64,000 bases of DNA from Escherichia phage UoN_LG358_1, in sequence record OK570374. The stretch is one strand, 5' to 3'. This document shows, one piece after another, positions 1-64,000 of this stretch (positions are counted from its first letter, which is position 1; each line of letters opens with the position of its first letter). The notes under the pieces were generated by a model that was given only the letters and a program-made list of their open reading frames with translations, was not told where the DNA came from and did not search any database. Made by a program: the position numbers and the translations under genes.

Positions 1-2123
1 TCTTCAAGCATATACCAAATCACTGGGTATTTTTTAGCAAATTCGTCAGAAGCTTTATTAAAATCAGACTTTGACGATAAGATGAGTTTATTATAAATCT
101 TATAACATAAAGCAATTTTTTTAGCAGCTTTTGACTGTTTCACTACTGTGTTAATAGAGCGGCAATTTAATGCTTCAGCCATCTGGTTGAGAACTAAAGA
201 CTTTTCCCAGTTATCACCGGAGATAAAATTCTTCAGCAACGGATTAAGTGCCTTTATATTAATCATAGCATTGAAGCGTCTGATATTAAACAAATGCGGA
301 TGAATTAAATCATCAAGTACGTCGTCAATCAAATCTGCATAACTATCAGCTAAAATATTAAAAACTGAAGTTAGAGAATTATTGTCTTTGACATATTTCA
401 TTGCGCTAGGACGAATAGTATAAAATTCTTTTATATCTGCCGCTTTACATGCTTGTCTAATATTTTCAATGCTGTAACTCGTAGAGCATTCTGTTCTTAA
501 TTCAACAATGTCTTCTCGATTAATTCCAACTGCTAAACCTTCCAATTCACGAACTTCATTTGCAGTTAAAAACAAATTAGTCGATTCCCAATGAAGTTCT
601 GAATCCAATTTCCATAGATGAACATTCGGAGATTTTGGACGTTTAACCGCATCTGAATTATCTGGCTTATTGATTTCAGCATCTTTGGCACGGGCTTGTT
701 CCATATCAGAAGCTTTAAAAATAACTACTTCATCGCCTTCAAACAACTTCTTGGCAAGTTCTACAACTTCTAAATGGTCTTCATTATTCGGGTCAATTAA
801 AATAACTTGACAGCCTTTATGAATATTAAGGTAACTCATCCCACGAATAGTGCTTGCTCTGCGGTTTGGCTTATCGTCAATCATAAAAACAATCTTTTTC
901 TGATTAACATGAATTAAGCCAGATGCCGAATATCGATTACGCGTGCTCCATGAATTACTAATTTTGCGGCGTTCAGCCATATCGCCGACAAAGTAAGTAT
1001 ACATATTAGATGAATACATTTTATTTTCGAGAGCACGTTGGTCGAAATAATCAAGCCATTCGCGGCAAGTTTTGCCTTGAATTTTTGATTGGCTATTACC
1101 AATAATAGCAAGAGACCTGCTGGAAAATTTCTTTAACTCACGGACCAGTTCTCGCTTATTGGTTATACTTTCAAGATGTTTGATATCGTCTCTTAGATTT
1201 GTTTCTTCGATTTTATTAATTTTATTGCGAATAGCTTCGATAGTTTCTTCATTGTAAGAAAGCTCTTCACGGCTAGGAGTAATATCAAGTTCACCTAATT
1301 CAAAATTAACATAAACTGTGTTATACTTATTATTCAACCATTCGCATTTGATACCAGGAACTTCTTGAACCTTAATCGGATAAACAATTCGTCCATAAAT
1401 CGCATATAAATTCGAATCAGTATCAAAATAAGAGCGTTGTTTATCAAACCACTGCTTTTCTGGAGTAAACTCTTCGAAATAATCAATATTGATATTAGCA
1501 CCTTGAATTTCTGGTTCAACACCAGCAAATGTGCGCAAAGTACGACGGACTTCATGATGCCACTTATCAATATCGTCAGTTTTTACCGGGACAGTAATTT
1601 CAATACCGGTGTATTCATCTTCTTCCATTGCTGTGTCAAACAGCGGAATAATTTCTGGGCCAGTATTTTTCATTATAGCGGTGTAACCGCGCTTACGGCC
1701 CTTATGACAAGAAACGACTGTAAAAGTTTTTGTATAGCTAAATGGAGATTTTGAGCCAAGACCCATTGCCCCGATGAAATCATTTGAGTCGGCTTTAGTT
1801 GAAGCAAAATAAGTATTATACAAGCCTGGAGCATCATCAGTTCCACGAATTTGTTCATCGCTCATACCTGGGCCAAAATCGCGAATTACGAAGCGCGGGT
1901 CTATACGAGTAGGAACTTTAATAGTGAACGGACGAGTTTGACCATTCAGTTTATGAGCATCGAGACAGTTAGTAGATAATTCACGAACGATAGCGTAAAT
2001 TTTATTGGTGTACAACTTGTCTGAAAGAACCATGAACGCTTTCATGTTGTTCTCAATGCCAAACTTACTTGCCTTTTGATTGGCTGAACCAAAAATCTGC
2101 TCTTCTTCTTGTTTAATAATCAT
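1..2123 (-). CDS. rIIA: rIIA protein, partial (3' end beyond window edge); GHKL ATPase-like N-terminus
   Basis: Open minus-strand frame from ATG at 2123 to the window edge; N-terminus MIIKQEEEQIFGS...YTNKIYAIVRELSTNCLDAH resembles T4 rIIA and a GyrB/GHKL ATP-binding fold; sits upstream of genes 60/39 as in T4. Confidence 0.7.
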   Translation of the reverse strand, partial: MIIKQEEEQIFGSANQKASKFGIENNMKAFMVLSDKLYTNKIYAIVRELSTNCLDAHKLNGQTRPFTIKVPTRIDPRFVIRDFGPGMSDEQIRGTDDAPGLYNTYFASTKADSNDFIGAMGLGSKSPFSYTKTFTVVSCHKGRKRGYTAIMKNTGPEIIPLFDTAMEEDEYTGIEITVPVKTDDIDKWHHEVRRTLRTFAGVEPEIQGANINIDYFEEFTPEKQWFDKQRSYFDTDSNLYAIYGRIVYPIKVQEVPGIKCEWLNNKYNTVYVNFELGELDITPSREELSYNEETIEAIRNKINKIEETNLRDDIKHLESITNKRELVRELKKFSSRSLAIIGNSQSKIQGKTCREWLDYFDQRALENKMYSSNMYTYFVGDMAERRKISNSWSTRNRYSASGLIHVNQKKIVFMIDDKPNRRASTIRGMSYLNIHKGCQVILIDPNNEDHLEVVELAKKLFEGDEVVIFKASDMEQARAKDAEINKPDNSDAVKRPKSPNVHLWKLDSELHWESTNLFLTANEVRELEGLAVGINREDIVELRTECSTSYSIENIRQACKAADIKEFYTIRPSAMKYVKDNNSLTSVFNILADSYADLIDDVLDDLIHPHLFNIRRFNAMINIKALNPLLKNFISGDNWEKSLVLNQMAEALNCRSINTVVKQSKAAKKIALCYKIYNKLILSSKSDFNKASDEFAKKYPVIWYMLE

Positions 2124-2145
2124 CTTTTTCTCTCATTCACTTAAA

Positions 2146-2349
2146 TTAATCTTGGTTACGCTTAATCAATTCTGCAACTTCTAGAAGTTCTTCTGCCGTT
2201 GCGGTGTTGTTTTGTATTTTAAACCGTATTTCCTTAAAGCGTTCTTTAAAATCTTCAGCTTCACTCATGTCAAAAAATCTTTGAATGATGCGGTACTCTT
2301 TATATACAGCGTCATCAAATAATACCATACAAACGTTAAAGCTTTTCAT
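2146..2349 (-). CDS. hypothetical protein (rIIA.1 position)
   Basis: 67-aa ORF in track, co-directional, tightly packed after rIIA. Confidence 0.4.
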   Translation of the reverse strand: MKSFNVCMVLFDDAVYKEYRIIQRFFDMSEAEDFKERFKEIRFKIQNNTATAEELLEVAELIKRNQD

Positions 2350-2635
2350 TTCCTACCTCTCTGAGGATGGCTGCAAACTGGCTCATAGTGTGTTTTTCAC
2401 GTACAGAGTAAACCAGCCTCAAAGCGGTTTGTTGTAGGTTCACCGGAATGATCTGGTTGTTTTCAACTAATACAGCAATATGTTCTATCATATTAGAGAA
2501 TTTATTTAACCAGATTTCATCTGGTGTATTCTCTGTTTTATTCAGAAACATATCTTTACTATCTCTAATTGTTGCTGCTACGTTGTATAAATTAACATAA
2601 CTTCCGTTAAGCATTTTCATAGCTGTAATCACCAT
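2336..2635 (-). CDS. hypothetical protein
   Basis: 99-aa ORF in track; overlaps upstream ORF start by a few nt. Confidence 0.4.
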   Translation of the reverse strand: MVITAMKMLNGSYVNLYNVAATIRDSKDMFLNKTENTPDEIWLNKFSNMIEHIAVLVENNQIIPVNLQQTALRLVYSVREKHTMSQFAAILREVGNEKL

Positions 2636-2640
2636 ACTAA

Positions 2641-2668
2641 AAAGGGACTCCCGAAGGAGTCCCTGTTA
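2641..2668 (-). terminator. putative intrinsic terminator (hairpin GGGACUCC-UUCG-GGAGUCCC followed by U-run on minus-strand RNA)
   Basis: Plus strand AAAAGGGACTCCCGAAGGAGTCCCTG; perfect stem with UUCG tetraloop and T-run in the minus orientation. Confidence 0.5.
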
Positions 2669-2824
2669 TTACCATGTGGCTTTTGACACCATACCTGTAA
2701 CTTTCTTCAAAGAGTTGTCCGGCTGACGAACACGAATAGTAGCTATATCGCCAGGGAGAGGAAGAGCATCTCCCCACATATAACCGAAACTTCCATCTAC
2801 AAGCGTTACCCAGATTTGTGACAT
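2669..2824 (-). CDS. small hypothetical protein (51 aa)
   Basis: Hand-translated ORF MSQIWVTLVDGSFGYMWGDALPLPGDIATIRVRQPDNSLKKVTGMVSKATW between gene 60 and the terminator; below the track's length cutoff. Confidence 0.25.
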   Translation of the reverse strand: MSQIWVTLVDGSFGYMWGDALPLPGDIATIRVRQPDNSLKKVTGMVSKATW

Positions 2825-2858
2825 ATACTCTCCTATACGGGCGGAATGCCCGTATTAT

Positions 2859-3386
2859 TTATTCACTCATCCAGACCTTGCGAGGAGCCGCATCATTACC
2901 CATAACCATTTCAAAAAGTTCTTTCCAATTTGGCGGCAATGACACTACGTCATAAACCGGTTGCTGAATAACTCGTTCATATTCATCTTCTTCCAAAGAA
3001 CCAAGTCCTTTGATGTAACGAAGTTTCCATCCAGCAAGTTTATCTTTTTCAGCTTCATATTCGGCGGCATTGTAATACCATTTTTGTTCAGAGCCCTTTG
3101 ACATAATAATCACTGGGGTTTTAACAAACCGAATACGTCCTTCTTCGAACAATTTCGGCCAATTAGCAAAGAACGCTAGCAGGCTTGGATAAATTGACCC
3201 TGTGCCAAATATCTCTATTGTGAGGTATATCAATGATTAGCCCGAAGGCTAACCATCAACATCAGCATCAGTCATGATGGCAATGTTTTTATAATTCAAA
3301 GAAGAAGTTGATGTACGACGTACAATTGTCTGGGCTTTATATGATTTCATATCAATTTCAGTTTCTTTAACTTTAGCAAATTTCAT
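2859..3386 (-). CDS. 60: DNA topoisomerase II small subunit gp60, interrupted by a translational-bypass coding gap (about 3204..3251)
   Basis: N-terminal 45 codons MKFAKVKETEIDMKSYKAQTIVRRTSTSSLNYKNIAIMTDADVDG end at GGT then TAG (3251..3249), followed by UAGCC-UUCG-GGCUA hairpin; same-frame C-terminal segment ...TGSIYPSLLAFFANWPKLFEEGRIRFVKTPVII...YIKGLGSL...NWKELFEM matches T4 gp60 on both sides of its 50-nt hop. Confidence 0.7.
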
Positions 3387-4086
3387 TTAAAACCTCATAA
3401 AATTTTTCATCAGGAGTCCAACCGTTTTTAAACTGATTGAACGCGATTTTGAACAGTTTCGTTTTGATAGTTATATTATTAACCGTTTTCCATTTAGCAA
3501 TTCCGGTTTTCTTATAACTAACTGGGTCATAAACGTTAGCATACCAATCATAAAGGGACGGAATCAACTTAACTGCGTCTGGATTGGTTTTAGATTTGTT
3601 ATACCAAGGTTTAGATTTTTCAAGGGCGGCTGCTACTTTTGTAGCGTTTAACGTGTTACCAACTCCGCATAAACCAAGGTCCTTTATTAAAGGGTCGTCC
3701 GTTCTTAGTCTATAGGTTGTGTTATCTTTATCCTTGTAAACTCCGTATCCTTTCACACCTTCAAATTTTCTTCCGTAATTTACGCCAACCCAATCTTCTT
3801 CAGTGTATTCGCCTTTCGTCAGTAATCGACATTCTCCAGTTTCTTTATTTCTAAGTAAAATTTTGTCACGCATGAACTCAGCAGACCAATCTGAAATCAT
3901 ATTAACATAATTTTTCCTGGCTATTTCATAAAGTTTAGAACGAAATATTGTTCCAGAATTCATTATCCGGTTCAAAGCATAAGACATTTCTTTGTTTTTA
4001 TGAATTTTAAACAATAACCAGTGCGCAATAAAATGTTCGCGATATGTCAATTTTACCAAATTATCTGAAGTATCTAATCCACCCAT
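3373..4086 (-). CDS. mobA: HNH homing endonuclease (MobA-like), inserted between topoisomerase genes 39 and 60
   Basis: 237-aa ORF; HNH signature HHILPRSMGGLDTSDNLVKL...EHFIAHWLL begins in the in-frame stretch upstream of the first ATG (up to 4167), so the true start is uncertain. Confidence 0.6.
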   Translation of the reverse strand: MGGLDTSDNLVKLTYREHFIAHWLLFKIHKNKEMSYALNRIMNSGTIFRSKLYEIARKNYVNMISDWSAEFMRDKILLRNKETGECRLLTKGEYTEEDWVGVNYGRKFEGVKGYGVYKDKDNTTYRLRTDDPLIKDLGLCGVGNTLNATKVAAALEKSKPWYNKSKTNPDAVKLIPSLYDWYANVYDPVSYKKTGIAKWKTVNNITIKTKLFKIAFNQFKNGWTPDEKFYEVLNEIC

Positions 4087-4167
4087 GCTTCTTGGAAGTA
4101 TATGATGAATTTCTCCTTTAACCGGCGGAACCCTGGTTTTACCCCGGGAAATTAGTTTTTCTATAAT

Positions 4168-5721
4168 TCATACTAAGTCTTTTACTTTTTTCCAGACGCC
4201 ATCAATAAAAATTTCGTCATTGATATTAACTACAATATCTTCACCGGCAACATTTACAGTATACCATTGTTCGCCGGCTTCAACTTCCGTGAATGGGTCT
4301 TCACCAATGACTAACCCAGTAATTGCACAAATATCAAAGATTTCTTTGTTTTTCAAAGCATCACCTGCAGACATTCCCCAGGTGTTCATCACTTTACCAC
4401 GTAATGGATAACCGCCATGAAGGGCACGGTCACGAGTATTAATTAGATAACCAATAGCAGAATCACCTTCTGTTAAAAACAAAGTTGTTTCTACTTTATC
4501 ATTACCATATTCGCCAGCTTTGATGTGTTTATGAACTTTAGCTTTGGCCGCCTTTTTCGCTGCTTTGGTTTCTGCTGCTTTCTCTGCCGCTAGTTTACGT
4601 GCTAATGCAGCTTCAATAATCGGCATTAAAATAGCATCAGATTTCATAATCTGATTAGAAATTTTCTTTGCATCGAGATTTAAGTGAGATTTAATTTCGC
4701 CCCATGGACTTGTAAGACGCTCTTTGGTTTGCGAGTCAAAGCGCAAGTTACTCATATCTCGAATAAACATCAACACAGTAAAACACTCTTTAATACGAGC
4801 TTTGTTTACTTCAATTTTGTGTTTACGTTTAATAGCCGGAATTAATTCATTAGCAATTTCGTCAATAACATAATCAATATGCGAACCGCCATTCTTTGTA
4901 TGAATGTTGTTAACATAAGTCATTTGACGAAAACCATCTGGAGAATTACCTATAGCCAAAGAATAATTTTCTTCATCAATAATGATAGCATTTTTATCAT
5001 ACTGCTTAGAATATTTTTTGAAATTACTATCAACTTTTTTATTGTTAAATTTAAATTCAATTTTTGGATAAACGACTGCCAATGTCTGTAAACGGTCCAA
5101 CATAATATCAAAATAAACATCATCAAAATTGTTCATTTCGAAATGGCTAAAATCTGGAATAAATTCTACCTTAGTTCCTTTATAAGAGGATTTTTTGGAT
5201 TTCCAAGAAACATTGTCAGAATTATTGCTACAAGAAACTGTTAATTCATTTTCTCCATCAGATGTTGTACCTTTAAACATAACAGAGAAAATATTAGTCA
5301 ATGAAGAACCAACACCGTTTTGCCCGCCAGTTTTACGCTCTTCATCAGCTCCAAAGTTTCCGCCTGCCTTAGTTTTCGTCCATGCTGCTACTGGACCAGG
5401 AATTTCTTCACCTTCAGGAGTAGTAACCATAGCCTGTGGAATTCCACGGCCATTATCTTCTACGGTCACTTTGCTTGTGGAAGAATCGATATTGACTGAA
5501 ATTTTATTAGCAAATTTAAAACTTGTACGGATAGCTTCATCAACAGAGTTATCGATAATTTCATCAATAAGTTTGAGAACGCCAGCTACGTATTGTACCC
5601 GCTTAAATTCGCCAAAAACAAAACGCTCATGAAATTCGTTAGATACACTTCCGATGTACATTCCAGGACGCTTAAGAACGTGTTCCTTGTCAGAGAGCAT
5701 TTGAATTTTATTTTCAATCAT
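4168..5721 (-). CDS. 39: DNA topoisomerase II large subunit gp39 (GyrB-like ATPase)
   Basis: 517 aa; MIENKIQMLSDKEHVLKRPGMYIGS... GHKL/TOPRIM motifs; length matches T4 gp39. Confidence 0.9.
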   Translation of the reverse strand: MIENKIQMLSDKEHVLKRPGMYIGSVSNEFHERFVFGEFKRVQYVAGVLKLIDEIIDNSVDEAIRTSFKFANKISVNIDSSTSKVTVEDNGRGIPQAMVTTPEGEEIPGPVAAWTKTKAGGNFGADEERKTGGQNGVGSSLTNIFSVMFKGTTSDGENELTVSCSNNSDNVSWKSKKSSYKGTKVEFIPDFSHFEMNNFDDVYFDIMLDRLQTLAVVYPKIEFKFNNKKVDSNFKKYSKQYDKNAIIIDEENYSLAIGNSPDGFRQMTYVNNIHTKNGGSHIDYVIDEIANELIPAIKRKHKIEVNKARIKECFTVLMFIRDMSNLRFDSQTKERLTSPWGEIKSHLNLDAKKISNQIMKSDAILMPIIEAALARKLAAEKAAETKAAKKAAKAKVHKHIKAGEYGNDKVETTLFLTEGDSAIGYLINTRDRALHGGYPLRGKVMNTWGMSAGDALKNKEIFDICAITGLVIGEDPFTEVEAGEQWYTVNVAGEDIVVNINDEIFIDGVWKKVKDLV

Positions 5722-5760
5722 GTTATTATCCCAGTTTGAATTTGTCTGATAATTATATCA

Positions 5761-6126
5761 TCAATTTAATTTAGCAATTAATTCATCACGATATTTCATG
5801 AGATGATGAAGCGCCGGAGCCCCATATATAGGAGAACACAAACTTGAATTAGGTTTTTTACAAAATATGGTGTGAATAGCTTGCTCTTCACTTTCGTATG
5901 AAAACGTCAAAGTTTGGCTATACCGGTCATCATAATAGGCAGCATAATTATTTTCTTCAATTACGATAAATTCTTGAACAACTTTATAATATTTTTGTAA
6001 CCAGATGCACCGTCCGTTATCCAATTTAGTCGGGAACAATGCGAATTTATATTTTCCAATCGCTCGTTCAACTAATCTAAGCTTGCTGGCGGCATTCTTT
6101 TGAATTGAAGATTTTCCAAATATCAT
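5761..6126 (-). CDS. hypothetical protein (39.1 position)
   Basis: 121-aa ORF in track. Confidence 0.45.
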   Translation of the reverse strand: MIFGKSSIQKNAASKLRLVERAIGKYKFALFPTKLDNGRCIWLQKYYKVVQEFIVIEENNYAAYYDDRYSQTLTFSYESEEQAIHTIFCKKPNSSLCSPIYGAPALHHLMKYRDELIAKLN

Positions 6127-6147
6127 AATATTTTTCTCACTTAGCTG

Positions 6148-6327
6148 TTAAGAATAATCGCGATTTTTGTATCCGTTGTAATGAACAGCGGGCGCAGCGG
6201 TTTCTCGGAACATTTTTCCTTCACAATTCAGAAATGAACATTCAATTGGTTCATCACGTTCTGAGACCTTGCGCATCTTTTCTACCTTTTCACCGCAGGC
6301 TTCGCACGTGTAATCATAAATTGGCAT
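6148..6327 (-). CDS. small zinc-ribbon protein (FmdB-like CxxC...CxxC), 59 aa
   Basis: Hand-translated MPIYDYTCEACGEKVEKMRKVSERDEPIECSFLNCEGKMF...; ATG overlaps upstream stop (TAATG); below track cutoff. Confidence 0.3.
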   Translation of the reverse strand: MPIYDYTCEACGEKVEKMRKVSERDEPIECSFLNCEGKMFRETAAPAVHYNGYKNRDYS

Positions 6328-6782
6328 TATAGTAATCCTTTTAACATTTCAATAGCCGCTTTGACTTGATTTTTATTAGTAATTGCTAAAGTGATATGAG
6401 GAATTTCATTTTCTTCTGAAGCTTCATATTCGTCATCGTTTGCTGCTAAATTAGGTGTTTCAAACTTAAAATATTTAGCTTCTTCACGCAGGATAAGGAA
6501 ATATTCATCGCTGACTTTAGCATTCAAGTATCCAGGCAATCCATTGACTGTATCTTGGTCACCAACCAGTACGCCATTACACATTATAGCTGCTTCGGCA
6601 TTACCGGTCTCGGGATTGACATAAATTACTCTAAAAAATCCGCCGTTTTTCTCAATAAAGTCAATAATTTCCTCATTGTACTTATGAGCTTTAGCAAATC
6701 CAACGTAATCGCGGATTGAATACCATTTATCTTCTACAAATTCTTCTAAATTCTGTGTAGTCATTAGATAGTTTCCTTCCAA
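6327..6782 (-). CDS. hypothetical protein
   Basis: 151-aa ORF in track. Confidence 0.5.
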   Translation of the reverse strand: MEGNYLMTTQNLEEFVEDKWYSIRDYVGFAKAHKYNEEIIDFIEKNGGFFRVIYVNPETGNAEAAIMCNGVLVGDQDTVNGLPGYLNAKVSDEYFLILREEAKYFKFETPNLAANDDEYEASEENEIPHITLAITNKNQVKAAIEMLKGLL

Positions 6783-6973
6783 TAAGAAGTTCCGTTTTCA
6801 TTGATGTAACGAACTACCGCATAGATTGCACGGCTGTTTTCGTAAACGTAGGCGTATGTGTGATGTTCTAGATGTCCTTGAACTTCTTTTTGCACAATAG
6901 TCAACTCTGGATTGAACAAGATATCTTCAAACTGCTCTTGTGTTAAAATGCGGTTCATTTTATTTTTCCTCAT
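6764..6973 (-). CDS. hypothetical protein
   Basis: 69-aa ORF in track, immediately downstream of an early-promoter-like element. Confidence 0.45.
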   Translation of the reverse strand: MRKNKMNRILTQEQFEDILFNPELTIVQKEVQGHLEHHTYAYVYENSRAIYAVVRYINENGTSYWKETI

Positions 6974-6989
6974 TTATTTTGATAGGGTT

Positions 6990-7019
6990 ATAGTATCATA
7001 ACCCTCAAGGAAAGTAAAC
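6990..7019 (-). promoter_or_regulatory. T4-type early promoter (-35 GTTTAC, 18-bp spacer, -10 TACTAT)
   Basis: Plus strand shows ATAGTA...GTAAACGGTT, the reverse complement of the recurring early promoter cassette; -10 sits inside inverted repeat GGGTTAT/ATAACCC. Confidence 0.4.
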
Positions 7020-7021
7020 GG

Positions 7022-7474
7022 TTAAACTTTTACGCTCAGAAAACGGGTTGAACGGATTACTGCTGGGATAACTAAATCCAAATCTTTAGTAGCCATTAAA
7101 GCGTATTCACCCTGATAAACCACGTTCGCAACTTCTTCGCCGTCAATATCATAAACCAAGGTAACTAATCCACACTTACGGTCACAAATGTGACAGTCTC
7201 CCTGACCGCCGGAATGCTCGATTGCTGCATCTGCGTTTCGAATTCGTACAATATCGCCAATTTCAATAACACAACGCTGAGAAGCTTCTTTCGTATAAGT
7301 GTTGTTTTCAGACACATAGTAGTCTTTTACATAAATTGTGTTATTAGTTTTAACATCGCGCAGACGATATCCATCACGCTTTGAATGACCTAGAACAATA
7401 CCAACACGACCAGCATTTTTACCACTAATTACACGAAGTTCAGTACCTTTAACAAACATATTATCACCTTTCAA
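7022..7474 (-). CDS. hypothetical protein with KOW-like N-terminus (MotB region); first ATG at 7459
   Basis: Track ORF begins with TTG; ATG at 7459 has SD AAGGTGA; MFVKGTELRVISGKNAGRVGIV is KOW-like; position before dexA. Confidence 0.4.
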   Translation of the reverse strand: MKGDNMFVKGTELRVISGKNAGRVGIVLGHSKRDGYRLRDVKTNNTIYVKDYYVSENNTYTKEASQRCVIEIGDIVRIRNADAAIEHSGGQGDCHICDRKCGLVTLVYDIDGEEVANVVYQGEYALMATKDLDLVIPAVIRSTRFLSVKV

Positions 7475-7525
7475 TTTTCAGTATCAGATTTGAGAAATTA
7501 TTTTATATCAAAATATTTAAAGTTG

Positions 7526-8221
7526 TTATCCACGACCTTTTGGAAGTGAAAGAGGGTCAACTTCATCACCGACCGGAGCTTCTTCTAATCCAAGCGCATA
7601 TCGTTGAGCATATTTCAGCATCAGAATATCTTTAGCACAATCATGAATACTATCATGAGCGATGAACCCGTCGAGTACACCATTACGCAATGGAGTTGTT
7701 GTTAAATTTCTAGTCATCAAAAGAGCTTCTATTGCTGTACGAATGTCTCGTTGATTCCAGAATTTACACGGTTCCAAATTAAATGTGTCAATATCTTTAT
7801 CTTCAATTCCTTTCCGGAGTTCACCTTCACGTAGGATATCAACAAGAATAGGAAAGTCAAATGACTGTCCGCGGCACCATCCGAATGAGTTCCATGCATC
7901 TACTCCGTTATCTTTCAGGAATTTAAGAAGTTTATAAAGTCCTTCGACGTGGTCAATGTCATCATCAGACGGTGCAAGGTTAGCTCTAGCTTCAGCTGAC
8001 TGCTTTTTCCACCAAGCTAAAGTACTTGCACCGAATAACCGAAATGGACGCTGAGACCGGAGGTCAAACTTTAGTTTCATTCCCCTGGAAACTAGTTCGT
8101 CGAACGTTTCGATAACTTCCGGATTAGGGTCAAAAACTACCACCGCACAGTCAATAACTGCTGATCGAGAAACGTTACCGAATGTCTCCCAATCAATAAT
8201 AAAATCTTTTACGCCCGGCAT
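7526..8221 (-). CDS. dexA: exonuclease A (DnaQ-like 3'-5' exonuclease)
   Basis: 231 aa; FIIDWETFG acidic exonuclease motif; position and size match T4 dexA. Confidence 0.7.
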   Translation of the reverse strand: MPGVKDFIIDWETFGNVSRSAVIDCAVVVFDPNPEVIETFDELVSRGMKLKFDLRSQRPFRLFGASTLAWWKKQSAEARANLAPSDDDIDHVEGLYKLLKFLKDNGVDAWNSFGWCRGQSFDFPILVDILREGELRKGIEDKDIDTFNLEPCKFWNQRDIRTAIEALLMTRNLTTTPLRNGVLDGFIAHDSIHDCAKDILMLKYAQRYALGLEEAPVGDEVDPLSLPKGRG

Positions 8222-8442
8222 AGATATTCCTTAAATTCATTAATCTGTTTAGATATTTTATCATTAATTGATATAAGCGGTACTTGTCCTTGGAACCAAG
8301 CGATACTCATAGCTTCGTCGCGAATCTCGTTTAGTTGAAGCAATAACGTAGATTGATGACCGCGCCACCAAGCATCTTCGGGTTTGTTAATTTCAATAGC
8401 ATTAATCAACTTATCAAAATCATCAATATCAAGAGTAAACAT
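8209..8442 (-). CDS. hypothetical protein
   Basis: 77-aa ORF in track. Confidence 0.4.
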   Translation of the reverse strand: MFTLDIDDFDKLINAIEINKPEDAWWRGHQSTLLLQLNEIRDEAMSIAWFQGQVPLISINDKISKQINEFKEYLCRA

Positions 8443-8451
8443 ATTTGTTCC

Positions 8452-9777
8452 TTATACAAAGAAAACATCATGGCGGCCACGAGTTGCACCCACATAAAGA
8501 AGTTCTAGCTTAAACTTATTATCGCTGCTTACGTGAATACACGGAGTATAAATGAAACTACTATCTACAGAAATACCCTGAGCTTTATGGAACGTTGAAC
8601 AAGGTAAAGCTTTAACCTTATGAAATTTTCGTTTAGCATCCCAGAATTCTGACCAAGGAGCTTTACCGCCTTTATTCCAGTTTTTATAAGTATCTGCCGT
8701 CTTTGCCAAGAAAAACTGAAATTTGTTCATTTCTTGTTCGTCAGATATTACATTAATTTTCTCACGAGCATATTCTTCATCGTCATAAGTTTCTACATCT
8801 AAAACCCAGTGACGAATTAGATGTTCACCAGATACTCCCTTTGCTCCCAAGAATGAAGATGTGTAATCTGCACTTAGAATACGAACATATTGACCATTAG
8901 TAAATAATGTTTCATGGAATTTTTTTCCCTCAAATACAAGTTCCCTCATTAAAGGTTCTTGCATAACAATAACTTCTCCTACTACGAACGCTTCTTCCGT
9001 TTGATATAAACGTCTACGAATGATAGAGTTTAATTTATCAACCGACTTATTTGTGAATGCGAGCATTCGGTTTTCAAACAAATCTTCCGGTGATTTGACG
9101 ATACTAAAATATTGCATCATAAAATCTTTAAGTGCCGTTGTACTTGTAAATCCATGCACACCATGACCATCAACAGTTTTTTCGTAAATCCATGAACCGT
9201 TTCTTATATCAGTAGCAACATCAATAATCGGAGCGTTACTGCGCATTACTTCAGTAAGATTTAATTGTTTAAAATCTTTATGAATAAAGAAAGGAGATAT
9301 ATGAGCTTCTGTTTCTCCAGGGTCAACCGGACGAATTTGAGCGACATCTCCAATAGCGACTATAGTACACCATTTAGGAATTGAAGCCATTAGTATTTTA
9401 AATAATTTGCGGTCCCACATTGAAGCTTCGTCACATATTAGCACTCGGCATGATGCTAAATCTGGCACTTCTTTTTGTTCAAACAACATACTTTCTTCAT
9501 ATGTTGTGGGGTTAATTTTTAAAATTTTATGAATAGTATTAGCTTCCATGCCGGACAATTTGGTTAATACTTTTTTGGCTGCATGTGTAGGAGCCGTCAA
9601 AATAATACCAGTTTCGCCAGTAGAAACTAAATGCTCCATGATAAATTTTGTTAACGTAGTTTTACCAGTACCCGCTGGACCGTTGATAGTAACATGGTTT
9701 TTCTTTTCTTTTATAGCTCTAATAGTTTCATCAAATGCTAGTTTCTGGCCAGAAGTCAGCTGCTCAAATGTAATCAT
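8452..9777 (-). CDS. dda: Dda DNA helicase (SF1B)
   Basis: 441 aa; VTINGPAGTGKTTLTKFI...GIILTAPTHAAKKVL closely matches T4 Dda Walker A region. Confidence 0.9.
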   Translation of the reverse strand: MITFEQLTSGQKLAFDETIRAIKEKKNHVTINGPAGTGKTTLTKFIMEHLVSTGETGIILTAPTHAAKKVLTKLSGMEANTIHKILKINPTTYEESMLFEQKEVPDLASCRVLICDEASMWDRKLFKILMASIPKWCTIVAIGDVAQIRPVDPGETEAHISPFFIHKDFKQLNLTEVMRSNAPIIDVATDIRNGSWIYEKTVDGHGVHGFTSTTALKDFMMQYFSIVKSPEDLFENRMLAFTNKSVDKLNSIIRRRLYQTEEAFVVGEVIVMQEPLMRELVFEGKKFHETLFTNGQYVRILSADYTSSFLGAKGVSGEHLIRHWVLDVETYDDEEYAREKINVISDEQEMNKFQFFLAKTADTYKNWNKGGKAPWSEFWDAKRKFHKVKALPCSTFHKAQGISVDSSFIYTPCIHVSSDNKFKLELLYVGATRGRHDVFFV

Positions 9778-10073
9778 ACCACTGATACCCTTTTAACACT
9801 TAATGTGTTCATAATTTGTCTGTTCATTCTACTTTCAATTTCAGAAAGCTTTTTAAACTTCATTTCAACTTTATCGAACCAGAAACGACGTTTCTTAATT
9901 GTAGTTTCTACTTTACCGACATTCAATATATGAGTAAGATAAGTTTTTAGCTGCTCATAATGCTTCACAGCATCATCAAATTTTTCATAGATTGTAGCCT
10001 TTCCAGATTCGAAGTACGGGAGTTCAAACCCGTCTTTATCTTTGTAGACTAACATGTATCCATAGTGCATCAC
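9774..10073 (-). CDS. hypothetical protein (dda.1 position)
   Basis: 99-aa ORF in track. Confidence 0.45.
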   Translation of the reverse strand: MMHYGYMLVYKDKDGFELPYFESGKATIYEKFDDAVKHYEQLKTYLTHILNVGKVETTIKKRRFWFDKVEMKFKKLSEIESRMNRQIMNTLSVKRVSVV

Positions 10074-10852
10074 ATTTTGCCTCGGATAAGTTGTAACAAT
10101 GTTGCAGAAAGTGGAAGACCTTTTTTCAGCTTCGCTTTATCCAAACGAGATAAATTTTGGAAACGAGTAAGACCTTGAATAATAATATCATAATCTTTCA
10201 CGGTGATTTCTGCTTTGCTATTCTTTTTGGATGCAGCGCCTGAAGTTACAGCTTCAGAAGACGGGTATTTTTCAAATATTCTCTTTAATGTTTTAATTCC
10301 GCCTTTGATGCGAGTTTCTAGAGAATCGCGAGTGTCTTTCTGTATTCCGGCTTGCTTAAGATGACTGCGGCGGGCCTGCACGTTTGCCCAAATGCGTTTA
10401 GCTTCTTCACGGCGGACACCGGAAATTTTAGACCAATCAGGCTCTTTGTTCCAATCATGAGTTTCTAATACAAAGTCAGAATGATTGAGGTCAACAGCAG
10501 GTTCTACAACTTTGTTTTTAGAGTCAACGGCGGAAACGATGCGCGCAGCTAGTTCTTCTTGCTTTTTAATGAGGTCATCAATTTCGAAGTTGGCGCGCAG
10601 TTTATTGTACTTCATTTTAACAGGAATAACGTTGCCTTCTACATATCCTTTGTTGTTATCAAACCGCTCGAGAGTCATTTGGTCAGGTCCAAGTTCCTTC
10701 TTGAACTTTTCTCCTGAATATGCACAAGTATCTTGCTCCATGATGTTCATCAAGTACTTCAAAGAAAGATTAAATTCTTTACTTCTAGAAGAAGCACTTT
10801 TGTATGTATGAACCAAACGTTGAGCGATAACAATTTCACGAGGCATGGCCAT
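10070..10852 (-). CDS. hypothetical protein at the T4 srd position; degenerate HNH-like motif
   Basis: 260 aa; CAYSGEKF...MTLERFDNNKGYVEGNVIPV resembles a His-Me finger with Arg in place of the catalytic His; basic C-terminus. Confidence 0.4.
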   Translation of the reverse strand: MAMPREIVIAQRLVHTYKSASSRSKEFNLSLKYLMNIMEQDTCAYSGEKFKKELGPDQMTLERFDNNKGYVEGNVIPVKMKYNKLRANFEIDDLIKKQEELAARIVSAVDSKNKVVEPAVDLNHSDFVLETHDWNKEPDWSKISGVRREEAKRIWANVQARRSHLKQAGIQKDTRDSLETRIKGGIKTLKRIFEKYPSSEAVTSGAASKKNSKAEITVKDYDIIIQGLTRFQNLSRLDKAKLKKGLPLSATLLQLIRGKM

Positions 10853-10907
10853 AACGATATTCCTTATTTGCTTTTTATGCGAAGATGGTATAATGGTTTC
10901 AAGGATT

Positions 10908-10937
10908 ATTCTAATACACTCTATCCGGAAAGTAAAC
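10908..10937 (-). promoter_or_regulatory. T4-type early promoter
   Basis: GTAAACGG element with -10-like TAGAAT 18 bp away on the minus strand, upstream of the ORF starting at 10852. Confidence 0.35.
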
Positions 10938-10939
10938 GG

Positions 10940-11572
10940 TTAGAATGAATAAAAATCCAAATGATATACAGTATATGACGGAGATAAAGGGTCATACTGT
11001 AACTCTTCAATCTCCACTATCTCAAATTGTGTTCCAATAGGGAACATCCATTCATCTTCTCCATTGACCATTTCAAGTTTATCCAGTCTTTCATCAAAAA
11101 TAAAATCTGGGTCTATGCTGTGCATAAATTCTGTGTCTGGCGCAGCCAGAAGCATATTCAGTGCGTGCTCTTGATAGTTAAAAGCAAATGGGCAATTACG
11201 TAATGACAAAATAGTATGAGTACCATACACACTCCCTCCAGCGAATTGTCTTGCTGTGGAAAAATCTGATGTAAATGACGTAACTCGGTCATCAGCAATA
11301 ATTCTTCCTACAGCCATATTTTTCAACCAAGCTTCGGTACGTTTTGACACTCCTCTGTAGAGTTCAACTGGAACGTCAGAACTAATATGCTTACGTATAA
11401 TTTTGTCCAGTTCTACATGCAAAGTTTTGTCAATTTTATCATTCATACACTGCCAAAGTATGCTCTGTTCAAAATCACTGAACATCTTAATTTTTTCTTC
11501 ATACAATCCATAGAGATTGTTATCAACTATGTTACAAACGATTTCATTAAGCTGAGAATTTGTGTATAACAT
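10940..11572 (-). CDS. ADP-ribosyltransferase, ModA/ModB-like (R-S-E class)
   Basis: 210 aa; ELYRGVS (Arg), VTSFTSDFSTA (STS) and GEDEWMF (acidic) motifs in the order typical of mono-ADP-ribosyltransferases; T4 modA/modB position. Confidence 0.6.
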   Translation of the reverse strand: MLYTNSQLNEIVCNIVDNNLYGLYEEKIKMFSDFEQSILWQCMNDKIDKTLHVELDKIIRKHISSDVPVELYRGVSKRTEAWLKNMAVGRIIADDRVTSFTSDFSTARQFAGGSVYGTHTILSLRNCPFAFNYQEHALNMLLAAPDTEFMHSIDPDFIFDERLDKLEMVNGEDEWMFPIGTQFEIVEIEELQYDPLSPSYTVYHLDFYSF

Positions 11573-11598
11573 AATAGCCTCCGTAGTTTACAGAAGCT

Positions 11599-11628
11599 AT
11601 CATAACACATTTTGACTGGGATGTAAAC
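11599..11628 (-). promoter_or_regulatory. T4-type early promoter
   Basis: GTTTAC / 18 bp / TATGAT on the minus strand, just upstream of the ADP-ribosyltransferase start. Confidence 0.4.
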
Positions 11629-11630
11629 GG

Positions 11631-11825
11631 TTATTCTGTCCACGGAGCCCAAGGAGGAGGGTCTAACCAGATAGAAGAGAGTTCTTCTACGAAAGTGTCG
11701 TTGAGTTTTACACCGTGCCGTAAGGCAAGAACAAAAAGCTCTTGTTTGATTTCAGCACGTCGGTTGCCAAATGCTTCTGAATTTTTTGACTGGTCTTCTT
11801 CAAATAAATCAAATAAATCCGACAT
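11631..11825 (-). CDS. hypothetical protein
   Basis: 64-aa ORF in track. Confidence 0.4.
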   Translation of the reverse strand: MSDLFDLFEEDQSKNSEAFGNRRAEIKQELFVLALRHGVKLNDTFVEELSSIWLDPPPWAPWTE

Positions 11826-12310
11826 TACATACCTCTGATGTATTTGACAGCAGTTACGGACATAGTTTTTTCTTCAAATCCATTACGACGAATTCCAGTA
11901 TCATTAAAATGATGCCAAATGAATTTTTCCAATTCAACGATGTGTTCAGGAGTATTTACAATAAATTTTTTGAAGATTTTTGTGCCATATCCATCTGTAT
12001 GACACAAAGCTTCGCTAAAATTGAATTCTGGAAAAATGTATTTCTGACTGAGCAAAGTTTCTACCATACCAAACGGTGAATTTTCGCATTTGTCGATATT
12101 ACAATCATGAATGATTTCTAACAATGCATTTTCGGGAATTCGCATTTTCATAAACTGCTTTTCTAGATTATTATAATGCTCGTTTGAAAAAGGTGCAGGT
12201 TCACCATACTGAGTTAGAACAACTTCAAACTTTTCTCGAGTTTCTTCTACTCGTCGATTAGTTCTTTTATAGAATTTCACTACAAATGACTTTGTTTTCA
12301 TATTTTTCAT
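11825..12310 (-). CDS. hypothetical protein
   Basis: 161-aa ORF in track. Confidence 0.45.
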   Translation of the reverse strand: MKNMKTKSFVVKFYKRTNRRVEETREKFEVVLTQYGEPAPFSNEHYNNLEKQFMKMRIPENALLEIIHDCNIDKCENSPFGMVETLLSQKYIFPEFNFSEALCHTDGYGTKIFKKFIVNTPEHIVELEKFIWHHFNDTGIRRNGFEEKTMSVTAVKYIRGM

Positions 12311-12324
12311 GATATTCTCTTATT

Positions 12325-12528
12325 TTATGACTTATCGCCGTAAATGTTAGTTAAAAGCTTTTTAGCTTCTATTGAAATACGTTTAGCTTCTTGTTCATTG
12401 CGCCAATTTCTAGCGTATTCTTCCGCTTCATGTTGAAGTTCTTGCTCAACTTTAGCAACCCATTCATCATCTAAATGAGTAGGTGTTTCAAACCAATTTT
12501 TGAATTCTTCGTACCATCGTTTAATCAT
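12325..12528 (-). CDS. hypothetical protein
   Basis: 67-aa ORF in track. Confidence 0.4.
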   Translation of the reverse strand: MIKRWYEEFKNWFETPTHLDDEWVAKVEQELQHEAEEYARNWRNEQEAKRISIEAKKLLTNIYGDKS

Positions 12529-12764
12529 AACCAGGATGTCCCAAAGCGAATAACAGATTTTTCACCTACAAAGTGAAAGTGAGCCTCATATACGACACGT
12601 AAAGCAGTACCTTCCTCACGGTAGCAATGAATAAAGATGTCTACTAAATCATACAGATTTGGGCTATTTGTGATAAACAAATGTTCATGAATTAAGCGAT
12701 TTGCAATAAGACTATTGATACCACCAACTTCTTCAACTGGCTTCATCCAGTTAGATGTTTTCAT
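12525..12764 (-). CDS. hypothetical protein (start moved to ATG at 12764 with SD GAGGA)
   Basis: The track ORF extends upstream through the soc terminator hairpin; internal ATG with good SD is more plausible. Confidence 0.4.
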   Translation of the reverse strand: MKTSNWMKPVEEVGGINSLIANRLIHEHLFITNSPNLYDLVDIFIHCYREEGTALRVVYEAHFHFVGEKSVIRFGTSWL

Positions 12765-12811
12765 AATATTATCCTCATTTGATAAAAGAATTATATCATA
12801 TCGTTTAAAAG

Positions 12812-12840
12812 CAAAAAAGGGACTCCCGAAGGAGCCCCTG
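12812..12840 (-). terminator. putative intrinsic terminator downstream of soc
   Basis: AAAAAAGGGACTCCCGAAGGAGCCCCTG: stem with UUCG loop then U-run in the minus orientation. Confidence 0.5.
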
Positions 12841-12843
12841 CAA

Positions 12844-13089
12844 TCAACCACCTGGTACTACTGGCGGTACGCCTTTAAACATATCAGCGTTTTTGGCAAT
12901 CCAAGCGTCTCTTTGAGCTTCTTCAAAAACGGTAGAATACGCCGCTTTTTCGGAAGGGAAGAGTTGATAATGAGAACCAGCAATTTGATGCACGTCGGAG
13001 TAAAGCTTAAAAGCTACAGAAACTTCCATACCTTTTACTTCACCGTCGGCATTTGTATGGTCAAACGTTTTTACGTTAACATAACTCAT
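12844..13089 (-). CDS. soc: small outer capsid protein Soc
   Basis: 81 aa; ...VSVAFKLYSDVHQIAGSHYQLFPSEKAAYSTVFEE... closely matches T4 Soc. Confidence 0.8.
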   Translation of the reverse strand: MSYVNVKTFDHTNADGEVKGMEVSVAFKLYSDVHQIAGSHYQLFPSEKAAYSTVFEEAQRDAWIAKNADMFKGVPPVVPGG

Positions 13090-13121
13090 GTAATTCTCCT
13101 TTGTTGATTACATGAGTATTT

Positions 13122-13274
13122 ATTAATAGTTATTTAAAGCCTCTACTATATCTGCTATGATATCTTCAGAATCGCCAATAAGTTCTCGAAGAGATTTGTA
13201 CTTATCTTCTGGACTTAGAGGATTTAAGCCCCAATATTTTATTAAAGCATTTTCAATATCAGAATATGAAATCA
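13122..13274 (-). CDS. small hypothetical protein (50 aa)
   Basis: Hand-translated MISYSDIENALIKYWGLNPLSPEDKYKSLRELIGDSEDIIADIVEALNNY; ATG directly follows the gene 56 stop. Confidence 0.25.
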
Positions 13275-13793
13275 TTAGTATCCTCGGTTTTGCCGCTCAA
13301 AGTTTTCAGCATTTTTCAGATAGTAAAGTTTAAAGATTTCTTCAGCCGACATGCCTAATCCTTGGAACATATTCAACACAAAGTGAAGAATATCAATCAT
13401 TTCAAATTTAATTTCTAATTGGTCTTTTGAAGACATTTCAGAAATAAGACGATTGCGTAATTCTGCATGTTGTGCTTTCCATGGTTTCCAGACAGAAGAA
13501 GCAGCCTTCTCGCCATTAGACATACCGCCCAGAGAAGTCAACAGCTCACGGAATTCGTCATCGATATAATCTTTCTGATTACGTAGCCAATCAACAACTT
13601 CACCAGCTTTAGCTAAGTCATCTGGATTGCGGTTATAGTCAGGTTTATCATTTGCTAGACGCACTTGCAATGATTTTTGCATGTCAAGCATCACTTGAAG
13701 CGGGTCAATACCAGCATTCACAGCATCATAATACGCATTTTCTGCTTTTTCATTGCCAGAGATGAGTTGAGAACATTCATTAAAATGGGCCAT
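13275..13793 (-). CDS. 56: dCTP pyrophosphatase gp56 (MazG-like)
   Basis: MAHFNECSQLISG...DPLQVMLDMQK... matches T4 gp56; start placed at ATG 13793. Confidence 0.8.
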   Translation of the reverse strand: MAHFNECSQLISGNEKAENAYYDAVNAGIDPLQVMLDMQKSLQVRLANDKPDYNRNPDDLAKAGEVVDWLRNQKDYIDDEFRELLTSLGGMSNGEKAASSVWKPWKAQHAELRNRLISEMSSKDQLEIKFEMIDILHFVLNMFQGLGMSAEEIFKLYYLKNAENFERQNRGY

Positions 13794-13833
13794 TATATTT
13801 CCTGTCAAAGTATTAAATAGTTTAGGAGGATTT

Positions 13834-14043
13834 ATGTCTGAAAAAATTAAAACCCCAGAAAATAAAAATCTGAAGTCTCAATTCGTTGAGAACAAAGGTA
13901 AATTAATCTTAGTTGGAGTTATTACAGCTGTAATAACAGCATGGAACTATATTATCATCCCTTTCGCATTAGCATATGGGTTTACTTTACCTCCAATTCC
14001 ATTGGATAAAGTTATTCATTTCATTATGCTCGGAGGATTTTAA
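13834..14043 (+). CDS. small membrane protein (69 aa), plus strand
   Basis: Strong SD AGGAGGA 7 nt upstream of ATG; hydrophobic segment LILVGVITAVITAWNYIIIPFALAYGF; sits where T4 carries dam. Confidence 0.4.
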   Translation: MSEKIKTPENKNLKSQFVENKGKLILVGVITAVITAWNYIIIPFALAYGFTLPPIPLDKVIHFIMLGGF

Positions 14044-15068
14044 ACTCCAATCTTTGAGTAATTCTTAAGGCGAAGTTGAGCCATCAAACCCGAAGATATA
14101 TTTTCGGAAATATATTTTTCGATGTCTTCAACTTTCGCCCCTTCATTTTTTATCATATCATTAATGTCTTTTTCTTTCCATTGAGATTTATCCCAAAACA
14201 CAACTCTTTCGCCAGCGTCTATCAAACGCTTCATTCGCTTGATTGTGTCTTCTTTTCTTGGTTCATGGTCCATAATCCATACTCTATCTTCTTTAAATGG
14301 AACCAAATCCAAATCAATAGCGCCACCGGTGATGGCAATAGCATTGCCCAAGAACAATGAGTCTATCGGGCCTTCTAATACAAAAATATTTTGACCGGTC
14401 TTTGCTGTGTCTAATCCGTATATTTTTGTTGCATGTTCGTTTCGTTTAATTGTTATGTATTTTTGAGGGGCGTCTTTACGCAATGCTCTTCCTTGAAAAC
14501 TTTCAATAATACCTTTCTCATTAAAGATTGGAATTACTAAACGAGGCTCATTACGTTCTGTTTTATAAGTTCCGGGATTAACGGAATTCACCAAAGCTGG
14601 CCATTCCATCGTAAAATACAAACGGTTCCAACGAGATTTTGGAATACAACGATGTTTAACGTATTTTATAATAGGATGCTCTTCTGACAAACTATCTAAG
14701 CGGCTGCAATGAACTAATTTAATTCCTTCTGGTTCTTTAATTTCAACTTTTTTCACCTCTGGTTTTGTATCAGGCTTAAAAGTCATTTTGTCCTTTCTGA
14801 GTTCTAAAATAAACTCACGGTATAAATCAGGTTCATATTCCTTTAAATACACCCCAATTGGTTTTCCATAATCACAGTTATAACACTTCAAAAATACATC
14901 ATCGCCCGTGCCATAAGCCCAAAAACGAGCTTTTAATGCGTCTTTCTGTGAGTCGCCACAGACTGGGCAGCGGCAGTTTAACTTGAATTGGGATACGTTG
15001 TTTACTTGACGAAAGCGAGGTAAGTGAGATAATGCACGAAATGCATACTCGTTATGGACCCATGACAT
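14040..15068 (-). CDS. 61: DNA primase gp61
   Basis: 342 aa; zinc-ribbon CPVCGDS...CYNC; size matches T4 gp61. Confidence 0.9.
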   Translation of the reverse strand: MSWVHNEYAFRALSHLPRFRQVNNVSQFKLNCRCPVCGDSQKDALKARFWAYGTGDDVFLKCYNCDYGKPIGVYLKEYEPDLYREFILELRKDKMTFKPDTKPEVKKVEIKEPEGIKLVHCSRLDSLSEEHPIIKYVKHRCIPKSRWNRLYFTMEWPALVNSVNPGTYKTERNEPRLVIPIFNEKGIIESFQGRALRKDAPQKYITIKRNEHATKIYGLDTAKTGQNIFVLEGPIDSLFLGNAIAITGGAIDLDLVPFKEDRVWIMDHEPRKEDTIKRMKRLIDAGERVVFWDKSQWKEKDINDMIKNEGAKVEDIEKYISENISSGLMAQLRLKNYSKIGV

Positions 15069-15700
15069 TATACTCTCCTAAAATCGTCTATAATTTTTTG
15101 ATAACTAATATCCGGATATCCCAATTTAATTGCTAATTTTCTAAATTTAACATATCCTATATTACCATTAGAGTTCCAAAGCTCTTTTAATTCATCGTAG
15201 TATTTCCATTGAGGGCCTCTTTTCATTTCTGAAATTATTTTAGAAACATGTGGTCTACGTTTGCCATATGTTGCGCTTCCACTACCCTTTCTTTTTTCTG
15301 ACCACATCTTTTTGGTTTCAATGGAATGTGTTTTTCCATAAAATGGGTTTCCTTTACCGGAGTAAAGACTAGATTGAGTTTTTGATAATTGAGTTCTAAT
15401 CCAACTATATTCCTTATTGTTTCTGCTAGTATATTTTCCATTTATAGTTAATTGCTTAGCAGCGCATAATAACGAATAATATTGCTTTGTGTTCAATTTT
15501 TTATATATTTTTGATAACAATTGATGAACTACGAAATGTTCTGATGCTGTAAGCAAAACCAAATTATCATCACTATCTAGTCCTCCAATAGATTTTGGAA
15601 TTATATGATGTTTTTCTGAATAAAAATTTAATTTAGATTTATCCAGTCCTCGTAATTTAGCTTTGTTGATAATAGAATCATGTATCTTTTGATAATTCAA
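15068..15700 (-). CDS. HNH homing endonuclease
   Basis: 210 aa; HHIIPKSIGGLDSDDNLVLLTASEHFVVH canonical HNH; sits between primase 61 and helicase 41. Confidence 0.7.
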   Translation of the reverse strand: MNYQKIHDSIINKAKLRGLDKSKLNFYSEKHHIIPKSIGGLDSDDNLVLLTASEHFVVHQLLSKIYKKLNTKQYYSLLCAAKQLTINGKYTSRNNKEYSWIRTQLSKTQSSLYSGKGNPFYGKTHSIETKKMWSEKRKGSGSATYGKRRPHVSKIISEMKRGPQWKYYDELKELWNSNGNIGYVKFRKLAIKLGYPDISYQKIIDDFRRV

Positions 15701-15739
15701 TGCATTCTCCTAAGTGGCCTTATTTCTAAGGCCACTATA

Positions 15740-16210
15740 TTACAATTTCTTAAGATTAACTTTAATGCGCTTACGTTTTGAGGGGATTTGTTCTGGACCC
15801 TTGTTGGTTATTGCTCCGGTTGTGGTACCAGAGGCGATATTCTGGACACTTCCACCGGAATCACCGGCTACCATGTCCTCGAACATAGGGAGAGCATCAA
15901 ATATCTCTTTCTGTTCGGATTCGGTTATATTGTATCTAGAAGCGATTGAAGACCAAGCCGACATCATAGAAGCTATTCCATTTAAACCGGGAACAGTTGA
16001 CATCATTCGCTTCATTGAACGAACCGCAGCATGAAACGGAGTATACGCTGCCTTTTCTTCAGGGGTTGATGGTCGTTTAAGCACGCTGCCTTTTTCGTCA
16101 ATGATTTTTGCTTCATATGCGTTCCATTCGGTGAATGGTTTTTGCATTAGACGAATAAACTTATATGCATAAACGGCATCTATACCGTTTTTAATAGTGC
16201 TCATAAACAC
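15740..16210 (-). CDS. hypothetical protein (61.x region)
   Basis: 156-aa ORF in track. Confidence 0.45.
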   Translation of the reverse strand: MFMSTIKNGIDAVYAYKFIRLMQKPFTEWNAYEAKIIDEKGSVLKRPSTPEEKAAYTPFHAAVRSMKRMMSTVPGLNGIASMMSAWSSIASRYNITESEQKEIFDALPMFEDMVAGDSGGSVQNIASGTTTGAITNKGPEQIPSKRKRIKVNLKKL

Positions 16211-16222
16211 CTCCTACGATAT

Positions 16223-16420
16223 TTAATCAATAACAAAAACGGCTTTATTTCCGTTTGCGTCTGTTACTTCATAAGTATCTTCGTCATAGAGAGGTATAAA
16301 CCATTCTACATCAGTATCTGACATAACAGAAATAATATTTTCTGAAATTTTTGTCATTTCGTATTCTTCAAATAAACGAAACACTTCGATATTTGTACTT
16401 GTGCAAGTTGCAGTAGACAT
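16223..16420 (-). CDS. hypothetical protein
   Basis: 65-aa acidic ORF in track. Confidence 0.4.
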   Translation of the reverse strand: MSTATCTSTNIEVFRLFEEYEMTKISENIISVMSDTDVEWFIPLYDEDTYEVTDANGNKAVFVID

Positions 16421-16432
16421 TTAGCCTCTCAT

Positions 16433-16723
16433 TTAAAGTCCAATCCATTCCAGCACTTCAGGAACTGATTTATTTTCACAATAAAGATTAGTGCCAGCAA
16501 CTACCAAATCATTCTGGTCGACATCTTCAATGAGCATCTTTTGATTCGCATTAGCTCCAGCAAGAAGGTCTTTAATTAGCTTAGGTTTTACCGTATCCCA
16601 ATCACCTTCGACAAATTTAAGGCATTGAATAGAATTATAATCAGCTACTCCCGGAGTTGCATGGGCTGGAACTGCTGAACATGATGCTACTACCAATACG
16701 AGACTTGCAATTAACTTTTTCAT
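16433..16723 (-). CDS. sp: periplasmic protein with signal peptide, probable Spackle (Sp)
   Basis: MKKLIASLVLVVASCSAVPAHA signal peptide from ATG 16723; about 97 aa; T4 sp position between 61 and 41. Confidence 0.5.
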   Translation of the reverse strand: MKKLIASLVLVVASCSAVPAHATPGVADYNSIQCLKFVEGDWDTVKPKLIKDLLAGANANQKMLIEDVDQNDLVVAGTNLYCENKSVPEVLEWIGL

Positions 16724-16751
16724 TATTACTCTCCAGTTTGTTGATAAAGTA

Positions 16752-16781
16752 ATAGTATCACATCCTTCCATGGATGTAAAC
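16752..16781 (-). promoter_or_regulatory. T4-type early promoter (conserved cassette with CCATGG in spacer)
   Basis: Plus AATAGTATCACATCCTTCCATGGATGTAAACGG; reverse complement gives GTTTAC-18-TACTAT. Confidence 0.4.
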
Positions 16782-16783
16782 GG

Positions 16784-17008
16784 TCAACTCAAACTTTTCA
16801 TTGCTTCTTCAAACGTTAATTTTTTAACTGAAAGATACCGCGCCGAGCTAATTTTCTTACCATTGCTAAGGACGACCAGTGTCCCGTAGTCCCATCCTGA
16901 TAAATCTATTGAGTTCCATATATCAACACATACTTGTAGTGACTCATCCGCTACTATGAACTTCTCGTGACCATCTCGGTCACGATTGGCAATTAAAACA
17001 TAAATCAA
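16784..17008 (-). CDS. hypothetical protein (dmd position)
   Basis: 74-aa ORF immediately downstream of gene 41. Confidence 0.4.
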   Translation of the reverse strand: MIYVLIANRDRDGHEKFIVADESLQVCVDIWNSIDLSGWDYGTLVVLSNGKKISSARYLSVKKLTFEEAMKSLS

Positions 17009-18444
17009 AATTTAAGTTCCTCTGCAAGTGCGTCCAGCTTAGCTCGGGCTGATGTCTGGTCCGCGCGTTGTTGTCTATTAGCCTCGGCTTTTCGTTGCTG
17101 AGCTCCGGATGTTTCAGTAACTGGAGTTGGCTGAGTTCCACCTTCCTGTGCAATTTCAACCCAGCGTTGATTTCCTTTCTTAACGCCTACCGCAAACTTA
17201 TTCCAAATATTTTTATCGCCATAACGAGATTTAATCTGCTTGATGAGTTGTTGTCCCATCTGAGCAAGTTCTTCTGTCTCAATCACAGCAAGCATGAAGT
17301 CCGCCGTTGCCGGTAAGCCAGCTGATTCTGCAATGTCGGACATATTCATATCAGAAGCATCCCATGCACCACGACCAACCTGAGCCGCAGACCAGACGAC
17401 AGTTTCTGATTCTACCGCCAGCGCACGGAGTTCTTCGGCAATTGCTTTCACTAAAGTGTAACTGTTTTCAGTATAAACACGAATACGGCAAGAACCACAT
17501 ATTCCTAGATAGTCAATCATAATGATATCAGGAACAAAATTCTTTTTAAGTTTTAACTCATTTAGTAAAGCTCTAAATGTGTTCGCATTAGCTCCGCCGG
17601 TAGGATATTGTTTAATGATTAAACGGCCAAGAGTATTTTTATCTCGCCATTTTTCCATCTTACCTTTGTATTCTGCATATGACACATTGCCGTCATCAAT
17701 ATCATCCAAAGATACATCAAGTAAGTTAGCATCAATACGTTTAGCGCAGACCTCCTCGGCCATCTCCATGGAGATATAAAGAACATTCTTACCAGTTTGA
17801 AGATAATCAGCTGCTAAAGAACACAATCCAAGAGACTTACCAACGTTAACACCAGCCATGAGAATGTTGAGAGTGCCAGTTTCTGCCCCGCCCTTAGTGA
17901 TACGGTTCAAAATATTCATCAAGAATGGAACTTTACGAGCCTTGTTCTGATACGCTAACCAACGAGCTTCATAATCTTCCATCCAATCATGACCGACATA
18001 AGAGTCAAAACTAATAGAAAGAGCTTGACGCATAATGTCTGGAATTGCTCCAACATCCGGTAATTTTTTGTTTCTTTTTTCTGGCGGTAGTTCAGCGTTC
18101 GTTTGAATTTCAATGATTTTTGATGTTGCATTATACATCGCATGAGACTGTACATATTTCTCAGTCTCTTTTACCAACCATGCTTGGTCTTCTGGCGTAT
18201 CTGCTAATTTATCAATTAATTTTTTGGCTTGTTCAGCTTCAGATTCACCTAGAGTTGAATTGTCTAACGCAATATTCAAAGCATTGATTGAAGGGACAGA
18301 TTGATATTCGTTGATATGTTTTTGTAATAAGTTAAACACATTTTTAGCCGGGCCATGTTCAAAATATTCTGAATCCATATATGGCCAAACTTTTGCGAAA
18401 TATCCTTGATTAAAAATAAGATGCGATAATATTGTTTCTACCAC
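17005..18444 (-). CDS. 41: replicative DNA helicase gp41 (DnaB-like)
   Basis: 479 aa; Walker A GVNVGKS and DnaB-family architecture; size matches T4 gp41. Confidence 0.9.
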   Translation of the reverse strand: MVETILSHLIFNQGYFAKVWPYMDSEYFEHGPAKNVFNLLQKHINEYQSVPSINALNIALDNSTLGESEAEQAKKLIDKLADTPEDQAWLVKETEKYVQSHAMYNATSKIIEIQTNAELPPEKRNKKLPDVGAIPDIMRQALSISFDSYVGHDWMEDYEARWLAYQNKARKVPFLMNILNRITKGGAETGTLNILMAGVNVGKSLGLCSLAADYLQTGKNVLYISMEMAEEVCAKRIDANLLDVSLDDIDDGNVSYAEYKGKMEKWRDKNTLGRLIIKQYPTGGANANTFRALLNELKLKKNFVPDIIMIDYLGICGSCRIRVYTENSYTLVKAIAEELRALAVESETVVWSAAQVGRGAWDASDMNMSDIAESAGLPATADFMLAVIETEELAQMGQQLIKQIKSRYGDKNIWNKFAVGVKKGNQRWVEIAQEGGTQPTPVTETSGAQQRKAEANRQQRADQTSARAKLDALAEELKF

Positions 18445-18454
18445 GGTAACCTCA

Positions 18455-18814
18455 TTAAAATAATTTGAAACGTTTTTTATTACGCTCAGCTAACGCTTGC
18501 TCAATTTGAATTTTAACACATTTTTCAACATGCGGAGCTAGTTCTGCTTTTCTATCTTCGGATAATGTAGAAAAATCTACAGAAATTTCGTTTCCATTGT
18601 GATTTATTGATGTGACATAAACTATATGCGAAGACCCATCTTCTAATGTTAGCAAAATTTCTTGTACTATATTAGCCATTGCCTTTTTGACAATATCTAA
18701 TGATTTTTGGTAAACTCTTTCTGTCCTCTCAAATTCCCCCTCCTGAGAGGGGGCTTCTTCGACGACTTCAAGATTTAAATCTAATTCGCTTAAATCATAA
18801 TCGTCTTGTTTCAT
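18455..18814 (-). CDS. hypothetical acidic protein at the gene 40 position
   Basis: 119-aa ORF between 41 and uvsX, as T4 gp40. Confidence 0.4.
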   Translation of the reverse strand: MKQDDYDLSELDLNLEVVEEAPSQEGEFERTERVYQKSLDIVKKAMANIVQEILLTLEDGSSHIVYVTSINHNGNEISVDFSTLSEDRKAELAPHVEKCVKIQIEQALAERNKKRFKLF

Positions 18815-19977
18815 TATTCGTCCATCATAGAGTCAAGGTCATCTTCAATTGCTGCCGGAGACGGAGCATGAGAACCTTCGGGAGCTTTGAAAACCTCAGT
18901 TTTTGAATTAATCAATGCATCAACTTCAGCATCAACAACCGCATTACTATCAATTGCGCCCAGTTGATATTTACGTTTAATTGCATCACGGAATGGTTGA
19001 TGCTTGAACATCGGTCCCCAGAAATCTACGCATGATGTAGCTGCGGCGCGCCATGATTTTTCTTCACGAACCATTTCACCGGTTTCAATGTCCAAATATT
19101 CGCGAGCATACCAACCATTTTTTGGTTTAACTACAAACCCAAGCTCCAATGCCATTTCAAGCAAACCGGAATACGGGTCAATACCACCATCAAATTTAAC
19201 ATCAATAAAGAACTTAGATTTCTCTTTAACTGTACGAGATTTTTCTGCGTTTAAAACAAACTGATAACCTTGCAAATCAGTACCGTCTTTAATCTGACGT
19301 TTGCCGATAATGAACACGGTATCTGCAGAATACATCGGGCCAGTACCACCGGTCATTACCGTTTTACTGAACATTTCAATAGTTTCAATTGTATGGTTAA
19401 CTGCAACACATGGAATGTTCTTAATACTGAAATATGGAGTAACGATACGGAACAGAGATTTCAATGCTTTCGCACGTGTCATATCTGCAACCGATTTTTC
19501 ATTCAACGCGTCTTCAGTTTCTTTCTTGGAAGCGAGGTTACCAATTGAGTCGATGAATACAATAACCTTTTCACCACGCTCAATTTCTTCCAGCTGATTT
19601 ACCATATCAATCTTAAGTTGTTCAACAGACTGAACAGGAGTATGAACAACACGGTCAGGGTCAACGCCCATAGATTTCAGATAAGCCGGAGTAATACCGA
19701 ATTCACTATCATAGAACAGACAAATTGCATCTGGATGTTTTGTCATATAAGCACTGACCATTGTCAGAGACATATTCGATTTAAAGTGCTTTGACGGACC
19801 AGCAAAGATTGTTAAACCAGACTGCATACCACCATCTAATGCCCCACTGATTGCAATGTTCAGCATCGGAATTTTAGTACGGATAACGTCTTTTTCGTTG
19901 AAGAATTTTGACTTAGTTAGTTCCGCGGTCATTTTAGAAGTGGATGCTTTAATCAGACGAGATTTTAAATCAGACAT
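18814..19977 (-). CDS. uvsX: UvsX recombinase (RecA-like)
   Basis: 387 aa; MSDLKSRLIKASTSKMTAELTKSKFFNEKDV... near-identical to T4 UvsX N-terminus. Confidence 0.9.
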   Translation of the reverse strand: MSDLKSRLIKASTSKMTAELTKSKFFNEKDVIRTKIPMLNIAISGALDGGMQSGLTIFAGPSKHFKSNMSLTMVSAYMTKHPDAICLFYDSEFGITPAYLKSMGVDPDRVVHTPVQSVEQLKIDMVNQLEEIERGEKVIVFIDSIGNLASKKETEDALNEKSVADMTRAKALKSLFRIVTPYFSIKNIPCVAVNHTIETIEMFSKTVMTGGTGPMYSADTVFIIGKRQIKDGTDLQGYQFVLNAEKSRTVKEKSKFFIDVKFDGGIDPYSGLLEMALELGFVVKPKNGWYAREYLDIETGEMVREEKSWRAAATSCVDFWGPMFKHQPFRDAIKRKYQLGAIDSNAVVDAEVDALINSKTEVFKAPEGSHAPSPAAIEDDLDSMMDE

Positions 19978-20210
19978 TCATTTTTTCCATAAGTCTCCAT
20001 TATATTTTTCTCATAGGTTTAAAGGATAGAGTAATTATATCAAAACAAATTTAAAGCGATTTAACTTTTATTACGCACTTAATTGGTGAGTTGACCATAG
20101 ATTTTCGGGGTTTAGCCATTTTAACCTCAGGTACATCCTCAGTTCTTTTAATCCAACTTTTGTATGGACAGTATTTTTCTTTCTTGGTCATGATATTTCC
20201 GGTTTAAATT

Positions 20211-20235
20211 TTTGAAAGAAGGTACACTAGAAGTA
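20211..20235 (-). terminator. possible terminator or structured element downstream of beta-gt
   Basis: Imperfect inverted repeat GGTACACTAGAAGTATACC followed by a U-rich tract in the minus orientation. Confidence 0.3.
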
Positions 20236-20258
20236 TACCTTCGCGAAAATTTTTAAAC

Positions 20259-21335
20259 TTACAGGTCAATAGCCTTGCGGAACTCTTCTTGCCAAATTGG
20301 TTTTTCATCAAGATATTTTTGAAGAATTTTGTGCTGATATTTCAAAGTTTCAACACGGAACTCTTCATCTTCTTTAATCTTGTTGATTTTATCTACTAAT
20401 TCTTGACGATTACTCACATAAAAGAAATCATTACCTTCCATGATATTCATGTCAGGGTCAAACGTGCTATCGAAGAATGCCACTGCAGTAGATGCTAGAG
20501 CTTCCCATACACGAGGAGTGATTTGGTTGTTATCGTAGGTTTTATCACCTAATACAATAGTAGCATACGCGGTTGAGTTGCGTTGAACCATTTCACGAGA
20601 GTCTACTTTACCGGGGAATACCGGCGGAGTCGTCCAAGGAAATTCTGGGTTCTTGAACTGTTCTGCTTTCACTGAACCAAAGAATTCAACATCCAATCCA
20701 GTATCAAATAGGTATTCAACCATTTTAGCTTCACGGTTACCAGAACGGAAAGTGCCGCCATAAATCAGGTCTCGCATTTTGATGCCATCTGCGGCAATCT
20801 TAAAGACACTATGATACATTTTATGACGGTCCAAAGCAAAATGAACGAATTCTAGTTTATCGGATAAACATCCAACTAAACGATCAGAATGAATTTTCTT
20901 GCATTGCTCTAGATTTCTTCCTTGAGATACAATACGCATTGGAGATGTTACAATGAATTGTTCTTCTTTATATTTACTGGACCATTTCTTTTTAGACATC
21001 CTTCGCCAAGCTTGCTCAAACGGAAGACGAATATCGGTGAACAAATAATAAATTTTTGATTTATACTTATTCATGAACATATAAGCTTCTTTGTTCATCT
21101 TATTTTCTTCGCCGCCATAGAAGTTCAGAGCAGCATTAACGACCAATAAGCGGTCATACACATTCGGGTCTTTTACTGAATCGAAAGAAATTCCATACTG
21201 TGTATTTTTCATTGAAATAAGGTCAACATCAAGACCCATATCTTTTAAACATTCGGACAAATAAATTGTTTCTGAAGCAGGGGTTGTTTTAAACCCCTGG
21301 ATGTTATTGCCCATATTAATAATAGCAATTTTCAT
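20259..21335 (-). CDS. bgt: DNA beta-glucosyltransferase
   Basis: 358 aa; MKIAIINMGNNI...YKSKIYYLFTDIRLPF...SIIWN... strong match to T4 beta-gt. Confidence 0.8.
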   Translation of the reverse strand: MKIAIINMGNNIQGFKTTPASETIYLSECLKDMGLDVDLISMKNTQYGISFDSVKDPNVYDRLLVVNAALNFYGGEENKMNKEAYMFMNKYKSKIYYLFTDIRLPFEQAWRRMSKKKWSSKYKEEQFIVTSPMRIVSQGRNLEQCKKIHSDRLVGCLSDKLEFVHFALDRHKMYHSVFKIAADGIKMRDLIYGGTFRSGNREAKMVEYLFDTGLDVEFFGSVKAEQFKNPEFPWTTPPVFPGKVDSREMVQRNSTAYATIVLGDKTYDNNQITPRVWEALASTAVAFFDSTFDPDMNIMEGNDFFYVSNRQELVDKINKIKEDEEFRVETLKYQHKILQKYLDEKPIWQEEFRKAIDL

Positions 21336-22168
21336 AGTGTCGGTTCAATCTCGCTAAATTTATGAAAAGCATCTGACTTCTGCTTTTTAGCAACACACAT
21401 ACGAAGTACTTTCAAAGGTTCATCAGTACCAAACATAGTTTTGGTTGGGTCACCTTCTGATTTCCACCGAGCTTGAGTTGGGAAGTCAGCATGAATTTTT
21501 TCCAGCGCTCTGTTCTGTTTAGCAGCATTACGCATAGATGATACACCGCCTGGAGCTTGTCCTTTACCTGATTTAACGAGATATTTAAAAATCGCCAAAT
21601 GAGGATAACCCATATTAATGAGTTTAAGAAACGCGTATGTATCTTCGGATAGGTCTACTATACCATATCCAATGTCATCGGCAGAAAGTTTGCTTAAATC
21701 ATAAAAAGTATTTGTAAACCCGTAAGAGTTCTCACGGAAATGACCCCATTTAGAGTCAATCTTGAATATTGGCAAGCGAGCGTGACCATGATAAAAGCCG
21801 CAGTCCATCGCTGTTTCAACATAAAGACAAAGATTATTAAATTCATCCCAGGTCATTCCAACATCATGGAGAATGCGCCGGTCATCTTTTTCGCGAATTT
21901 CCGTTGTATGAATAGTAGTATCATCATCCAACATCCAAATTCGTTGTCCTTGATACATTTCGGTGATTAAACGACGAGTACCAGCAATCCCATTTACATC
22001 ATCCGGGATAGTTACTATTTTAGCAATTGTGCTATATCGAGTTTCGTATTCTTCTTTTTGAGACTCGCGAACTACAAGATGAGCGACATAACCTTCAGGG
22101 AACATGTCTAGGGCAGTAACTGCCCCGGCACGATTATAACTTGGAATTACAAATTGAATCATTTCCAA
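21332..22168 (-). CDS. putative GT-A-fold glycosyltransferase (second DNA sugar-transferase candidate)
   Basis: 278 aa; N-terminal FVIPSYNRAG and DxD-like WMLDDDTT motifs; between beta-gt and gene 42. Confidence 0.5.
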   Translation of the reverse strand: MEMIQFVIPSYNRAGAVTALDMFPEGYVAHLVVRESQKEEYETRYSTIAKIVTIPDDVNGIAGTRRLITEMYQGQRIWMLDDDTTIHTTEIREKDDRRILHDVGMTWDEFNNLCLYVETAMDCGFYHGHARLPIFKIDSKWGHFRENSYGFTNTFYDLSKLSADDIGYGIVDLSEDTYAFLKLINMGYPHLAIFKYLVKSGKGQAPGGVSSMRNAAKQNRALEKIHADFPTQARWKSEGDPTKTMFGTDEPLKVLRMCVAKKQKSDAFHKFSEIEPTL

Positions 22169-22896
22169 TAACCTTTGTAATCTTTCTTTGGTATATGAGT
22201 TTCACCAGTGTGATAAAAATGGTCAACTAGATAAAATTGATTTTCATATACATGGAGGCTTCCGGCGTTCCAAATAATGTCACCAACTACATATTTTTTA
22301 TCGCGACCGCAGTTAAGTGTCTGTACTAATAATTCTAATACATGTTTTTGCCAAGCATAGTCATTACGATAACCTGCCCAGCAATCGTTGCTTCTCATAC
22401 TCACAACAGCATGAACTTGCTCATCGCGAATTAAGTATTGAACCGTGTTTGTACACATGAAATCACTCATACCGTCACGGTTATAATCAGTCTGCATACT
22501 TGGACGAGTATAAATCATAATTCCACGGCGAGAATCTGGATTGACACTCAGTTCAGCCGCACAACTTGCAAATTGGCTATAATTATCTTTATTCCAAATC
22601 GCCCATCCGTAGTTTGAGTTAATCTCGCCGTTTTTGGATGAAATCTGGTCCCAAATTGCTGGAGTTTTTCCTGGAATGTCTTTAACGAATAAACTTTGAG
22701 ACTTATACCATTCTAATTCGCGGGCTACATACTCATCATTAACTGAACCAAAAATAAGTTCTTCATCTGCAACAAAAGACGCGCCGATAATTTCAATAGT
22801 TTTTACGCCAGTTTTGTCAATAACAAACTCTTCATTTTCGAGAGCTACAGCAAATTCCTGACGAATGTCTTGTACTGTCAAAGGTGTGATAATCAT
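22159..22896 (-). CDS. 42: dCMP hydroxymethylase gp42
   Basis: 245 aa; DKTGVKTIEIIGASFVADE...PDSRRGIMIYTRPSMQ...MCTNTVQYLIRD matches T4 gp42. Confidence 0.9.
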   Translation of the reverse strand: MIITPLTVQDIRQEFAVALENEEFVIDKTGVKTIEIIGASFVADEELIFGSVNDEYVARELEWYKSQSLFVKDIPGKTPAIWDQISSKNGEINSNYGWAIWNKDNYSQFASCAAELSVNPDSRRGIMIYTRPSMQTDYNRDGMSDFMCTNTVQYLIRDEQVHAVVSMRSNDCWAGYRNDYAWQKHVLELLVQTLNCGRDKKYVVGDIIWNAGSLHVYENQFYLVDHFYHTGETHIPKKDYKGYWK

Positions 22897-23141
22897 TTTG
22901 CCTCTTTAATTACGATAATTTGTTGAGGTTGGTTATTTTTTCGCTCGGCGACGAATGCCCAAATTAAAGCAACCAACCATCCAATGAAAGTCCAACCAAA
23001 AATAAGATTTAAAAAGAAAATTCCAACATTAGATTTTGTCCCACGAAGAAGAGCAATAATCCACGGAAGAAAATACGCTAAAAACGCTAAGAACAATGAA
23101 CCAAAACCAAGTGCCGCTGTACCCAATACGATAGTTTCCAT
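22893..23141 (-). CDS. imm: superinfection immunity membrane protein Imm
   Basis: Two hydrophobic segments (LGTAALGFGSLFLAFLAYFLPWIIALLRG ... IFFLNLIFGWTFIGWLVALIWAF); T4 imm position; start placed at ATG 23141. Confidence 0.55.
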   Translation of the reverse strand: METIVLGTAALGFGSLFLAFLAYFLPWIIALLRGTKSNVGIFFLNLIFGWTFIGWLVALIWAFVAERKNNQPQQIIVIKEAK

Positions 23142-23169
23142 TATAATTTCCTCTATTTTATCAAATGAT

Positions 23170-23616
23170 TTATTTAGCATTTTTAGCCATACATTTATTA
23201 AAAGCTTTCACTTTTCCGCCTGAACGATAATGAATAACTGCCAGACGAGTTTTATTATTTGGATTTTTGAAGTATTGTTCACGAAGAACTTCTTCATGAG
23301 CTTCTACCACAAATTCACACATTCTGATAGCTTTTTCCTTTTTATCGAGTGCAGCTTGACGTTCATCACCTTCAGCTACTGATTTTTTAATTGCAGCTTC
23401 AAGCGGACTATTCGCGCGCCGTTCTTCAATTTCTTTAATAGCGTTAAGAGTTTCCTGCGAGACTTGAGAAGTTGCACGAGTATAAACCATCCCAGAAGCT
23501 GGTTTGTAAACCAAATTACCTTCACTTCCATAATGTGGTTGCGAATAAGGTTGAATAGAACAACCTGCTAAAGTAGTTGCTGCTAGAACAATCAGTGATT
23601 TCAAATTAAATTTCAT
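23170..23616 (-). CDS. putative lipoprotein
   Basis: MKFNLKSLIVLAATTLAGCS signal peptide with LAGC lipobox from ATG 23616 (SD GAGGA). Confidence 0.5.
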   Translation of the reverse strand: MKFNLKSLIVLAATTLAGCSIQPYSQPHYGSEGNLVYKPASGMVYTRATSQVSQETLNAIKEIEERRANSPLEAAIKKSVAEGDERQAALDKKEKAIRMCEFVVEAHEEVLREQYFKNPNNKTRLAVIHYRSGGKVKAFNKCMAKNAK

Positions 23617-23646
23617 TTTATTTTCCTCATTTGTTTTGATGAGATA

Positions 23647-23676
23647 ATAGTAACACATCCTTCCATGGATGTAAAC
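23647..23676 (-). promoter_or_regulatory. T4-type early promoter (conserved cassette)
   Basis: Plus AATAGTAACACATCCTTCCATGGATGTAAACGGTT; overlaps the gene 43 stop codon. Confidence 0.4.
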
Positions 23677-23678
23677 GG

Positions 23679-26372
23679 TTAGAAGTCAAACATATCTTCT
23701 AACGATGCTTTCTCTTCGTAGTCCATACCAGCAGCCTCACACATGCCAGTCAAAGGTTTGACAAAAGACTTCTGAAAGAGTGTGGTGTAATCCATCCAAG
23801 CCAATACTTCTGAACGAATTTCCTGTGGCAACTCAGTACCGGATGGCCAAGCAATGCACTTATCACCAAACGGGTTTCCTTCGCGCAAAGGAACAATCAT
23901 TACTTTGTTCCCCTCAAGAATTGGAGTAGCGCTGAACCCAGCAGTCGCTCGGTTGTAAGTCAAAGCACCTCGAATGTGGAACGGACACTTAAATCCAGGC
24001 CATCCGTTATCATCATACTTGGCGATGTCATTACATGTCTTAACTTCTGCAATGATTTTGTAATCAAGACCACGGTATTCTTTTTCAAACTGTTTGTAAT
24101 ATTCTTGTACTGATTTTTCACCTTCTTGAAGCATACGACGAATACTTTCTTCCAATGCTGCCTGCACCGCCTTTGGAGTAGAAGATTGCTGAGTTTCCAT
24201 ACCCATGATTTTTAGATGCGGCTCAGTGTAACGAGTATCTTCCATGTCATATACGTTCAATGCATAACGTTTCTTAGCTTTCCAGAAACCGCCAATACCC
24301 TTTGAACCAAGAGGAGGACAAGAAATAGCCTCACGGTCCATATGCATTAGGTGTTCTTTATTATTCATGTACTCACAAAGCTCACGGTAAGCTTTGTCAA
24401 TCATAGGTTCCATTTTTTTCTTACCAAATTGGTTCATGAATTCAACCAAATCATTGGTATTTTTAAAACGCTCTAAACCTACTTTTTCAATTACTTTATC
24501 GACAGAAACGTAAACTGAGTCAGTGTCTCCTGCCGCTATAAAATCTTCATTGGTTGTACCGCATACTCGGTTCAGATACTCGTTAATCTTACGAGCAATC
24601 CACTGGATACCAACCTGACCGAACAGAGTGATAGCAGTCGCATTACGGAGGTCAAAATATCGGAAATAAATGTTACCGAGAGCACCATAAAGACTGTTGA
24701 TGAGAATTTTACGGTTCAACTGGTTTGTATTAGCCAAAATACTCGCAAGTTCACAATCATGTTTCATCGCTTTCAGAGCTGATACACTTAACCCGTAGAG
24801 TTCATTCTTCACTTCATCACTAAAATCTTTATAACGCTCAACCTGAATTTTACCGCCAGTACCGCCGGACTTTGAAGCCATAACAGCATTAATAACTTCG
24901 ATGTTACGTTTTTCGGCTTGCTGCTTTTTCTTCCAATCTTTACGTTGGAAAAATACCTTCGCAATCTCAACCGGGATAATACCCTCACGGTCTTTGTGAT
25001 ACATCCAACCATTTGGTGAACATGAATATGTATCACTAGGACGCGGTGCTGTTCCATTGATGTATTCATGAATTGGATGAAGCTTAAACTGACCAGCGAT
25101 AGTTTCTGGACTGATATTCACTTGACGAATGATACTTGGATAAAGAGACGTCAAGTCAAAACTCATAATATAATTACGAGCACATGCTTTTGGTTCAAAT
25201 ACATAAGCACCTGGGAAGCTCTGCTTAACATGCGAACGTCCTTGCGGAACCACTCGCTTATCTTCTTTGAGACTATTGAAAATAATAGCATCCCAGGTTT
25301 TAATCGGACTCATTACACCGCCAAAAGGCATTTTAGCGTAATAAGACATACTAATTGCTAGGTCGATGAACCCACGAACTTGGTCGATACCTTGCACCGA
25401 TTCAACGTCCATGATGTTATAACTGATATAACGTTGGTGGTTCGTTTCACGCAATTTGTTAATCGGACCGTCATAAGGCAGTTTACCTTTTTTGGTCTCA
25501 TATTTTGCAACATAATCCAAAGTATAAGACGGTTGGTTAGTGAAACTGTACTTTTTGTACAAATCCATGTAATCAAGAATAGTTACGCCGTCAATGCTAA
25601 ATACTTCTTTATCACCGTACATGTTAGTGATAATTTTAGATTTCACGCGATTGATTGGTGAAAAACGCTTCATCGAACGTTCACCTAGAACTTGCTTAAC
25701 GCGGTTCATGATATACGGAATATCAAAACCTTCAATGTTCCAACCGGTGAAAATTACTGGACGCTTTTGTTCCCAAAGACGAATATATTCCATCAACAGT
25801 TCGGCTTCAGTTTCAAACGGTAGATAAACAACCCGGTCAAGAATATCTTGTGGAACTTCGTCGCCGCGCTCTGCTTCACACCGAGCTGCTAACTTTTTAT
25901 CCCATTTGGATACTGACCCATACAACGAATGGAGTAAATCAAAGACATAAAATTTGTCATCAATGGAATCGTAATGAGTGATAGCATCAATTTCATATTC
26001 TGCTTTCATCGGGTCTGGGAATTTATCGCCAGTAACTTCGATGTCACAGTTCGCTACACGAATGAATTTTCGGTCATAAACAATTTCGGAACCATATGTG
26101 TCACTGATATATGCGAGTTTAAAATCATCCATTCCCATTGCTTCAAGACCGACATCTTCCATGCGCTTGAACCAATCACGGGCATCCTTCATTGTAGGAA
26201 AATTAATTGGTTCGCAGTCCTTTCCATAGATGTCTTTGAATTTTGATGGTTTATCAACATGACGGAACAGAGTCGGAGAATATTCGACGCGACGAGTTTT
26301 TTCTACGCCATCTTCAATATATCGTTCAACAATATCATTACCAACAGTTTCTACAGATACATAAAATTTCAT
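23679..26372 (-). CDS. 43: DNA polymerase gp43 (family B)
   Basis: 897 aa; exonuclease and polymerase motifs (DxE, YGGA..., DTDS) and long collinear match to T4 gp43. Confidence 0.95.
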   Translation of the reverse strand: MKFYVSVETVGNDIVERYIEDGVEKTRRVEYSPTLFRHVDKPSKFKDIYGKDCEPINFPTMKDARDWFKRMEDVGLEAMGMDDFKLAYISDTYGSEIVYDRKFIRVANCDIEVTGDKFPDPMKAEYEIDAITHYDSIDDKFYVFDLLHSLYGSVSKWDKKLAARCEAERGDEVPQDILDRVVYLPFETEAELLMEYIRLWEQKRPVIFTGWNIEGFDIPYIMNRVKQVLGERSMKRFSPINRVKSKIITNMYGDKEVFSIDGVTILDYMDLYKKYSFTNQPSYTLDYVAKYETKKGKLPYDGPINKLRETNHQRYISYNIMDVESVQGIDQVRGFIDLAISMSYYAKMPFGGVMSPIKTWDAIIFNSLKEDKRVVPQGRSHVKQSFPGAYVFEPKACARNYIMSFDLTSLYPSIIRQVNISPETIAGQFKLHPIHEYINGTAPRPSDTYSCSPNGWMYHKDREGIIPVEIAKVFFQRKDWKKKQQAEKRNIEVINAVMASKSGGTGGKIQVERYKDFSDEVKNELYGLSVSALKAMKHDCELASILANTNQLNRKILINSLYGALGNIYFRYFDLRNATAITLFGQVGIQWIARKINEYLNRVCGTTNEDFIAAGDTDSVYVSVDKVIEKVGLERFKNTNDLVEFMNQFGKKKMEPMIDKAYRELCEYMNNKEHLMHMDREAISCPPLGSKGIGGFWKAKKRYALNVYDMEDTRYTEPHLKIMGMETQQSSTPKAVQAALEESIRRMLQEGEKSVQEYYKQFEKEYRGLDYKIIAEVKTCNDIAKYDDNGWPGFKCPFHIRGALTYNRATAGFSATPILEGNKVMIVPLREGNPFGDKCIAWPSGTELPQEIRSEVLAWMDYTTLFQKSFVKPLTGMCEAAGMDYEEKASLEDMFDF

Positions 26373-26446
26373 AAGGTTCCTTAGTTTTTCCAGTGGTCCG
26401 AGTGATTAGACCTTGGGTGTATTATATTCTATTCTTTGAATAGCAG

Positions 26447-26466
26447 AAAAGGCCCGGAGGCCTTTT
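26447..26466 (-). terminator. hairpin/terminator between regA and gene 43
   Basis: AAAAGGCC-CGGA-GGCCTTTT symmetric hairpin flanked by A/T runs. Confidence 0.5.
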
Positions 26467-26473
26467 CATTGAG

Positions 26474-26836
26474 TTACGCGCCTATAGTATATTTCGCGAT
26501 AAGTTTCCAATCGTCTTTTTGCTTAAATGTGATGACGCGGAAATTATTTTGCATAGCTTGCAGAGAACCTCTGTCTACGAGTTCGATTAAACCCCAATCT
26601 TCCAGGAGTTGAGCAATTGAGTCGCGGCGGATAATATCTTCATCATCAATAGTGACTGGCCGTCCGTCCAGTTTAAGCATCTCTTTAAAATGAACTACAT
26701 AATAAAGACCCTGCTTCTGTAAGATATGACAACTTTGATATAATACACGGTCTCTGTTATTAGCAATACCCATACGAGTAAGAGTTTCTTTTACTTTCAG
26801 GAAGTCTTCAGGTTGTTTCAGTTTAATTTCGATCAT
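26474..26836 (-). CDS. regA: translational repressor RegA
   Basis: MIEIKLKQPEDFLKVKETLTRMGIANN...LYQSCHILQK... matches T4 RegA; start at ATG 26836. Confidence 0.85.
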   Translation of the reverse strand: MIEIKLKQPEDFLKVKETLTRMGIANNRDRVLYQSCHILQKQGLYYVVHFKEMLKLDGRPVTIDDEDIIRRDSIAQLLEDWGLIELVDRGSLQAMQNNFRVITFKQKDDWKLIAKYTIGA

Positions 26837-26838
26837 TT

Positions 26839-27402
26839 TTACCATTCCAATGCTTGTTTTTTAAATTGTTTTTGTTCTTTAACATTTTTGGTCACGTCTT
26901 TCAAAAATTCATCTGTGACCAACCCTTTGGCTTCTTTTAACACTATGCCCAATTTACCTTTGCGTTCTAGAGTTTCTCTATAAACCTGAGCGTCATTTAA
27001 ATTAATAGTATAATATTTCATTAATACCCTGAGAATAAGTATCTCCTGGGTATCCTCTATTAACTTAGCCCACTTACCAAAACGGCGGCCTTGAGGAACA
27101 GCAGCTACCATATAGTTGAAATGTGCTTCATCTGACAGTTCAGAACCGATAAGATTCATTGTATAAACTGCTGTCATGCATTCCGGATGTTGCGATAACG
27201 CATTTTCAACCATGAATTTGTTATATTCTTTTTGAGCGATGGAACATTGTTTCTTTTCGTTAATTGCGCCGATTATTTCAAAAAATTCATTTTCTGCTTT
27301 CTGTTTGAAAGTATCAGCCATTTCTTGAACTTTGTTCCAATCTTTAGAATACCAAGCTACCTGATGCTCATTAAATTGGACGTCATCATCAAATAAACTC
27401 AT
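26839..27402 (-). CDS. 62: clamp-loader subunit gp62
   Basis: [22 protein letters not shown]... matches T4 gp62; TAATG overlap with gene 44 stop. Confidence 0.85.
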
Positions 27403-28367
27403 TATTTCCACTCATTATTAAGTTCAGCTGTTAAACGCAAGAACATATACATCACATGAAGTTCAGTATTTGAGGCAACTCCTTTGTACTGGTTGTTTTC
27501 ACCAATAATTTCGTACATTGCCATTATACCAGGTCCTTTAAGCATAGAGTATAATTCTTCGGCGAGTTTACCTACAAACCAAGAGTAATCAGTAGAATAT
27601 TTTGGAGCCAAAGCCCTAAGCTGTTTAACATCTCGATTTTTTAGAGCATCAATCACATCTGAAATTGAACTAGAGTCTTTAGTTACAATACTCAGAATTC
27701 CAGCATCCAGAACGCCTTTGGACGAATACATATCAAGTTCGCCAATAGTCTTACGAAAATCTGGAAAGTTCTTTTTAACTAAAGCAGCAACAACTTTTAA
27801 ATCGGCGATTTCAATGTTTTCATTTTTACATATTTCAACCATACGACGAATCATCTGTTTCATCATTGTTGTACGGTCTTCTTCTGTTGCTTGGCCAAAT
27901 TTAATTACTCGGCAACGCGAACGAAGTGGTTCAATAATGCCGTCAATATTGTTGGCAGTAATAATAACAGAACAGTTACTTGAATATGCTTCTAAAAATG
28001 AACGCAAATGACGCTGAGATTCAGCAAGTCCAGAACGGTCAAATTCGTCAATAACAATAACTTTTTGACGACCTTCAATAGAAGCAGAACTTGCAAAATT
28101 AGTTAATGGCCCACGGACAAAATCAATTTTACAATCTGAACCATTCACAAACATCATATCAGCATTTGTGTCATTACACAAAGCTTTTGCTGTAGTTGTT
28201 TTACCTGTACCTGGTGAAGCAGATACCAGAATCATATGAGGGATTTTACCGCTTTTAACAATTTTATTCATTGTTTCGCGGTCGGCGGCGGGAAGGATAC
28301 ATTCTTCAATTGTAGAAGGACGATACCGTTGTTCAAGGATGTGTTCTTTTTCGTTAATTGTAATCAT
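27402..28367 (-). CDS. 44: clamp-loader ATPase gp44 (AAA+)
   Basis: 321 aa; SPGTGKTT Walker A, VIVIDEFD Walker B, SRC motif; matches T4 gp44. Confidence 0.9.
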
Positions 28368-28435
28368 AATTTCCTCATATTAATATTCAAAGCAATGGGG
28401 CCGTAACCCCATTTTAAATCATTTTATTTACAGCA

Positions 28436-29122
28436 TTAAAAATCATGAGTAGAATCAGCTTCCATAGCTACTACATAACTTGCATGTTCACCTTCAAACT
28501 TAGCTGCTGTTTTCTTACCATCAGCCCACAGCATCAGTTTGTATGAAGCGGGTTGCATTTTCATATTAGCCATGTTAATAACAAAGTTAAAGTTATTGGT
28601 GCCGTCATAATCGCCCAAAGTCAAAGAATATTTCACACGAACCAAAGCAGAATCTTCAACTTTATTATAACCGTTCAGAATAATTTTACCATCTTTATTG
28701 GTGAATGTGATGGTATCAATCTGCAAACCACGAGAAACTCGCATCAGCTGCTGAAGGTCTTCACCTTTAAAATCTACAATAACTGAAGCGACCGGGAACG
28801 GAATTGGCTTGCTTGGAAAAACAATGGTGCTTGGGTCAGCTGCTGGCCAGAAAATAGTTGAACGAGCATCTGCGATTTTCACATTACCATAATCTGCCAT
28901 GGAAATCTCTGCGTCTTCATTAACCAAACCAAGAATACCCAGAAAACCATTCAAATCATAAATTGCTACTTCAAAATCAATTGTGTCAGCGATAGTTGCT
29001 TCAGCATAAGTTGTGCCGTTTACAGCACGTGTCATGATAAAGTTACCCTGCTTAAGCATGATACCAGAGTTAATAGTAGAGAAATTTTTCAGAATATTCA
29101 GAGTATCTTTAGACAGTTTCAT
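28436..29122 (-). CDS. 45: sliding clamp gp45
   Basis: MKLSKDTLNILKNFSTINSGIMLKQGNFIMTRAVNGTTYAEA... matches T4 gp45; start at ATG 29122. Confidence 0.9.
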   Translation of the reverse strand: MKLSKDTLNILKNFSTINSGIMLKQGNFIMTRAVNGTTYAEATIADTIDFEVAIYDLNGFLGILGLVNEDAEISMADYGNVKIADARSTIFWPAADPSTIVFPSKPIPFPVASVIVDFKGEDLQQLMRVSRGLQIDTITFTNKDGKIILNGYNKVEDSALVRVKYSLTLGDYDGTNNFNFVINMANMKMQPASYKLMLWADGKKTAAKFEGEHASYVVAMEADSTHDF

Positions 29123-29163
29123 TATTTTTCCTTTCAATTACACGTTTAATAAGATTTATTATA

Positions 29164-29556
29164 TTACTTAAAAGTTTTTGCAAGTTCTTCGATAACTTCT
29201 TCAGATACCAGCAAAGCAGCAGAAATCAATTGTTCATCAGCGTTAACGCAGAAATCATCTTCAAGACGCTCGCCACCAATACGGTCCAGAACAAATTTAG
29301 CGCCGGCAGAAACAGACTCATTGTAATGTTTCCGCATCAGTTCAATCCATTTATCATTTACGGCACGGTCAATTGACTGATAATATGCATGACGCGCTTC
29401 AGCAATAGGGATACGTTTGCGGATAAGTTCAGCACCTTGTTCACCCATAGCAAGTACCCATGCTCGACGAATTTTGTTTTGGTTATTAGGGTTAGAGTCA
29501 GTACGTACATTTTTAGGCTGGATATCTTTAGTATCAATTGCAAAATTCAAGTTCAT
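29164..29556 (-). CDS. rpbA: RNA polymerase-binding protein RpbA
   Basis: 130 aa; position after gene 45 and similarity to T4 RpbA. Confidence 0.75.
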
Positions 29557-29572
29557 AATATTTCCTATTCAA

Positions 29573-29764
29573 TTAATCAAAATATTCTATTACTGTCCAA
29601 GCGGTGTTGCGGTTAGACATTATTTTAACATATTCGTCTTTAAAAGCATCTCTGAGCTGTATTTCAGTAACTAAGTGGTCTTCACCTGAAAAATTATTAG
29701 TCAGAATATATCTTTTAATTTCCGGTACGGCCAACAGCTGTTGGCCATTTTTAAAGTCTGTCAT
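29573..29764 (-). CDS. hypothetical protein (45.2 position)
   Basis: 63-aa ORF in track. Confidence 0.4.
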   Translation of the reverse strand: MTDFKNGQQLLAVPEIKRYILTNNFSGEDHLVTEIQLRDAFKDEYVKIMSNRNTAWTVIEYFD

Positions 29765-31446
29765 TTTTCCATTACCGTGAATCTGCCAACTTTCTTCATC
29801 TGAAGATGTTGCCCATAATCCTGCGGGTCATGGTCTTTATGGCTTATGATAAAGATATTACTATCAGTCATTCCATTGAGAATTGTTCCTACTCGCTTAA
29901 TACCTTCATTATCAAACGCGCCATCATAAACTTCATCAAGAAAGAGACAGTTAATTTTAACATTAGAAACTTTTTCAGCAATGTCTCGCCACGTGAACAG
30001 CAACGCAATATCAATACGAGCTTTTTCGCCTTGGCTGAATGACGCATAACTGAATTCTTCGCGCCCGCGAGATTTAATAGTTTCGGTGAATTCTTCGTTC
30101 AAAGTAAAGACATAATCAGCTTCCATAATTTTAAGATACTGATTAATCTGTTTGTTGAACATCGGAATATATTTGCTAATAATAGCTCCCTTGATACCCG
30201 AATCTTTCAGCATTTCAGTTAAAATGCCTCGATGATATTTTTCCATAACCATATTGGATTTGGTATCAACTATTTTATTCAATTCTTCGTTAAGCGTTTT
30301 AATCTCATCGGCATGATTGATGAATTCTTTTGATGCTTTTTCAATCGCCGCTTTTACTTTTTTAGCCTTTTCTACTGTTGAAATTAAAGTTTGCTTTTTA
30401 GATTTTATGTCTTGAGCAAGTTCACGTTGCGTTCTAACGTTGCTCTCATATTCATGCACTAGTGTCTCTAGATTGGCTCTATGACTTTCTAACGACTCTG
30501 ATTTATGTTTACATTCATTAATCTTATCGTTAATCTGAGTGACTAGAGATGACCCAGAGTCTAATTGTTGCATGCATGTTGGGCATGAACCTCCAGAATG
30601 ATACAAAGAAACAACCTTGTTATATGAGTCAATTTTAGACTTAATCAACAGAGTTTGATTACCAATTTCAGTAAACGCGGACCGAGGGTCTTCATCAAGC
30701 ACGATAGATGTTAAACGCTCAGTTGCTTTTTCAATTTCGGATTTGATAGAACGTGCTTCAGTCGCAAGTTCATCATACATGGTCTGAAAACGAGCTATAT
30801 TTTCTCCTGATAGCTTTTTCTGGCGTTCAACGTTCTCTTCATAAATTTTAATCTGTTGGATAATTCCGTCTTTCTTTGCGTCCAACACAGAGACTTGTGA
30901 ATTAATTTCTCTTATATGAGATTTATTCAATTTATCCATTTCAGCTAATGTAGAAACTTCGAGCAAGTCTTCTACTAACTTCCGCCGAGCTGGAGTACTC
31001 AAACCCATGAACGGTGTATAACCAGCTGTACCAAGCACAACTACTTGCTTAAAGCTGGAATAAGACATTTTGATAAGTTCTTCAAAATAGCTTTGAAAAT
31101 CTTTAACAGAAGCTGCCTCGTCCAGGCGAACTCCGTCTCGAGTTATTTCAAAGATATTCGGCTTTTGACCGCGCTTTATATAAAAATGCTTACCGTCATA
31201 CTCCATCCAAAGCTCTACTAACATATCTTTTTTATTAATAGAGTTTACTAGTTGTCCTTTCTTAATATCACGGAACGGTTTGCCAAATAAAGCAAATGTA
31301 ATAGCTTCCAGCATGGTACTCTTACCACCACCATTTTTGCCGGTGATGAGAGTTTTTTGTACCTTATCAAGTTGAATATCAATTGGAACTTGTCCAACAG
31401 ACATTATATTAGAATATTTTACTCTATTAAGTTTAAAGGTTTTCAT
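29761..31446 (-). CDS. 46: recombination endonuclease subunit gp46 (Rad50/SbcC-like)
   Basis: 561 aa; Walker A GKNGGGKST, coiled-coil middle with CPTC zinc hook, signature/Walker B at C-terminus. Confidence 0.9.
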   Translation of the reverse strand: MKTFKLNRVKYSNIMSVGQVPIDIQLDKVQKTLITGKNGGGKSTMLEAITFALFGKPFRDIKKGQLVNSINKKDMLVELWMEYDGKHFYIKRGQKPNIFEITRDGVRLDEAASVKDFQSYFEELIKMSYSSFKQVVVLGTAGYTPFMGLSTPARRKLVEDLLEVSTLAEMDKLNKSHIREINSQVSVLDAKKDGIIQQIKIYEENVERQKKLSGENIARFQTMYDELATEARSIKSEIEKATERLTSIVLDEDPRSAFTEIGNQTLLIKSKIDSYNKVVSLYHSGGSCPTCMQQLDSGSSLVTQINDKINECKHKSESLESHRANLETLVHEYESNVRTQRELAQDIKSKKQTLISTVEKAKKVKAAIEKASKEFINHADEIKTLNEELNKIVDTKSNMVMEKYHRGILTEMLKDSGIKGAIISKYIPMFNKQINQYLKIMEADYVFTLNEEFTETIKSRGREEFSYASFSQGEKARIDIALLFTWRDIAEKVSNVKINCLFLDEVYDGAFDNEGIKRVGTILNGMTDSNIFIISHKDHDPQDYGQHLQMKKVGRFTVMEK

Positions 31447-32275
31447 TTAATATCCGTCTGTCAAATTCGGCTACTATAGCTTGTAAAGAACTTGTTATGG
31501 GATGCCCGAGTTTAATAAGTTCTTTTGAAAATGTAGAATATCTAGGTTTATTCATTTTAATCCACTCTGTATAAAGCAAATCAAAATTTTGCCATTGATA
31601 CGATTTTCTTCTGGATTTTAAATGAGCCTCTCTAATTTCGTCATTCTTCCAACTTTGAGAAACTCCCAATGATAAAGATTTACGATAATCTAAATTTTTA
31701 GATGAGAGTCTAGTTGCATTTAAATGCTTAATTTTATTTTCTGGATTTTCAAACCACTCTTTAGTTTTCTTAGATACTAAAGACTTAAATTCATTTGAAT
31801 TTACTCGTTCCAGGTGAATTTTTAAATTATCGGAATTTTCAAACCATCGTTTGACTGCTTGGCTAATTTTTATTCTGTTTTCTGCTATTGAATAATAACT
31901 GGACATTTTGATTGAAATAGCCTTTGAAATTTCAGTAGAAACTTTTGAATATATTTTAGCCATTTCTTCAAATTCTTCAAAACTACATTTATAAGCAGTT
32001 TTGCTATTATTCATTCTATTAATAGCTTGCAACATTCTATAATCTTTAGTTTCAGACAATATAGCATGTGCAATAAAATGGTTATAATGTGTTAAATGCA
32101 CAATATTTGACGGGTCTTTAGCATATTCTGGAAAAATGGACTTTGGTAAAATATGATGAGCTTGAGTATGTCCTTTGTTTAACTTGGTTGAATTAGTTTT
32201 AATAAATTCTACATACTTATTAACGCCTTCCCATTGAGGGAAGGCTGCTTTTAATATAGTCTCAGCGTCAATCAT
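31433..32275 (-). CDS. HNH homing endonuclease inserted between genes 46 and 47
   Basis: 280 aa; HHILPKS...NIVHLTHYNHFIAH HNH motif plus repeated WFEN-type motifs in the C-terminal half; overlaps both neighbours. Confidence 0.65.
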   Translation of the reverse strand: MIDAETILKAAFPQWEGVNKYVEFIKTNSTKLNKGHTQAHHILPKSIFPEYAKDPSNIVHLTHYNHFIAHAILSETKDYRMLQAINRMNNSKTAYKCSFEEFEEMAKIYSKVSTEISKAISIKMSSYYSIAENRIKISQAVKRWFENSDNLKIHLERVNSNEFKSLVSKKTKEWFENPENKIKHLNATRLSSKNLDYRKSLSLGVSQSWKNDEIREAHLKSRRKSYQWQNFDLLYTEWIKMNKPRYSTFSKELIKLGHPITSSLQAIVAEFDRRILNENL

Positions 32276-33294
32276 TGATTTTGGACCTCGATATAAAGTT
32301 GATTAGCATATTTTATAACTGCTTTCCTGTCATCGTTGGATAAATCAGGTAAAGAGTTAATATATTCTTCCATAAGTTCAAGTAAGCTTTTAACTTCTAC
32401 TTCAGCTTCTTCATCAACTTCAAGAGAATTATCAATCTTTGAAACGGTACGAAGCTCATGAACAACTTTTTCGAGTTCGCTTTCAAATTTTGGAAGGTCT
32501 TTATCAACTTCTGTAATAATGACACGAACTGAAATATTTTTGTAACGATTAATATCAAATTTACCCTTAAATGGATAAATTATTTTTTGATGCCAACATG
32601 TTTCGTTTTCGATAAAATCAAAACTGTCATCTTGAGTGTCCTGTATCCAAAAACCTCGCGGGTCATTTTCGTCTCCCGCAGTAAGTGTCCATGGTGTGCC
32701 AATATATTTGACATTAGCGGCACTAGAGATAGTATGGAAGTGTCCAGAACGAACATGTTTATATTTTTTAAGGAAATCAGGTTCCAACCCGTGGGATTTT
32801 AATCCTTTGTAGTAATAAAAACCACTTAATTCCCAATGACCAATGCAAATATCAGCATCAGATGTTTTGATGTGATTCATTATATCGGACGCGTTCTCTT
32901 CGCACATCCACGGAATCATATCAATCAAACAACCATCAAAATCTACAGTTTCAGGAATATCATGAATTATGATATGGTCATATTTACCGAGAATCTCAGT
33001 AATCGCGTTAGGGCGAAGTGTGTTCTTATAATGCATGTCATGATTACCAATTATGGTATGCATCGTAATACCAGCTTCATCCAATAGCGTTGCTATCTCA
33101 CGGGCAAATTCCATAGTCTTATGAGTGATAGCTTTACGAACGTCAAAGATGTCGCCGTACTGAACCCATGTAGTTATGCCATGCTTTTTAGAATATTCAA
33201 TCTTTTGACGTATTCCATCTCGCTGGATATTCTGAAGCCAAGGGTCATCGCCCTTAACTCCTAAATGCCAATCACCTGTGTGAAGAATTTTCAT
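32272..33294 (-). CDS. 47: recombination endonuclease subunit gp47 (Mre11/SbcD-like)
   Basis: 340 aa; MKILHTGDWHLG phosphoesterase motif I and GNHD motifs. Confidence 0.9.
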   Translation of the reverse strand: MKILHTGDWHLGVKGDDPWLQNIQRDGIRQKIEYSKKHGITTWVQYGDIFDVRKAITHKTMEFAREIATLLDEAGITMHTIIGNHDMHYKNTLRPNAITEILGKYDHIIIHDIPETVDFDGCLIDMIPWMCEENASDIMNHIKTSDADICIGHWELSGFYYYKGLKSHGLEPDFLKKYKHVRSGHFHTISSAANVKYIGTPWTLTAGDENDPRGFWIQDTQDDSFDFIENETCWHQKIIYPFKGKFDINRYKNISVRVIITEVDKDLPKFESELEKVVHELRTVSKIDNSLEVDEEAEVEVKSLLELMEEYINSLPDLSNDDRKAVIKYANQLYIEVQNQ

Positions 33295-33434
33295 ATATCA
33301 AGCGCCGTCATAGCTGAGAGAATTAATATCATAGAAATGAACCCATCTGGTGTAGAAAAGAATCCAACCCAACAAGCTCGGCCAAATAAGTATAATCCTG
33401 CCAATAGGCTAAGTATGCCTAAGTAAGTAATCAT
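33291..33434 (-). CDS. small hydrophobic peptide (47 aa)
   Basis: Hand-translated MITYLGILSLLAGLYLFGRACWVGFFSTPDGFISMILILSAMTALDI; stop overlaps gene 47 ATG (ATGA). Confidence 0.25.
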   Translation of the reverse strand: MITYLGILSLLAGLYLFGRACWVGFFSTPDGFISMILILSAMTALDI

Positions 33435-33480
33435 CTTTTCACCCCAAATATATTTTTAACATGTACAAAAATGATAATTA

Positions 33481-33510
33481 ATTATATCAAATGTATAAAA
33501 AGCAAATTAA
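33481..33510 (-). promoter_or_regulatory. possible MotA-dependent middle promoter
   Basis: Minus strand aTTTGCTTTtta (MotA-box-like) 13 bp upstream of TATAAT. Confidence 0.35.
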
Positions 33511-33836
33511 TACGCGCACAATATTTTTGAAACGTTTGACTGGTTAATTTTGTGAATAAACTCACATTTTTCTTCTGGCGATAATTCGTGATTTCTGATG
33601 AGTGTCGCACAAGGATATTTTGGTGGATAATCTTTCTTTAAAACTAAAAGCAACTCATCCAAATATCCGCAACTATCATAAGCATGCCGAAGTTTAACAA
33701 TATCAACATGCTTAATGCGTTCAAAATCTTTAGAGCTTTGTACTGTACTTCGCCAATGCACTTCATTATCTTTAGTCGTTGGAGAAATATAAACTGCAAC
33801 TCTTAGTTCAGTGTCATTTAATTTAATTTTTTCCAT
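33507..33836 (-). CDS. hypothetical protein (occupies T4 alpha-gt region)
   Basis: ATG 33836 with SD GAGG; track ORF starts with TTG further upstream. Confidence 0.45.
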   Translation of the reverse strand: MEKIKLNDTELRVAVYISPTTKDNEVHWRSTVQSSKDFERIKHVDIVKLRHAYDSCGYLDELLLVLKKDYPPKYPCATLIRNHELSPEEKCEFIHKINQSNVSKILCAY

Positions 33837-33845
33837 TATTACCTC

Positions 33846-33871
33846 AAAGAACAAAGGGAGCCTCGGCTCCC
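33846..33871 (-). terminator. hairpin GGGAGCC-GAG-GCTCCC, possible terminator
   Basis: Perfect 6-bp GC-rich stem followed by a U-rich stretch in the minus orientation, immediately before the next SD. Confidence 0.35.
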
Positions 33872-34008
33872 TTAAATTTTACGATATGTTATAGTATTTT
33901 CGGCTTTTGCTTTATCGTGTAATAGTTTGAATTGTGACATCATTTCAGACATGCTGTTATGTATTTTTGTATAATCAACAGTCTTCTTTGGAGTTTCTGC
34001 CACGATTT

Positions 34009-34221
34009 TTACCATTTCCACCACCGTTTAACTTGAAAAGTATCAGCCCAAACTAATGTTTTTTCATCTATAGCAATCTCTGAACTTTTAGTTACACCAT
34101 ACGGACCAAGAATTTTGTATGTGTTTTTAGAAGTTTTTAGAGCCATTGTTCCATTAACCATAGATAGAGTGAAACAGGCATTAACTTTAAGACGTTTGAA
34201 TTTAACCTTTACTATTGCCAT
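34009..34221 (-). CDS. hypothetical protein
   Basis: 70-aa ORF in track. Confidence 0.3.
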   Translation of the reverse strand: MAIVKVKFKRLKVNACFTLSMVNGTMALKTSKNTYKILGPYGVTKSSEIAIDEKTLVWADTFQVKRWWKW

Positions 34222-34534
34222 TTACAATTTCCCAAATCTGTCGACGAGTGGTTTCCCACTGTACTTTGACAAGTTCATCTGTATAAGGTTGGCGTAAAAT
34301 GTCCCGAGATTTCTCGATAGCATATTTGTACGCCGCGAAGTTATTTTCTACTACTACTGCTCTTTGTGCATGCTCATTTAAACGTTTAAGTTCTTTTGCA
34401 TGCTTTTTATAAATTTTCGCTGCTTTAGCGTTAGCTTCTTGACGTGTTGCTTCTTCCATTCGAGCGATAATTTGTTCTACTTCTTCTGGGTTTTCATCAA
34501 TTTTATTGATATTATCAATAATCTCTGGAGACAT
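34202..34534 (-). CDS. hypothetical protein
   Basis: 110-aa ORF in track. Confidence 0.45.
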   Translation of the reverse strand: MSPEIIDNINKIDENPEEVEQIIARMEEATRQEANAKAAKIYKKHAKELKRLNEHAQRAVVVENNFAAYKYAIEKSRDILRQPYTDELVKVQWETTRRQIWEIVNGNSKG

Positions 34535-34543
34535 TTAATTACC

Positions 34544-34744
34544 TTATTTTGGAAAATAATCCAATGAAAAATAAAATCCGTCAGGAGATACAACATACTG
34601 ATGAGGAACTTCTTTTCCATCAACAATAAATGTAATATCATGCGGATTAGTTGGGTCAATATGAATATCCATTTCGAGAACTTCCCTTAAATACATTTTT
34701 AGTATATAAGGAATAGCTTCTAATTCTGGAATATCTTCAAGCAT
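34544..34744 (-). CDS. hypothetical protein
   Basis: ATG 34744 follows the gp55 stop; track ORF extends upstream into gene 55. Confidence 0.4.
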   Translation of the reverse strand: MLEDIPELEAIPYILKMYLREVLEMDIHIDPTNPHDITFIVDGKEVPHQYVVSPDGFYFSLDYFPK

Positions 34745-34754
34745 TCCTGCGAGG

Positions 34755-35294
34755 TCAATCTTCAGCCTCATATAAAAAATCCAAATTCGGAGAATCATCT
34801 ATTTCAACACTCTTTTTGTCAGACCCTGGTGCTTTGTAGGTAGATTCTTCATAATGCGTCATTTTATCGTAGATGTCCTGAATGAACGTTTCATCTGCTA
34901 ACGCGACCATATCATCGTCACGACTGTCATAGACATTGTGAACAAAATAGCTATATTTCTTTGCCATCTCTTTGCGTTCTTTTTTGATACGCTGAACGAA
35001 AGCATTAAAACAAGCCTGAGTTATGTATGCATGTGGGTTTTTGTATTTCTCTTCGTCAAAGTTTTTGAGACCTTTAATAGCAGCCTCAACTCCATCAGAA
35101 ATCATTTCATCTTTCCATGATTGGGTGTATCCTGAAAAGTTAAAACGCTTTGACAATCCCTCGGAAATAAGCATAATAGCTTTTCCAATAGTGTCATTCT
35201 GACGAACAAGCGTTCCTTCTGGCGCTTCTCTACATTTTTGTTTCCATTCACATATTGCGTTGTAAAGCTCTTTGTTGTTTACATAGTCAGCCAT
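34755..35294 (-). CDS. 55: late-transcription sigma factor gp55
   Basis: 179 aa; ...[32 protein letters not shown]...[23 protein letters not shown]... near-identical to T4 gp55. Confidence 0.9.
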
Positions 35295-35363
35295 TAATAC
35301 CTCATCGCCTCAAGTTTATATATACTTTTATTATATCATATTTGTGGGACAAGAGGTTATTTG

Positions 35364-35651
35364 CTAATTAGAAGAACGAAGAATGCAATACATCTGAAAA
35401 AGTTGTTCACCAATTTCTTTAAATTGGTCAAATAAAAGAAAATAAGCTGTGTATGAATACAAGTCATTATCTTCCCAAAAATCGTTGAAACTATTAAACA
35501 TTTCGGTGTAATCTTTTTGGTTGAGCTTTGAAGCATGAGAATGCCAATATACTCCAGGCATCGCATCGGTTTCAAATTTAATTCCCATCATATAATCAAC
35601 ACTAAAAATACCAAAATTCTCAATAATTAATTTAAGTTCTGTTCTTTTCAT
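35364..35651 (-). CDS. hypothetical protein
   Basis: 95-aa ORF in track. Confidence 0.4.
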   Translation of the reverse strand: MKRTELKLIIENFGIFSVDYMMGIKFETDAMPGVYWHSHASKLNQKDYTEMFNSFNDFWEDNDLYSYTAYFLLFDQFKEIGEQLFQMYCILRSSN

Positions 35652-35689
35652 TGCTCCTCACATGTTTCGGCAAGTTTGTTCACAATTAA

Positions 35690-35941
35690 TCATAATTCAA
35701 ACGCAGTAAAACTATCAGCAACTAAACTGGCAAATAGATGAAACGGAATAATGTTTTCCTCGTCTTCAACTTCTTCAATGAATTGCTCATATAAAATCTC
35801 GTTGGTATAATCACGGAAAATAGCTATATCGCTTTCCCAACATGCTCCAGTTAATTCGTTTAAAAAATAAACTGAGCCATCATTATGGATTATCCATTCT
35901 CTATAATTTTCTAAAACAATAGAAATTTGTTTATATTTCAT
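35690..35941 (-). CDS. hypothetical protein
   Basis: 83-aa ORF in track. Confidence 0.4.
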   Translation of the reverse strand: MKYKQISIVLENYREWIIHNDGSVYFLNELTGACWESDIAIFRDYTNEILYEQFIEEVEDEENIIPFHLFASLVADSFTAFEL

Positions 35942-36168
35942 AGAACAAGTTCCTTAGCAGCTTCTAAAGCTTTATCCATTGAACTGAATGCATCTACTGA
36001 GTGATAATCTTTACCTGTGTATTCATATAACCACCAGGCGTCAAAGTCTTCTTCAATAACGTAACCAACACCGTTCTTCGAAGTACCTTCAATCATCAGT
36101 CTCCCATCTTCAACAGAAGCATCAAATCCTGCGAGTTCTAAATCTGCGACAATTTGTTCTTTATTCAT
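35938..36168 (-). CDS. hypothetical protein
   Basis: 76-aa ORF in track; ATGA overlap. Confidence 0.4.
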   Translation of the reverse strand: MNKEQIVADLELAGFDASVEDGRLMIEGTSKNGVGYVIEEDFDAWWLYEYTGKDYHSVDAFSSMDKALEAAKELVL

Positions 36169-36424
36169 TCAGATATTCCTCAAGCTCTTTTCTTGTTAAT
36201 CCTTCATTCCACATAGTAGCAGGATTAGGACAATCAGTGTTGCTAGTACTAATAGGATAATATCTCATTTCTTTACCAAGAGCATACAGACATCCAAATG
36301 CTTCGTAATAATTGACAGCTTGGTAAGTTTCAATCTGTTCTGGCAATGAAATAGCCTTTGCGCCTGTAATAGTGGGTTTCAAGTAAACTACAATAAGTGC
36401 TATGCCTTCGCCGAATTCGCTCAT
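36161..36424 (-). CDS. hypothetical protein
   Basis: 87-aa ORF in track. Confidence 0.4.
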   Translation of the reverse strand: MSEFGEGIALIVVYLKPTITGAKAISLPEQIETYQAVNYYEAFGCLYALGKEMRYYPISTSNTDCPNPATMWNEGLTRKELEEYLNE

Positions 36425-36759
36425 TTTGCCGCCTTAACAATTTTGAGGTCAACAAATCCTTTCTTGCGCTGATTTTTCATTTTACGAATAGTGCGTTCGG
36501 AAATTTCAGGTTTTTTATTTGTTGGAATACCAAAAGCATCTAGATTAAATTCATCAATAATATAACAAACAATCAATTCACGAATTCGAGCTTTTCCGAT
36601 CTTCTGGTCGTTCTCTTTCATAGTTCCATGAAGAGCAGTTTCCCATTCATCTAAAATTTCAGGCGTGACAATAACAGATTTGAATTCACCATCAACTTTC
36701 ATTTCTTCAACTTTAGGGAAAACAAAAGAGTTCAGAACGTTTTTGATAGCTTGTGACAT
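36421..36759 (-). CDS. hypothetical protein
   Basis: 112-aa ORF in track. Confidence 0.45.
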   Translation of the reverse strand: MSQAIKNVLNSFVFPKVEEMKVDGEFKSVIVTPEILDEWETALHGTMKENDQKIGKARIRELIVCYIIDEFNLDAFGIPTNKKPEISERTIRKMKNQRKKGFVDLKIVKAAK

Positions 36760-36869
36760 GTTATTTTCCTCATTGGTCGTTAGATGTTTGACATAGAGAT
36801 TTTAATTTAAAATCCCTATAGCAAACTCAACTCATCTGTATGTTTTTAGCATTATGAACAATTTTGAAA

Positions 36870-37055
36870 TTATCCTTCGACATACCAACCTTTATCTTGC
36901 CACGCTTCGCCTTTATACCAACGAGTCATATCATAACCGCCATTGTCGCGAACCGTTCCATTATCATAAATGAAATACTCATCTGATGTGAAATATTCAT
37001 GACGAATACACTTGCCGGTAATTTTTGAAGTCATCACAGCTTCTTGGTAAGTCAT
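36870..37055 (-). CDS. hypothetical protein
   Basis: 61-aa ORF in track. Confidence 0.35.
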   Translation of the reverse strand: MTYQEAVMTSKITGKCIRHEYFTSDEYFIYDNGTVRDNGGYDMTRWYKGEAWQDKGWYVEG

Positions 37056-37333
37056 TATGCACCTCTTACAGCATCAATCAATTCTCGTACCACAGTATCC
37101 AATTCACTTGTGTATACATCCGGAACCAGAGCTTTAATACAATTACTCATTCGTCCCGGGTAGTGTTGAGCATGATTGAGCGAAACATCTGTCCGACAAC
37201 CCTTCGCCCGGAAAACAACTTCTTCGTCAGAGATTTCAACTGTGAGTGGCACTTTATCGGTGGATGAAGTACGAATAATCATTTCATACTTAATCATACT
37301 CGTTTTAGATACGATAATCATCTTTAACTCCAT
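37055..37333 (-). CDS. hypothetical protein (start at ATG 37333)
   Basis: Track ORF starts at GTG inside the promoter; first ATG lies downstream of the predicted transcription start. Confidence 0.4.
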   Translation of the reverse strand: MELKMIIVSKTSMIKYEMIIRTSSTDKVPLTVEISDEEVVFRAKGCRTDVSLNHAQHYPGRMSNCIKALVPDVYTSELDTVVRELIDAVRGA

Positions 37334-37351
37334 TTGTGTGGTATGAGGTAA

Positions 37352-37380
37352 TAGTAACACAGTTTTTGGAGGATGTAAAC
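37352..37380 (-). promoter_or_regulatory. T4-type early promoter
   Basis: Plus ATAGTAACACAGTTTTTGGAGGATGTAAAC; reverse complement GTTTAC-18-TACTAT. Confidence 0.4.
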
Positions 37381-37398
37381 GGTTGATATGAAAGAAAA

Positions 37399-37421
37399 GA
37401 GGGACCGCTAGGGTCCCTCGG
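37399..37421 (-). terminator. putative intrinsic terminator downstream of nrdH
   Basis: GAGGGACC-GCTA-GGGTCCCTC hairpin followed by a U-rich run in the minus orientation. Confidence 0.5.
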
Positions 37422-37471
37422 ATTTAAAGTCAATATATTATATTAGAATGATGCAAGAATGGGATAGAGTA

Positions 37472-37783
37472 TCACTCTTCGTCCAGGTTATAACCTAAGA
37501 CGCTAAGTTGTTCTAATAGGTGGGATTTGTTGCGTATTCTTTGGTTGTTCAAAAAGACGATAGGATATCGTAGAGCTAAACTCGGATAACTACCTACACG
37601 TTTAGCCGCTTCAGTAATTCGGTCTCTGTCGTAGACAAATCCAACTTCGTTTTCGTTTGGAATTATTACATCGTAAAAAGCATAAGGGATATTTTCATCA
37701 TCCAAAGTTTTACGAATTGAATAGCAGGCCGGACACCGGCCTACTGTCTCAGGAATTCCGTATATTTCTATTTTTGCAGACAT
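37472..37783 (-). CDS. nrdH: glutaredoxin-like protein NrdH
   Basis: 103 aa; IEIYGIPETVGRCPAC redox motif; located upstream of nrdG/nrdD. Confidence 0.55.
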   Translation of the reverse strand: MSAKIEIYGIPETVGRCPACYSIRKTLDDENIPYAFYDVIIPNENEVGFVYDRDRITEAAKRVGSYPSLALRYPIVFLNNQRIRNKSHLLEQLSVLGYNLDEE

Positions 37784-38262
37784 CTTATTTCTTCAATAAG
37801 CGCTTCAATTTGTTTAAGTTTATCTTCAATTGAAGCTTTGGAGGTTGATTCAATTATGTATTTCTCGTCAACTTCATATAGAACATCTTTGTCGTAGAAG
37901 TTGAATAAACAGCTTTGGTCAAAATCGTCCGCGTCAAAAATACGCTTATCATGACTAAGAATTCTCATGACTTCAGCATGTTCACCATACCCATTTAATT
38001 CTAGTACTTTGAATGCGCCGCCCTTGAGCTCGTCATAAAGTTTTTCATCACCTTTAGCCCGGCCCGCAGATAACCATTTGCTTACTTCCGCCGGGTTATA
38101 AGCGTACCATTGACCTGCTTTGAATTCAGTAATCATATTAATATTGTCCAAAGAAAATGAAAGCATAAAGAGCAGGGAACTCTTCACCAAAACGCTCAAT
38201 GTAACTGTACATGTACACTTGAAGTTCATGAATCCAAGGATAGTGAATCTGCATTTAACCAT
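37768..38262 (-). CDS. hypothetical protein (true start probably an internal ATG at 38166 or 38136)
   Basis: Track ORF overlaps the nrdG 3' end; internal Met codons give a shorter non-overlapping product. Confidence 0.4.
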   Translation of the reverse strand: MVKCRFTILGFMNFKCTCTVTLSVLVKSSLLFMLSFSLDNINMITEFKAGQWYAYNPAEVSKWLSAGRAKGDEKLYDELKGGAFKVLELNGYGEHAEVMRILSHDKRIFDADDFDQSCLFNFYDKDVLYEVDEKYIIESTSKASIEDKLKQIEALIEEIRCLQK

Positions 38263-38717
38263 TCCTCATTGTGTTGTTTCCATAGCCGCTGGTTATCTGA
38301 ACCACGCCATGGCTTATCAGTTGGGTTATCTTGTTCATATTTACCATCAATAATAACATCAATGTATTTTAGCAATTCAAGGTGCTTGATGTCTTCAAAC
38401 TTGTAACCAGTCCACATCCAGATATCTTTTTTGGGAAAACGCGCTTTAACCCATTTAACTAGAGCTTCAATATCTTCTCTGTTGCCTCGATAAAGAGGGT
38501 CTCCTCCAGTAAGAGTAAGTCCTTGGATGTATGGTTTTGAAAGATGCTCTGCGATTTCTTTTACTGTATTAGAGTTAAATGTCTCACCGTTGCAAGGGTT
38601 CCAAGTGCTTTTATTATAGCATCCTTGGCATTTATGAATACAACCCGTAACGAAAAGAACGACCCTGCAACCAGGGCCATTCACAAAATCGCATGGATAA
38701 ATTCTATCATATTTCAA
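38226..38717 (-). CDS. nrdG: anaerobic ribonucleotide reductase activating protein NrdG (radical SAM)
   Basis: 163 aa; Cys-rich N-terminus CDFVNGPGCRVVLFVTGCIHKCQGC typical of NrdG. Confidence 0.85.
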   Translation of the reverse strand: MKYDRIYPCDFVNGPGCRVVLFVTGCIHKCQGCYNKSTWNPCNGETFNSNTVKEIAEHLSKPYIQGLTLTGGDPLYRGNREDIEALVKWVKARFPKKDIWMWTGYKFEDIKHLELLKYIDVIIDGKYEQDNPTDKPWRGSDNQRLWKQHNEEWLNADSLSLDS

Positions 38718-40530
38718 TGTGTTTTGTCCTATGCATGATTTCTTTATTCTTACCTAGGTTAAATCCTCGATCAGAAGGATTACCGAGATATCCGCAAGTC
38801 CTTCTAATAGTATTCATCTTCTTAGGATTAGTCTCGCCACAAACAGTACATTCAAATCCGTTTTCAGTTGGTTTCATTTCATGAGTTGACCCGCAACTCA
38901 AACATTTATCAACTGGCATATTAACACCAAAATAATCCAGTTTTTCTACAGCATAATCCCAGACTGCTTCAAGAGCTTGAATATTTCTCTTCATATCAGG
39001 CAATTCAACATAAGATATGTGTCCACCCTTTGCAATGAAGTGGTATTTTGCTTCTCGGTCAATTTTTTCAAATGGAGAAATTTTTTCTTCAACTGAAACA
39101 TGGAAGCTATTAGTATACCATCCTTTGTCGGTTACGCCTTTGACTATTCCGTGTTCGGCTGCGTCAATTTTACAGAAACGATAACATAACGATTCTGCCG
39201 GGGTACTATAAAGGCTAAAAGCATATCCTGTTTCTTCGGTCCATTCGCGGAGATAATCATTCATGTGTTTAAGCACTAATTCACCGATGCCTTTGTAGGT
39301 CATTAGTTCAAGCTCGTGAATTCCGATATATCCAAGCGAAATAGAACTTCTACCATTTTTAAACAACTCAATGATTTCATCATCCGGTTTCATTCGAACG
39401 CCAAAAGCTCCTTCTTGATACAGAATCGGAGCCACAGAAGCTTTTACACCTTTTAACGATTCAATACGAAGCAGCAGCGCGTCTTTACAAATCTTCATTC
39501 GGCAGTCTAGTAGATGCATGAGCATGTTTAAATCTGTTTTGCCGTTGACCTGAGAATCCAAAGCTATACGAGGAAGATTTAATGTAACAACACCTAAATT
39601 ATTGCGTCCGTCAAGAATAAATTTACCATCGGAATTTTTCCATGCGCTCAAAAAGCTTCTGCACCCCATTGGAGATACAGGAATAGGAGAACCAGTAATC
39701 TTACGATTATTTTTGGCGCTAATAATATCGGGATACATTCGCTTAGAAGCGCATTCTAAAGCTAGTTGTTTGATATCATAATTTGGGTCTTCACTGTGGA
39801 GATTTAAACCTTCTTCAACGAACATAACCAATTTAGGAAAAATTGGAGTAATTCCATGACGACCTAATCCTCGAATACGATTTTTAAGAATAGCTTGTTG
39901 AATTAGTTTTTCTTCCCAAGATGTCCCCATACCAAATGTAATGGTAACGAAAGGCGTTTGGCCGTTAGAGCTGAAAAGTGTATTAACTTCATATTCATAT
40001 CCTTGAAAAGCATCGAATACATCTTTTTCTGTTTTCTCTTGAGCATATAATTCAGCGTCCGTAATATGATATCGGCGAGCGTCTTCGATATGTTTGTTGA
40101 AAGTTGCTTCTACATAAGGAGCTAGTACTTGGTCAACATTAGCAAATGTAGTTCCACCATATTGATGAGAAGCTACTTGAGCTGTAATTTGAGCCATTAC
40201 GGCAGTTGCTACACCGATTGAATTTGATGTTTCAATTTCAGCATTACCGAGTTTAAACCCATTTTGAAGCATTCCGGCTAAATCTACTAAGCAACAGTTA
40301 GTAAACGGAAGCGATGGTGAATAATCCATGTCATGAAAATGGATAATTCCTTTATCATGAGCATCTAGTATAGAGACTGGAATGACCTTACGGGCGACAT
40401 GTTTAGAAACAATGCCGGCCATAAGGTCACGTTGGGTGGGAAATACCCGCGAATCTTTATTCGCGTTTTCATTTAAAAGGTCTGTATTAGTTCTGTCAAA
40501 CAGACCTTTGATTTCGGTTTCAATTGTCAT
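38707..40530 (-). CDS. nrdD: anaerobic ribonucleoside-triphosphate reductase NrdD
   Basis: 607 aa continuous ORF (no intron); C-terminal glycyl-radical motif RRTCGYLG and CxxC zinc site. Confidence 0.9.
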   Translation of the reverse strand: MTIETEIKGLFDRTNTDLLNENANKDSRVFPTQRDLMAGIVSKHVARKVIPVSILDAHDKGIIHFHDMDYSPSLPFTNCCLVDLAGMLQNGFKLGNAEIETSNSIGVATAVMAQITAQVASHQYGGTTFANVDQVLAPYVEATFNKHIEDARRYHITDAELYAQEKTEKDVFDAFQGYEYEVNTLFSSNGQTPFVTITFGMGTSWEEKLIQQAILKNRIRGLGRHGITPIFPKLVMFVEEGLNLHSEDPNYDIKQLALECASKRMYPDIISAKNNRKITGSPIPVSPMGCRSFLSAWKNSDGKFILDGRNNLGVVTLNLPRIALDSQVNGKTDLNMLMHLLDCRMKICKDALLLRIESLKGVKASVAPILYQEGAFGVRMKPDDEIIELFKNGRSSISLGYIGIHELELMTYKGIGELVLKHMNDYLREWTEETGYAFSLYSTPAESLCYRFCKIDAAEHGIVKGVTDKGWYTNSFHVSVEEKISPFEKIDREAKYHFIAKGGHISYVELPDMKRNIQALEAVWDYAVEKLDYFGVNMPVDKCLSCGSTHEMKPTENGFECTVCGETNPKKMNTIRRTCGYLGNPSDRGFNLGKNKEIMHRTKHIEI

Positions 40531-41612
40531 TTTAAGCCTTTCTTTAAATAATAGACATAATCTTCAAGCCATTCTATTGTCAATAGAATTTCTTCGGGGC
40601 TTTTTAAATTAGCCTTTATTTCTTTAAAAGAATTTGTCATTATTTTAGAAGTATGTTCAATTTTAATAGTTTCTACTAAATTTAAAGTCGAAAGTCTCTC
40701 AATGTAAGACTTTTTATCTTCAATTTGTAATTTAATAATCTCGCCAGATTTAACAAATTTAGAACAGCTTCCACGATTAGAACCAAAGAATTCTTCGACT
40801 TCGGAATTTGACGCAAACTTTTTACCAGTTTCCACATGTTGAAACTTCCATCGCTGACGTCGAATTGAAGGATGTAGTGTCCATCGATCTTTTATAATAT
40901 CAAGTTTTCCATTTAATAAATTTGTAATATGAGACGATGAAATATCATTTTTTCTTGCAAATTCAGCTTGATTTATTACTTCGATTTCGCACGAATTTAG
41001 TTCATCCCAAATTTTAAATTTAGAAACAGAATGATACACTGATAATTTTTCTTCCTTTGAGCGACCAAATTGCCAGCCAGAATCTAAATACTTTTGAACA
41101 TCATCGGGTTTAACATATTTGGTTTTTTGACCAATTTTATACATCATCGGCCATGAAACATGCTCATTTCCTTTGTCAAAATTCATCCATCGAGCAATAT
41201 CTTCTTCTGTTAAATCATCGAAGCAGTTAGGGTTAAAATGCCCGCCAATTTGTTTGTTTAACCACATAGGGTCTCGTAATACGTCATTAGCAAGTTGCAT
41301 TTCCATTTCAGCCATTAAAGTTTTACCCCAAGTTGGATACCATCCAACAATTAGATATTCTTTAGGCTTTATACCATTTTCCAACATCGAATTCAATTCA
41401 TTTGATGAAGATGTATAAGTCTTCCAATCTGATTCTTCAAATCCTTTTTTAGGACCGCGTTTAAACGTTGAAGGGGCAGCTTTAATTCTTTTCCAAATCT
41501 TTTTAGCGCCTACATACTTTTTACCGTCTTCAAACGTGATTACATAAACAAATCCAATATTATTTTTAATATCTGTTTCTTCAAAAACAGACCAATGACC
41601 ATAATCTGACAT
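40527..41612 (-). CDS. GIY-YIG homing endonuclease (Seg-like), free-standing next to nrdD
   Basis: 361 aa; N-terminal GFVYVITFEDGKKYVGAKK matches the GIY-(10-11)-YIG motif; long C-terminal putative DNA-binding region. Confidence 0.6.
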   Translation of the reverse strand: MSDYGHWSVFEETDIKNNIGFVYVITFEDGKKYVGAKKIWKRIKAAPSTFKRGPKKGFEESDWKTYTSSSNELNSMLENGIKPKEYLIVGWYPTWGKTLMAEMEMQLANDVLRDPMWLNKQIGGHFNPNCFDDLTEEDIARWMNFDKGNEHVSWPMMYKIGQKTKYVKPDDVQKYLDSGWQFGRSKEEKLSVYHSVSKFKIWDELNSCEIEVINQAEFARKNDISSSHITNLLNGKLDIIKDRWTLHPSIRRQRWKFQHVETGKKFASNSEVEEFFGSNRGSCSKFVKSGEIIKLQIEDKKSYIERLSTLNLVETIKIEHTSKIMTNSFKEIKANLKSPEEILLTIEWLEDYVYYLKKGLK

Positions 41613-41677
41613 TATAAATACATCCTTTTTACTAATATTATGATGTATTTATACAATAAGCTAAACCATTAATTTAT

Positions 41678-41842
41678 CTCAATTATATAGCCAATATGTC
41701 CTTGCCCATTTCTTACGGTTTCGGATTTGAGTTTTAGTCGGCTTAGTAGAGAACCACCAGGAAATTTTATATCCATCGTCAAAATCAAAAATTAGATGCC
41801 ATTTAGACATCTGATTTGATACATACTTTAATTCAGTTTTCA
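41678..41842 (-). CDS. small hypothetical protein (54 aa)
   Basis: Hand-translated MKTELKYVSNQMSKWHLIFDFDDGYKISWWFSTKPTKTQIRNRKKWARTYWLYN. Confidence 0.2.
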
Positions 41843-41850
41843 TTTAAATA

Positions 41851-42270
41851 CTAGCTGGAAAAAGATAGCTGTTTTTCTAGAGCTCGAATATAATCCGCTG
41901 CTGCTTGCATTATATTAGCTTCATACCCATTAACACGGATTTTCGCGGCTTCAAGATGGTCTGTTATTGGTTGTCCGTCGTCAAAAAATCCTAAAGTAAC
42001 CGCTGGAAATAAATCAGAATCATATTCTTCGATTTCTTTAAGTTGATACATACCGTCTTCACAGTAAAAACACCAGAACCAACTATCGCGAGCGTTAATA
42101 TGAAGATAAGGGCCGTTTTTAATTTTGACAGAAGTGATACCGTCTTCATGGCCGTTTTCTTTGTCAACAGTAATAACTTTAAAAACAGTTCCGACTTTCA
42201 TTTCAGGAAATTGTTCCAGAAGTTCTTCATCGTCTTCAATAATTTCAAAAACTTTATTCACTAAACTCAT
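41851..42270 (-). CDS. hypothetical protein
   Basis: Track ORF (151 aa) with probable start at ATG 42270 directly after the upstream stop. Confidence 0.4.
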   Translation of the reverse strand: MSLVNKVFEIIEDDEELLEQFPEMKVGTVFKVITVDKENGHEDGITSVKIKNGPYLHINARDSWFWCFYCEDGMYQLKEIEEYDSDLFPAVTLGFFDDGQPITDHLEAAKIRVNGYEANIMQAAADYIRALEKQLSFSS

Positions 42271-42271
42271 A

Positions 42272-42631
42272 TTAAATTCCATCACTTTTAGTATTAGGAG
42301 TATCAAATAATGATATTACACAATCCGGATTTCCAGTTATATGACAGCTTGTAAACAGTGCCCAACGGCTTAAAGCCCATTTACCTAAAATAATTTTAGA
42401 CCTTTTGTTGGATTCTTCAACGCTGAGAGTCATATTAAGTCTTGGAAAATAAACAGAAGTGATACCAGTGATTTCTCCAGTGTCAGTAAAACTTGTGTAG
42501 CATTTGGAAATAACAAGTTCATCACCAGGGATAACACCCATATCTCTGAAATAGTCTATCACATCTCCAAGCTCATGCTTGACTTTAAAAACTTCCGGTT
42601 TTACTGTAAGTTTAAGTCCAGTTAAATTCAT
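42272..42631 (-). CDS. hypothetical protein
   Basis: 119-aa ORF in track. Confidence 0.4.
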   Translation of the reverse strand: MNLTGLKLTVKPEVFKVKHELGDVIDYFRDMGVIPGDELVISKCYTSFTDTGEITGITSVYFPRLNMTLSVEESNKRSKIILGKWALSRWALFTSCHITGNPDCVISLFDTPNTKSDGI

Positions 42632-42754
42632 TATTACCCTCGAAATCTAATATCTCATTCATCATGGGTTCATTATAACATGGTTCTTCATCCGTGTAAA
42701 CTGGTTCTTCCGGTTCTGGCTCGACGGTTTCCCATCTGGCGGCCCACCAAGGTT

Positions 42755-43063
42755 TTATAGTTCCACCCATTCTGTAATTGTCCTCGTTACAACACGTTCG
42801 TGTTTCTCAACAAGCGAAACATTTGGAGTAATATAGTACCAGTCAGAATGGTACGAGCCTGAACGAGTTTCATTTACGGCGATATAAACGTCATGTTTTG
42901 TAGAATAATAAACTGATTGACGATATTGATATTTGTGCTCTTGAACCCAGTCTTTGGTTTCCACTTCTTCAAGATATTCAGAATCGTCAAAATCATAATG
43001 CTCGTAATAACCATCATGGTCTTTCATGATTTCTTTAAGAATAGCAGTTTGTTCAGGAGTCAT
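42755..43063 (-). CDS. hypothetical protein
   Basis: 102-aa ORF in track. Confidence 0.4.
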   Translation of the reverse strand: MTPEQTAILKEIMKDHDGYYEHYDFDDSEYLEEVETKDWVQEHKYQYRQSVYYSTKHDVYIAVNETRSGSYHSDWYYITPNVSLVEKHERVVTRTITEWVEL

Positions 43064-43223
43064 TATTTACCTCGTAGACGGTTAAGCTGTTCGTCATCAG
43101 CCCAGCTCTCAAGTCCAGATGGCAAATCGCATTCAATTTGCCAAAGTAACTCTTCAACTTCATAAAGTCTAAATAGTTCTTCTTGTTTAATAACTGCTTC
43201 GTCATCGTTCAATTCGATTGTTT

Positions 43224-43415
43224 TCATTGCAATGTCCACATAAATTTGAAAAGATTTTCTTGGACTACAGCATCATCCCAGCCCCAAACATTAATGTCTT
43301 CTGCTAATTTGCTTGGAAGTACATCAAGAACTTGCTGAATACTAGGAGCTGATATACCAATTCTTTTAGCACATCGACTATAAGCAACTAAAAATTCGTC
43401 ATAGTTATTAATCAT
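43224..43415 (-). CDS. hypothetical protein
   Basis: 63-aa ORF in track. Confidence 0.35.
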   Translation of the reverse strand: MINNYDEFLVAYSRCAKRIGISAPSIQQVLDVLPSKLAEDINVWGWDDAVVQENLFKFMWTLQ

Positions 43416-43635
43416 AAAGTTTCACCATACAATCACCGTATTTCCACTTTGACATAACCTTTTCGCCGGTAGAGTAAGTTACTTCAACCTTAGCTCGGTG
43501 ATTTTTTATTTGAACAATTCGGCCAGTTTCAAGACTGCCGTAGCCGTAATAAAGCGCAATTATATCATTAACGAAAAGCTCCTTTCCGCGATAATCACGC
43601 ATATAATCTTGACCTTCAACCATGCATTCTATCAC
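43408..43635 (-). CDS. hypothetical protein
   Basis: 75-aa ORF in track. Confidence 0.35.
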   Translation of the reverse strand: MIECMVEGQDYMRDYRGKELFVNDIIALYYGYGSLETGRIVQIKNHRAKVEVTYSTGEKVMSKWKYGDCMVKLYD

Positions 43636-43895
43636 CGAAAATACTCGCGCAATTTATCAAAACCACCAATATAACTTCCATCTGGAGCAAATATTTGCGG
43701 TACGGTAAGACCGATTTGTGTATCTCTTCCAAGACGAGTCAAAAGTTCAGCAATAATTTCATCGTCAAATACACCTTTTTCTGGCATGATATTGATGAAT
43801 TCATATGGTTGTTTTTTAACATCCAGAAGACGTTTAGCGTTATCACAGAATACGCATTTATGAATGTTGCTGTCGTAACCGAATACTTTGAACAT
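43632..43895 (-). CDS. nrdC: thioredoxin/glutaredoxin NrdC
   Basis: 87 aa; MFKVFGYDSNIHKCVFCDNAKRLL...GGFDKLREYF near-identical to T4 NrdC (CxxC). Confidence 0.85.
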   Translation of the reverse strand: MFKVFGYDSNIHKCVFCDNAKRLLDVKKQPYEFINIMPEKGVFDDEIIAELLTRLGRDTQIGLTVPQIFAPDGSYIGGFDKLREYFR

Positions 43896-44401
43896 TATTT
43901 TACCTCTACGGGGAATACTTGGGCCAATTTTGCAGCAATAGCTTTATCAATAATTTCGCTAAAACTTTCGTTCAATCGAGAAACAATCATTTCTTCATAT
44001 TGTCGTTCATTAATCTTGATTGCATCAGCGATATAATTTTCCATTCGTTTAGCTGCTGCGTCTACCGAGCTCACAAGTGAGTCCAAAAGTTGTTCATGCG
44101 CTATACGTTCAGCTTCTTCTTTCATCACTCGTTTGAGTTCAACTGTACCCTTAACATTCCAGCCATTACGCTCAAAAAACTTCTCGAGCTCTTTGCGAAC
44201 CGCATCTTCTACGTTAGGAATGTTAGAACCTTGAAAAGCAATTTCAGATTTAACTGCTTCCGTAATTTTATTTTTGGAGTCTTTAACAACAAGTTCTTTA
44301 ACAATATTGTTAATCACAGATTGTTGTAAAGCAACTCGCATTGCAGAGCCTTCAGGGAACAACTGACGAACTGCGTGAGTATCTAATTTTAAATCAATCA
44401 T
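43895..44401 (-). CDS. hypothetical protein
   Basis: 168-aa ORF in track. Confidence 0.45.
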   Translation of the reverse strand: MIDLKLDTHAVRQLFPEGSAMRVALQQSVINNIVKELVVKDSKNKITEAVKSEIAFQGSNIPNVEDAVRKELEKFFERNGWNVKGTVELKRVMKEEAERIAHEQLLDSLVSSVDAAAKRMENYIADAIKINERQYEEMIVSRLNESFSEIIDKAIAAKLAQVFPVEVK

Positions 44402-44721
44402 TCTGTAATAACCTCATAATATGCGTCGATTGCTGCTACATGAATTTGGTCGGATATATTTTTATACGGATTTTTAGTAAATTTTTGATTTGCTTTATGT
44501 TTAAAATAAATTACATCAAAAGCTGTAGCCGCGTTAATACAGTTATGAATAAAATTAATATCAGTTTTTTCGCCGGCGTCAATAGTGTGTTGTACAATAA
44601 TTTCAGCGTGTAATTTACGAAGTTCTTTAAAAAGAGACTTCATTTCTTCTGATTCGCACATTGCGTCAGATGAACTAAAGGGATTCATAACTAACCTCAA
44701 TGTCAAATTTACCAATTTCAC
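44398..44721 (-). CDS. hypothetical protein
   Basis: 107-aa ORF in track. Confidence 0.4.
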   Translation of the reverse strand: MKLVNLTLRLVMNPFSSSDAMCESEEMKSLFKELRKLHAEIIVQHTIDAGEKTDINFIHNCINAATAFDVIYFKHKANQKFTKNPYKNISDQIHVAAIDAYYEVITE

Positions 44722-44902
44722 GAAAAATTAAATTCAACAAATCCTCTTCAGTAAAATTGGACGATGAGCAGCAACTAGCGAATAGATGAAGTTCATTATA
44801 TTGTACACCGTCAATAACTACATCGTATCCCTCGGCTGAATTCCAGCAACCCAGATCGCAATCTCCACTATCAGCATACAGCTTAGTTACTTCAATTTTC
44901 AT
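44675..44902 (-). CDS. hypothetical protein
   Basis: 75-aa ORF in track. Confidence 0.35.
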   Translation of the reverse strand: MKIEVTKLYADSGDCDLGCWNSAEGYDVVIDGVQYNELHLFASCCSSSNFTEEDLLNLIFREIGKFDIEVSYESL

Positions 44903-45087
44903 TTAGCACCTTTGTGTTTGCATTGACCACATGGCTCGTAATCATCAGAGCTTGTCTGAGTTGGTTTAGATGAAATGATAAGCTCACCATCGCCAATAGT
45001 TTCAATTAAATCTTTAATAATATTATCATCAATTGGTTGAACAGAAACAAGTTGCTTAGCTAATTCGTTTGGATTAATTAGTTTCAT
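44899..45087 (-). CDS. hypothetical protein
   Basis: 62-aa ORF in track. Confidence 0.35.
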   Translation of the reverse strand: MKLINPNELAKQLVSVQPIDDNIIKDLIETIGDGELIISSKPTQTSSDDYEPCGQCKHKGAK

Positions 45088-45307
45088 TTAACACCTTTGT
45101 AAATTTATGTTTGCATTTACGACATTTCATTTTAAGAACTTCAGTATGCCAATCCACTAATTGGACTTGATTGGTTTCACATTTTGGACAAGGAGTAACT
45201 TGTTTCATGGACCGTTCACGACGGTCCGCCATTTCTAATACAGTAGTCCAATCAATTTCAAAATCTTCTTCGTCTTGAACTAAATCTTCTTTTAATTGGT
45301 TCCGCAT
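45074..45307 (-). CDS. hypothetical Cys-rich protein
   Basis: 77-aa ORF with CPKC...CRKC zinc-ribbon-like pairs. Confidence 0.35.
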   Translation of the reverse strand: MRNQLKEDLVQDEEDFEIDWTTVLEMADRRERSMKQVTPCPKCETNQVQLVDWHTEVLKMKCRKCKHKFTKVLNETN

Positions 45308-46281
45308 AATACTGCATTAGCCTCTTTCAGTTTCTGTGATTGTTCTTTAAGACGTTTAAGTTTTAAATTAGACTTCTTAATTTTATCACTTAAATCTTTT
45401 TGCACTGATACTTCTTTTTCAATTTCCACTTTAATTAGGTCAATAAAGTGCTGAATCTGATTAGAGACATGTGTTTCTACCAATACATCAGTTGTCTCAA
45501 ACTGCATTGTCGGAGAAAATTTATTATAAACCACCGGATTATTAGCGTCAATGCGCCGTGAATAAGTTCCGCTAATAGTATCTTTCATGTCTTCAGTCTC
45601 TTTCAATTTGATATTAATTTTAATTCTTGTTTTACGTTTTGCATCACCGTAGCTAATATCGGCATTAACATTTTCAACAACGTTCATATGCTTTAAACCG
45701 GCGGCAAGTTGTTCAGCTATAATTCTAGAAACAGTATCAGACTGCCCAATCATCATTTTAATTGAAAATTGAATATCATAATCTCTTAGAGGAGACATAG
45801 TTACTTCAGTTTGAACATATCTCAACCGGTTGATAAAACACTGAGAATATTCATGAATTAACGTTTTACGGCCAAGTGTAATAATTTGTTTGTATTCACT
45901 CTTTAAAGCATTAATAAATTTGTATTTAAAAATTTCAGACTTTTCACAAATAATTTTTCGTTCACTCGTTGAATTTCTTTCTTCGGTGAACATGTTTGAT
46001 GCGCTTAATTCCATGAATGAGCGCAAGCGCATCACTGATGTGATATACGAAGTTATTTTACAACGAGTCACTTCTTGAAAAAATTCATCATATGTTTTAG
46101 TAGAATACAGATTGTAATTAAATTTGTTGAACAGAAAATTCAATATTTTAGCGTCAAAACCTTTTGAAACTAAAACGTCAATATACTGTTGTATCTTAGT
46201 TTTATTTTCATAGCCAAAATCAAACGTTGGTTTCATGTATTCTTTCAAATCTGCTGCTGTTTTAATTTCTTCAAATTTCAT
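45292..46281 (-). CDS. hypothetical protein (nrdC.x region)
   Basis: Start placed at ATG 46281 (SD GGAG); track ORF has an unlikely hydrophobic extension. Confidence 0.45.
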   Translation of the reverse strand: MKFEEIKTAADLKEYMKPTFDFGYENKTKIQQYIDVLVSKGFDAKILNFLFNKFNYNLYSTKTYDEFFQEVTRCKITSYITSVMRLRSFMELSASNMFTEERNSTSERKIICEKSEIFKYKFINALKSEYKQIITLGRKTLIHEYSQCFINRLRYVQTEVTMSPLRDYDIQFSIKMMIGQSDTVSRIIAEQLAAGLKHMNVVENVNADISYGDAKRKTRIKINIKLKETEDMKDTISGTYSRRIDANNPVVYNKFSPTMQFETTDVLVETHVSNQIQHFIDLIKVEIEKEVSVQKDLSDKIKKSNLKLKRLKEQSQKLKEANAVLCGTN

Positions 46282-46321
46282 TTCAATTATCTCCAGAACC
46301 CGTAAACCCATTATAACACTA

Positions 46322-47104
46322 TTAATTGGTAAGCATTTTAACAGCAGATGGGCGTTTATAAAAAGCGTGAGTATTGTCATCAACTGCTTTAGTAAAAGTA
46401 GCTTTGAACTCAATTTCGCCGCGATAATTTACATCAACTGCTCCAGGTAATGAACCATAAACAGTAGCTCCATTTTCAAGACGCACCATCATTTTAGCAG
46501 ATACTCCCCAATAGTCTTGGTAAATTTTTGTTGAAACTACTCTGCCTTTTACTACTTGTTTTCCTTCAGGTGCTTCGCCTTTAGTTGCTTTAAGTTTATC
46601 GTAGTAAGCATTGAACCATTCTTCGGAGTATTTCTGAATTGCTTCAAGAATACTTTTATGGGCTCTAATTTCTGCCATCAAAACTGCAGTATTATCTTCA
46701 AGTTCCCAATGCTTATATGGTTCGCGGACTTCAATAGGGCATCCGTAAAGCTTGAGCTCATTAAGCATATCAGATGTTAAACGAAGTTTCCACCAGCCAA
46801 AATCTCCAGTGAATTCCGGCTTATCTAAAACATCGAGCTCAGTAACATACGGAAGGTAACTCCCTCCATGATAAGCTTCAACTTCGCCAAGTTCATTTTC
46901 CCAAAGATAACCGTCAAACGGAGCATGTGGACGGTCGTCAATTCCCCATGTTGGTGCAACCACCCTTTCAAATCCTTCGCGACTGTAGAGAGTCTTCGCC
47001 CATCCTGCATTCAATTCCTGAGCGTATTTTTCAACTTTCGCTCGGCGAGCAGCACGTGCTTTGCGATTTTCATCTAAGATTGAATTGATGATATCAGTTA
47101 ACAT
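46322..47104 (-). CDS. hypothetical protein
   Basis: 260-aa ORF in track. Confidence 0.45.
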   Translation of the reverse strand: MLTDIINSILDENRKARAARRAKVEKYAQELNAGWAKTLYSREGFERVVAPTWGIDDRPHAPFDGYLWENELGEVEAYHGGSYLPYVTELDVLDKPEFTGDFGWWKLRLTSDMLNELKLYGCPIEVREPYKHWELEDNTAVLMAEIRAHKSILEAIQKYSEEWFNAYYDKLKATKGEAPEGKQVVKGRVVSTKIYQDYWGVSAKMMVRLENGATVYGSLPGAVDVNYRGEIEFKATFTKAVDDNTHAFYKRPSAVKMLTN

Positions 47105-47157
47105 TTTAGTCTCCGTTAGTAGATTACGAGACTATCATATACTAAACTTAATTCGTT

Positions 47158-47205
47158 GTAAACGGTTGAAGTAAAAATTTTTGAATTCGCCAGAACGGTT
47201 GAGAG
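47158..47205 (-). repeat. third (diverged) copy of the 48-bp element found in the 122-bp tandem repeat near 62.3 kb
   Basis: GTAAACGGTTGAAGTAAAAATTTTTGAATTCGCCAGAACGGTTGAGAG differs at one position from 62242..62289. Confidence 0.6.
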
Positions 47206-47245
47206 GAACTTTCTTAGGAAGGATGATTAATCATATTACGAGGAT

Positions 47246-47272
47246 ATAAAAATGCCCCAGCGAAGCCGGGGC
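47246..47272 (-). terminator. putative intrinsic terminator
   Basis: Minus-strand RNA CCCCGGC-UUCG-CUGGGG followed by AUUUUUAU. Confidence 0.5.
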
Positions 47273-47277
47273 GTACA

Positions 47278-47607
47278 CTAGTGGTAAGATGGCGCAACAT
47301 TGTCACCTTGGAACCAGGCCGAATTGGAAGATACTTTATTAGCATATTCCCATTTTTCTGTTAAGTCATTTAGCCCGGCTTGCATTTTCGCGTATGACGC
47401 TTGCTGATATCGGTCCATTGTTATTAAAGATTTTGCCATTGCGGACAAAAGTTTTCGCCTACCTTCATTGCCATAATTATGAATAAGCGTTCTATTATAT
47501 TCCGGCACTAAAAATGAAAGCGAATGTCTGATGTCAGACAAATGCTCAGCCTTTAATTTTAATCTTTTAACGGCAATAGTTTTTCTTAACTTTTCAATCA
47601 TTGTCAA
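47278..47607 (-). CDS. hypothetical protein
   Basis: 109-aa ORF in track. Confidence 0.4.
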   Translation of the reverse strand: MTMIEKLRKTIAVKRLKLKAEHLSDIRHSLSFLVPEYNRTLIHNYGNEGRRKLLSAMAKSLITMDRYQQASYAKMQAGLNDLTEKWEYANKVSSNSAWFQGDNVAPSYH

Positions 47608-47796
47608 TTATCCTCGGTTTGCTAATGCGCATTCAATATCATTAGCATTAATATAATCCTCAGCAAAAACGATATCACCGATTTTTAGTTGAATTACAAA
47701 TAGAGAGTCTAAAAACTCAGGTGGTTTAATCTCGATAGACATTTCTTCTTTAATAATTTCTATTACCGCGCGGTGTAATTCATCTTTAGTCATCAT
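47608..47796 (-). CDS. hypothetical protein
   Basis: 62-aa ORF in track. Confidence 0.35.
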   Translation of the reverse strand: MMTKDELHRAVIEIIKEEMSIEIKPPEFLDSLFVIQLKIGDIVFAEDYINANDIECALANRG

Positions 47797-48032
47797 TTAC
47801 CCGCAATTAAAACACCGACCATAAAAATAATCCAGAACGGGTAAAAGAAAACCATTGACCATTCTGCAACTATTTTTGTCAGTTTATGTTTAGTAGTGCG
47901 ACAGCTCGACGCTGGCATTCCAATACACCAAGCAAATTTTCTAACAAATAAAAAACCGATAATTAAATAAGCAACTACACCTAATACAATTAAAATTTCC
48001 ATAATTACACCGCCATTATAAACCCAATGCAT
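47793..48032 (-). CDS. hypothetical membrane protein
   Basis: 79-aa ORF with two hydrophobic segments. Confidence 0.4.
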   Translation of the reverse strand: MHWVYNGGVIMEILIVLGVVAYLIIGFLFVRKFAWCIGMPASSCRTTKHKLTKIVAEWSMVFFYPFWIIFMVGVLIAGK

Positions 48033-48366
48033 CCCGTTCTGATTCGGTTAATTTTGCTAAAGCTTGTTCACGTACTCGTTTAATGCGCTCTTCTTTGTCT
48101 TTGGCAGTTTCTCGTTGAATATCAAAACCGTTTTTAACGATAAATGAAAGCGTCTTTCCATCTGCAAATATAACTGTTAAAGCTTCTTTTGACATGTCTG
48201 AAACATGTCCATCACTGCCGTACCAGGATTTACCAGCGACGCTCTCGCGCGCTTTTTCATATGAGTCATAGTATCCATAATGTTGAGTTCTGCGGTCATC
48301 TGGGGATATCGTAGCTTCCCAGACCTTTTCAATTTTACTGCTAATAATAGTTGTATTATTAATCAT
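48016..48366 (-). CDS. hypothetical protein
   Basis: 116-aa ORF in track. Confidence 0.4.
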   Translation of the reverse strand: MINNTTIISSKIEKVWEATISPDDRRTQHYGYYDSYEKARESVAGKSWYGSDGHVSDMSKEALTVIFADGKTLSFIVKNGFDIQRETAKDKEERIKRVREQALAKLTESERDALGL

Positions 48367-48419
48367 TTTTTAATTCCTCAATATGGCTTTCGCAATTAAT
48401 CACAAAAACTCTTTAATTT

Positions 48420-48698
48420 CTACCTGCATAATTTACCCTTAAATAATTCTGCCCGGGCAGCTCGTTTAGGTTCGCAGTTCCAATATTTATCTTTACATGG
48501 AGTGCTGCAAAACTTATGTTGCCAACTACGCTTTGTAATAACCTTTCGGCAATAAGGACAATACATTTTTGTCCCTACTTTCACTGAAGTATTATTATCA
48601 TAAATTGGTTTCATTACATTATAACGAGTATCTAATTCTTCCTCTTCAACGTAATCCCAATCTTCATCTAATCCGTATCCCATTATCCTTTGCTCCAA
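48420..48698 (-). CDS. hypothetical zinc-ribbon protein
   Basis: 92 aa; CPYC...CSTPC...C Cys cluster. Confidence 0.4.
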   Translation of the reverse strand: MEQRIMGYGLDEDWDYVEEEELDTRYNVMKPIYDNNTSVKVGTKMYCPYCRKVITKRSWQHKFCSTPCKDKYWNCEPKRAARAELFKGKLCR

Positions 48699-49676
48699 TT
48701 ATTTCAGCATTGTTACTTCTGAGATTTCACGCCAATTTTTCTCGTCTGTTGCTACGAAATCCGCCAAATACAAGGCAGTACGTAATGATACATTACGAAG
48801 ACGGTTTACGTTGTTTTTCATAAATTCGAGAACATCAACAACCTGTGAATTACGTAATCCGCGATTTTGTAACATCCGGGTATTCATAATAACTTCTTCA
48901 ACGCGGACCATTATTTCTTCATTTGAATGAACACCTAAATCTAAATAAACTGAACGTGATACCAAAGCAGCAAGATGCGGTGCTAATTTGCTTCCACGTT
49001 CTAATTCTTTATCAATATCAACGTTTGTGATAAAAACTACTGTTCCCTCATATTCAAATTCATTTGGGATGTTTTTTTCTTCCAAGTAAGAAGAAGCAGT
49101 ACTCCAACATACCTTACGTTTATCACCCGAATCCAAAGCAGCTTTAAGAAGATTTAGAATATCCATATCAGAAAATACGTCCACATCATCAATAAGCAGA
49201 ACTGAATTAGCTTCACGAGATTCCCAAAGACGGCAGTAAAGACCAATCCCGGAAATTTTACCATTGACTGATTTATATTCAATTCTACCATCATTGTGAG
49301 CATTTTCCAATGCTTTATCTAAGGTGTAAGTTTTACCAATACCCGCAGCGCCCGAGATGATAAGTGAACGAATGTTACCATTTATAATACCATTCGTCAT
49401 AAATCCCATAACGTTAAAGCGCTTATTAATGCGAGCTTTCATATCATCTACGCTTTCGATAAGTTCAATCTTTTTAGTAGTTCCGCTGTAGCTGATATCT
49501 GATTTGTAAACCCAAACACCTTTTTTCTTACCATTAATCATTACGAATACTTTACCATCACCTTGGGCAGCATCTTCGGGTTTCAAAGTTTCCGGGAACC
49601 ATTCCCCTACTAATTCGAACGTCCCGGAAATTTCTTTTCCGAAGTTAATACCTTTATTGATAGTGATGGTTGTCAT
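48699..49676 (-). CDS. P-loop NTPase (AAA-like ATPase) of unknown function
   Basis: Walker A GAAGIGKT, Walker B VLLIDDVD, sensor-like FITN; start at ATG 49676 downstream of an early promoter. Confidence 0.5.
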   Translation of the reverse strand: MTTITINKGINFGKEISGTFELVGEWFPETLKPEDAAQGDGKVFVMINGKKKGVWVYKSDISYSGTTKKIELIESVDDMKARINKRFNVMGFMTNGIINGNIRSLIISGAAGIGKTYTLDKALENAHNDGRIEYKSVNGKISGIGLYCRLWESREANSVLLIDDVDVFSDMDILNLLKAALDSGDKRKVCWSTASSYLEEKNIPNEFEYEGTVVFITNVDIDKELERGSKLAPHLAALVSRSVYLDLGVHSNEEIMVRVEEVIMNTRMLQNRGLRNSQVVDVLEFMKNNVNRLRNVSLRTALYLADFVATDEKNWREISEVTMLK

Positions 49677-49725
49677 TTTATTCTCCAAGTTAGTTTTTGT
49701 TTTACCATTTATTTGGTATGAAGTA

Positions 49726-49755
49726 ATAGTATCATCATTTCATACCGTTGTAAAC
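49726..49755 (-). promoter_or_regulatory. T4-type early promoter with -10 inside hairpin loop
   Basis: GTTTAC-18-TACTAT on the minus strand; inverted repeat GGTATGAA/TTCATACC (49715..49746) brackets the -10. Confidence 0.4.
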
Positions 49756-49763
49756 ATTATTTT

Positions 49764-49982
49764 TTAAATTAATGCTAAAATTTCGTTGACGTAGTAAGGA
49801 CGAACTTTGGAGTTCAAGAAAAATTCATCAACGAAGTCAATCAATTCATCAGTAGTACCAGAAATGTTTGCTAACTTAGAGAAAACTTCTCCGACCATCA
49901 AAGCTTCAAATTTAACGTTGTATTGACGAGCTACTTCTTCGGCTTTTGTGACGTTATTTACTACGATTTGCAAAGTTTTCAT
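49764..49982 (-). CDS. hypothetical small protein
   Basis: Start at ATG 49982 (SD GGAG); MKTLQIVVNNVTKAEE... Confidence 0.4.
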   Translation of the reverse strand: MKTLQIVVNNVTKAEEVARQYNVKFEALMVGEVFSKLANISGTTDELIDFVDEFFLNSKVRPYYVNEILALI

Positions 49983-50010
49983 TTTATTCTCCTTTGGTTT
50001 TGATAGTGCT

Positions 50011-50040
50011 ATAATACCATATGTCATAGCACTTGTAAAC
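50011..50040 (-). promoter_or_regulatory. T4-type early promoter with -10 inside hairpin loop
   Basis: GTTTAC-18-TATTAT; inverted repeat AGTGCTAT/ATAGCACT (50005..50033). Confidence 0.4.
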
Positions 50041-50041
50041 A

Positions 50042-50278
50042 TTATTTTTTGAAATTTGCGTTTTTAACAGTAACTTCATCTTCTGGGTTGAAAACGAACT
50101 GCTTAAACAATGTTTCTGCTTTTGGATTGAAAATCATAGTGAAGAAAGTTAAAGTGCCCGGTTCAACTTCACGAACTCCGCAGATATCATATTCAACGTT
50201 ATCAACGATAAGTTTATTTGAGTTTAGTGCATCTTTAGCTTTGATTACAGAAGTTTCGATTTTCAGGGTAACTTTCAT
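50042..50278 (-). CDS. hypothetical small protein
   Basis: Start at ATG 50278; MKVTLKIETSVIKAKDA... Confidence 0.4.
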   Translation of the reverse strand: MKVTLKIETSVIKAKDALNSNKLIVDNVEYDICGVREVEPGTLTFFTMIFNPKAETLFKQFVFNPEDEVTVKNANFKK

Positions 50279-50393
50279 TTTATTCTCCAATGTATCAGTT
50301 TGTTTGGTATGAGGTAATAGTATCAAACTTTAAAGCATCTGTACACACTTTTTGAAAATTTTCTTCAAAAACAACAAAACCTCCCGAAGGAGG

Positions 50394-50648
50394 TTATTTG
50401 GAGTATTTTTCTAGCTGGCGCTCAGCGAACCGTTTAGGTAGCATAAACAACCATTTTAGGATATGCCAGAGACCCGTTAAGATAAAAACAGGTAACCATA
50501 ATAGTAATACAAACAGGTAAGAAGAAGTGTCCTCAATCGTCCCTCGTTTAACGAGGGCATTTGTTATAAACCAGCCGCATGTTAGATAAACTAACGTAAC
50601 AATGATAGGCATAATCCACCAAAGCTGAGCTAAAAGTAAAGTAACCAT
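50394..50648 (-). CDS. small two-helix membrane protein
   Basis: 84 aa; two hydrophobic stretches (WWIMPIIVTLVYLTCGWFI / LFVLLLWLPVFILTGLW); immediately downstream of the nucleotidyltransferase. Confidence 0.45.
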   Translation of the reverse strand: MVTLLLAQLWWIMPIIVTLVYLTCGWFITNALVKRGTIEDTSSYLFVLLLWLPVFILTGLWHILKWLFMLPKRFAERQLEKYSK

Positions 50649-50651
50649 AAT

Positions 50652-51662
50652 TCACCGGTAGTAATGGTTGTGATTTTCAAGATAAACCTCTTCCAAGAAC
50701 TTGTCCCAGAATGTCATATCAATTTTGTTAGGCATTCCATTTTTAGACGCAGTCATTGCCAGTGCTTCAACTTCATCTACGATGTCTTCAAGACTAGCTT
50801 GGACATCTTTGAATGGGATTAATCCTTGCTTAATTTCTAAGATGAATGGTGCAGTACAAAGAGGATATTTTAAGTCGCCTGTTTTGTAAATTTCCTTTAA
50901 CTGATATCCAGCACGGTACGCATGACTCAGAGCTTTCCAATCAATGCCTTCGTTAGCTTCTGCCTTTCGTGCTCGTTCGCCATATTCACTATCAAGTTTG
51001 TTTAAAGACTGTTTGAGCTCAGTAACAGAGAGTGTAGTCTGGTATTTGCGTCCTAATACAGTATAGAACGTCTGTGGACCAGTTTTCTCATGGTTATGGA
51101 ATACCCATTCACAGAATTCATTCTCTGGAAGACGATGTTTGATATCTTCAACCTTAGTACGACGTGGACGTGTCGGAATACATTCCTGATGGTCAACCCA
51201 CTGCTCAGGAACTTGATTAACAATTTCAAGAACCTGGCGAAGAGCAGCCAGGCGCGAACCTTTTACACCATATTTGGCAGCTTGTTTCCGGACATATCCA
51301 AGATAAGATTTCATATTAGTGGTGTAAAACCGCCAACGGTTGTCTTGAATAAATTTCCACACTTCGGGCAAATCAGATTTAACAATCATATTGCTAGGAG
51401 TATGAAGCATATCAAGAGCAACAGTTTCTCCTTGCTTAGCGAGTTCCAACCAATATTTGAGAGAATAGAGTTCATGGTCCACGTCGTCTTTGGTGTTTTT
51501 AGTTTCAGTGTTATTGGTGTTAAAATTCGTGTGGTTCATAGCCCGCCCAAGTAGAATGTCTCGGGCGTTTGGAACAAAAATTTCTTTAAAATCGACATCA
51601 CTTTCAGGCGTAGATGTACCGTATAAATGACTTCCAAAATAGCTTTTTACGACTGTTTTCAT
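50652..51662 (-). CDS. Pol-beta-superfamily nucleotidyltransferase-like protein
   Basis: N-terminal GSHLYGTSTPESDVDF (GS...SDxD) plus downstream acidic DVDH; start at ATG 51662 abutting the upstream stop. Confidence 0.5.
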   Translation of the reverse strand: MKTVVKSYFGSHLYGTSTPESDVDFKEIFVPNARDILLGRAMNHTNFNTNNTETKNTKDDVDHELYSLKYWLELAKQGETVALDMLHTPSNMIVKSDLPEVWKFIQDNRWRFYTTNMKSYLGYVRKQAAKYGVKGSRLAALRQVLEIVNQVPEQWVDHQECIPTRPRRTKVEDIKHRLPENEFCEWVFHNHEKTGPQTFYTVLGRKYQTTLSVTELKQSLNKLDSEYGERARKAEANEGIDWKALSHAYRAGYQLKEIYKTGDLKYPLCTAPFILEIKQGLIPFKDVQASLEDIVDEVEALAMTASKNGMPNKIDMTFWDKFLEEVYLENHNHYYR

Positions 51663-51663
51663 A

Positions 51664-52215
51664 TTAGCCCCAAAATAATCCGTATGCATCCAGCGCATTT
51701 GTATCTTTAAAATTAATCATTTCAATTTTACGAGTATTTTCGTTTTCAACGACCACAGCAGAACAGCTATCGTTGATGTAAACTACTTTCCAATATCCAG
51801 AGCTAGAAGGTTTAGAAAGCATATCGCCAACAGCCACAGGTCTGTTAATGAATTTTTTCTTATTTACAACTTTACATAATGTGTATTTTTTAGGGTCAAA
51901 AACAAGTTCTTCACCTTTATATTCGACAACAGAAAAATGTTCAACTTTGAAAAAATCTGAGCCATTATAATAAAGAATTTCGTCTTTAAAGTCCAATTGA
52001 ATGATGGCGTCCGGGTCTCCAACTACTGTGCCAAATATATAATTCTGGCGGTTAACGTCTGAAAACTCTCCAAAACAAGTTTTACCTACTATACGTATTT
52101 CGTATTTTTTGGTTCCAGAGGGGTCAATCAAAATATTAAGAATATCGCCAGTTTCAATTGGTACTAGTTCCGGTTCAATTACTGTCTTGGGTTTTTTAAA
52201 TGAAATTTTGCTCAT
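51664..52215 (-). CDS. hypothetical protein
   Basis: First ATG at 52215; track ORF starts at TTG. Confidence 0.4.
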   Translation of the reverse strand: MSKISFKKPKTVIEPELVPIETGDILNILIDPSGTKKYEIRIVGKTCFGEFSDVNRQNYIFGTVVGDPDAIIQLDFKDEILYYNGSDFFKVEHFSVVEYKGEELVFDPKKYTLCKVVNKKKFINRPVAVGDMLSKPSSSGYWKVVYINDSCSAVVVENENTRKIEMINFKDTNALDAYGLFWG

Positions 52216-52222
52216 GTTTTTC

Positions 52223-52678
52223 TCACTTTTTAACAAATTCAATTAATGGACAAATTTTTTCTTTTCGTGCTTTAATATATTGGATAACAATGCTTTTACT
52301 TTCCGTCTTTTCACCAGCTTCTATCTTTTTAATACGATTTTTGAGCCGGGTCGCATAAATTTTACTCTGCACTTTATAGCATAAAAGATTTATACCAACA
52401 AGCACTCCAAAAATAGCGCTTATAACAATAATTCCAATAATTGTTCCTAGAATTACACTTCCTACTGAATTTGAAATACCAATGGAAGATAACAGATATA
52501 TTGCTAAATCAACTCCAATTAAACTACATGCAAATAATATAATAAAAATTACTGAAGCAGACATAATTAGTACAAGTACAATTTTCCAAAAATACACACA
52601 TAAACTATTCGGCCGAGTAAAAGAACTAAAAAAGAAGTCATAAATTCGACAATGCCAAGAACTAGTATTAATAATCAT
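52223..52678 (-). CDS. hypothetical multi-pass membrane protein
   Basis: 151-aa ORF with several hydrophobic segments. Confidence 0.4.
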   Translation of the reverse strand: MIINTSSWHCRIYDFFFSSFTRPNSLCVYFWKIVLVLIMSASVIFIILFACSLIGVDLAIYLLSSIGISNSVGSVILGTIIGIIVISAIFGVLVGINLLCYKVQSKIYATRLKNRIKKIEAGEKTESKSIVIQYIKARKEKICPLIEFVKK

Positions 52679-52926
52679 TGTTCATTTCCTTTCATAGAAG
52701 GCAGTACAATATTCAAATAGTCACGAAGTTTTTCAGCTTCGGTTTTTAACAGAAAAATTTCTACGTCTTCGTCTTCATAATCTCTATGAATTATGCTAAC
52801 AATCTCATAGTTTTGTCCTTGATACCCATGTTCAATAACATCTAAGTTGAGAACACTTATTTCGCCAAAAGATGCATCAATTACATTAGCTTCGCGGCCA
52901 ACGCCTTTAAAATTCATTACTGTCAT
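52675..52926 (-). CDS. hypothetical protein
   Basis: 83-aa ORF in track. Confidence 0.4.
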   Translation of the reverse strand: MTVMNFKGVGREANVIDASFGEISVLNLDVIEHGYQGQNYEIVSIIHRDYEDEDVEIFLLKTEAEKLRDYLNIVLPSMKGNEQ

Positions 52927-53023
52927 TACTATTTCCTATTATTAACAATACAATTATAATTAAAAGAACTATAGATATTATAGTCTCAAATCCATAAAGC
53001 GTAATAAATTCTATCATTTATGC

Positions 53024-53305
53024 TTATCCTGTTTGATTGGTTTTGTTAGCAATATAAGACATTTTAGCAGCATAAACATAAGAAGAACTTTTATGAATAA
53101 TTTGAGCTAAATGGGGCAGTGCTTCAGTATCTTTTATAAACCTTTCTAGCTGTGAACGACATATTCCATCTTCTAGCATTTCATCATATATGGTATACAT
53201 CAAAAACCCGGTCTGGCCCTTGTACTGGCAAATTTCAATTCGTTCATTGCCGTCATAACAACGAGTAACAAGCAAATCACCTACTTCAAGTTTTGGAAAA
53301 CTCAT
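53024..53305 (-). CDS. hypothetical protein
   Basis: 93-aa ORF in track. Confidence 0.4.
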   Translation of the reverse strand: MSFPKLEVGDLLVTRCYDGNERIEICQYKGQTGFLMYTIYDEMLEDGICRSQLERFIKDTEALPHLAQIIHKSSSYVYAAKMSYIANKTNQTG

Positions 53306-53687
53306 CTTACACTCCCCAGATATTAAAGTTCATTGTAAACTTACTTTAGCAAATTCAGCGATATTATTCGTTGTCCACTGTTTCCCAAGCAAGAGTTACT
53401 ACAATGTTTTCAATAGATTGCACTAAGTGTTGTTTTGCACCAGTTGATAAATCATACTGACATAACGAATTAGCTAATTCAATTAACTTTCTTTTAGTCT
53501 CTTCATGAGCTGTTTCGTCATATTTCATTGTAAACTTCCCTTAACTAATTCAACGATACCATTCACAAGATTGTAAGTAAACAATGGATGATTGTATTGA
53601 ACGAACAGATAAACAGCAATAATAACGTTTTTCATATATCCTCCATATGATGAGATAATTATACCATATCTCATCATGAATGTACAA

Positions 53688-54107
53688 TCAAAAACTAAAT
53701 GAATTCAAAAATGATTTTTCATCTATCGGGCTATTATTTTTAGCGTATTCAGCATCTTTTGGGTCACTAAATTCATTATCTTTCAATTCTGCGCAGAAAT
53801 GAATTGCTCCACCAAAATTAGTAAAAACTCGGTTCAAATTATAAACCGTGCTTCGCTCTGAAGTCTCAACGCCCATATCAGCCAAAGAAGATTCAGTTAC
53901 GTATTCTTTAATACCATCAAAACTTTTATACTTTCGAATATGTTTAACAAACCAAGATTTAGAATACCCAAAATCTACCAAGAATGGATGACTCAAAACA
54001 ATAAGTTTGTCAATAGACTCTTCTGAGACTTCAGTTTCGGTACGATGAATTCCATAGACATGATACAGAACTCGGCCAGGGACAAAATCTTCGAATTTAG
54101 CTTTCAT
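53688..54107 (-). CDS. hypothetical protein
   Basis: 139-aa ORF downstream of an early promoter. Confidence 0.45.
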   Translation of the reverse strand: MKAKFEDFVPGRVLYHVYGIHRTETEVSEESIDKLIVLSHPFLVDFGYSKSWFVKHIRKYKSFDGIKEYVTESSLADMGVETSERSTVYNLNRVFTNFGGAIHFCAELKDNEFSDPKDAEYAKNNSPIDEKSFLNSFSF

Positions 54108-54137
54108 GATATTTTCCTCATTTGTTTTGATAAGTTA

Positions 54138-54167
54138 ATAGTAACACAGTTTTTGGAGGATGTAAAC
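54138..54167 (-). promoter_or_regulatory. T4-type early promoter
   Basis: Plus ATAGTAACACAGTTTTTGGAGGATGTAAACGGTTGATATGAAA, near-identical to the cassette at 37352..37380. Confidence 0.4.
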
Positions 54168-54182
54168 GGTTGATATGAAAAT

Positions 54183-54206
54183 GCCCTGGACTGATGCCAG
54201 GGCGAT
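54183..54206 (-). terminator. putative intrinsic terminator downstream of rI.-1
   Basis: GCCCTGG-ACTGATG-CCAGGGC hairpin followed by AUUUUCAU in the minus orientation. Confidence 0.5.
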
Positions 54207-54210
54207 AGGA

Positions 54211-54597
54211 TTACTCCAAGGTAAGGAGGTACTTCAGTTGGTAAAATGCTCCAACAATCTCATCCACCGTGTTCTGTATAGCGCGAGGAATTTTATCATA
54301 AATTGTGTCAGATTCAGTTAAGATGAGTTCAATCATTTTTATAGTGTCGCTTGGCAAAGTCTTTTGTTCTGGAATGTCCGGAACGTAAGGCTTGCCAGAA
54401 AAGCCTAGCCATTGTTCACCAAACTTATCAATCAAGTCAGGTAATTCATCAAATATAAAATTGTATGCTTTATGACGAGCATAGCTTTTAGTTTCGAAAT
54501 GAGCTGAATGAAAATATGAACGAGAAACCATTAACAAGCCAAGATATCTATTGGCTTCGTTTGATTTGCCGCCTTTAGCAAAATCTTCAAATTTCAT
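54211..54597 (-). CDS. hypothetical protein (rI.-1 position)
   Basis: Start at ATG 54597; adjacent to rI. Confidence 0.45.
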   Translation of the reverse strand: MKFEDFAKGGKSNEANRYLGLLMVSRSYFHSAHFETKSYARHKAYNFIFDELPDLIDKFGEQWLGFSGKPYVPDIPEQKTLPSDTIKMIELILTESDTIYDKIPRAIQNTVDEIVGAFYQLKYLLTLE

Positions 54598-54871
54598 GTT
54601 CTTCCTTTTCAGTAAATCGATTAGTGTAATATTCTTTAGCAACCTCTACACCAGCAGCTTCGCACGTGCTAGTACATGGTTGTCTATCCCATTTTGACTT
54701 AACAAATGAGAAGAATTGCTCACTTTCCCGTTTATTATAAATTTTATATTGAGTATACACTTTAAGCGCACCCTCAAAATACTCATCAAATTTAGGATTA
54801 AACGTGTCTGCATGTACTGGAACACACATAATTCCAATAAGCGCAGATAGAAATAGAGCTCTTAAGGCCAT
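54587..54871 (-). CDS. rI: lysis inhibition regulator rI (membrane-anchored periplasmic protein)
   Basis: 94 aa; N-terminal signal-anchor MALRALFLSALIGIMCVPVHA and ...NPKFDEYFEGA...EQFFSFV...QPCTS resembling T4 RI. Confidence 0.6.
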   Translation of the reverse strand: MALRALFLSALIGIMCVPVHADTFNPKFDEYFEGALKVYTQYKIYNKRESEQFFSFVKSKWDRQPCTSTCEAAGVEVAKEYYTNRFTEKEEHEI

Positions 54872-54882
54872 AATCGGCCTCC

Positions 54883-55101
54883 TTATTTTTGTCCAGTGTT
54901 TTGTTTGTGCTGTAATACAGCCTTAACTTCACTGAGGTATTTTTCCAGCTTACGTTTACGTGTATAATCTGCTTTCGAACCGTATAGACGTAATTCTTCT
55001 TGAAGGTGCGAAATACCATGCCCAATCTCACGACGAAGTTCGTCCAATTGTTCTACAGTAAGATTACGAAGTTGCTTTTCGTTTAAATGCTGCATATACA
55101 C
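54883..55101 (-). CDS. hypothetical protein (rI.1 position)
   Basis: 72-aa ORF in track. Confidence 0.4.
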
Positions 55102-55142
55102 CTCATTAGTTAGTAATAGTATTTATAAATGTAGTACTATTA

Positions 55143-55721
55143 TTACATACCAGTTAATTCACACCAGTGTTTGCGGCAAAGAGATACATACTTATCTTCG
55201 CCACCTAACTCTATTGTATTACCTTCTTTCACAGCGTTTCCATTTTCATCTATACGAGCCACCATGGTAGCTTTTCTTCCGCAATGACAAACGCCTTTCA
55301 TTTCTATCAATTTGTCAGCAACCGCCAAAAGAGAAGCTGAACCAGTAAATAATTTACCTCTAAAATCTGTGCGCAATCCATATGCCATAACTGGAACATT
55401 ATAGATATCCACGATTTTACATAACTCATGAACATTAGCTTCAGTTAAAAATTGCGCTTCATCAACAAATACGCAATGAATATCTCGTTGAGTTTGAGCC
55501 CATTTGAAAAATTCAAATATATCCATATCAGGCGTGATTACATTAGCTTCTTGGCGAAGACCAATGCGTGACACAACTTCAGTTGCCGAATCTCTATCAT
55601 CAATTCCCGGTTTGAGAATTAATGTACCCATACCACGTTCTTTATAGTTATGAGCAGCTGTAAGAAGAGAAGCTGATTTCCCGGCATTCATGCTTGCATA
55701 GTTAAAATACAATTGAGCCAT
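55143..55721 (-). CDS. tk: thymidine kinase
   Basis: 192 aa; MAQLYFNYASMNAGKSASLLTAAHNYKERGM... P-loop and C-terminal zinc-binding cysteines; near-identical to T4 Tk. Confidence 0.9.
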   Translation of the reverse strand: MAQLYFNYASMNAGKSASLLTAAHNYKERGMGTLILKPGIDDRDSATEVVSRIGLRQEANVITPDMDIFEFFKWAQTQRDIHCVFVDEAQFLTEANVHELCKIVDIYNVPVMAYGLRTDFRGKLFTGSASLLAVADKLIEMKGVCHCGRKATMVARIDENGNAVKEGNTIELGGEDKYVSLCRKHWCELTGM

Positions 55722-55909
55722 TATAAGTCCTTCACTAAATTTTCCAGATATTGTTCTAGAGCATTTTCAGCTTTTGTTAATTTATCTGATAATTGATAAT
55801 ATGTTTCAGCGTCGCCATAATCAGAATTAATCTCAAACGACATATCTTTTTCCAAATCAATTATATCACTAATCATCTGAAGTATATCATGCTTTTGTTC
55901 CTTTGTCAT
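55721..55909 (-). CDS. hypothetical protein (tk.1 position)
   Basis: 62-aa ORF; ATGA-type overlap. Confidence 0.4.
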   Translation of the reverse strand: MTKEQKHDILQMISDIIDLEKDMSFEINSDYGDAETYYQLSDKLTKAENALEQYLENLVKDL

Positions 55910-56079
55910 GTCGTTATCTCATCTAAATATTTTTTAAACGCTGCTTTATCGTCATCTAAAATTTTACGATAAGTTTCCCAATCATGACCAGTAATTAATT
56001 CAGCTTCATAATTAATTTGAGAATTCAAAAGCTCTTCGACTAAATAAAGTATTTCTTTATTTTGCTCAGTAGTAATCAT
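55906..56079 (-). CDS. small hypothetical protein (57 aa)
   Basis: Hand-translated MITTEQNKEILYLVEELLNSQINYEAELITGHDWETYRKILDDDKAAFKKYLDEITT with ATGA overlaps at both ends. Confidence 0.3.
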   Translation of the reverse strand: MITTEQNKEILYLVEELLNSQINYEAELITGHDWETYRKILDDDKAAFKKYLDEITT

Positions 56080-56339
56080 ACTGGCTCTCCTGGTTCAATC
56101 CATTCTGGAGTATATTGAAAGAATCCTTCACCAACGTGATTCTTACACGTTTTGTTGGAGCAATATAACCACCAATCCCATGCATTATAAGGTGGAGTAT
56201 TCATCAGCCCGTCATTACATAAAGAAAATACTACGGGCCATTTACAATCTTTACAACGGTGTTTTTCTTTTATATGAGTTTGCATTTTAGCCATCCCAAT
56301 CCACAACAATAATATCAATGTCAGGAGTAAACATATCAA
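56076..56339 (-). CDS. hypothetical Cys-rich protein
   Basis: 87-aa ORF; probable start at internal MAKMQTHIKEKHRCKDCKW. Confidence 0.4.
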   Translation of the reverse strand: MICLLLTLILLLWIGMAKMQTHIKEKHRCKDCKWPVVFSLCNDGLMNTPPYNAWDWWLYCSNKTCKNHVGEGFFQYTPEWIEPGEPV

Positions 56340-56739
56340 TAATCAACTCAATTTTATTCCAATCACCGCCTGCGATACCGGCACCAATGCGAGGAATATA
56401 AATCACAGGCCTGAATAATTGTCTTTTAGCCCAACAATTTAATCCCTGGAAAGCATAGAGTAATGCACCATAATTGATGTTAGGACCTGGCTCGTATTGG
56501 GTATAAAGATTAAAGCAAATTTGACCACGTTCGCCAGTCGCTTGAGTGTAATTTCCCAATTTATCTGGGTCTGCATGCTCAGTTTCGTAAACATCAATTT
56601 CCAAAATAGGAGGATATGCCTTAGCTAGTTGTCCAGCTACTCCTGCACCCATTGTATGGAAACAATTACAACCGTGAGCTACATTGTGACCTTCTAAGAA
56701 TATTTTTACAATATCGCCTTTGATATATTTTTTAATCAT
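56287..56739 (-). CDS. macro-domain-like protein (putative ADP-ribose binding/hydrolase)
   Basis: 150 aa; GDIVKIF...NVAHGCNCFHTMGAGVAGQL and later RIGAGIAGGDW resemble macro-domain nucleotide-binding loops. Confidence 0.45.
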   Translation of the reverse strand: MIKKYIKGDIVKIFLEGHNVAHGCNCFHTMGAGVAGQLAKAYPPILEIDVYETEHADPDKLGNYTQATGERGQICFNLYTQYEPGPNINYGALLYAFQGLNCWAKRQLFRPVIYIPRIGAGIAGGDWNKIELIIDMFTPDIDIIVVDWDG

Positions 56740-57137
56740 TTTTTCACCATATAAGTTGAATATTCGTCAACATCATTATATACTCTAATAAAAAATGTAT
56801 CGCACGTTTTCATTATAGTTTTCGCTGTGTTATAACTATCAAATGACGCTATCAAAAACGATTGCTCTATTTCTCCTTTAGCGCTTTTCTCGCAGCCCCT
56901 GATATTAAAAGAACCAACGGGTATAACGACTTGGTCACCTTTATCATTATAATTATAAAACGATATACCAAGAAGCTCTTTAATTGGAATATAAATTAAT
57001 TCTACATTTCGTTTAAAAGAACCGGAAGTTTCAATTTGTTTACCGGTTAGTGCTAAAACCTCTTCAGGATAGCCTGGGAGTTTTTCCCAGGCATTCAACG
57101 CAAATGTAACGAATAATAAACATATTAATTTTTTCAA
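56736..57137 (-). CDS. secreted/periplasmic hypothetical protein
   Basis: 133 aa; N-terminal signal peptide MKKLICLLFVTFALNA. Confidence 0.45.
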   Translation of the reverse strand: MKKLICLLFVTFALNAWEKLPGYPEEVLALTGKQIETSGSFKRNVELIYIPIKELLGISFYNYNDKGDQVVIPVGSFNIRGCEKSAKGEIEQSFLIASFDSYNTAKTIMKTCDTFFIRVYNDVDEYSTYMVKK

Positions 57138-57454
57138 TTAGTTAATCCTCTCATGTATTGCTCTAATAATCTATTTCGGTAATCAAAACAGATTTCAGTA
57201 TTTGGAGCTTTATCACACAGATTATTAAGTTGTTTAGTTTTACGATTTATTAAAACGTTCCACTCCGATTTTGATTTAGATGCTCTTACTCCGTCTTCAT
57301 ACGCCCCGTCCAATTGCAAGGACAAGATATCAATACATTCTGCGTTTGTAGAACAAAATGATTTAGCGATTTTAAGCGATTCCTCCATATTATCACCAGA
57401 AGCGTTTGCTCCTGATATAAGCAAAAGACTAAGCACAAGAGCGATTTTTTGCAT
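57134..57454 (-). CDS. secreted/periplasmic hypothetical protein
   Basis: 106 aa; signal peptide MQKIALVLSLLLISGANA; four cysteines. Confidence 0.45.
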   Translation of the reverse strand: MQKIALVLSLLLISGANASGDNMEESLKIAKSFCSTNAECIDILSLQLDGAYEDGVRASKSKSEWNVLINRKTKQLNNLCDKAPNTEICFDYRNRLLEQYMRGLTN

Positions 57455-58002
57455 TATTCTACCTCAATTCTCAATAGTTTATTTGACTTTAGATAATATG
57501 CTTTTTCTAGGACTTGACTAGCATATCCGTTTCCAGATTTCCAGTTGTTCCCGGCGTTGTAACTTGCAATAGCTTTTCGCATATTACCATTATATCTATT
57601 TAACCAATAAGAAAGTTCAATATATGACCATGACGCTGAATTCGAGCGTTTATTCAACATTTTAATTATTTCAGCATCAGTCATTTCCCATCCAATTTGT
57701 TTCAATCTAGCCCGCATTGTTGGAAGATAGTTTTGAAACATTCCATATGCTTGGTGACCAGATTTTCCTTTGGTTTTCAACCCAGCGGAAGATTCTTGCC
57801 AGACCAAAGCTGCCATAATATAACCTAGCCCTTTATTATCATAGCGGTTTGCTTGTGTTTTATATTTGCCATCCTTTGCAAATTGCTCTCCAAACTGATA
57901 AGCATAATTCAGATTTTCGAGTTGGACATTACTGAAGTTGTGCTCGGACCCAAAGGCCATTGAACAAAAGGCCAATAGACCTACGCATAGAGCTTTTTTC
58001 AT
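57454..58002 (-). CDS. soluble lytic transglycosylase-like protein with signal peptide (vs.1-like)
   Basis: 182 aa; signal peptide, ALVWQESS (catalytic Glu region), AYGMFQ and YNAG motifs typical of the SLT domain. Confidence 0.55.
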   Translation of the reverse strand: MKKALCVGLLAFCSMAFGSEHNFSNVQLENLNYAYQFGEQFAKDGKYKTQANRYDNKGLGYIMAALVWQESSAGLKTKGKSGHQAYGMFQNYLPTMRARLKQIGWEMTDAEIIKMLNKRSNSASWSYIELSYWLNRYNGNMRKAIASYNAGNNWKSGNGYASQVLEKAYYLKSNKLLRIEVE

Positions 58003-58020
58003 GTTTACCTCATTTAAAAC

Positions 58021-58488
58021 TTAAAGATAAATTACGTGTTTGCTAGTTTTTCCTTCGTATCTATTTGTATTAACAAAAGCCATCCGACACTGCATAGAAT
58101 AAGGAGTAGAGAAAGTTTTACCAGGAGTAGGTTTTGAAACAGTGAAACCAAGCCAAAGAGTTTTGTCAGTGATTTCAAGGCGAAGAGGTCGATACTCAAT
58201 ATTTGGGTCTAAATTTTCTTCTGCATCTGGTCGTTCCGGGAGCTCAAGAAATTCATTAACTTCGACAACATGATTTGAAAGCTTGTGAAAAAGTTCAAAA
58301 ACATAGTTCTCGTCAATTTCTCGTTGAATGGCGCGGTCCAATAAATGCTGAGAATATTTTACATGAAAACCTGGAACTCCAGCGGATTCGCATGCTGCTT
58401 TTATTTCGGAATTAATTTTAGCAAATTCCGTTTCAAAAAGACGACGAAGTTTGTTGCGGCGGATGAATACTTCTGCGTTAGTTGACAT
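58021..58488 (-). CDS. regB: endoribonuclease RegB
   Basis: 155 aa; EVFIRRNKLRRLFETEF...FHVKYSQHLLDRAIQREIDENYVFELFHK... near-identical to T4 RegB. Confidence 0.85.
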   Translation of the reverse strand: MSTNAEVFIRRNKLRRLFETEFAKINSEIKAACESAGVPGFHVKYSQHLLDRAIQREIDENYVFELFHKLSNHVVEVNEFLELPERPDAEENLDPNIEYRPLRLEITDKTLWLGFTVSKPTPGKTFSTPYSMQCRMAFVNTNRYEGKTSKHVIYL

Positions 58489-58516
58489 TTATTTCTCCTC
58501 TTTATGATATAAGATT

Positions 58517-58546
58517 ATAATAACACATCCAGAGGAGAAAGTAAAC
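58517..58546 (-). promoter_or_regulatory. T4-type early promoter upstream of regB
   Basis: GTTTAC-18-TATTAT on the minus strand. Confidence 0.4.
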
Positions 58547-58565
58547 GGTTTGTAGGCTTAATGTC

Positions 58566-58796
58566 TTAGTTGTATTTCACTTCCTCATTTGTAGCAATAT
58601 CATATTCAACTAAACGAATAGGCTCTTCCATCCCATACCCACTCATAGAGATATAAGTGGATGGATAAATTGTTTCTTTTCCGTCCCAAGTACCGCCGGA
58701 CCATGCTTCCATAAAGTCTTGTTCGCCGGAATTAACTAGCCAATCAACAAATGATTTAAGGGCCATTTCCGACCCTTCAATAACGATTTTAGCCAT
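58566..58796 (-). CDS. hypothetical protein
   Basis: 76-aa ORF in track. Confidence 0.4.
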   Translation of the reverse strand: MAKIVIEGSEMALKSFVDWLVNSGEQDFMEAWSGGTWDGKETIYPSTYISMSGYGMEEPIRLVEYDIATNEEVKYN

Positions 58797-58823
58797 GATG
58801 CTTACACCTTATAATGATAAATC

Positions 58824-59366
58824 TTATTGCATTCCTATCACAAAAAATTGCGGTCGCGCAGTTTGATTGTTTTTATAACAATCAACTCGACAACAATACT
58901 GCATGGTTTCCATATGAACATCGTAAAGCTTATCCATATCAGGAGCTTTTACAGGTTCATCAATTATATACAAGATTCTTGAAAGCGATAGACCTCGGAA
59001 TTTGTATCCTTTATTGCCTATAAAACTACGCACAGAATCAGTGAACAAGCGAAATCGGATATCATCATTAGAATAACGCGAAAATTCCTTTTTAATGTGA
59101 TTTGCGGAAAGTTCAGCGTATGCTGATTTATTGGATAAAACAATAACCGTTCCACCATCATACAGCCAATTGGCGGCGAAGTTAGTTACAGCGATTGATT
59201 TACCAGATTGGCGCCCACCGTCTAGTCGAAGAGTGCAATATTCTTTAAGCAGGGTTTCTAATGGCGGAACCCAGCCATTTTTGCAAATTTCATCTACTCT
59301 AGCATCAGAATGATGTGTAAAAGCATTCATCAGGGATAGATATGGTGCAGTTAAAAATGTTCTCAT
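58824..59366 (-). CDS. hypothetical P-loop protein
   Basis: 180 aa; DGGRQSGKS Walker-A-like and LYIIDEP Walker-B-like. Confidence 0.4.
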   Translation of the reverse strand: MRTFLTAPYLSLMNAFTHHSDARVDEICKNGWVPPLETLLKEYCTLRLDGGRQSGKSIAVTNFAANWLYDGGTVIVLSNKSAYAELSANHIKKEFSRYSNDDIRFRLFTDSVRSFIGNKGYKFRGLSLSRILYIIDEPVKAPDMDKLYDVHMETMQYCCRVDCYKNNQTARPQFFVIGMQ

Positions 59367-59542
59367 TTGTTTCTCTTAAGTTTGTGGGCCGTTCCGTGGC
59401 ACATGATTGGTCCTTCTACCGCTATGTAAACCCATTACCGCACTTGGGCTCGACCTTATTACAGGTTGGAAAAGGTTCATCACTCAGAGGACACGACGTT
59501 CATGAGGAGAGGCTGCGTTACCCTTTATTAGGCAGGAAATGT

Positions 59543-59806
59543 TTAAGCTTTACCGCCTGAAACAATTCCAAAATTATCAAAATCGTCTTCAATGTCAGAA
59601 GGGTCTACTTTTTTACCAGGTACAACATAAGCAATTTCGCGGCGTTTAGCATGAGTAACAATTTCTTTGCCTAAACCATTAAAGAAAGAATAGCCATTTC
59701 GTTTTAGAGACCCAAAGTCTTCTGCGTCACCAGTAAATGCACGCACTTTAAATGCGCCTTTTGGAGCTTTTACTGACTCATTAATAAATTCTTCGTAAGT
59801 TTTCAT
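59543..59806 (-). CDS. internal (capsid-injected) protein with capsid-targeting sequence
   Basis: 87 aa; N-terminal MKTYEEFINES matches the T4 IP capsid-targeting consensus. Confidence 0.55.
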   Translation of the reverse strand: MKTYEEFINESVKAPKGAFKVRAFTGDAEDFGSLKRNGYSFFNGLGKEIVTHAKRREIAYVVPGKKVDPSDIEDDFDNFGIVSGGKA

Positions 59807-59837
59807 TTAATTTCCTTTATGAACCAAATATTAGTAA

Positions 59838-59881
59838 TGTTCTGTAGAATAATTATAACATCATCTACAGAACATGTAAAC
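59838..59881 (-). promoter_or_regulatory. early promoter with -10 (TATAAT) in the loop of an 11-bp perfect hairpin
   Basis: Inverted repeat TGTTCTGTAGA/TCTACAGAACA with 15-nt loop; GTAAAC immediately adjacent. Confidence 0.4.
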
Positions 59882-59883
59882 AT

Positions 59884-60360
59884 TTATTTGATTGATTTAA
59901 CGTATCGAGTAACACCTTTGTCGTTAACAAACGCAATCTTACCGCGGCTGTTATACATCGTTACAGTACGCTGATAGCCATAAGTCTGTTTACCTGCCTG
60001 ATAACCAATCAAAGCGAAGTTATCTTCACCAGGCTTGTTCAGTTTAGCTTTGATACGTTCATGACCATAAGCCATTAAACTTCTCTGGTCGCCTGTGTTC
60101 AATGCTTTACGAACACTTTCATCGTCGACGGATGAAACAAAATCCTCAAATGAGCTGAACTTGGCGTGGCTCTTGTTGTAAAGTTTGCCTTCGACTACAT
60201 AGTTATAGCCCATAACATCCATATCAACTTCAGTACCATCTTCAAGTACTACAGTGATTTTCTGACCTTTCTTGTATTTCAGCAGACCATCAGTAGATTC
60301 GTTGATGATAATCTGAGAAATGACGCGGGCTTCATTGATAAAATCTTCATAAGTTTTCAT
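59884..60360 (-). CDS. internal protein with capsid-targeting sequence
   Basis: Start at ATG 60360: MKTYEDFINEA... Confidence 0.55.
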   Translation of the reverse strand: MKTYEDFINEARVISQIIINESTDGLLKYKKGQKITVVLEDGTEVDMDVMGYNYVVEGKLYNKSHAKFSSFEDFVSSVDDESVRKALNTGDQRSLMAYGHERIKAKLNKPGEDNFALIGYQAGKQTYGYQRTVTMYNSRGKIAFVNDKGVTRYVKSIK

Positions 60361-60404
60361 GTATAATTCCATTGCTGATTGACGTTAATTATTATAACTA
60401 ATTT

Positions 60405-60824
60405 TTAATTAGCATAAACGGCTTTACCGTAATATTTGTACCAGCCTAGTTTTTGAGAAATTTTCTCATCCAGACGTTGTTGACTAATTTGAATAGACCA
60501 AATAGATGGATGGTAATCATTTTTCCATTCGTTTGGAATATCATTTAAATCTTGAATTGACGTATCTTTTATATTAAATCCTCGTTTTAAACATTCGGCA
60601 ATAATTTCTTTATGTCGGTTTTTGAGAAATAAAAGTTTATCATAAAAGAACGTGACATGGCCCGACCCAAGAACAAAAGTAGAACTGATTTTAAAATCCG
60701 AAGGACGTTTGCCGGCCTTAACGTGCTTACGTACTGCTCCAAAAACACGAGGAAGTTCGCGGTACTCGGCAATTAAATGCTGATCAGCAAGTTCAGATAC
60801 TAAAGTCAAATTTATACGAGTCAT
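60405..60824 (-). CDS. denV: endonuclease V (pyrimidine-dimer DNA glycosylase)
   Basis: [35 protein letters not shown]... near-identical to T4 DenV; start at ATG 60824. Confidence 0.85.
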
Positions 60825-60830
60825 ACGTTT

Positions 60831-60869
60831 CTCCTGTAGATGTTGAATATTATAAATCATCTACAGGAG
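60831..60869 (-). promoter_or_regulatory. 12-bp perfect hairpin sequestering the denV Shine-Dalgarno, with -10-like TATAAT in the loop
   Basis: CTCCTGTAGATG / CATCTACAGGAG inverted repeat; AGGAG of the 3' arm lies 6 nt upstream of the denV ATG. Confidence 0.5.
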
Positions 60870-60878
60870 AAGTAAATT

Positions 60879-61211
60879 TTATTTAAAAGCAGCTTTCAAT
60901 TCTTTGAATGCTTTAGAACTCAAAGTAAAAGATTCAGCGCCGATGCGAAAGAATGCGCTGTCATTATCTACAGCTACACCAATTTGTGTAGAACCCTCAG
61001 AGCCCTTCCACTTACCACCGTCGCGAAGGACTTTGACAATAGCTGTGGTTTGTAGTTTAGATGTCTGAAAACGTTCATTTCCAATTTGGAAGTAAACCCC
61101 ATCTTTATCAGTTACTAAAGCGAATTTAGTCGACCCTTCTGTGTCTTTAATAGTAGCTTCAGCGATCTGAGACAATAATGCCTCAGTAATAAATTCATCA
61201 TATGTTTTCAT
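60879..61211 (-). CDS. internal protein with capsid-targeting sequence
   Basis: Start at ATG 61211: [15 protein letters not shown]...; two internally similar halves. Confidence 0.55.
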
Positions 61212-61698
61212 ATGCTTTCCAAGTTCCTGTTTCAAAAGTTTTAATAACGCGGCGTGCGCGATTAGTTGTTTGTCTGTACCATTTAGATTGAGCTAAATTT
61301 ACAGCAGCTCTATCCCAATCTTTAGCTTTTAATAAAGCCATAGAATTTTTAAAACCCGCTACACCAGCTACACCCATTTGAAAAACCATGTTAATCAGAG
61401 CAGCCAGACGAGGTTCATCACCAATAAAAGAATTATATACAGGTTTTAATGTAGCATTTTTAAGAATTCCAGAAACTGCAGTTTCAACATCATTCTTGAA
61501 AATAAGTTCAGCTTCTGATTGAGTAATTTTGCCAGACGTATTACGGCCAACAAGACGGTCCAACTCACTGATAGCTACGGATTTATTAGGGTTTTTAGTC
61601 AAAAGATGACCTATACCGACGGTCCAAAAACCTTCGGTATCTTTATAAATTTCAAGTTTTAAACCTTCGTCGATGCGAAGCATGTCAAAAATGTTCAT
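61198..61698 (-). CDS. e: endolysin (T4 lysozyme)
   Basis: 166 aa; [35 protein letters not shown]... near-identical to T4 lysozyme. Confidence 0.9.
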
Positions 61699-61725
61699 AA
61701 TACCTCCCCTTTAATAGAGGTATTT
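61699..61725 (-). promoter_or_regulatory. hairpin sequestering the lysozyme SD, with late-promoter-like TAATAAATA just upstream
   Basis: AUACCUC...GAGGUAU stem places GGAGGU in the 3' arm immediately before the e ATG, as described for T4 gene e. Confidence 0.5.
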
Positions 61726-61726
61726 A

Positions 61727-62023
61727 TTAATCCCAACTTTTGACAAAAAGGTCTGTCATGAATTCTTCTAGTCGGGTTTCTACAGACGAGGAAACGTCAG
61801 ATGATGTAGAAACTAGATAACCACAGATAGGCTTAAAACTTTCTAAATTACTTTCCATTTCATATTTAATTTGCTCTTCGGACTCATTATCACCAAATGA
61901 ATAGAGATAATTATATCCATTTTTTGAATTTACATAAATTGCTACACTCATTATACCGTCCAAATTATATAGTACGTCCTTCGACGATTTTAGCGAAAGA
62001 CCAATTTTTAGTAATAAACTCAA
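61727..62023 (-). CDS. hypothetical protein
   Basis: 98-aa ORF in track (start may be internal). Confidence 0.35.
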   Translation of the reverse strand: MSLLLKIGLSLKSSKDVLYNLDGIMSVAIYVNSKNGYNYLYSFGDNESEEQIKYEMESNLESFKPICGYLVSTSSDVSSSVETRLEEFMTDLFVKSWD

Positions 62024-62165
62024 TGATTAAATTCAATTCTTTAGCTTCGACAATATCAGTTACGTGGTTTTCGTGATTTCCAGTATTCAGAACAGCACGG
62101 AAACGATCGAATTTACCAAAATCGTTAGTTACTTTATCGATAGTTACAGTGTTAAATTTAGCCAT
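61965..62165 (-). CDS. hypothetical small protein
   Basis: Start at ATG 62165; MAKFNTVTIDKV...; leader and promoter near-identical to those of the gene starting at 49676. Confidence 0.4.
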   Translation of the reverse strand: MAKFNTVTIDKVTNDFGKFDRFRAVLNTGNHENHVTDIVEAKELNLIIEFITKNWSFAKIVEGRTI

Positions 62166-62219
62166 GATTTTATTCTCCAAGTTAGTTTTTGTTTTACCAT
62201 TTATTTGGTATGAAGTAAT

Positions 62220-62341
62220 AATAACACATCCGTCCATGGATGTAAACGGTTGAAGTAAAAATTTTTGAATTCACCAGAACGGTTGAGAGATTGGATACAG
62301 AAAGGATAATAGATTATAAATCTATACAAATAAAAATGCCC
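62220..62341 (-). repeat. 122-bp tandem direct repeat, copy 1 (contains an early promoter)
   Basis: Identical to 62342..62463 by direct comparison. Confidence 0.85.
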
Positions 62342-62463
62342 AATAACACATCCGTCCATGGATGTAAACGGTTGAAGTAAAAATTTTTGAATTCACCAGA
62401 ACGGTTGAGAGATTGGATACAGAAAGGATAATAGATTATAAATCTATACAAATAAAAATGCCC
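62342..62463 (-). repeat. 122-bp tandem direct repeat, copy 2 (contains an early promoter)
   Basis: Identical to 62220..62341. Confidence 0.85.
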
Positions 62464-62480
62464 TAGAGTTAAACTAGGGC
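62452..62480 (-). terminator. putative intrinsic terminator
   Basis: GCCCTAG-AGTTAAA-CTAGGGC hairpin followed by AUUUUUAUUU in the minus orientation. Confidence 0.5.
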
Positions 62481-62488
62481 GTGAGAGA

Positions 62489-63049
62489 TTAAATCTTATA
62501 GAACCTGAACGGATTTATATGGAAAGCAAGCATTGCTCTGGGTATCGGACGGGATAATAAGCTTTTAAGTTTCCACCCACAATAAACTCGTAGGTAAAAT
62601 TGAATTTTTCCAATTCTTAGATAAGGAACAGCAGCAAAAACTCCCCAAGCGTCATCGTTCCACATAAACAGCCATCCATGATGAGCTTTATCTGGAGAAC
62701 CCGATTCTACATTAGGGTTTCCACGATAATGAAACTCAGATGTAGCGGGGCGGCCAAGGACATAATATGCAAAGTTATAAGCTTTATTTCGCCACAGCCA
62801 TGCTACGCGTTGAAAGTATTTACCTAAAACTGGAATTTTACGAATTTTCGACCAGCGTTCAATATGTCCACGGTCTCCATCAATAGGATTGTCGTATGTT
62901 TCCATCCAACGGAATCCTTTAGGTAAGTGACCAGTCTTTTCAGAATAGAATGGAACAATAAATGGAGTCAATACAACAGCTAAAACCATAGAAATGAAAT
63001 CTAGTGGAACAAGAAAAATCCATGAAGCGTATTTTAGAAATTTAGTCAT
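62489..63049 (-). CDS. hypothetical membrane protein
   Basis: 186 aa; N-terminal hydrophobic segment IFLVPLDFISMVLAVVLTPFIV. Confidence 0.45.
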   Translation of the reverse strand: MTKFLKYASWIFLVPLDFISMVLAVVLTPFIVPFYSEKTGHLPKGFRWMETYDNPIDGDRGHIERWSKIRKIPVLGKYFQRVAWLWRNKAYNFAYYVLGRPATSEFHYRGNPNVESGSPDKAHHGWLFMWNDDAWGVFAAVPYLRIGKIQFYLRVYCGWKLKSLLSRPIPRAMLAFHINPFRFYKI

Positions 63050-63176
63050 AATCTACTCTAATTAAAATATTTATTATAGCATAAAGAATTGAAATAAGGA
63101 TTCAAACCTTATAGAGTTGCACAGACTTATCTGCCTTCGAATTCCTCACTAAGTTTAAGCAACTATTCAATTAAAT

Positions 63177-63253
63177 TGGTCGAGACAGAAGGATTCTAAC
63201 CTTCAACCTACGGTTTAGAAGACCGTTGCTCTATACTATTAAGCTATGCCTCG
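63177..63253 (-). tRNA. tRNA-Arg (anticodon UCU), CCA encoded
   Basis: Hand-folded cloverleaf: acceptor CGAGGCA/TGTCTCG, D stem GCTT/GAGC, anticodon stem ACGGT/ACCGT with loop CTTCTAA, T stem GAAGG/CCTTC. Confidence 0.55.
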
Positions 63254-63819
63254 GAAATAGTTTTGCGTCTATATACTTCTCCGTCGTAATATTTATCGAC
63301 AAGACGCTTTACTTGACTGTGTGATATTTTTAATATTTTAGAGGCATCAGAAACCCACCCAAATTTAGTTTTATCCACGTCTTTTATTAAGTTTAATTGA
63401 GACGTAGATAATTCTAGACCTCTAATCTTGGCTTTAGCACTACCAGCTTTTCCTAGTTTAACACCGGCCAAATAAAGTTGTTCCTTGGTTCGAGTATCAA
63501 CTCTTTTTCCATTTGTATGGAGGTCTTTATTATTTTGGCTATTAGTAGCGCAATAAACATTTTCAATAGAATAAGGTCCAGAATCACCGATGCGACACAT
63601 ACAATATTGTTGAGCTTTATTACCGCGTTTTTCTAATTTTCCAGTTGAAATCCACCAATTAAGCCAGGACTCATATGTAAATAACCATTCTATGTTTCTA
63701 GCCTTCGCCTTTCTTCTTTGATTTTCATATTTAACTTTCATGTTTATTGCTTTCACTCGGCTATCCAATTTTAAGAAGAGTGAGAGTCTTAGTCTTGTAC
63801 GGAGTAACCTTTTATGCAT
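63244..63819 (-). CDS. hypothetical protein in tRNA cluster; possible HNH-family (HNH_3-like) homing endonuclease
   Basis: YCMCRIGDSGPYSIENVYCATNSQNN resembles an HNH_3 core with Arg in place of His; start uncertain (ATG 63819 or 63741). Confidence 0.35.
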   Translation of the reverse strand: MHKRLLRTRLRLSLFLKLDSRVKAINMKVKYENQRRKAKARNIEWLFTYESWLNWWISTGKLEKRGNKAQQYCMCRIGDSGPYSIENVYCATNSQNNKDLHTNGKRVDTRTKEQLYLAGVKLGKAGSAKAKIRGLELSTSQLNLIKDVDKTKFGWVSDASKILKISHSQVKRLVDKYYDGEVYRRKTISEA

Positions 63820-63877
63820 TGGCAGCTATCGCGCGATTCGCACTTCCGATAAATGGAGTTACCGTTACACTCTAATT

Positions 63878-63953
63878 TGGCTGGGAATACTGGGCTCGAA
63901 CCAGTGCATCCCGGAATCAAAATCCGGTGCCTTACCAACTTGGCTAATTCCCA
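63878..63953 (-). tRNA. tRNA-Gln (anticodon UUG), CCA encoded
   Basis: Reverse complement TGGGAATTAGCCAAGTTGGTAAGGCACCGGATTTTGATTCCGGGATGCACTGGTTCGAGCCCAGTATTCCCAGCCA folds as a canonical cloverleaf. Confidence 0.8.
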
Positions 63954-63959
63954 ATTATT

Positions 63960-64000
63960 TGGTGGCCCCTGCTGGACTTGAACCAGCGACCAAGCGATTA
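63960..64000 (-). tRNA. tRNA, 3' portion only (5' part beyond window); identity undetermined
   Basis: Reverse complement ends ...GCTGGTTCAAGTCCAGCAGGGGCCACCA (T arm, acceptor 3' strand, CCA). Confidence 0.5.

Follow-up and report, generated by a model that had tools for sequence, protein, structure and literature searches.

Three putative internal-protein genes with T-even capsid-targeting leaders in a cassette locus around denV of an S16-like phage

The closest described counterparts of the genes discussed here are the internal protein (IP) genes of phage T4. Mutagenesis of T4 IPIII has assigned positions Y4 and F7 of its leader to capsid targeting and positions I8 and E10 to cleavage by gp21, and the N-terminal ten residues of IPIII suffice for packaging foreign proteins in T4 (PMC9026906). 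Each of the T4 proteins Ip1, Ip2 and Ip3 has its own target among the GmrSD type IV restriction enzymes, which it inhibits (Silas et al. 2025, PMC12373910). In the same work a panel of five more GmrSD systems was not inhibited by any of ten other ip genes, and an anti-restriction role may therefore not be common to all internal proteins. T4-type genomes also contain promoter-early stem-loops (PeSLs), for which the T4-type consensus is TTTACW-N17-TAYWAT (PMC2839356, PMC4122927). In these phages PeSLs have been linked to gene shuffling (Arbiol et al. 2010, PMC2839356; Comeau et al. 2014, PMC4122927), and hypervariable IP loci have been described in them as well (Repoila et al. 1994, as cited in PMC12373910).

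On sequence comparison the window, a 64,000-nucleotide stretch of DNA, is that of a Gelderlandvirus (an S16-like T-even phage), with an identity of about 99-100% to Salmonella phage STP4-a. The genes of interest lie in the order e-IPA-denV-IPB-IPC-vs.8, all on the minus strand, and to judge from the gene order the cluster occupies what is the T4 ipII/ipIII-denV locus. The order in T4 is e-ipIII-ipII-denV-vs.8, whereas here it is e-IP-denV-IP-IP and the first IP gene overlaps e, the final 14 nt of e being the initial 14 nt of IP-A. The earlier note had placed a cluster of three ORFs flanking denV at 59543-61211. These coordinates are exact, with the stop codon of IP-C at 59543 and the start codon of IP-A at 61211, and the ORF map puts denV between IP-A and IP-B. 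The features are collected in Table 1. The product of denV is endonuclease V (pyrimidine-dimer glycosylase) and begins with MTRINLTLV, the same as T4 DenV; its open frame extends upstream to an ATG at 60860, inside the PeSL. The mechanical ORF of IP-B starts four codons earlier than the gene listed, at 60372. The vs.8 homologue, which is P-loop-like, is the conserved gene on the downstream side of the cluster. The cluster is not new, as two of its three genes are already internal proteins in the STP4-a RefSeq record, and IP-A is one family that had not been labelled as an internal protein. The locus is an ordinary, well-resolved case of a known phenomenon that extends the catalogue and leaves the known picture unchanged.

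Table 1. Coordinates of the IP cluster, its putative control elements and neighbouring genes in the window
Feature	Position	Strand	Remarks
Lysozyme gene e	61198-61698	minus	context gene, 5' neighbour of IP-A
IP-A	60879-61211	minus	110 aa; ORF, capsid-targeting leader
PeSL-like cassette 5' of denV	60829-60876	minus	predicted promoter + inverted repeat I1
denV	60405-60824	minus	PF03013 2.4e-15; phrog_1183 1.6e-59
IP-B	59884-60360	minus	158 aa, leader MKTYEDFINEA; Pfam DUF7412, phrog_3155
PeSL-like cassette 5' of IP-C	59837-59880	minus	predicted promoter + inverted repeat I17
IP-C	59543-59806	minus	87 aa, leader MKTYEEFINES; phrog_2667
GC-rich non-coding element	59376-59540	minus	between IP-C and vs.8 homologue
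vs.8 homologue	58824-59366	minus	phrog_1488, 9.6e-78

A six-frame scan of the 64 kb with the patterns MKT[YF]..[FLY][ILV] or M[KR][TS][YF]..[FLY][ILV].E found the leader motif at only three ORF starts, those of IP-A, IP-B and IP-C, while 100 shuffles of the window gave a mean of 0.00 and 0.02 chance matches for the two patterns. The claim that three ORFs carry the T-even capsid-targeting leader is borne out by these numbers, with exactly three found in 64 kb and at most 0.02 expected. The leaders differ from that of the T4 proteins, MKTYQEFIAE, by 1-3 substitutions, none of which is at positions 4, 7, 8 or 10; Y4, F7, I8 and E10 are kept in all three proteins. The alignment of the IP-A family shows no change at Y4 or F7, and in the Ip4 family (that of IP-B) and the IP-C family positions 4 and 7 are kept or conservatively replaced, with an occasional F4 or Y7. 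The leader-coding 30 nt are identical at 24-26 of 30 positions among the three genes, and the leader DNA was also detected as a three-copy direct repeat, D2. Each leader ends in the protease motif L/I-x-E at positions 8-10, which is I-T-E before A in IP-A, I-N-E before A in IP-B and I-N-E before S in IP-C. In IP-A a further I-x-E site follows at residues 15-17 (IAE17 before A), and IP-B has a second protease-type site (INE21 before S) that takes the form [ILVM]-x-E-[SA] family-wide. The head genes are not part of the 64-kb window; a gp21 protease and a gp22 scaffold are expected in a Tevenvirinae genome. Head packaging and leader cleavage of IP-A, IP-B and IP-C are predicted from the motif and the genomic location. 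No virion proteomics for STP4-a, S16-like phages, Ip4 or homologues of the three families was found in the literature, and the STP4-a paper does not contain a virion proteome.

The mature proteins would be 100 (IP-A), 148 (IP-B) and 77 aa (IP-C) in length, in a range of 8-17 kDa, with pI values of 8.98, 9.26 and 9.00, respectively, against 9.56 for T4 IPII and 9.65 for T4 IPIII. All three are thus small and basic, as are T4 IPII and IPIII. The bodies had been said to look unrelated to one another, and this held when the 10-residue leader was removed and IP-A, IP-B, IP-C, T4 IPII and T4 IPIII were compared by one-against-one BLASTP, in which no pair had E < 0.04; T4 IPIII against STP4-a IPIII, the positive comparison, gave 5e-99. 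The window proteins share with T4 IPI-III the leader, the I-x-E motif, the e-to-vs.8 locus around denV, small size and basic charge, mutually unrelated bodies and a phage with genes for hydroxymethylcytosine (hmC) and for glucosylation of DNA. They differ from T4 IPII and IPIII in that their bodies have no detectable similarity to them, and an IPIII orthologue is present in the sister phage STP4-a and absent from the window. Outside the leader there is no similarity to the demonstrated GmrSD inhibitors T4 IPII and IPIII. Function searches of Pfam, PHROGs and PDB profiles gave just 'internal protein', DUF or no match.

By its profile matches IP-B belongs, over its full length, to the Ip4 family. 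It matches Pfam DUF7412 (PF24183) with 1.9e-97 and 324.3 bits (cut-off 27), residues 1-158 aligning with positions 1-158 of the profile, and phrog_3155, 'internal virion protein', with 6.6e-91. The family includes 470 phage records, RB51 'Ip4' among them. The S16, STML-198 and STP4-a proteins have the same sequence as IP-B (100% identity), and members from coliphages, Klebsiella phages and Serratia phages are 62-71% identical to it. In the database search no assigned function or solved structure was found for the family. IP-C matches phrog_2667 (3.2e-21), a family annotated 'internal head protein', and its family includes 205 phage records. A profile search of 1.84 billion representatives added five further distant relatives, each of which starts with a leader-like sequence. 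It also returned long repeat proteins, such as FG-GAP-like ones, which were judged to be spurious low-complexity or repeat matches. A paralogue of IP-C occupies the ipI locus of STP4-a.

IP-A matches phrog_3966 (1.3e-32, 'unknown function'). Its family includes 10 homologous clusters, all of which carry the leader, and 55 phage records, 0/55 of which are annotated as IP; they are called 'hypothetical' or are mislabelled, once as 'profilin'. In the five phages examined, Merlin, VR7, PEi20 and CHI14 included, the homologues are confined to the e-denV or 57B-tRNA.4 IP loci. The mature part of IP-A is a tandem duplication of a module of ~45 aa (hhalign 95.4%, E 1.7e-8). Structure prediction, which the earlier note had named as a check, was applied to IP-A and IP-B. 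The IP-A model consists of two beta-beta-beta-beta-alpha modules in one domain with a Whirly/PUR-like fold, at moderate confidence (mean pLDDT 63.5). The IP-B model (pLDDT 64.6) is weakly similar to small barrels of the SH3/Tudor-like kind. The likeness of IP-A to the Whirly/PUR/MRP1-MRP2 fold, in which beta4-alpha repeats bind single-stranded nucleic acid, comes from this moderate-confidence model and has no sequence-profile link: Whirly, PurA and SsgA Pfam matches were absent from 10 IP-A family members, and a PDB profile match was also absent. The mature IP-A has 100 residues, fewer than Whirly or MRP subunits have.

It is quite probable, from the sequence evidence and by analogy with T4, that the three proteins are T-even-type internal proteins that are targeted by the leader, cut by gp21, packaged in the head and injected, most likely with an anti-defence function, and that their genes form part of a cassette locus. 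In the mechanism proposed from T4 genetics, Y4 and F7 of the 10-residue leader would tether the protein to the scaffolding core during prohead assembly. A gp21 homologue would then cut after E10 at the I-x-E site, and possibly also after E17 in IP-A and E21 in IP-B. The freed small basic protein would stay with the packaged DNA and enter the cell with it. By analogy with T4 Ip1, Ip2 and Ip3, each protein would neutralise a different host defence in the cell before phage gene expression, and the leading candidate targets are GmrSD-family variants, type IV restriction enzymes for which glucosyl-hmC DNA is the substrate. The window has homologues of gp42 dCMP hydroxymethylase (70% identity), gp56 dCTPase (67%) and beta-glucosyltransferase (50%), and these genes suggest that the DNA carries the glucosyl-hmC modification; an alpha-gt homologue was not found within the window. 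Inhibition of type IV (GmrSD) restriction is the leading guess for the candidate function of IP-A, IP-B and IP-C because a hydroxymethylase and a beta-glucosyltransferase are encoded. The anti-defence idea is now stronger than the earlier note had it, because each of T4 Ip1-3 inhibits a distinct GmrSD and the window has the enzymes for hmC and glucosylation, which expose a phage to restriction of this type.

Some observations weigh against this reading: the three bodies are unlike T4 Ip2 and Ip3, the ten other ip genes had no effect on the five further GmrSD systems, the canonical late promoter is absent from 59300-62600, and the predicted fold of IP-A points to nucleic-acid binding rather than to enzyme inhibition. 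It has been considered that the IP-A family is an unrecognised class of injected internal protein, a single Whirly/PUR domain that binds ssDNA or RNA and acts on nucleic acid at entry and not by protein contact with GmrSD. This is a tentative idea and is unlikely as it stands; examples of what such a protein may do are the shielding of the incoming DNA end or of single-stranded regions, and the sequestering or mimicking of an RNA or ssDNA defence signal. A related proposal, which applies to all three proteins and is also doubtful, is that they are packaged and have a mainly physical role, being basic DNA-binding proteins that would neutralise charge, organise the condensed genome, or protect DNA ends or single-stranded regions at ejection, in the case of IP-A with its Whirly/PUR surface. 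However, laboratory hosts support T4 without its IP genes, specific anti-restriction phenotypes are now on record for all three (PMC12373910), and the hypervariability and turnover of cassettes among near-identical phages are a better fit to an arms race. The IP-A surface is itself taken from the moderate model described above, and SsgA-like proteins have the fold without binding nucleic acid.

Far less probable is that at least one of the ORFs is not packaged at all and encodes an early accessory protein that acts in the cytoplasm; its leader-coding DNA would then be just a scar of recombination, or a conserved region for translation initiation that cassette shuffling has spread. The leader-coding DNA is clearly a recombination joint when S16 is compared with the window, early-type promoters precede denV and IP-C, and none of the 55 records of the IP-A family is annotated as a virion protein, all of which would speak for this view. 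Against it, Y4, F7, [IL]8 and E10 are conserved at the protein level while the nucleotides and bodies of the homologues have diverged to 40-55% identity, so selection appears to act on the leader peptide. The second protease-type sites just downstream are conserved as well, and the ability of ten IPIII residues to carry foreign proteins into the T4 head (PMC9026906) also argues for packaging. The reading of IP-A, IP-B and IP-C as injected anti-defence proteins is preferred to these alternatives.

The two intergenic cassettes in this hyperplastic region each combine a predicted sigma-70-type promoter with a stem-loop, as in PeSLs, and they fit the T4/PST consensus. In the PeSL of denV the promoter reads TTTACT-16 nt-TATAAT, the -10 element lies in the loop that a 13-bp stem (TCTCCTGTAGATG / CATCTACAGGAGA) closes, and the Shine-Dalgarno (SD) sequence of denV is on the 3' arm of the stem. 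The same element is found upstream of T4 denV. The PeSL of IP-C has TTTACA-17 nt-TATAAT, which matches at 11 of 12 positions and has the TG of an extended -10; a perfect stem of 12 bp (ATGTTCTGTAGA / TCTACAGAACAT) encloses the -10 element. Direct repeats D5 and D9 are common to both. The gene layout suggests that denV and IP-C carry their own sigma-70-type early promoters. It also suggests that translation of IP-A is probably coupled to the lysozyme gene on late transcripts; e is preceded by an SD-sequestering hairpin and a near-consensus late promoter, AATAAATA, at 61728-61721. The canonical late promoter, TATAAATA, is absent from 59300-62600, including ahead of the IP genes, and AATAAATA 5' of e is the only late-type sequence there.

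The IP locus had been called hypervariable, and S16, CGG4-1 and STP4-a each differ at it. In S16, e is joined directly to the Ip4 leader, so that the body of IP-A, the PeSL and denV are missing. In CGG4-1 the place of IP-A is taken by an unrelated protein of 86 aa that also bears the leader. In STP4-a the GC-rich element occurs twice, as 81-bp direct repeats, with an extra ipIII gene between them; the window does not have this gene. By comparison with these relatives the locus behaves as a cassette array in which IP genes have been gained, lost or swapped at repeats, namely the leader-coding 30 nt, the two PeSLs and the GC-rich element. Small genes are inserted, deleted and replaced between repeats in close relatives, as in the T4-type systems described earlier. 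The difference from PeSL-mediated shuffling is that two of the three polymorphisms are bounded by non-PeSL sequences, which are the leader-coding DNA (S16 compared with the window) and the 81-bp GC-rich repeat (STP4-a compared with the window). The leader DNA, the PeSLs and the GC-rich element are explicit recombination joints that would account for the turnover of the IP repertoire. To our knowledge, internal proteins are the only anti-defence factors of a phage that are in the cell at time zero, ahead of any phage transcription, and we know of roughly ten other named internal proteins without targets, compared with all three T4 proteins, which have been tied to type IV enzymes since 2025. 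With its three genes the cluster is a clean test set, and it comes from a lineage of Salmonella biocontrol phages with a broad host range (S16 / STP4-a). Since single cassettes are missing or swapped in natural, isogenic-like variants, host-range differences could be mapped to single internal proteins. For the unannotated IP-A family the predicted fold suggests a different mode of action.

The conserved GC-rich element, a single copy in the window, is the downstream boundary of the IP cluster. It had no match in Rfam or in the E. coli genome, a thermodynamic signal was absent (z +1.15), and RNAalifold on the raw MAFFT alignment gave invariant pairs only. In T4 the region is annotated as coding sequence, the N-terminus of vs.8; as a general account this was rejected, since the window phage has a broken frame here and the region carries no annotation in most records. 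Resemblances to a twister, an HDV-like ribozyme or group II domain-5 were considered and dropped, as no model matched. The element is present in 1025 phage records and contains covarying helices, which were first proposed by eye and then counted.

In this Gelderlandvirus phage, of the T-even type, the genes clustered around denV form a well-behaved case of the internal-protein (IP) system already known from T-even phages, and RefSeq already lists two of the three IP genes under that heading. The earlier note described three ORFs, IP-A, IP-B and IP-C, that share a capsid-targeting N-terminal leader but have unrelated bodies, and proposed them as candidate injected anti-defence effectors; that observation is confirmed, and the interpretation finds support. 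Scanning all 64 kb in six frames with two relaxed forms of the leader motif turned up exactly these three ORFs (start MKTYEEFINES in IP-C), and 100 shuffles of the window gave means of 0.00 and 0.02 matches for the two forms. Compared by one-against-one BLASTP without their first ten residues, the three bodies and T4 IPII and IPIII never reached an E-value under 0.04; as positive control, T4 IPIII and IPIII of the near-identical Salmonella phage STP4-a gave 5e-99. The leader-coding 30 nt are identical at 24-26 of 30 positions among the three genes and at 23-25 of 30 to T4 ipII and ipIII. The coordinates and the description are therefore correct.

Features of the IP locus in transcription order, followed by DNA-modification genes and copies of the GC-rich element
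Feature	Position	Strand	Remarks
Lysozyme gene e	61698-61198	-	first in transcription order
IP-A	61211-60879	-	110 aa; after e
Promoter/stem-loop cassette 1	60876-60829	-	between IP-A and denV
denV	60824-60405	-	between cassette 1 and IP-B
IP-B	60360-59884	-	158 aa; after denV
Promoter/stem-loop cassette 2	59880-59837	-	between IP-B and IP-C
IP-C	59806-59543	-	87 aa; after cassette 2
GC-rich non-coding element	59540-59376	-	165 nt; between IP-C and vs.8 homologue
vs.8 homologue	59366-58824	-	last in transcription order; start MRTFLT at 59366
Beta-glucosyltransferase and gp42 homologues	20262-22896
gp56 homologue	13278-13793
Element copies, STP4-a stretch	3087-3167, 3993-4073
Element copy, T4 stretch	about 2800-2930
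Element copy, stretch L011	1925-2120
Element copy, stretch L020	about 5250-5450

All genes in this part of the window are on the minus strand, and T4 has e-ipIII-ipII-denV-vs.8 at the matching place. Across 59300-61750 the window is 99.3% identical to STP4-a, or 99.96% without one indel.

In T4 the first ten residues of IPIII are enough for packaging. Residues 4 and 7 are the main determinants of targeting, and processing needs residues 8 and 10, which form the L/I-x-E motif at which the gp21 prohead protease cuts (review PMC9026906). Tyr4, Phe7, Ile8 and Glu10 are present in all three window proteins, and these positions are kept or conservatively replaced in all collected homologues, with bodies down to about 40-55% identity. 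IP-B matches Pfam DUF7412, the Ip4 family, over its full length (1.9e-97) and also belongs to phrog_3155 (internal virion protein); for IP-C the match is phrog_2667 (internal head protein, 3.2e-21). In the Pfam and PHROGs searches the sole match of IP-A was phrog_3966, of unknown function. The mature proteins are basic (pI 9.0-9.3), a feature common to them and T4 IPII and IPIII. A second protease-type site follows shortly after the first in IP-A (IAE17|A) and IP-B (INE21|S), the latter kept across the Ip4 family as [ILVM]-x-E-[SA], so the true mature N-termini of these two proteins may lie further inward. The structure model of IP-B has a pLDDT of 64.6 and weak matches to small barrels.

IP-A is recognised here as an IP family that has so far lacked annotation, and its predicted fold is Whirly/PUR-like. 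With the leader-less body as query, tblastn found the family in 55 phage records from genera that include Moonvirus, Kanagawavirus, Gaprivervirus and Winklervirus, and within Gelderlandvirus in STP4-a only. The records are annotated as hypothetical, bar one profilin. Citrobacter phage Merlin has the homologue placed as in the window, overlapping e and followed by denV; in VR7, PEi20 and CHI14 it occupies the second of the classical IP loci, with 57B on one side and tRNA.4 on the other, and its neighbours are annotated ip9, ip6 or ipI. Since every homologue has the leader, and the gene lies in one or other IP locus in each of the five phages examined, the family belongs with the IPs though it does not bear their name. 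The predicted fold is a hint that the protein binds nucleic acids instead of inhibiting an enzyme.

The start codon of IP-A lies within e, 14 nt from its end (…GCATATGAAAACATATGA), and Merlin, CGG4-1 and KaAlpha show the identical overlap. The stretch 5' of e (61699-61735) has a near-consensus late promoter, AATAAATA, at 61728-61721 and a hairpin (ATACCTC...GAGGTAT) that in longer early transcripts would keep the Shine-Dalgarno sequence sequestered. This arrangement resembles the classical translational control of T4 gene e. Because its start overlaps e and the late promoter precedes e, IP-A is probably made late through coupling to e. Sigma-70-type promoters precede denV (TTTACT-16-TATAAT) and IP-C (TTTACA-17-TATAAT), each with its -10 box inside a 12-13-bp stem-loop; the stem upstream of denV is the same in T4. 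Both fit the promoter-early stem-loop (PeSL) cassettes with the T4-type consensus TTTACW-N17-TAYWAT (Arbiol et al., PMC2839356; Comeau et al., PMC4122927). The canonical TATAAATA was not found within 59300-62600. The denV frame is open for 12 further codons upstream (60825-60860), to an ATG within the PeSL stem-loop that is used in the annotation of STP4a_118 (151 aa). T4 DenV, and the Shine-Dalgarno sequence that the stem has in its 3' arm, favour MTRINL at 60824 as the start.

Each of T4 Ip1, Ip2 and Ip3 inhibits a single, different GmrSD-family type IV restriction enzyme, and none protects against the enzyme of another (Silas et al., Nat Commun 2025, PMC12373910). In the same study ten other ip genes gave no inhibition of five more GmrSD systems. 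The window encodes homologues of dCMP hydroxymethylase gp42 (70% identity), dCTPase gp56 (67%) and beta-glucosyltransferase (50% to T4), and therefore the phage DNA is probably glucosyl-hmC and exposed to GmrSD-type enzymes. No homologue of alpha-glucosyltransferase or Dam was found by tblastn within the window. In the best-supported mechanism, the leader would tether each IP to the scaffold core, the protease would then remove it, and the IP would be injected along with the DNA, as the conserved motifs and T4 genetics suggest; by analogy, the injected protein may neutralise a host defence at time zero.

The earlier note called IP loci hypervariable, and this holds here: S16, CGG4-1 and STP4-a each differ from the window at this locus despite flanks that are 90-99% identical. 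This comparison maps the cassette joints of the IP array explicitly. In S16 and its group, e leads straight into the Ip4 leader in the same e-overlap context, without the IP-A body, PeSL and denV, which is the product expected from recombination between two leader-coding repeats. In CGG4-1 an unrelated 86-aa leader-bearing protein (MKTFKEFISES…) fills the IP-A slot. This lysine- and glutamate-rich ORF (stretch positions 4554-4814), annotated as hypothetical, is a candidate for a further unlabelled internal protein. In STP4-a a further gene, for an IPIII orthologue with 76% identity to T4 IPIII, lies between IP-C and vs.8, with an 81-bp direct repeat of the GC-rich element on either side of it; in the window the element occurs once and ipIII is absent. 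The order e-IP-denV-IP, including a homologue of IP-C, is also seen in Mosigvirus APCEc01; denV between IPs is thus no special feature of this phage. The ipI locus of STP4-a by 57B, outside the window, has two more leader-bearing ORFs (62500-70500 stretch, local 1034-1621): MKTYQEFINEA... (97 aa), a distant IP-C paralogue, and MKSFKEFVNES... (77 aa). The full IP repertoire of the lineage is therefore at least five.

The GC-rich element is conserved in 1025 phage records from many Tevenvirinae genera. Unrelated Vequintavirus genomes and a set of 46-kb IMG/VR contigs share its core, ACCUGUAAUAAGGUCGAGCCnAAGnGCGGUAA (37-40 nt; the invariant core is put at about 32 nt), at 95-97% identity, about 200-600 nt upstream of co-oriented tRNA genes or clusters. 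The element had no match in Rfam or E. coli, and its folding energy was not unusual. T4 (NC_000866) annotates it as an N-terminal extension of vs.8 (CDS of 219 aa, start MRDSRQPVIRSSPSAVMG..., 5' part 2800-2913). As a general account this coding reading was rejected, as the vs.8 frame is broken across the element in the window and the majority of records annotate nothing there; the T4 extension is probably an annotation artefact over a non-coding element. In a 27-sequence alignment two short helices flank the invariant core with compensatory changes (for example GC/CG/AU at one pair, AU/UA/CG/UG at another). The covariation score was 0.244 against 0.073 in shuffles, 0 of 500 of which reached 0.244, and slid controls gave at most 0.09; because the helices were picked by eye from the alignment later scored, a choice that favours them, the covariation is suggestive and short of proof. 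The element looks like a candidate for an undescribed structured RNA motif, and it appears to double as a recombination joint of the IP array.

At 62220-62463 the window carries a 122-bp intergenic unit twice in perfect tandem (62220-62341 and 62342-62463; 100% identity). Both copies have a promoter-like site and hairpins; STP4-a has the unit once at this position.

What the first reader, a model, noticed from the sequence alone, without database searches (positions are those of the whole stretch)
59838..61725. Hairpins that place the -10 box in the loop and, at denV and e, the Shine-Dalgarno in the stem
At denV a 12-bp perfect inverted repeat pairs the SD AGGAG while the loop holds a TATAAT-like box. 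At e, a 7-bp stem pairs GGAGGU next to a late-promoter-like TAATAAATA. Similar -10-in-loop hairpins occur at 59838..59874, 49715..49746, 50005..50033 and 53647..53677. Readthrough transcripts would be translationally silent while transcripts starting inside the hairpin are active, as is known for T4 gene e and here apparently extended to denV.
Basis: partly seen in the sequence, partly recalled or inferred. Interest (0 to 1): 0.5.

Follow-up and report, generated by a model that had tools for sequence, protein, structure and literature searches.

The report
Promoter-embedded hairpins masking ribosome sites
In this T4-like Salmonella phage, the lysozyme and UV-repair genes each sit behind a hairpin that hides the ribosome-binding site in long read-through RNAs, while a promoter inside the hairpin makes short RNAs that can be translated. 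This is a known T4 trick, seen here at further genes, and is not a new kind of system.

Summary
The window is about 99.7-100% identical to Salmonella phage STP4-a, a T4-like Gelderlandvirus.

- **denV:** a 14-bp perfect inverted repeat (60871..60829, minus strand) puts an exact TATAAT in its 15-nt loop and GGAG in its 3' arm. A TTTACT -35 lies 16 bp upstream.
- **e:** an 8-bp stem (61724..61699) pairs GGAGGT directly after AATAAATA.
- **Other sites:** all four are real perfect repeats bracketing the -10 of T4-type early promoters. This holds for 6 of 17 promoters against 0.95% of random positions.

The e hairpin is the conserved T4 lysozyme switch, which allows translation only from late transcripts. 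The -10-in-loop hairpins belong to the published PeSL class (promoter-early stem-loops).

T4 itself has the denV design, as do 24 distinct T4-like denV leaders. Their stems covary and occupy two different positions, but the anti-SD segment always lies upstream of the predicted start. Predicted cost of opening the ribosome site:

| Gene | Read-through RNA | Own transcript |
|---|---|---|
| denV | 19.9 kcal/mol (rank 2 of 109 genes) | 4.0 kcal/mol |

regB and a mod-like gene share the design.

No transcript or translation data exist, so function is inferred. Verdict: a new member of a known kind, of modest interest.

The parts
61721..61728 (-). Late-promoter-like AATAAATA (T4 late consensus TATAAATA) directly upstream of e. 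Its last four bases are the start of the 5' arm.
   Evidence: ATAAATAC is invariant in 17 aligned e leaders. ATAAATA occurs only 9 times in the window against 33 +/- 6 in shuffles, 8 of them on the coding strand.
61699..61724 (-). The e leader hairpin: 5' arm AATACCTC (61724..61717), 10-nt loop, 3' arm GAGGTATT (61706..61699). It pairs the SD GGAGG (61707..61703) and ends at the ATG (61698).
   Evidence: read-through -12.6 kcal/mol (z -2.4), late-type transcript 0 kcal/mol; opening cost 11.0 (rank 8 of 109) against 5.7.
61198..61698 (-). e, a T4-type lysozyme (166 aa).
   Evidence: Pfam Phage_lysozyme. Annotated as endolysin in STP4-a.
60879..61211 (-). Internal-protein-like gene IPa (110 aa, begins MKTYDEFI). 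It overlaps the end of e by 14 nt and has no promoter of its own.
   Evidence: CGG4-1 carries a different IP gene here, and S16 and Melville have none.
60849..60876 (-). Predicted T4-type early (sigma-70) promoter of denV: TTTACT (60876..60871), 16-bp spacer, TATAAT (60854..60849). Predicted +1 is near 60842.
   Evidence: 10 of 12 consensus matches. CGG4-1 has GTTTAC here.
60829..60871 (-). The denV hairpin: 5' arm TTCTCCTGTAGATG (60871..60858, inside the promoter spacer), 15-nt loop containing the -10, 3' arm CATCTACAGGAGAA (60842..60829) containing the SD GGAG (60834..60831).
   Evidence: -22.1 kcal/mol, z -4.65, opening cost 19.9 (rank 2 of 109) against 4.0 in the own transcript.
60405..60824 (-). 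denV, pyrimidine-dimer glycosylase (139 aa, begins MTRINL).
   Evidence: Pfam Pyr_excise. The start is homologous to T4. RefSeq begins the gene at the ATG at 60860, inside the 5' arm.
59884..60360 (-). Internal-protein gene IPb (158 aa).
   Evidence: DUF7412.
59837..59881 (-). PeSL-type cassette upstream of IPc: GTTTACA (-35), 12-bp arms ATGTTCTGTAGA and TCTACAGAACAT, TGtTATAAT in the loop. The SD lies about 30 nt downstream and is not paired.
   Evidence: S16 and Melville carry a compensatory T-A to C-G change. CGG4-1 has lost the -10 but kept the stem.
59543..59806 (-). Internal head protein gene IPc (87 aa).
53647..53687 (-). PeSL-type cassette: TTGTAC (-35), 11-bp arms ATGATGAGATA and TATCTCATCAT, TGgTATAAT as the loop. 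GGAGG starts 2 nt after the 3' arm.
   Evidence: Opening cost 11.2, rank 3 of 17 in the promoter swap.
50005..50040 (-). PeSL-type cassette: GTTTACA, 8-bp arms AGTGCTAT and ATAGCACT, TGgTATTAT overlapping the loop and 3' arm. The SD is free.
49715..49755 (-). PeSL-type cassette: GTTTACA, 8-bp arms GGTATGAA and TTCATACC, TACTAT in the loop. The SD is free.
   Evidence: Its leader half recurs at 97% identity at 62167-62226.
58492..58546 (-). Second early-promoter SD mask, upstream of regB (58021..58488): GTTTACT, 5' arm TTTCTCCTCT in the spacer, TGtTATTAT in the loop, 3' arm AGAGGAGAAA, which contains the SD.
   Evidence: -20.2 kcal/mol, z -4.4, opening cost 15.2 (rank 4 of 109) against 4.9. The same design occurs in T4 and in 19 relatives.
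11574..11628 (-). Third SD mask, with the other geometry, upstream of a gene annotated as RNA polymerase ADP-ribosylase (10940..11572): GTTTACA, TATGAT, 5' arm ATAGCTTCTGTA running from the -10 to about +1, 3' arm TACGGAGGCTAT.
   Evidence: -23.3 kcal/mol, z -4.3, opening cost 16.4 (rank 3 of 109) against 2.9. Annotation.

Best explanation
These are promoter-embedded hairpins that mask the translation-initiation region, of the kind established for T4 gene e. In each case the SD lies in the 3' arm. The complementary anti-SD segment lies just upstream of the start point of the gene's own promoter.

RNA that reads through from upstream contains both arms. It folds as soon as the 3' arm emerges and hides the SD from the 30S subunit. 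RNA started at the embedded promoter lacks the 5' arm and can be translated.

**e.** The embedded promoter is a late one (AATAAATA), so lysozyme is made only late. This follows from homology to T4 plus prediction.

**denV, and also regB and a mod-like gene.** The embedded promoter is a T4-type early sigma-70 promoter. The 5' arm occupies the -35/-10 spacer, which is why the -10 ends up in the loop. The protein would then be made only from the short burst of transcripts from its own early promoter. It would not be made from middle or late RNA coming down from the e late promoter through the internal-protein genes. This temporal logic is inferred.

**The cassettes as mobile units.** Each cassette (-35, stem, -10, leader, SD) is also a PeSL-type unit that travels with its gene. 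The hairpins at 59838, 50005 and 49715 are PeSLs that leave the SD free, so the genes they precede, such as head protein IPc, remain translatable from read-through RNA.
For: **Shown from the sequence**
- Exact positions of the arms, SD, -35 and -10.

**Shown by computation**
- Fold energies and z-scores.
- Cost of opening the ribosome site in read-through RNA, compared over 109 annotated genes (median 5.9 kcal/mol, 90th percentile 10.6):

| Gene | Read-through | Rank of 109 | Own transcript |
|---|---|---|---|
| denV | 19.9 | 2 | 4.0 |
| mod-like | 16.4 | 3 | 2.9 |
| regB | 15.2 | 4 | 4.9 |
| e | 11.0 | 8 | 5.7 |

- T4 has the same design at denV and at regB.
- In 24 distinct T4-like denV leaders, the native promoter and leader give 15.0 kcal/mol, promoter-swapped chimeras give 8.9, and own transcripts give 2.6.
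- Across 48 denV and regB leaders (33 distinct arm pairs) the SD is always paired in the minimum-energy fold. Inner stem sequences differ between lineages (TGTAG/CTACA, CCAAG/CTTGG, GTTTG/CAAAC and others). There are two geometries: anti-SD in the spacer, or between the -10 and +1. In both, the anti-SD lies upstream of the predicted +1.
- Swapping promoters among the 17 early promoters of this window gives native 7.87 against permuted 5.88 +/- 0.52 kcal/mol (p = 0.0002).
- e leaders conserve nATAAATA followed by the anti-SD, with covarying stems.
- soc and a SegE-like endonuclease gene in the same window show the e-type arrangement, as soc and I-TevI do in T4.

**From the literature**
- T4 e, soc, 49 and I-TevI are established cases. 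The e structure lowers lysozyme synthesis about 100-fold (PMC3014915).
- T4 regB is transcribed from an early promoter that is shut off at 2-3 min.
- T4 workers treated the denV mRNA as unstructured around GGAG, which fits a proximal start (PMC1702504).
Against: - There are no transcript 5' ends, termination data or translation data for this phage. All +1 positions are predicted as 7 nt after the -10.
- The stems are almost entirely Watson-Crick. Sense and antisense strands fold equally well in 39 distinct leaders (-18.1 against -18.0 kcal/mol, p = 0.45). The comparison therefore cannot separate selection on RNA from selection on a DNA palindrome.
- A first, cruder test of whether all early promoters mask their SD was not significant: mean pairing probability 0.55 against 0.47 +/- 0.06 in shuffles. 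Only denV and regB stood out individually.
- With short leaders (18-24 nt), a stem placed at a fixed position relative to the promoter would overlap the SD anyway. Masking could therefore be a side effect of a stem kept for another reason.
- The upstream stop codon lies only 7 nt before the denV 5' arm, so a terminating ribosome might loosen the stem base.
- The window's e hairpin is the weakest of 21 relatives (11.0 kcal/mol).
Confidence: 0.65

Rival explanations
1. PeSL reading only. The stem-loops are transcription terminators or attenuators for the upstream gene, fused to an early promoter. Their main evolutionary role is as conserved sites for recombination that shuffles gene cassettes. 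On this view SD pairing at denV is incidental.
For: - PeSL papers PMC2839356 and PMC4122927 report stems between or overlapping the -35 and -10. An RB49 stem reduced lacZ expression like a strong terminator. They also note similar elements at T-even IP loci.
- Homology between STP4-a and CGG4-1 starts exactly at the -35 of the denV cassette, while the upstream IP gene differs.
- Near-identical cassettes precede denV and regB in RB-type phages.
- Cassette halves are repeated within the window, and there is a 122-bp tandem duplication.
- CGG4-1 keeps the 59838 stem although its -10 is deleted.
Against: - No T/U run follows any of these stems, and their loops are 9-16 nt. The terminator scan flags none of them.
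- Downstream tails are A-rich in all lineages.
- This reading does not explain why lineages that move the 5' arm to the -10/+1 interval still pair the SD.
- It does not explain why native promoter and leader pairs mask better than swapped ones.
- It is compatible with the best explanation. The recombination role is probably also true.
Confidence: 0.2
2. Translational coupling device. The hairpin keeps denV silent unless a ribosome translating the upstream internal-protein gene reaches its stop codon and melts the stem base. Read-through RNA would then be translated in proportion to upstream translation.
For: The IPa stop codon (60881..60879) lies 7 nt before the 5' arm, and the first arm bases are those that pair with GGAGAA. 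In the spacer-geometry lineages the upstream stop codon abuts the -35, so the anti-SD is 6-12 nt away.
Against: From general knowledge of ribosome footprints, a terminating ribosome unwinds only about 7 nt beyond the stop codon, which barely reaches the stem. In T4 the gap is 10 nt. In the second geometry the 5' arm is about 30 nt from the stop codon.
Confidence: 0.08
3. DNA-level element. The palindromes act in duplex DNA, either as cruciforms or as operators for a dimeric protein that modulates or shuts off early promoters.
For: The repeats are perfect and centred on the -10. Both strands fold equally well. The mechanism of early-promoter shut-off in T4 is described as incompletely understood (PMC3014915).
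Against: - Arm sequences differ at every promoter, so there is no common operator.
- Only 6 of 17 early promoters have such a repeat.
- Some stems contain G.U pairs that would be A.C on the other strand. T4 regB folds at -22.4 kcal/mol in sense against -12.5 in antisense, and L018 and L022 behave similarly.
- 14-bp arms with a 15-nt spacer are poor cruciform formers (general knowledge).
- The consistent inclusion of the SD is left unexplained.
Confidence: 0.05
4. Chance inverted repeats in AT-rich intergenic DNA, with no function.
For: The two 8-bp repeats (50005 and 49715) have modest z-scores of about -2.1. About 25 such repeats are expected per shuffled window.
Against: Enrichment at promoters has p = 8e-9. 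The 11-14-bp stems are matched by at most 2 of 200 shuffles (none for the denV and 59838 stems). The design is conserved with compensatory changes across genera.
Confidence: 0.02

Closest known systems
T4 gene e (lysozyme) translational control by leader hairpin with embedded late promoters (McPheeters et al. 1986, as reviewed in PMC3014915)
   Same: The gene is orthologous. (A/T)ATAAATA is followed at once by an anti-SD that pairs GGAGGTATT up to the ATG, and late transcripts would lack the 5' arm. Fold energies computed the same way are comparable: -11.0 kcal/mol here and -13.3 in T4.
   Different: There is one promoter motif rather than T4's two, and it reads AATAAATA. The stem is the weakest among 21 relatives. 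It has not been tested experimentally here.
PeSL, promoter-early stem-loop cassettes of T4-type phages (Arbiol et al. 2010, PMC2839356; Comeau et al. 2014, PMC4122927), and the IP-locus elements of Repoila et al. 1994
   Same: - The layout matches: AT-rich region and upstream stop codon, then -35, 17 bp, -10, with a stem-loop between or overlapping the boxes, then SD and ATG.
- Copies are repeated in the early, plastic region and at the internal-protein locus.
- A gene-replacement breakpoint falls at the cassette.
- The published T-even stem consensus, AGNA-loop-TCNT, fits CTGTAGA...TCTACAG.
   Different: The PeSL papers interpret the stems as terminators and recombination sites and never mention translation (no occurrence of the word). 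Here the stems lack terminator tails, and at denV, regB and the mod-like gene the 3' arm is the SD itself.
Other T4-family RBS-sequestering hairpins with internal promoters: soc, 49, I-TevI, Aeh1 mobE, segB (PMC3014915)
   Same: The principle is identical: a promoter sits inside or next to the 5' arm, so only its own transcripts are translatable. The window contains its own soc and SegE-like examples.
   Different: The published cases named in the review use late (or middle and late) promoters and give late-only translation. denV, regB and the mod-like gene use early sigma-70-type promoters, which would give early-only translation.
Translational coupling hairpins (general knowledge: RNA phage MS2 and several E. 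coli operons)
   Same: The SD of a downstream cistron is masked by pairing with upstream RNA.
   Different: In those systems unmasking depends on upstream translation. Here an internal promoter removes the inhibitory arm.

Membership tests
T4 e-type control (TIR-masking hairpin relieved by an internal promoter) | The SD and/or AUG is paired in a stable helix in transcripts that start upstream. | tested here: met
   Prediction only. Fold energies: denV -22.1 kcal/mol (z -4.65), e -12.6 (z -2.4), regB -20.2, mod-like -23.3. Opening costs rank 2, 8, 4 and 3 of 109 genes.
T4 e-type control (TIR-masking hairpin relieved by an internal promoter) | A promoter is positioned so that its transcripts begin downstream of the 5' arm. 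| tested here: met
   By motif position only. For e, AATAAATA ends at 61721, giving a predicted +1 near 61715, while the 5' arm is 61724..61717. For denV, TATAAT ends at 60849, giving +1 near 60842, while the 5' arm is 60871..60858.
T4 e-type control (TIR-masking hairpin relieved by an internal promoter) | The pairing is conserved in relatives through compensatory change. | tested here: met
   21 e leaders. 24 denV and 19 regB leaders have different stems with the SD always paired. RNAalifold on a MAFFT alignment of e leaders found no compensatory pairs because of register shifts, so the evidence comes from per-sequence folds and promoter-swap controls.
T4 e-type control (TIR-masking hairpin relieved by an internal promoter) | Long transcripts are shown to be poorly translated and short ones well translated. 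| not testable with these tools
   This needs 5' mapping, toeprinting or reporter fusions. It has been done for T4 e only (PMC3014915).
PeSL (promoter-early stem-loop cassette) | An intergenic composite: AT-rich region or upstream stop codon, sigma-70-like -35 and -10 about 17 bp apart, then SD and ATG of the next gene. | tested here: met
   17 such promoters lie on the coding strand. All the listed hairpin sites have this layout.
PeSL (promoter-early stem-loop cassette) | A stable stem-loop lies between the -35 and -10 or overlaps either box. | tested here: met
   6 of 17 promoters have perfect repeats of at least 8 bp bracketing the -10. Others have spacer hairpins of the form CATCCatggaaGGATG.
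PeSL (promoter-early stem-loop cassette) | Copies are repeated within the genome and associated with indels or replacements between close relatives. | tested here: met
   - A 60-nt repeat at 97% identity and a 122-bp tandem duplication.
- The denV and 59838 cassettes share CTGTAGATGATnTTATAAT.
- The IP-gene replacement between STP4-a and CGG4-1 ends at the -35.
- The denV-containing indel relative to S16 and Melville is bounded instead by the repeated MKTY..FI coding sequence.
PeSL (promoter-early stem-loop cassette) | The stem-loop acts as a transcription terminator or attenuator. | tested here: inconclusive
   No U-tract follows the stems and the loops are large, so none is flagged by the terminator scan. 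Activity itself cannot be tested with these tools.

The most novel reading that the evidence does not exclude
The stems of T-even-type early-promoter cassettes (PeSLs) may be translational insulators and not terminators. An anti-SD is built into the non-transcribed part of an early promoter, either the -35/-10 spacer or the -10/+1 interval. The gene is then translated only from its own promoter's RNA, giving an early-only pulse for denV, regB and a mod-like ADP-ribosylase even though they lie inside units transcribed late. Neighbouring cassettes before head-protein genes leave the SD open on purpose. This would be the mirror image of the late-only e, soc and I-TevI switch. It is conserved across Tevenvirinae, including T4, and is absent from the reviews and PeSL papers I could read.
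Probability: 0.4. Interest if true: 0.5.

Novelty: new member of a known kind. Interest (0 to 1): 0.35.

Why it matters
If the denV, regB and mod-like hairpins work as predicted, T4-type phages use one simple device in two mirror-image forms: early-only and late-only translation. It uncouples translation from read-through transcription in a genome with few terminators.

This would explain how an early gene such as denV can sit inside a cluster of lysozyme and head-protein genes that must be transcribed late. It would also give the widespread PeSL stems a regulatory role beyond recombination.

There is a practical point for annotation. RefSeq starts denV, and several other genes, at ATGs that lie inside promoter hairpins. 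Beyond that the finding is an orthologous instance of textbook T4 biology.

Tried and rejected
- **Pairing-probability test.** I asked whether every early promoter masks its SD, comparing with shuffled upstream regions. The result was not significant (0.55 against 0.47 +/- 0.06). SD purines pair with almost any U/C-rich stretch, so I dropped this metric for opening energies and promoter-swap controls.
- **Sense against antisense folding.** Meant to separate RNA-level from DNA-level selection, it showed no asymmetry and is inconclusive.
- **RNAalifold on MAFFT alignments.** For e leaders it found only 5 pairs and no compensatory change, because stems sit in different registers. The MAFFT alignment of denV leaders had the same register problem. 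I used per-sequence folds instead.
- **Terminator reading.** The scan found no terminator-like tail at any listed hairpin.
- **Rfam.** No family matched 57500-62600, even at E = 1.
- **Literature.** Searches for a described denV SD-masking hairpin, or for T4 genome-wide start-site data, found nothing usable. The primary papers (McPheeters 1986, Valerie 1986, Miller 2003) are not held. From memory only, Valerie et al. 1986 (NAR 14:8637) noted possible stem-loops before ipIII, ipII and denV.
- **Coordinate transfer.** A fixed offset from NC_026607.2 failed because the window is not collinear with that record everywhere. I mapped genes by sequence context instead.
- **More relatives of the 59838 cassette.** Only two further Gelderlandvirus copies turned up.
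Full report
**Identity and context**

Window 59500-62100 is 100% identical to Salmonella phage STP4-a (Gelderlandvirus, Tevenvirinae). Window 39000-63900 matches it at 99.7% over 92% of its length, but the window is not collinear with the RefSeq record everywhere.

All genes near the finding lie on the minus strand. Reading in the direction of transcription, the order is:

| Gene | Coordinates | Note |
|---|---|---|
| e, lysozyme | 61198..61698 | |
| IPa, internal-protein-like | 60879..61211 | overlaps the end of e |
| denV | 60405..60824 | |
| IPb | 59884..60360 | |
| IPc | 59543..59806 | |
| regB | 58021..58488 | further downstream |

**Check of the observation**

- **denV.** The repeat is 14 bp, TTCTCCTGTAGATG and CATCTACAGGAGAA (60871..60829). 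Its 15-nt loop contains an exact TATAAT, and GGAG lies in the 3' arm 6 nt before the ATG.
- **e.** The stem is 8 bp plus one G.U, AATACCTC and GAGGTATT (61724..61699), directly after AATAAATA.
- **Other sites.** 59837..59875 (12 bp), 53647..53677 (11 bp), 50005..50033 and 49715..49746 (8 bp each) are perfect repeats.

These are complete T4-type early promoters whose spacer is the 5' arm.

The pattern is far beyond chance.

- 6 of 17 such promoters have a perfect repeat of at least 8 bp around the -10, against 0.95% of random positions (p = 8e-9).
- Repeats of at least 10 bp number 8 in the window against 2.15 in shuffles.
- Fold z-scores are -4.65 (denV), -3.9 (59838), -3.0 (53647), -2.4 (e) and about -2.1 for the two 8-bp stems.

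**What the elements are**

Two published descriptions cover them.

First, the e leader is the ortholog of the T4 e leader. In T4, early read-through RNA folds so that the SD and AUG are sequestered, while transcripts from late promoters inside the structure are translated. The review lists e, soc, 49 and I-TevI as the known cases and shows conserved e leaders in relatives (PMC3014915).

In 21 distinct e leaders that I folded, nATAAATA is followed at once by the anti-SD. Stems differ between lineages: ACCTC/GAGGT, ACCCC/GGGGT and ACTCCTATA/TATAGGAGT. The predicted cost of opening positions -15 to +4 averages 15.9 kcal/mol in read-through RNA against 6.9 in late transcripts. ATAAATAC is invariant in the alignment.

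ATAAATA is also strongly avoided in the window: 9 copies against 33 +/- 6 expected, 8 of them on the coding strand. That fits a functional late-promoter signal. Three of those copies sit next to hairpins that mask a ribosome site, at e, soc and a SegE-like homing endonuclease gene.

Second, hairpins that bracket or sit inside an early promoter are the PeSLs of Arbiol et al. 2010 and Comeau et al. 2014. [quoted passage not shown] They are repeated in plastic regions, act as recombination sites and are interpreted as terminators. The authors note analogous AT-rich elements at the T-even internal-protein loci, citing Repoila 1994.

The window fits this description.

- Cassette halves recur: a 60-nt repeat at 97% identity, and a 122-bp perfect tandem duplication.
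- Homology between STP4-a and CGG4-1 begins exactly at the -35 of the denV cassette, while the upstream IP gene is replaced.
- The larger indel relative to S16 and Melville, which lack IPa and denV, is bounded instead by the repeated sequence encoding MKTY..FI.

**The denV claim**

T4 has the same design: GTTTACAtCTCCTGTAGgtatgatactatagacctatcaaCTACAGGAGaacactaaaATG. The arrangement is therefore ancestral and not an extension peculiar to this phage.

I examined 24 distinct denV leaders from T4-like genomes.

- The SD is always paired in the minimum-energy fold, usually at -15 to -21 kcal/mol.
- The stems differ: CTCCTGTAG, TTCCTCCAAG, TCTCCGTTTG, and CCTCC combined with an inner helix.
- There are two geometries. 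Either the anti-SD lies in the -35/-10 spacer with the -10 in the loop, or it lies between the -10 and +1, as in TATGAT-GTCCTCC...GGAGGAC.
- In both geometries the anti-SD is upstream of the predicted start.

This convergence is the main argument that SD pairing is the selected feature, with the -10-in-loop geometry a by-product.

Quantitatively, native promoter and leader pairs give an opening cost of 15.0 kcal/mol. Chimeras with promoters swapped between lineages give 8.9, and own transcripts give 2.6.

In the window itself, the opening cost was compared over 109 genes (median 5.9 kcal/mol):

| Gene | Read-through | Rank of 109 | Own transcript |
|---|---|---|---|
| denV | 19.9 | 2 | 4.0 |
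| mod-like ADP-ribosylase | 16.4 | 3 | 2.9 |
| regB | 15.2 | 4 | 4.9 |
| e | 11.0 | 8 | 5.7 |

The regB design is again present in T4 and in 19 relatives, some of which use almost the same cassette as denV.

Swapping promoters among the window's 17 early promoters gives native 7.87 against permuted 5.88 +/- 0.52 kcal/mol (p = 0.0002). The distribution has two groups. denV, mod-like, regB and 53686 mask strongly. 59880 (IPc), 50039 and 49754 rank 14-17 of 17, meaning their hairpins leave the SD open.

**Likely mechanism**

*Shown:* the positions of the arms, SD and promoter boxes; fold stabilities; and conservation with covariation.

*Inferred:* the start points (7 nt after the -10, 6 nt after TATAAATA), and hence that own transcripts lack the 5' arm. 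Also inferred is that read-through RNA exists, which is plausible because no terminator-like site lies between e and denV.

*Inferred logic:* a late transcript from the e promoter would carry e, IPa, the masked denV, IPb and IPc. The head proteins and lysozyme would be made late, while denV stays silent and is made only from its own early promoter. T4-type early promoters are shut off within minutes, which is stated for regB in PMC3014915.

T4 workers classed denV mRNA among RNAs whose GGAG is not in stable structure, and found that GGAG resistant to RegB in vivo (PMC1702504). That fits a transcript starting at the proximal promoter.

**Rivals**

- **Terminator and recombination (PeSL) reading.** The recombination part is supported and can hold alongside the main explanation. 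The terminator part has no sequence support for these AT-rich, large-loop stems without U tails. The CGG4-1 59838 stem survives loss of its -10, which shows that at least this stem has a role independent of the promoter.
- **Translational coupling.** It is conceivable because the upstream stop codon lies 7 nt before the arm, but it does not fit T4 or the second geometry.
- **DNA-level operator or cruciform.** It is not excluded by strand asymmetry, but it lacks a common sequence and does not explain why the SD is always included.
- **Chance.** It is excluded for all but possibly the two 8-bp stems.

**Novelty and verdict**

The e hairpin is already known as a kind and is orthologous to T4's. 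The -10-in-loop hairpins are PeSL-type elements.

The reviews and PeSL papers available to me do not describe SD masking by an anti-SD built into an early promoter at denV, regB or the mod-like gene. The primary literature from the 1980s could not be read. It uses the same mechanism as e, soc and I-TevI with a different promoter class.

I rate the finding a new member of a known kind. It is of modest interest, and the early-only reading can be tested cleanly by experiment.

Noticed in passing
window 58492..58546 (hairpin and promoter) and 58021..58488 (regB): regB (Pfam REGB_T4, E = 3e-68) has the same early-promoter SD mask as denV. TTTCTCCTCT in the spacer pairs with AGAGGAGAAA (-20.2 kcal/mol, z -4.4). 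The design is conserved in T4 and 19 relatives, with different stems.
   Followed up: yes
window 11574..11628 and 10940..11572: A gene annotated as RNA polymerase ADP-ribosylase has its SD and AUG paired with a 5' arm that runs from the -10 to about +1 of its own early promoter (-23.3 kcal/mol, z -4.3). This is the second geometry of the same device.
   Followed up: partly
window 13084..13124 (soc, 12844..13089): The soc ortholog (Pfam Soc) has AATAAATA followed by an 11-bp stem, with the SD in the loop and the AUG in the 3' arm (-13.1 kcal/mol, z -3.4). This is the classical T4 soc arrangement.
   Followed up: partly
window 41613..41653 (gene 40527..41612): A SegE-like GIY-YIG homing endonuclease gene has a 12-bp repeat, TATAAATACATC and GATGTATTTATA. 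The 5' arm is itself a consensus late promoter, and the 3' arm ends at the ATG. This is an I-TevI or mobE-type mask on the ribosome site.
   Followed up: partly
window 60860 (also 62237, 23658, 16771): RefSeq starts denV at the ATG inside the hairpin's 5' arm, giving 151 aa with no SD. The start homologous to T4 is the ATG at 60824. Several other annotated starts are the ATG of 'tccATGGA' inside promoter spacer hairpins, and are probably annotation errors.
   Followed up: partly
window 62220..62463: A perfect 122-bp tandem duplication carries an early promoter with a spacer hairpin (CCGTTTACATCCATGGACGG). The megablast match to STP4-a ends exactly at the repeat boundary (62341).
   Followed up: no
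window 49675..49734 and 62167..62226: A 60-nt direct repeat at 97% identity forms the 3'-arm, leader and SD half of two promoter cassettes 12.5 kb apart. The 5' halves differ, one being a -10-bracketing stem and the other a spacer hairpin.
   Followed up: partly
whole window: The late-promoter core ATAAATA is strongly depleted: 9 copies against 33 +/- 6 in shuffles. 8 of the 9 lie on the coding strand, mostly 25-40 nt before a gene start.
   Followed up: partly
L003 (CGG4-1) about 604..680, homologous to window 59837..59881: In CGG4-1 a 6-nt deletion in the loop removes the -10 of the IPc cassette, but the 12-bp stem is intact. S16 and Melville carry a compensatory T-A to C-G change at the second pair from the base of the stem. 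The stem is maintained independently of the promoter.
   Followed up: partly
window 2635..2664: A true terminator-like hairpin, AGGGACTCC-cgaa-GGAGTCCCT followed by a T run, contains in its 3' arm the only SD-like sequence of the gene starting at 2635. This gene has the highest opening cost in the window (20.1 kcal/mol).
   Followed up: no
window 59543..61211: Three internal-protein-like genes begin with MKTY(E/D)(E/D)FI. From general knowledge of T4 this is the capsid-targeting leader. The segment holding IPa and denV, absent from S16 and Melville, is bounded by two copies of the sequence encoding this leader, which suggests recombination within it.
   Followed up: partly

What the first reader, a model, noticed from the sequence alone, without database searches (positions are those of the whole stretch)
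62220..62463. Perfect 122-bp tandem duplication carrying an early promoter, with a third partial copy 15 kb away
Two identical 122-bp units sit head to tail, each containing GTTTAC-18-TATTAT, giving tandem promoters. A 48-bp core with one mismatch recurs at 47158..47205 upstream of another gene. Perfect identity suggests a recent duplication or an element maintained by recombination.
Basis: seen in the sequence. Interest (0 to 1): 0.5.

Follow-up and report, generated by a model that had tools for sequence, protein, structure and literature searches.

The report
Duplicated terminator-promoter cassette in T4-like phage
The repeat is one copy too many of an ordinary terminator-plus-early-promoter cassette (a "PeSL") of a Salmonella T4-like phage; the extra copy occurs in this genome only, lacks a complete promoter, and may be a recent accident or an assembly error.

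Summary
In detail: 62220-62341 and 62342-62463 are identical 122-bp units, and a 48-bp core recurs at 47158-47205 with one mismatch. The window is an S16-like Salmonella phage (Gelderlandvirus), 99.7-99.9% identical to STP4-a. Genes here are on the minus strand. On that strand the unit runs from the 3' arm of an intrinsic terminator, through an A/T tract and -35, to the first four bases of the -10. It is one PeSL-type terminator/early-promoter cassette, a known kind in T4-like phages. Only the downstream copy has a full promoter (TTTACA-17-TATTAT). The junction turns the upstream -10 into TATTGG, so "tandem promoters" is not supported. All nine related genomes carry one copy. The junction occurs in no public collection, has no microhomology and has no template elsewhere. 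The duplication is therefore either very recent and non-homologous (about 0.55) or a leftover assembly overlap (about 0.35). Reads are needed to decide. The 47-kb copy is a paralogous cassette. A variable patch in the core has been swapped between the two sites twice, in opposite directions, and phage CGG4-1 has two ORFs inserted at joints inside this promoter. That is the documented PeSL shuffling behaviour. Overall an ordinary, well-explained feature of modest interest.

The parts
62489..63049 (-). Upstream gene (186 aa, DUF7338 / phrog_2143, unknown function) whose transcript the cassette terminates
   Evidence: ORF list. Pfam PF24027, E=4e-66. PHROG match.
62450..62480 (-). Intrinsic terminator: hairpin GCCCTAG-TTTAACT-CTAGGGC (62480..62460) followed by ATTTTTATTT. 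Its last four stem bases (GGGC) and the T-run are the first bases of the repeat unit.
   Evidence: Terminator scan: 7 pairs, 5 GC. The hairpin is present in both the MFE and centroid RNA folds. The homologous site is annotated as a terminator in Melville and AKM_NP4.
62342..62463 (-). Upstream copy of the 122-bp unit (first in the direction of transcription). It contains the T-run, conserved upstream blocks, A/T tract, -35, TGn and only TATT of the -10.
62340..62368 (-). Truncated promoter copy TTTACA-17-TATTGG: UP-like tract, -35 and TGn are intact, but the -10 has lost its last two bases including the -7 T
   Evidence: Direct read-out. Not called by the promoter scan. Fails TTTACW-N17-TAYWAT.
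62220..62341 (-). Downstream copy of the 122-bp unit. It begins with GGGC plus the T-run but lacks the 5' arm of the hairpin, so it has no terminator.
62218..62246 (-). The only complete early promoter: TTTACA-17-TATTAT with TG at -15/-14 and a small hairpin (ACATCC-ATGGAC-GGATGT) in the spacer
   Evidence: Promoter scan: 10 of 12 matches, TG present. Exact match to the T4/PST PeSL consensus.
62242..62289 (-). 48-bp upstream module (from the -35 hexamer GTTTAC to about -83), also present at 62364-62411; 47 of 48 bases identical to site A
   Evidence: alignments.
62167..62226 (-). Leader/Shine-Dalgarno module (-10 to start codon), 97% identical to the leader of an unrelated gene at 49675-49734
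   Evidence: the repeat finder family D5. The downstream genes differ.
61965..62165 (-). First gene driven by the cassette: 66-aa ORF of unknown function (MAKFNTV...), followed by a 74-aa ORF and the e lysozyme gene
   Evidence: No Pfam hit. phrog_3720, unknown function. Annotated as 66 aa in Melville, STML-198 and CGG4-1.
47134..47272 (-). Site A, the paralogous cassette: terminator hairpin 47272..47254 plus T-run, 48-bp module 47205..47158, promoter TTTACA-17-TATGAT 47162..47134. It drives a 260-aa gene (46322-47104) downstream of a DUF7203 gene (47278-47607).
23645..23680 (-). Early promoter sharing the -35-to--10 hairpin-spacer module of site B (94% over 36 nt); a second such promoter lies at 16747-16784 (92% over 38 nt)
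   Evidence: blastn-short and promoter census; the repeat finder families D1, D3, D4.
49675..49734 (-). Leader module shared with site B, here upstream of a 325-aa gene (48699-49676)

Best explanation
The 122-bp unit is one complete PeSL-type regulatory cassette of an S16-like T4-type phage, read on the minus strand. It comprises the end of an intrinsic terminator that stops transcription from the DUF7338 gene, about 100 bp of conserved upstream sequence with an A/T (UP-like) tract, and a strong host-sigma-70 early promoter (TTTACA-17-TGn-TATTAT) that restarts transcription into a 66-aa ORF of unknown function and the genes beyond it. This cassette is modular: its upstream module is shared with the cassette at 47 kb, its hairpin spacer with promoters at 23.7 and 16.8 kb, and its leader with a gene at 49.7 kb. 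These modules are exchanged between loci by homologous recombination and gene conversion; this is inferred from comparative patterns, not observed directly. In this one genome the cassette has been duplicated head to tail by a very recent, non-homologous (blunt, untemplated) event whose breakpoints lie in the terminator's 3' stem arm and inside the -10 hexamer. The result is one intact terminator, then a promoter copy with a crippled -10 (TATTGG; predicted silent or weak, at best of the -35/TGn class), then one intact promoter 122 bp further from the terminator. The expected effect on expression is small. T4-type recombination acts efficiently on repeats of this length (recalled knowledge), so the duplication should be unstable, and its perfect identity reflects its youth rather than maintenance.
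For: Identity and anatomy. Genome identity as Gelderlandvirus, 99.7-99.9% to STP4-a. PeSL definition (sigma-70-like early promoter + AT-rich region + stem-loop, about 100 bp conserved, in hyperplastic regions upstream of ORFans, recombination between copies): PMC2839356. T4-type consensus TTTACW-N17-TAYWAT: PMC4122927. The window has 11 consensus matches on the minus strand, 0 on the plus strand and about 0.09 expected; the intact copy matches and the junction copy does not. Three-module mosaic. Gene conversion between sites A and B: six genomes have A=GAATTC and B=TAACTTT, S16 has TAACTTT at both, and STP4-a and this window have GAATTC at both. Cassette-mediated insertion of two ORFs at site A in CGG4-1, with joints inside the promoter. 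The cassette is conserved over about 100 bp at non-homologous loci in Karamvirus and Moonvirus. Single copy in STP4-a, S16, STML-198, Melville, CF-SP2, ABTNLPp2, UTK0003, AKM_NP4 and SEA1; CGG4-1 also shows one cassette at the site. Evidence for a real event: the duplication lies wholly in non-coding DNA and leaves one terminator, one promoter and both genes intact. A randomly placed 122-bp segment would do so only 1.05-2.5% of the time in the STP4-a annotation. The rest of the window is a clean, near-identical relative of STP4-a.
Against: No reads are available, so the reality of the duplication is unproven. The junction is absent from GenBank phages, IMG/VR, metagenome contigs and GTDB genomes, and no independent assembly of this genome was found. 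A blunt junction with no microhomology is less typical of replication slippage and is exactly what an untrimmed circular-contig overlap produces. Promoter and terminator activities are inferred from consensus matches and from homology with tested PeSLs in other phages; they were not measured here. The upstream copy keeps its UP-like tract, -35 and TGn, and sigma-70 promoters can work with two of the three sigma elements (PMC2988021), so it may not be fully silent.
Confidence: 0.55

Rival explanations
1. Assembly artefact: the true genome has one cassette. A circular or circularly permuted contig was left with a 122-bp terminal overlap, and the record was then re-oriented to the conventional start (collinear with STP4-a and S16) without trimming. 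That placed two perfect copies head to tail inside the sequence.
For: The two copies are perfectly identical, the junction is blunt with no microhomology, and no template for the junction exists anywhere. The duplication is private to this genome, while a 99.9%-identical relative has one copy. The junction is absent from all collections searched. The window is collinear with STP4-a at a small offset, consistent with a re-oriented record. The locus is rich in repeated modules and hairpins, which can end contigs; Arbiol et al. report PeSL stem-loops blocking sequencing reactions.
Against: A randomly placed overlap would lie wholly in non-coding DNA only 1.05-2.5% of the time, yet this one spares both flanking genes, the terminator and one promoter. 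The ends of the unit do not coincide with the ends of the repeated modules (core 62242-62289 versus unit 62220-62341), so a repeat-induced contig break is not obviously the cause. 122 is not a default k-mer of the common assemblers I know of (own knowledge, not tested). No other perfect duplication occurs in the window.
Confidence: 0.35
2. Adaptive tandem promoters: the duplication is real and both copies fire, raising early expression of the 66-aa ORF and downstream genes, and it is kept by selection.
For: The upstream copy retains the A/T tract, -35 and TGn, and promoters can function with -35 and TGn alone (PMC2988021). The junction also creates a weak new match, TGGGCA-18-TATAAT at 62342..62313. 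Nothing between the copies would terminate transcripts, because the downstream copy lacks the 5' arm of the hairpin.
Against: The upstream -10 is TATTGG and lacks the conserved -7 T. It fails both promoter scans. No relative has the duplication, so there is no sign of recurrent or sustained selection.
Confidence: 0.08
3. Old duplication kept identical by continual gene conversion between the two tandem copies.
For: Gene conversion between cassettes clearly happens in this genus.
Against: Every related genome, including one that is 99.9% identical locally, has a single copy. An old duplication would have to have been lost independently many times. A direct repeat of 122 bp is more likely to be deleted than homogenised.
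Confidence: 0.02

Closest known systems
PeSL (promoter-early stem-loop) cassettes of T4-type phages (Arbiol et al. 2010, PMC2839356; Comeau et al. 2014, PMC4122927)
   Same: A sigma-70-like early promoter with an A/T-rich tract upstream of the -35, plus stem-loops: a terminator upstream and a small hairpin between -35 and -10, the commonest PeSL subclass. Conservation extends over about 100 bp. The cassette is repeated at many intergenic sites co-oriented with early genes, sits in a variable region upstream of genes of unknown function, and matches TTTACW-N17-TAYWAT exactly. Comparative evidence shows exchange and ORF insertion at the cassettes.
   Different: PeSLs had been described for the RB49/phi1, T4/PST and KVP40/nt-1 pairs; no paper in the library links them to S16-like phages. 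The main terminator here lies about 85 bp upstream of the -35, further than in the five subclasses described. A head-to-tail duplication of a whole cassette with no ORF between the copies, made by a non-homologous join, is not part of the published model. Comeau et al. contains the word 'duplication' zero times.
T4 early promoters of the 'UP/-35/TGn/-10' class (Hinton 2010 review, PMC2988021)
   Same: All four elements are present in the intact copy. The orientation bias (11 on one strand, 0 on the other) and the position in front of early-region genes also fit.
   Different: Conservation extends well beyond the UP region, to about -105, and across genera. The second copy lacks a usable -10.
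Classical tandem duplications of T4 (rII-region duplications; recalled from the 1960s-70s genetics literature, not retrieved here)
   Same: Head-to-tail duplications arise spontaneously in T-even phages and are unstable because of the very active recombination system.
   Different: Those were kilobase-scale and selected genetically. This one is 122 bp, non-coding and known only from a sequence record.
Untrimmed terminal overlap of a circular contig (a common artefact in deposited phage genomes)
   Same: A perfect, blunt, private direct repeat of about 100 bp in a circularly permuted phage genome.
   Different: Such overlaps normally sit at record ends or at arbitrary, mostly coding, positions. 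This one is internal and exactly spares all functional elements.

Membership tests
PeSL cassette | Sigma-70-like early promoter (T4/PST type: TTTACW-N17-TAYWAT) | tested here: met
   The downstream copy reads TTTACA-17-TATTAT at 62246..62218. The upstream copy does not meet it (TATTGG).
PeSL cassette | [quoted passage not shown] | tested here: met
   CAAAAATTTTTAC lies immediately upstream of the -35 region in both copies and at site A.
PeSL cassette | Stem-loop able to act as terminator/attenuator within or next to the promoter | tested here: met
   Hairpin at 62480..62460 plus T-run, and a spacer hairpin between -35 and -10; the hairpin appears in the RNA fold. This is a structure prediction only.
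PeSL cassette | Repeated, about 100 bp conserved, intergenic, co-oriented with early genes | tested here: met
   11 consensus promoters on the minus strand against 0 on the plus strand and about 0.09 expected. Repeat families D1-D5. Cross-genus alignment.
PeSL cassette | Located in a hyperplastic region next to ORFs of unknown function that differ between close relatives | tested here: met
   The e-to-tRNA region differs in gene content among STP4-a, S16, STML-198 and Melville. The driven genes have no known function.
PeSL cassette | Recombination between copies producing exchanges or indels | tested here: met
   Two opposite gene conversions of the core patch between sites A and B. Two-ORF insertion in CGG4-1 with joints inside the promoter. 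The evidence is comparative; no recombination was observed directly.
PeSL cassette | Demonstrated promoter and terminator activity; mini-circle formation | not testable with these tools
   Needs reporter assays, transcript mapping and PCR for circles, as done for phi1/RB49.
Tandem (dual) promoters | Two complete promoters in series upstream of one gene | tested here: not met
   Only one complete -35/-10 pair exists; the other -10 is TATTGG.
Assembly-overlap artefact | No sequencing read spans the junction; coverage per copy is halved | not testable with these tools
   No reads are available, and no independent assembly of this genome was found.
Assembly-overlap artefact | Position arbitrary with respect to genes | tested here: inconclusive
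   Only 1.05-2.5% of random 122-bp placements are wholly non-coding, which argues against a random break. Contig breaks may, however, favour repeat-rich intergenic DNA.
Microhomology-mediated (slippage) duplication | Short direct repeat at the two breakpoints | tested here: not met
   No shared base at either boundary.

The most novel reading that the evidence does not exclude
The duplication is real and is a snapshot of how new PeSL slots are born: a cassette first duplicates in tandem by a non-homologous join, creating two adjacent recombination targets between which foreign ORFs can later be inserted, as CGG4-1 shows at the sister site. In addition, the cross-genus conservation of the -60 to -105 part of the cassette may reflect a second function, for example a conserved divergent promoter. 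On the opposite strand the conserved blocks read T(T/C)GAG(A/G), 16-17 bp, then (G/A)AT(G/A)AT. Such a promoter would make an antisense RNA against the 3' end of the upstream gene, or the blocks could instead be a factor-binding site.
Probability: 0.1. Interest if true: 0.5.

Novelty: new member of a known kind. Interest (0 to 1): 0.22.

Why it matters
If the duplication is real, it adds a small piece to the PeSL story: cassettes can multiply locally by non-homologous duplication as well as being swapped by homologous exchange. The locus is also an unusually clean example of a three-module mosaic promoter region, with gene conversion between sites 15 kb apart. If it is an artefact, the record needs a 122-bp correction. 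Practically, the perfect repeat would be a deletion hot spot and a trap for read mapping and primer design in a phage of a genus used for Salmonella biocontrol. Neither outcome changes current understanding of T4-type gene regulation.

Tried and rejected
(1) I searched for the junction 31-mer in IMG/VR, metagenome contigs and GTDB genomes, and by BLAST in GenBank phages. Nothing was found. (2) I looked for an independent assembly of the same phage through the exact DUF7338 protein. Only STP4-a and SEA1 came back. (3) I scanned IMG/VR and metagenomes with a site-B-specific 33-mer for more relatives. The only hit was a 158,099-bp contig (the STML-198 genome length) with one copy. (4) I tested whether the junction was templated by another locus. 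No contiguous match exists in any phage, and the window has only chance-level near-matches. (5) I tested for microhomology at the breakpoints and found none, so simple slippage is rejected. (6) Rfam found nothing at either site; the only hit was a meaningless one at E=0.98, so a curated structured RNA is rejected. (7) A literature search for T4 tandem duplication and illegitimate recombination returned nothing relevant. The statements about T4 duplications, topoisomerase-mediated illegitimate recombination and the roughly 50-bp homology requirement therefore rest on my own recollection. (8) Phage L66 was checked as a possible source genome because it was isolated on the same host strain; it is a Kuttervirus and irrelevant. 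(9) The short ORFs inside the repeat (52 and 45 aa) were rejected as by-products of the duplication. (10) A T4 late promoter on the plus strand was considered because of TATAAATC at 62315-62322 and 62437-62444. It was rejected because the motif is not conserved in the family alignment.

Full report
OBSERVATION. The sequence is as described. Tandem Repeats Finder reports one array at 62220-62463 with period 122, 2.0 copies, 100% matches and score 488; it is the only array in the 64-kb window scoring above 50. A string comparison confirms that 62220-62341 and 62342-62463 are identical. The 48-bp core is found at 62242-62289 and 62364-62411 with 0 mismatches and at 47158-47205 with 1 mismatch, against 0.00 matches expected in shuffles. 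One detail is wrong. The promoter motif lies on the minus strand, and the last two bases of its -10 hexamer (62219-62218) lie outside the repeat. The downstream copy therefore reads GTTTAC-18-TATTAT, but the upstream copy reads GTTTAC-18-TATTGG.

WHAT GENOME THIS IS. The window belongs to an S16-like T4-type Salmonella phage (Straboviridae, Gelderlandvirus). STP4-a is the nearest record, at 99.7-99.9% identity with a handful of block indels. S16, STML-198, Melville, CF-SP2, ABTNLPp2, SEA1 and CGG4-1 are 92-97% identical. All local genes are on the minus strand: lysozyme e (61198-61698), a 74-aa ORF, a 66-aa ORF (61965-62165), then the repeat, then a DUF7338 gene (62489-63049), tRNA-Arg, a 191-aa ORF and tRNA-Gln. 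Gene content in this stretch differs among close relatives, so it is a hyperplastic region.

ANATOMY ON THE TRANSCRIBED STRAND. Downstream of the DUF7338 stop codon lies an intrinsic terminator, GCCCTAG-TTTAACT-CTAGGGC followed by ATTTTTATTT (62480-62450). The repeat unit starts at the last four stem bases (GGGC). It then runs through the T-run, about 40 bp of moderately conserved sequence, the 48-bp core (CTCTCAACCGTTCTGGTGAATTCAAAAATTTTTACTTCAACC followed by GTTTAC) and a spacer holding a small hairpin (ACATCC-ATGGAC-GGATGT) and TGn. It ends after TATT of the -10. After the second unit come AT (completing TATTAT), a 46-nt leader, GGAG and the ATG at 62165. The promoter scan finds only one minus-strand promoter of this type, TTTACA-17-TATTAT with TG, at 62246..62218. 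The upstream copy keeps the A/T tract, -35 and TGn, but its -10 is TATTGG. It fails the scan and fails the published T4-type PeSL consensus TTTACW-N17-TAYWAT. Sigma-70 promoters can work with two of the three sigma elements (PMC2988021), so it may retain some weak activity, but it is not a second copy of the promoter. The downstream unit lacks the 5' arm of the hairpin, so there is no second terminator.

WHAT KIND OF ELEMENT. This is the composite terminator/early-promoter cassette described as a PeSL in T4-type phages. [quoted passage not shown] PeSLs are concentrated in hyperplastic regions upstream of ORFans and serve as sites of recombinational shuffling (PMC2839356; PMC4122927). The window holds 11 matches to TTTACW-N17-TAYWAT on the minus strand and none on the plus strand, against about 0.09 expected. 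Several of these have a terminator hairpin immediately upstream, for example those at 54166 and 37379. Site A at 47 kb has the same layout: terminator 47272-47254, the core, and TTTACA-17-TATGAT at 47162-47134. It drives a 260-aa gene of unknown function.

MODULARITY AND RECOMBINATION. Site B is a three-part mosaic.
- Its upstream module matches site A at 47 of 48 bases.
- Its -35-to--10 hairpin spacer matches promoters at 23.7 and 16.8 kb (94% and 92%).
- Its leader and Shine-Dalgarno region matches the leader at 49.7 kb at 97% over 60 nt, although that leader precedes an unrelated 325-aa gene.

Across genomes, a variable patch inside the core tells the history. Melville, STML-198, CF-SP2, ABTNLPp2, SEA1 and CGG4-1 have GAATTC at site A and TAACTTT at site B. 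S16 has TAACTTT at both sites. STP4-a and this window have GAATTC at both. That implies two gene conversions in opposite directions between sites 15 kb apart. In CGG4-1, two ORFs have been inserted at site A with joints at the shared GTTTACA and at the -10, and the new spacer is identical to that of CGG4-1's own site B. The cassette is also conserved over about 100 bp at non-homologous loci in other genera, for example downstream of topoisomerase gene 52 in Karamvirus PG7, CC31 and KaAlpha, and in Moonvirus Merlin. The third copy is therefore a paralogous cassette kept similar by recombination, as the PeSL model predicts.

THE DUPLICATION ITSELF. Every relative examined has exactly one cassette at site B. 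STP4-a's single copy is identical to the unit. The junction sequence is absent from GenBank phages, IMG/VR, metagenome contigs and GTDB genomes. No further relatives or independent assemblies were found. The junction has no microhomology and no template elsewhere. It was therefore not made by slippage between short repeats or by recombination between cassettes. Two explanations remain.

(a) A very recent non-homologous duplication. Possible routes are end joining or topoisomerase-mediated illegitimate recombination; this is my inference from recalled T4 literature and was not tested.

(b) An untrimmed overlap of a circular contig that was carried inside the record when it was re-oriented.

For (a): the duplicated segment lies wholly in non-coding DNA and spares the terminator, one promoter and both genes. 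Only 1.05-2.5% of random 122-bp placements in the STP4-a annotation are wholly non-coding, whereas viability selection would produce exactly this outcome. The window otherwise looks like a clean assembly. For (b): perfect identity, a blunt junction and privacy to one record are the signature of that artefact, and repeat- and hairpin-rich intergenic DNA may attract contig ends. I put (a) at about 0.55 and (b) at about 0.35. Only reads or PCR can decide.

CONSEQUENCES IF REAL. The functional promoter moves 122 bp further from the terminator. A decoy RNA-polymerase binding site (UP, -35, TGn) is added upstream, and a marginal new match, TGGGCA-18-TATAAT, appears at the junction. I expect little change in expression of the 66-aa ORF and downstream genes. 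I also expect frequent loss of one copy by homologous recombination, so the perfect identity reflects the duplication's youth.

VERDICT. The structural observation is correct, the tandem-promoter reading is not, and the element belongs to a known class. It is a new member of a known kind, of modest interest. The most useful results are the correction that only one promoter is complete, the clear evidence of cassette exchange in this genus, and the flag that the duplication needs read-level confirmation.

Noticed in passing
62283-62310, 62405-62432 and 47199-47227 (+ strand): On the strand opposite the early promoter, the conserved upstream blocks of the cassette read as a sigma-70-like promoter: TTGAGA-16-GATAAT at site B and TTGAGA-17-GATGAT at site A. 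Both hexamers and their spacing are largely conserved in Karamvirus and Moonvirus copies, as T(T/C)GAG(A/G) and (G/A)AT(G/A)AT. This could be a divergent promoter giving antisense RNA into the 3' end of the upstream gene, or a protein-binding site.
   Followed up: partly
L019-L023 (KaAlpha, Merlin, PG7, CC31, CkP1) versus window 62220-62341 and 47134-47272: The roughly 100-bp cassette, including sequence as far as about -105, well beyond a UP element, is conserved across three genera at non-homologous loci, for example just downstream of topoisomerase gene 52 in Karamvirus. The reason for conservation that far upstream is unexplained.
   Followed up: partly
L006 500-1180 (CGG4-1 site A): CGG4-1 carries two extra ORFs at site A (one annotated as DUF4031 in RefSeq), with joints at GTTTACA and at the -10. 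This is a clean example of cassette-mediated gene insertion.
   Followed up: yes
L001 2066-2338 (STP4a_122); window 61965-62237: The STP4-a annotation starts this gene at an ATG that lies between the -35 and -10 of its own promoter (90 aa). Melville, STML-198 and CGG4-1 annotate 66 aa starting at MAKFNTV, which has a GGAG Shine-Dalgarno sequence. The STP4-a start is probably over-extended.
   Followed up: partly
63244-63819 (-), between tRNA-Arg 63177-63253 and tRNA-Gln 63878-63953: A 191-aa ORF (phrog_16521, unknown function, no Pfam hit) overlaps the end of tRNA-Arg by 10 nt. The alignment with STP4-a stops at 63257, whereas S16 and STML-198 align through it. It is therefore an indel between very close relatives inside the tRNA cluster.
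   Followed up: partly
37343-37393 and 54130-54180 (-): Two early promoters 16.8 kb apart are 96% identical over 51 nt, with an identical -35/spacer/-10 (TTTACATCCTCCAAAAACTGTGTTACTAT). Each has a different terminator hairpin directly upstream. This is another PeSL pair that could recombine.
   Followed up: no
31384-32271, 41778-42227 and about 59386-59466: These are block differences from STP4-a. About 890 bp in the window replaces about 260 bp of STP4-a. About 450 bp is present only in the window. About 830 bp is present only in STP4-a near the internal-protein genes. Their contents were not examined.
   Followed up: no
53329-53369 and 53524-53564: A 41-nt direct repeat (83% identity) with 195-bp spacing, containing TTGTAAAC. 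Not examined.
   Followed up: no
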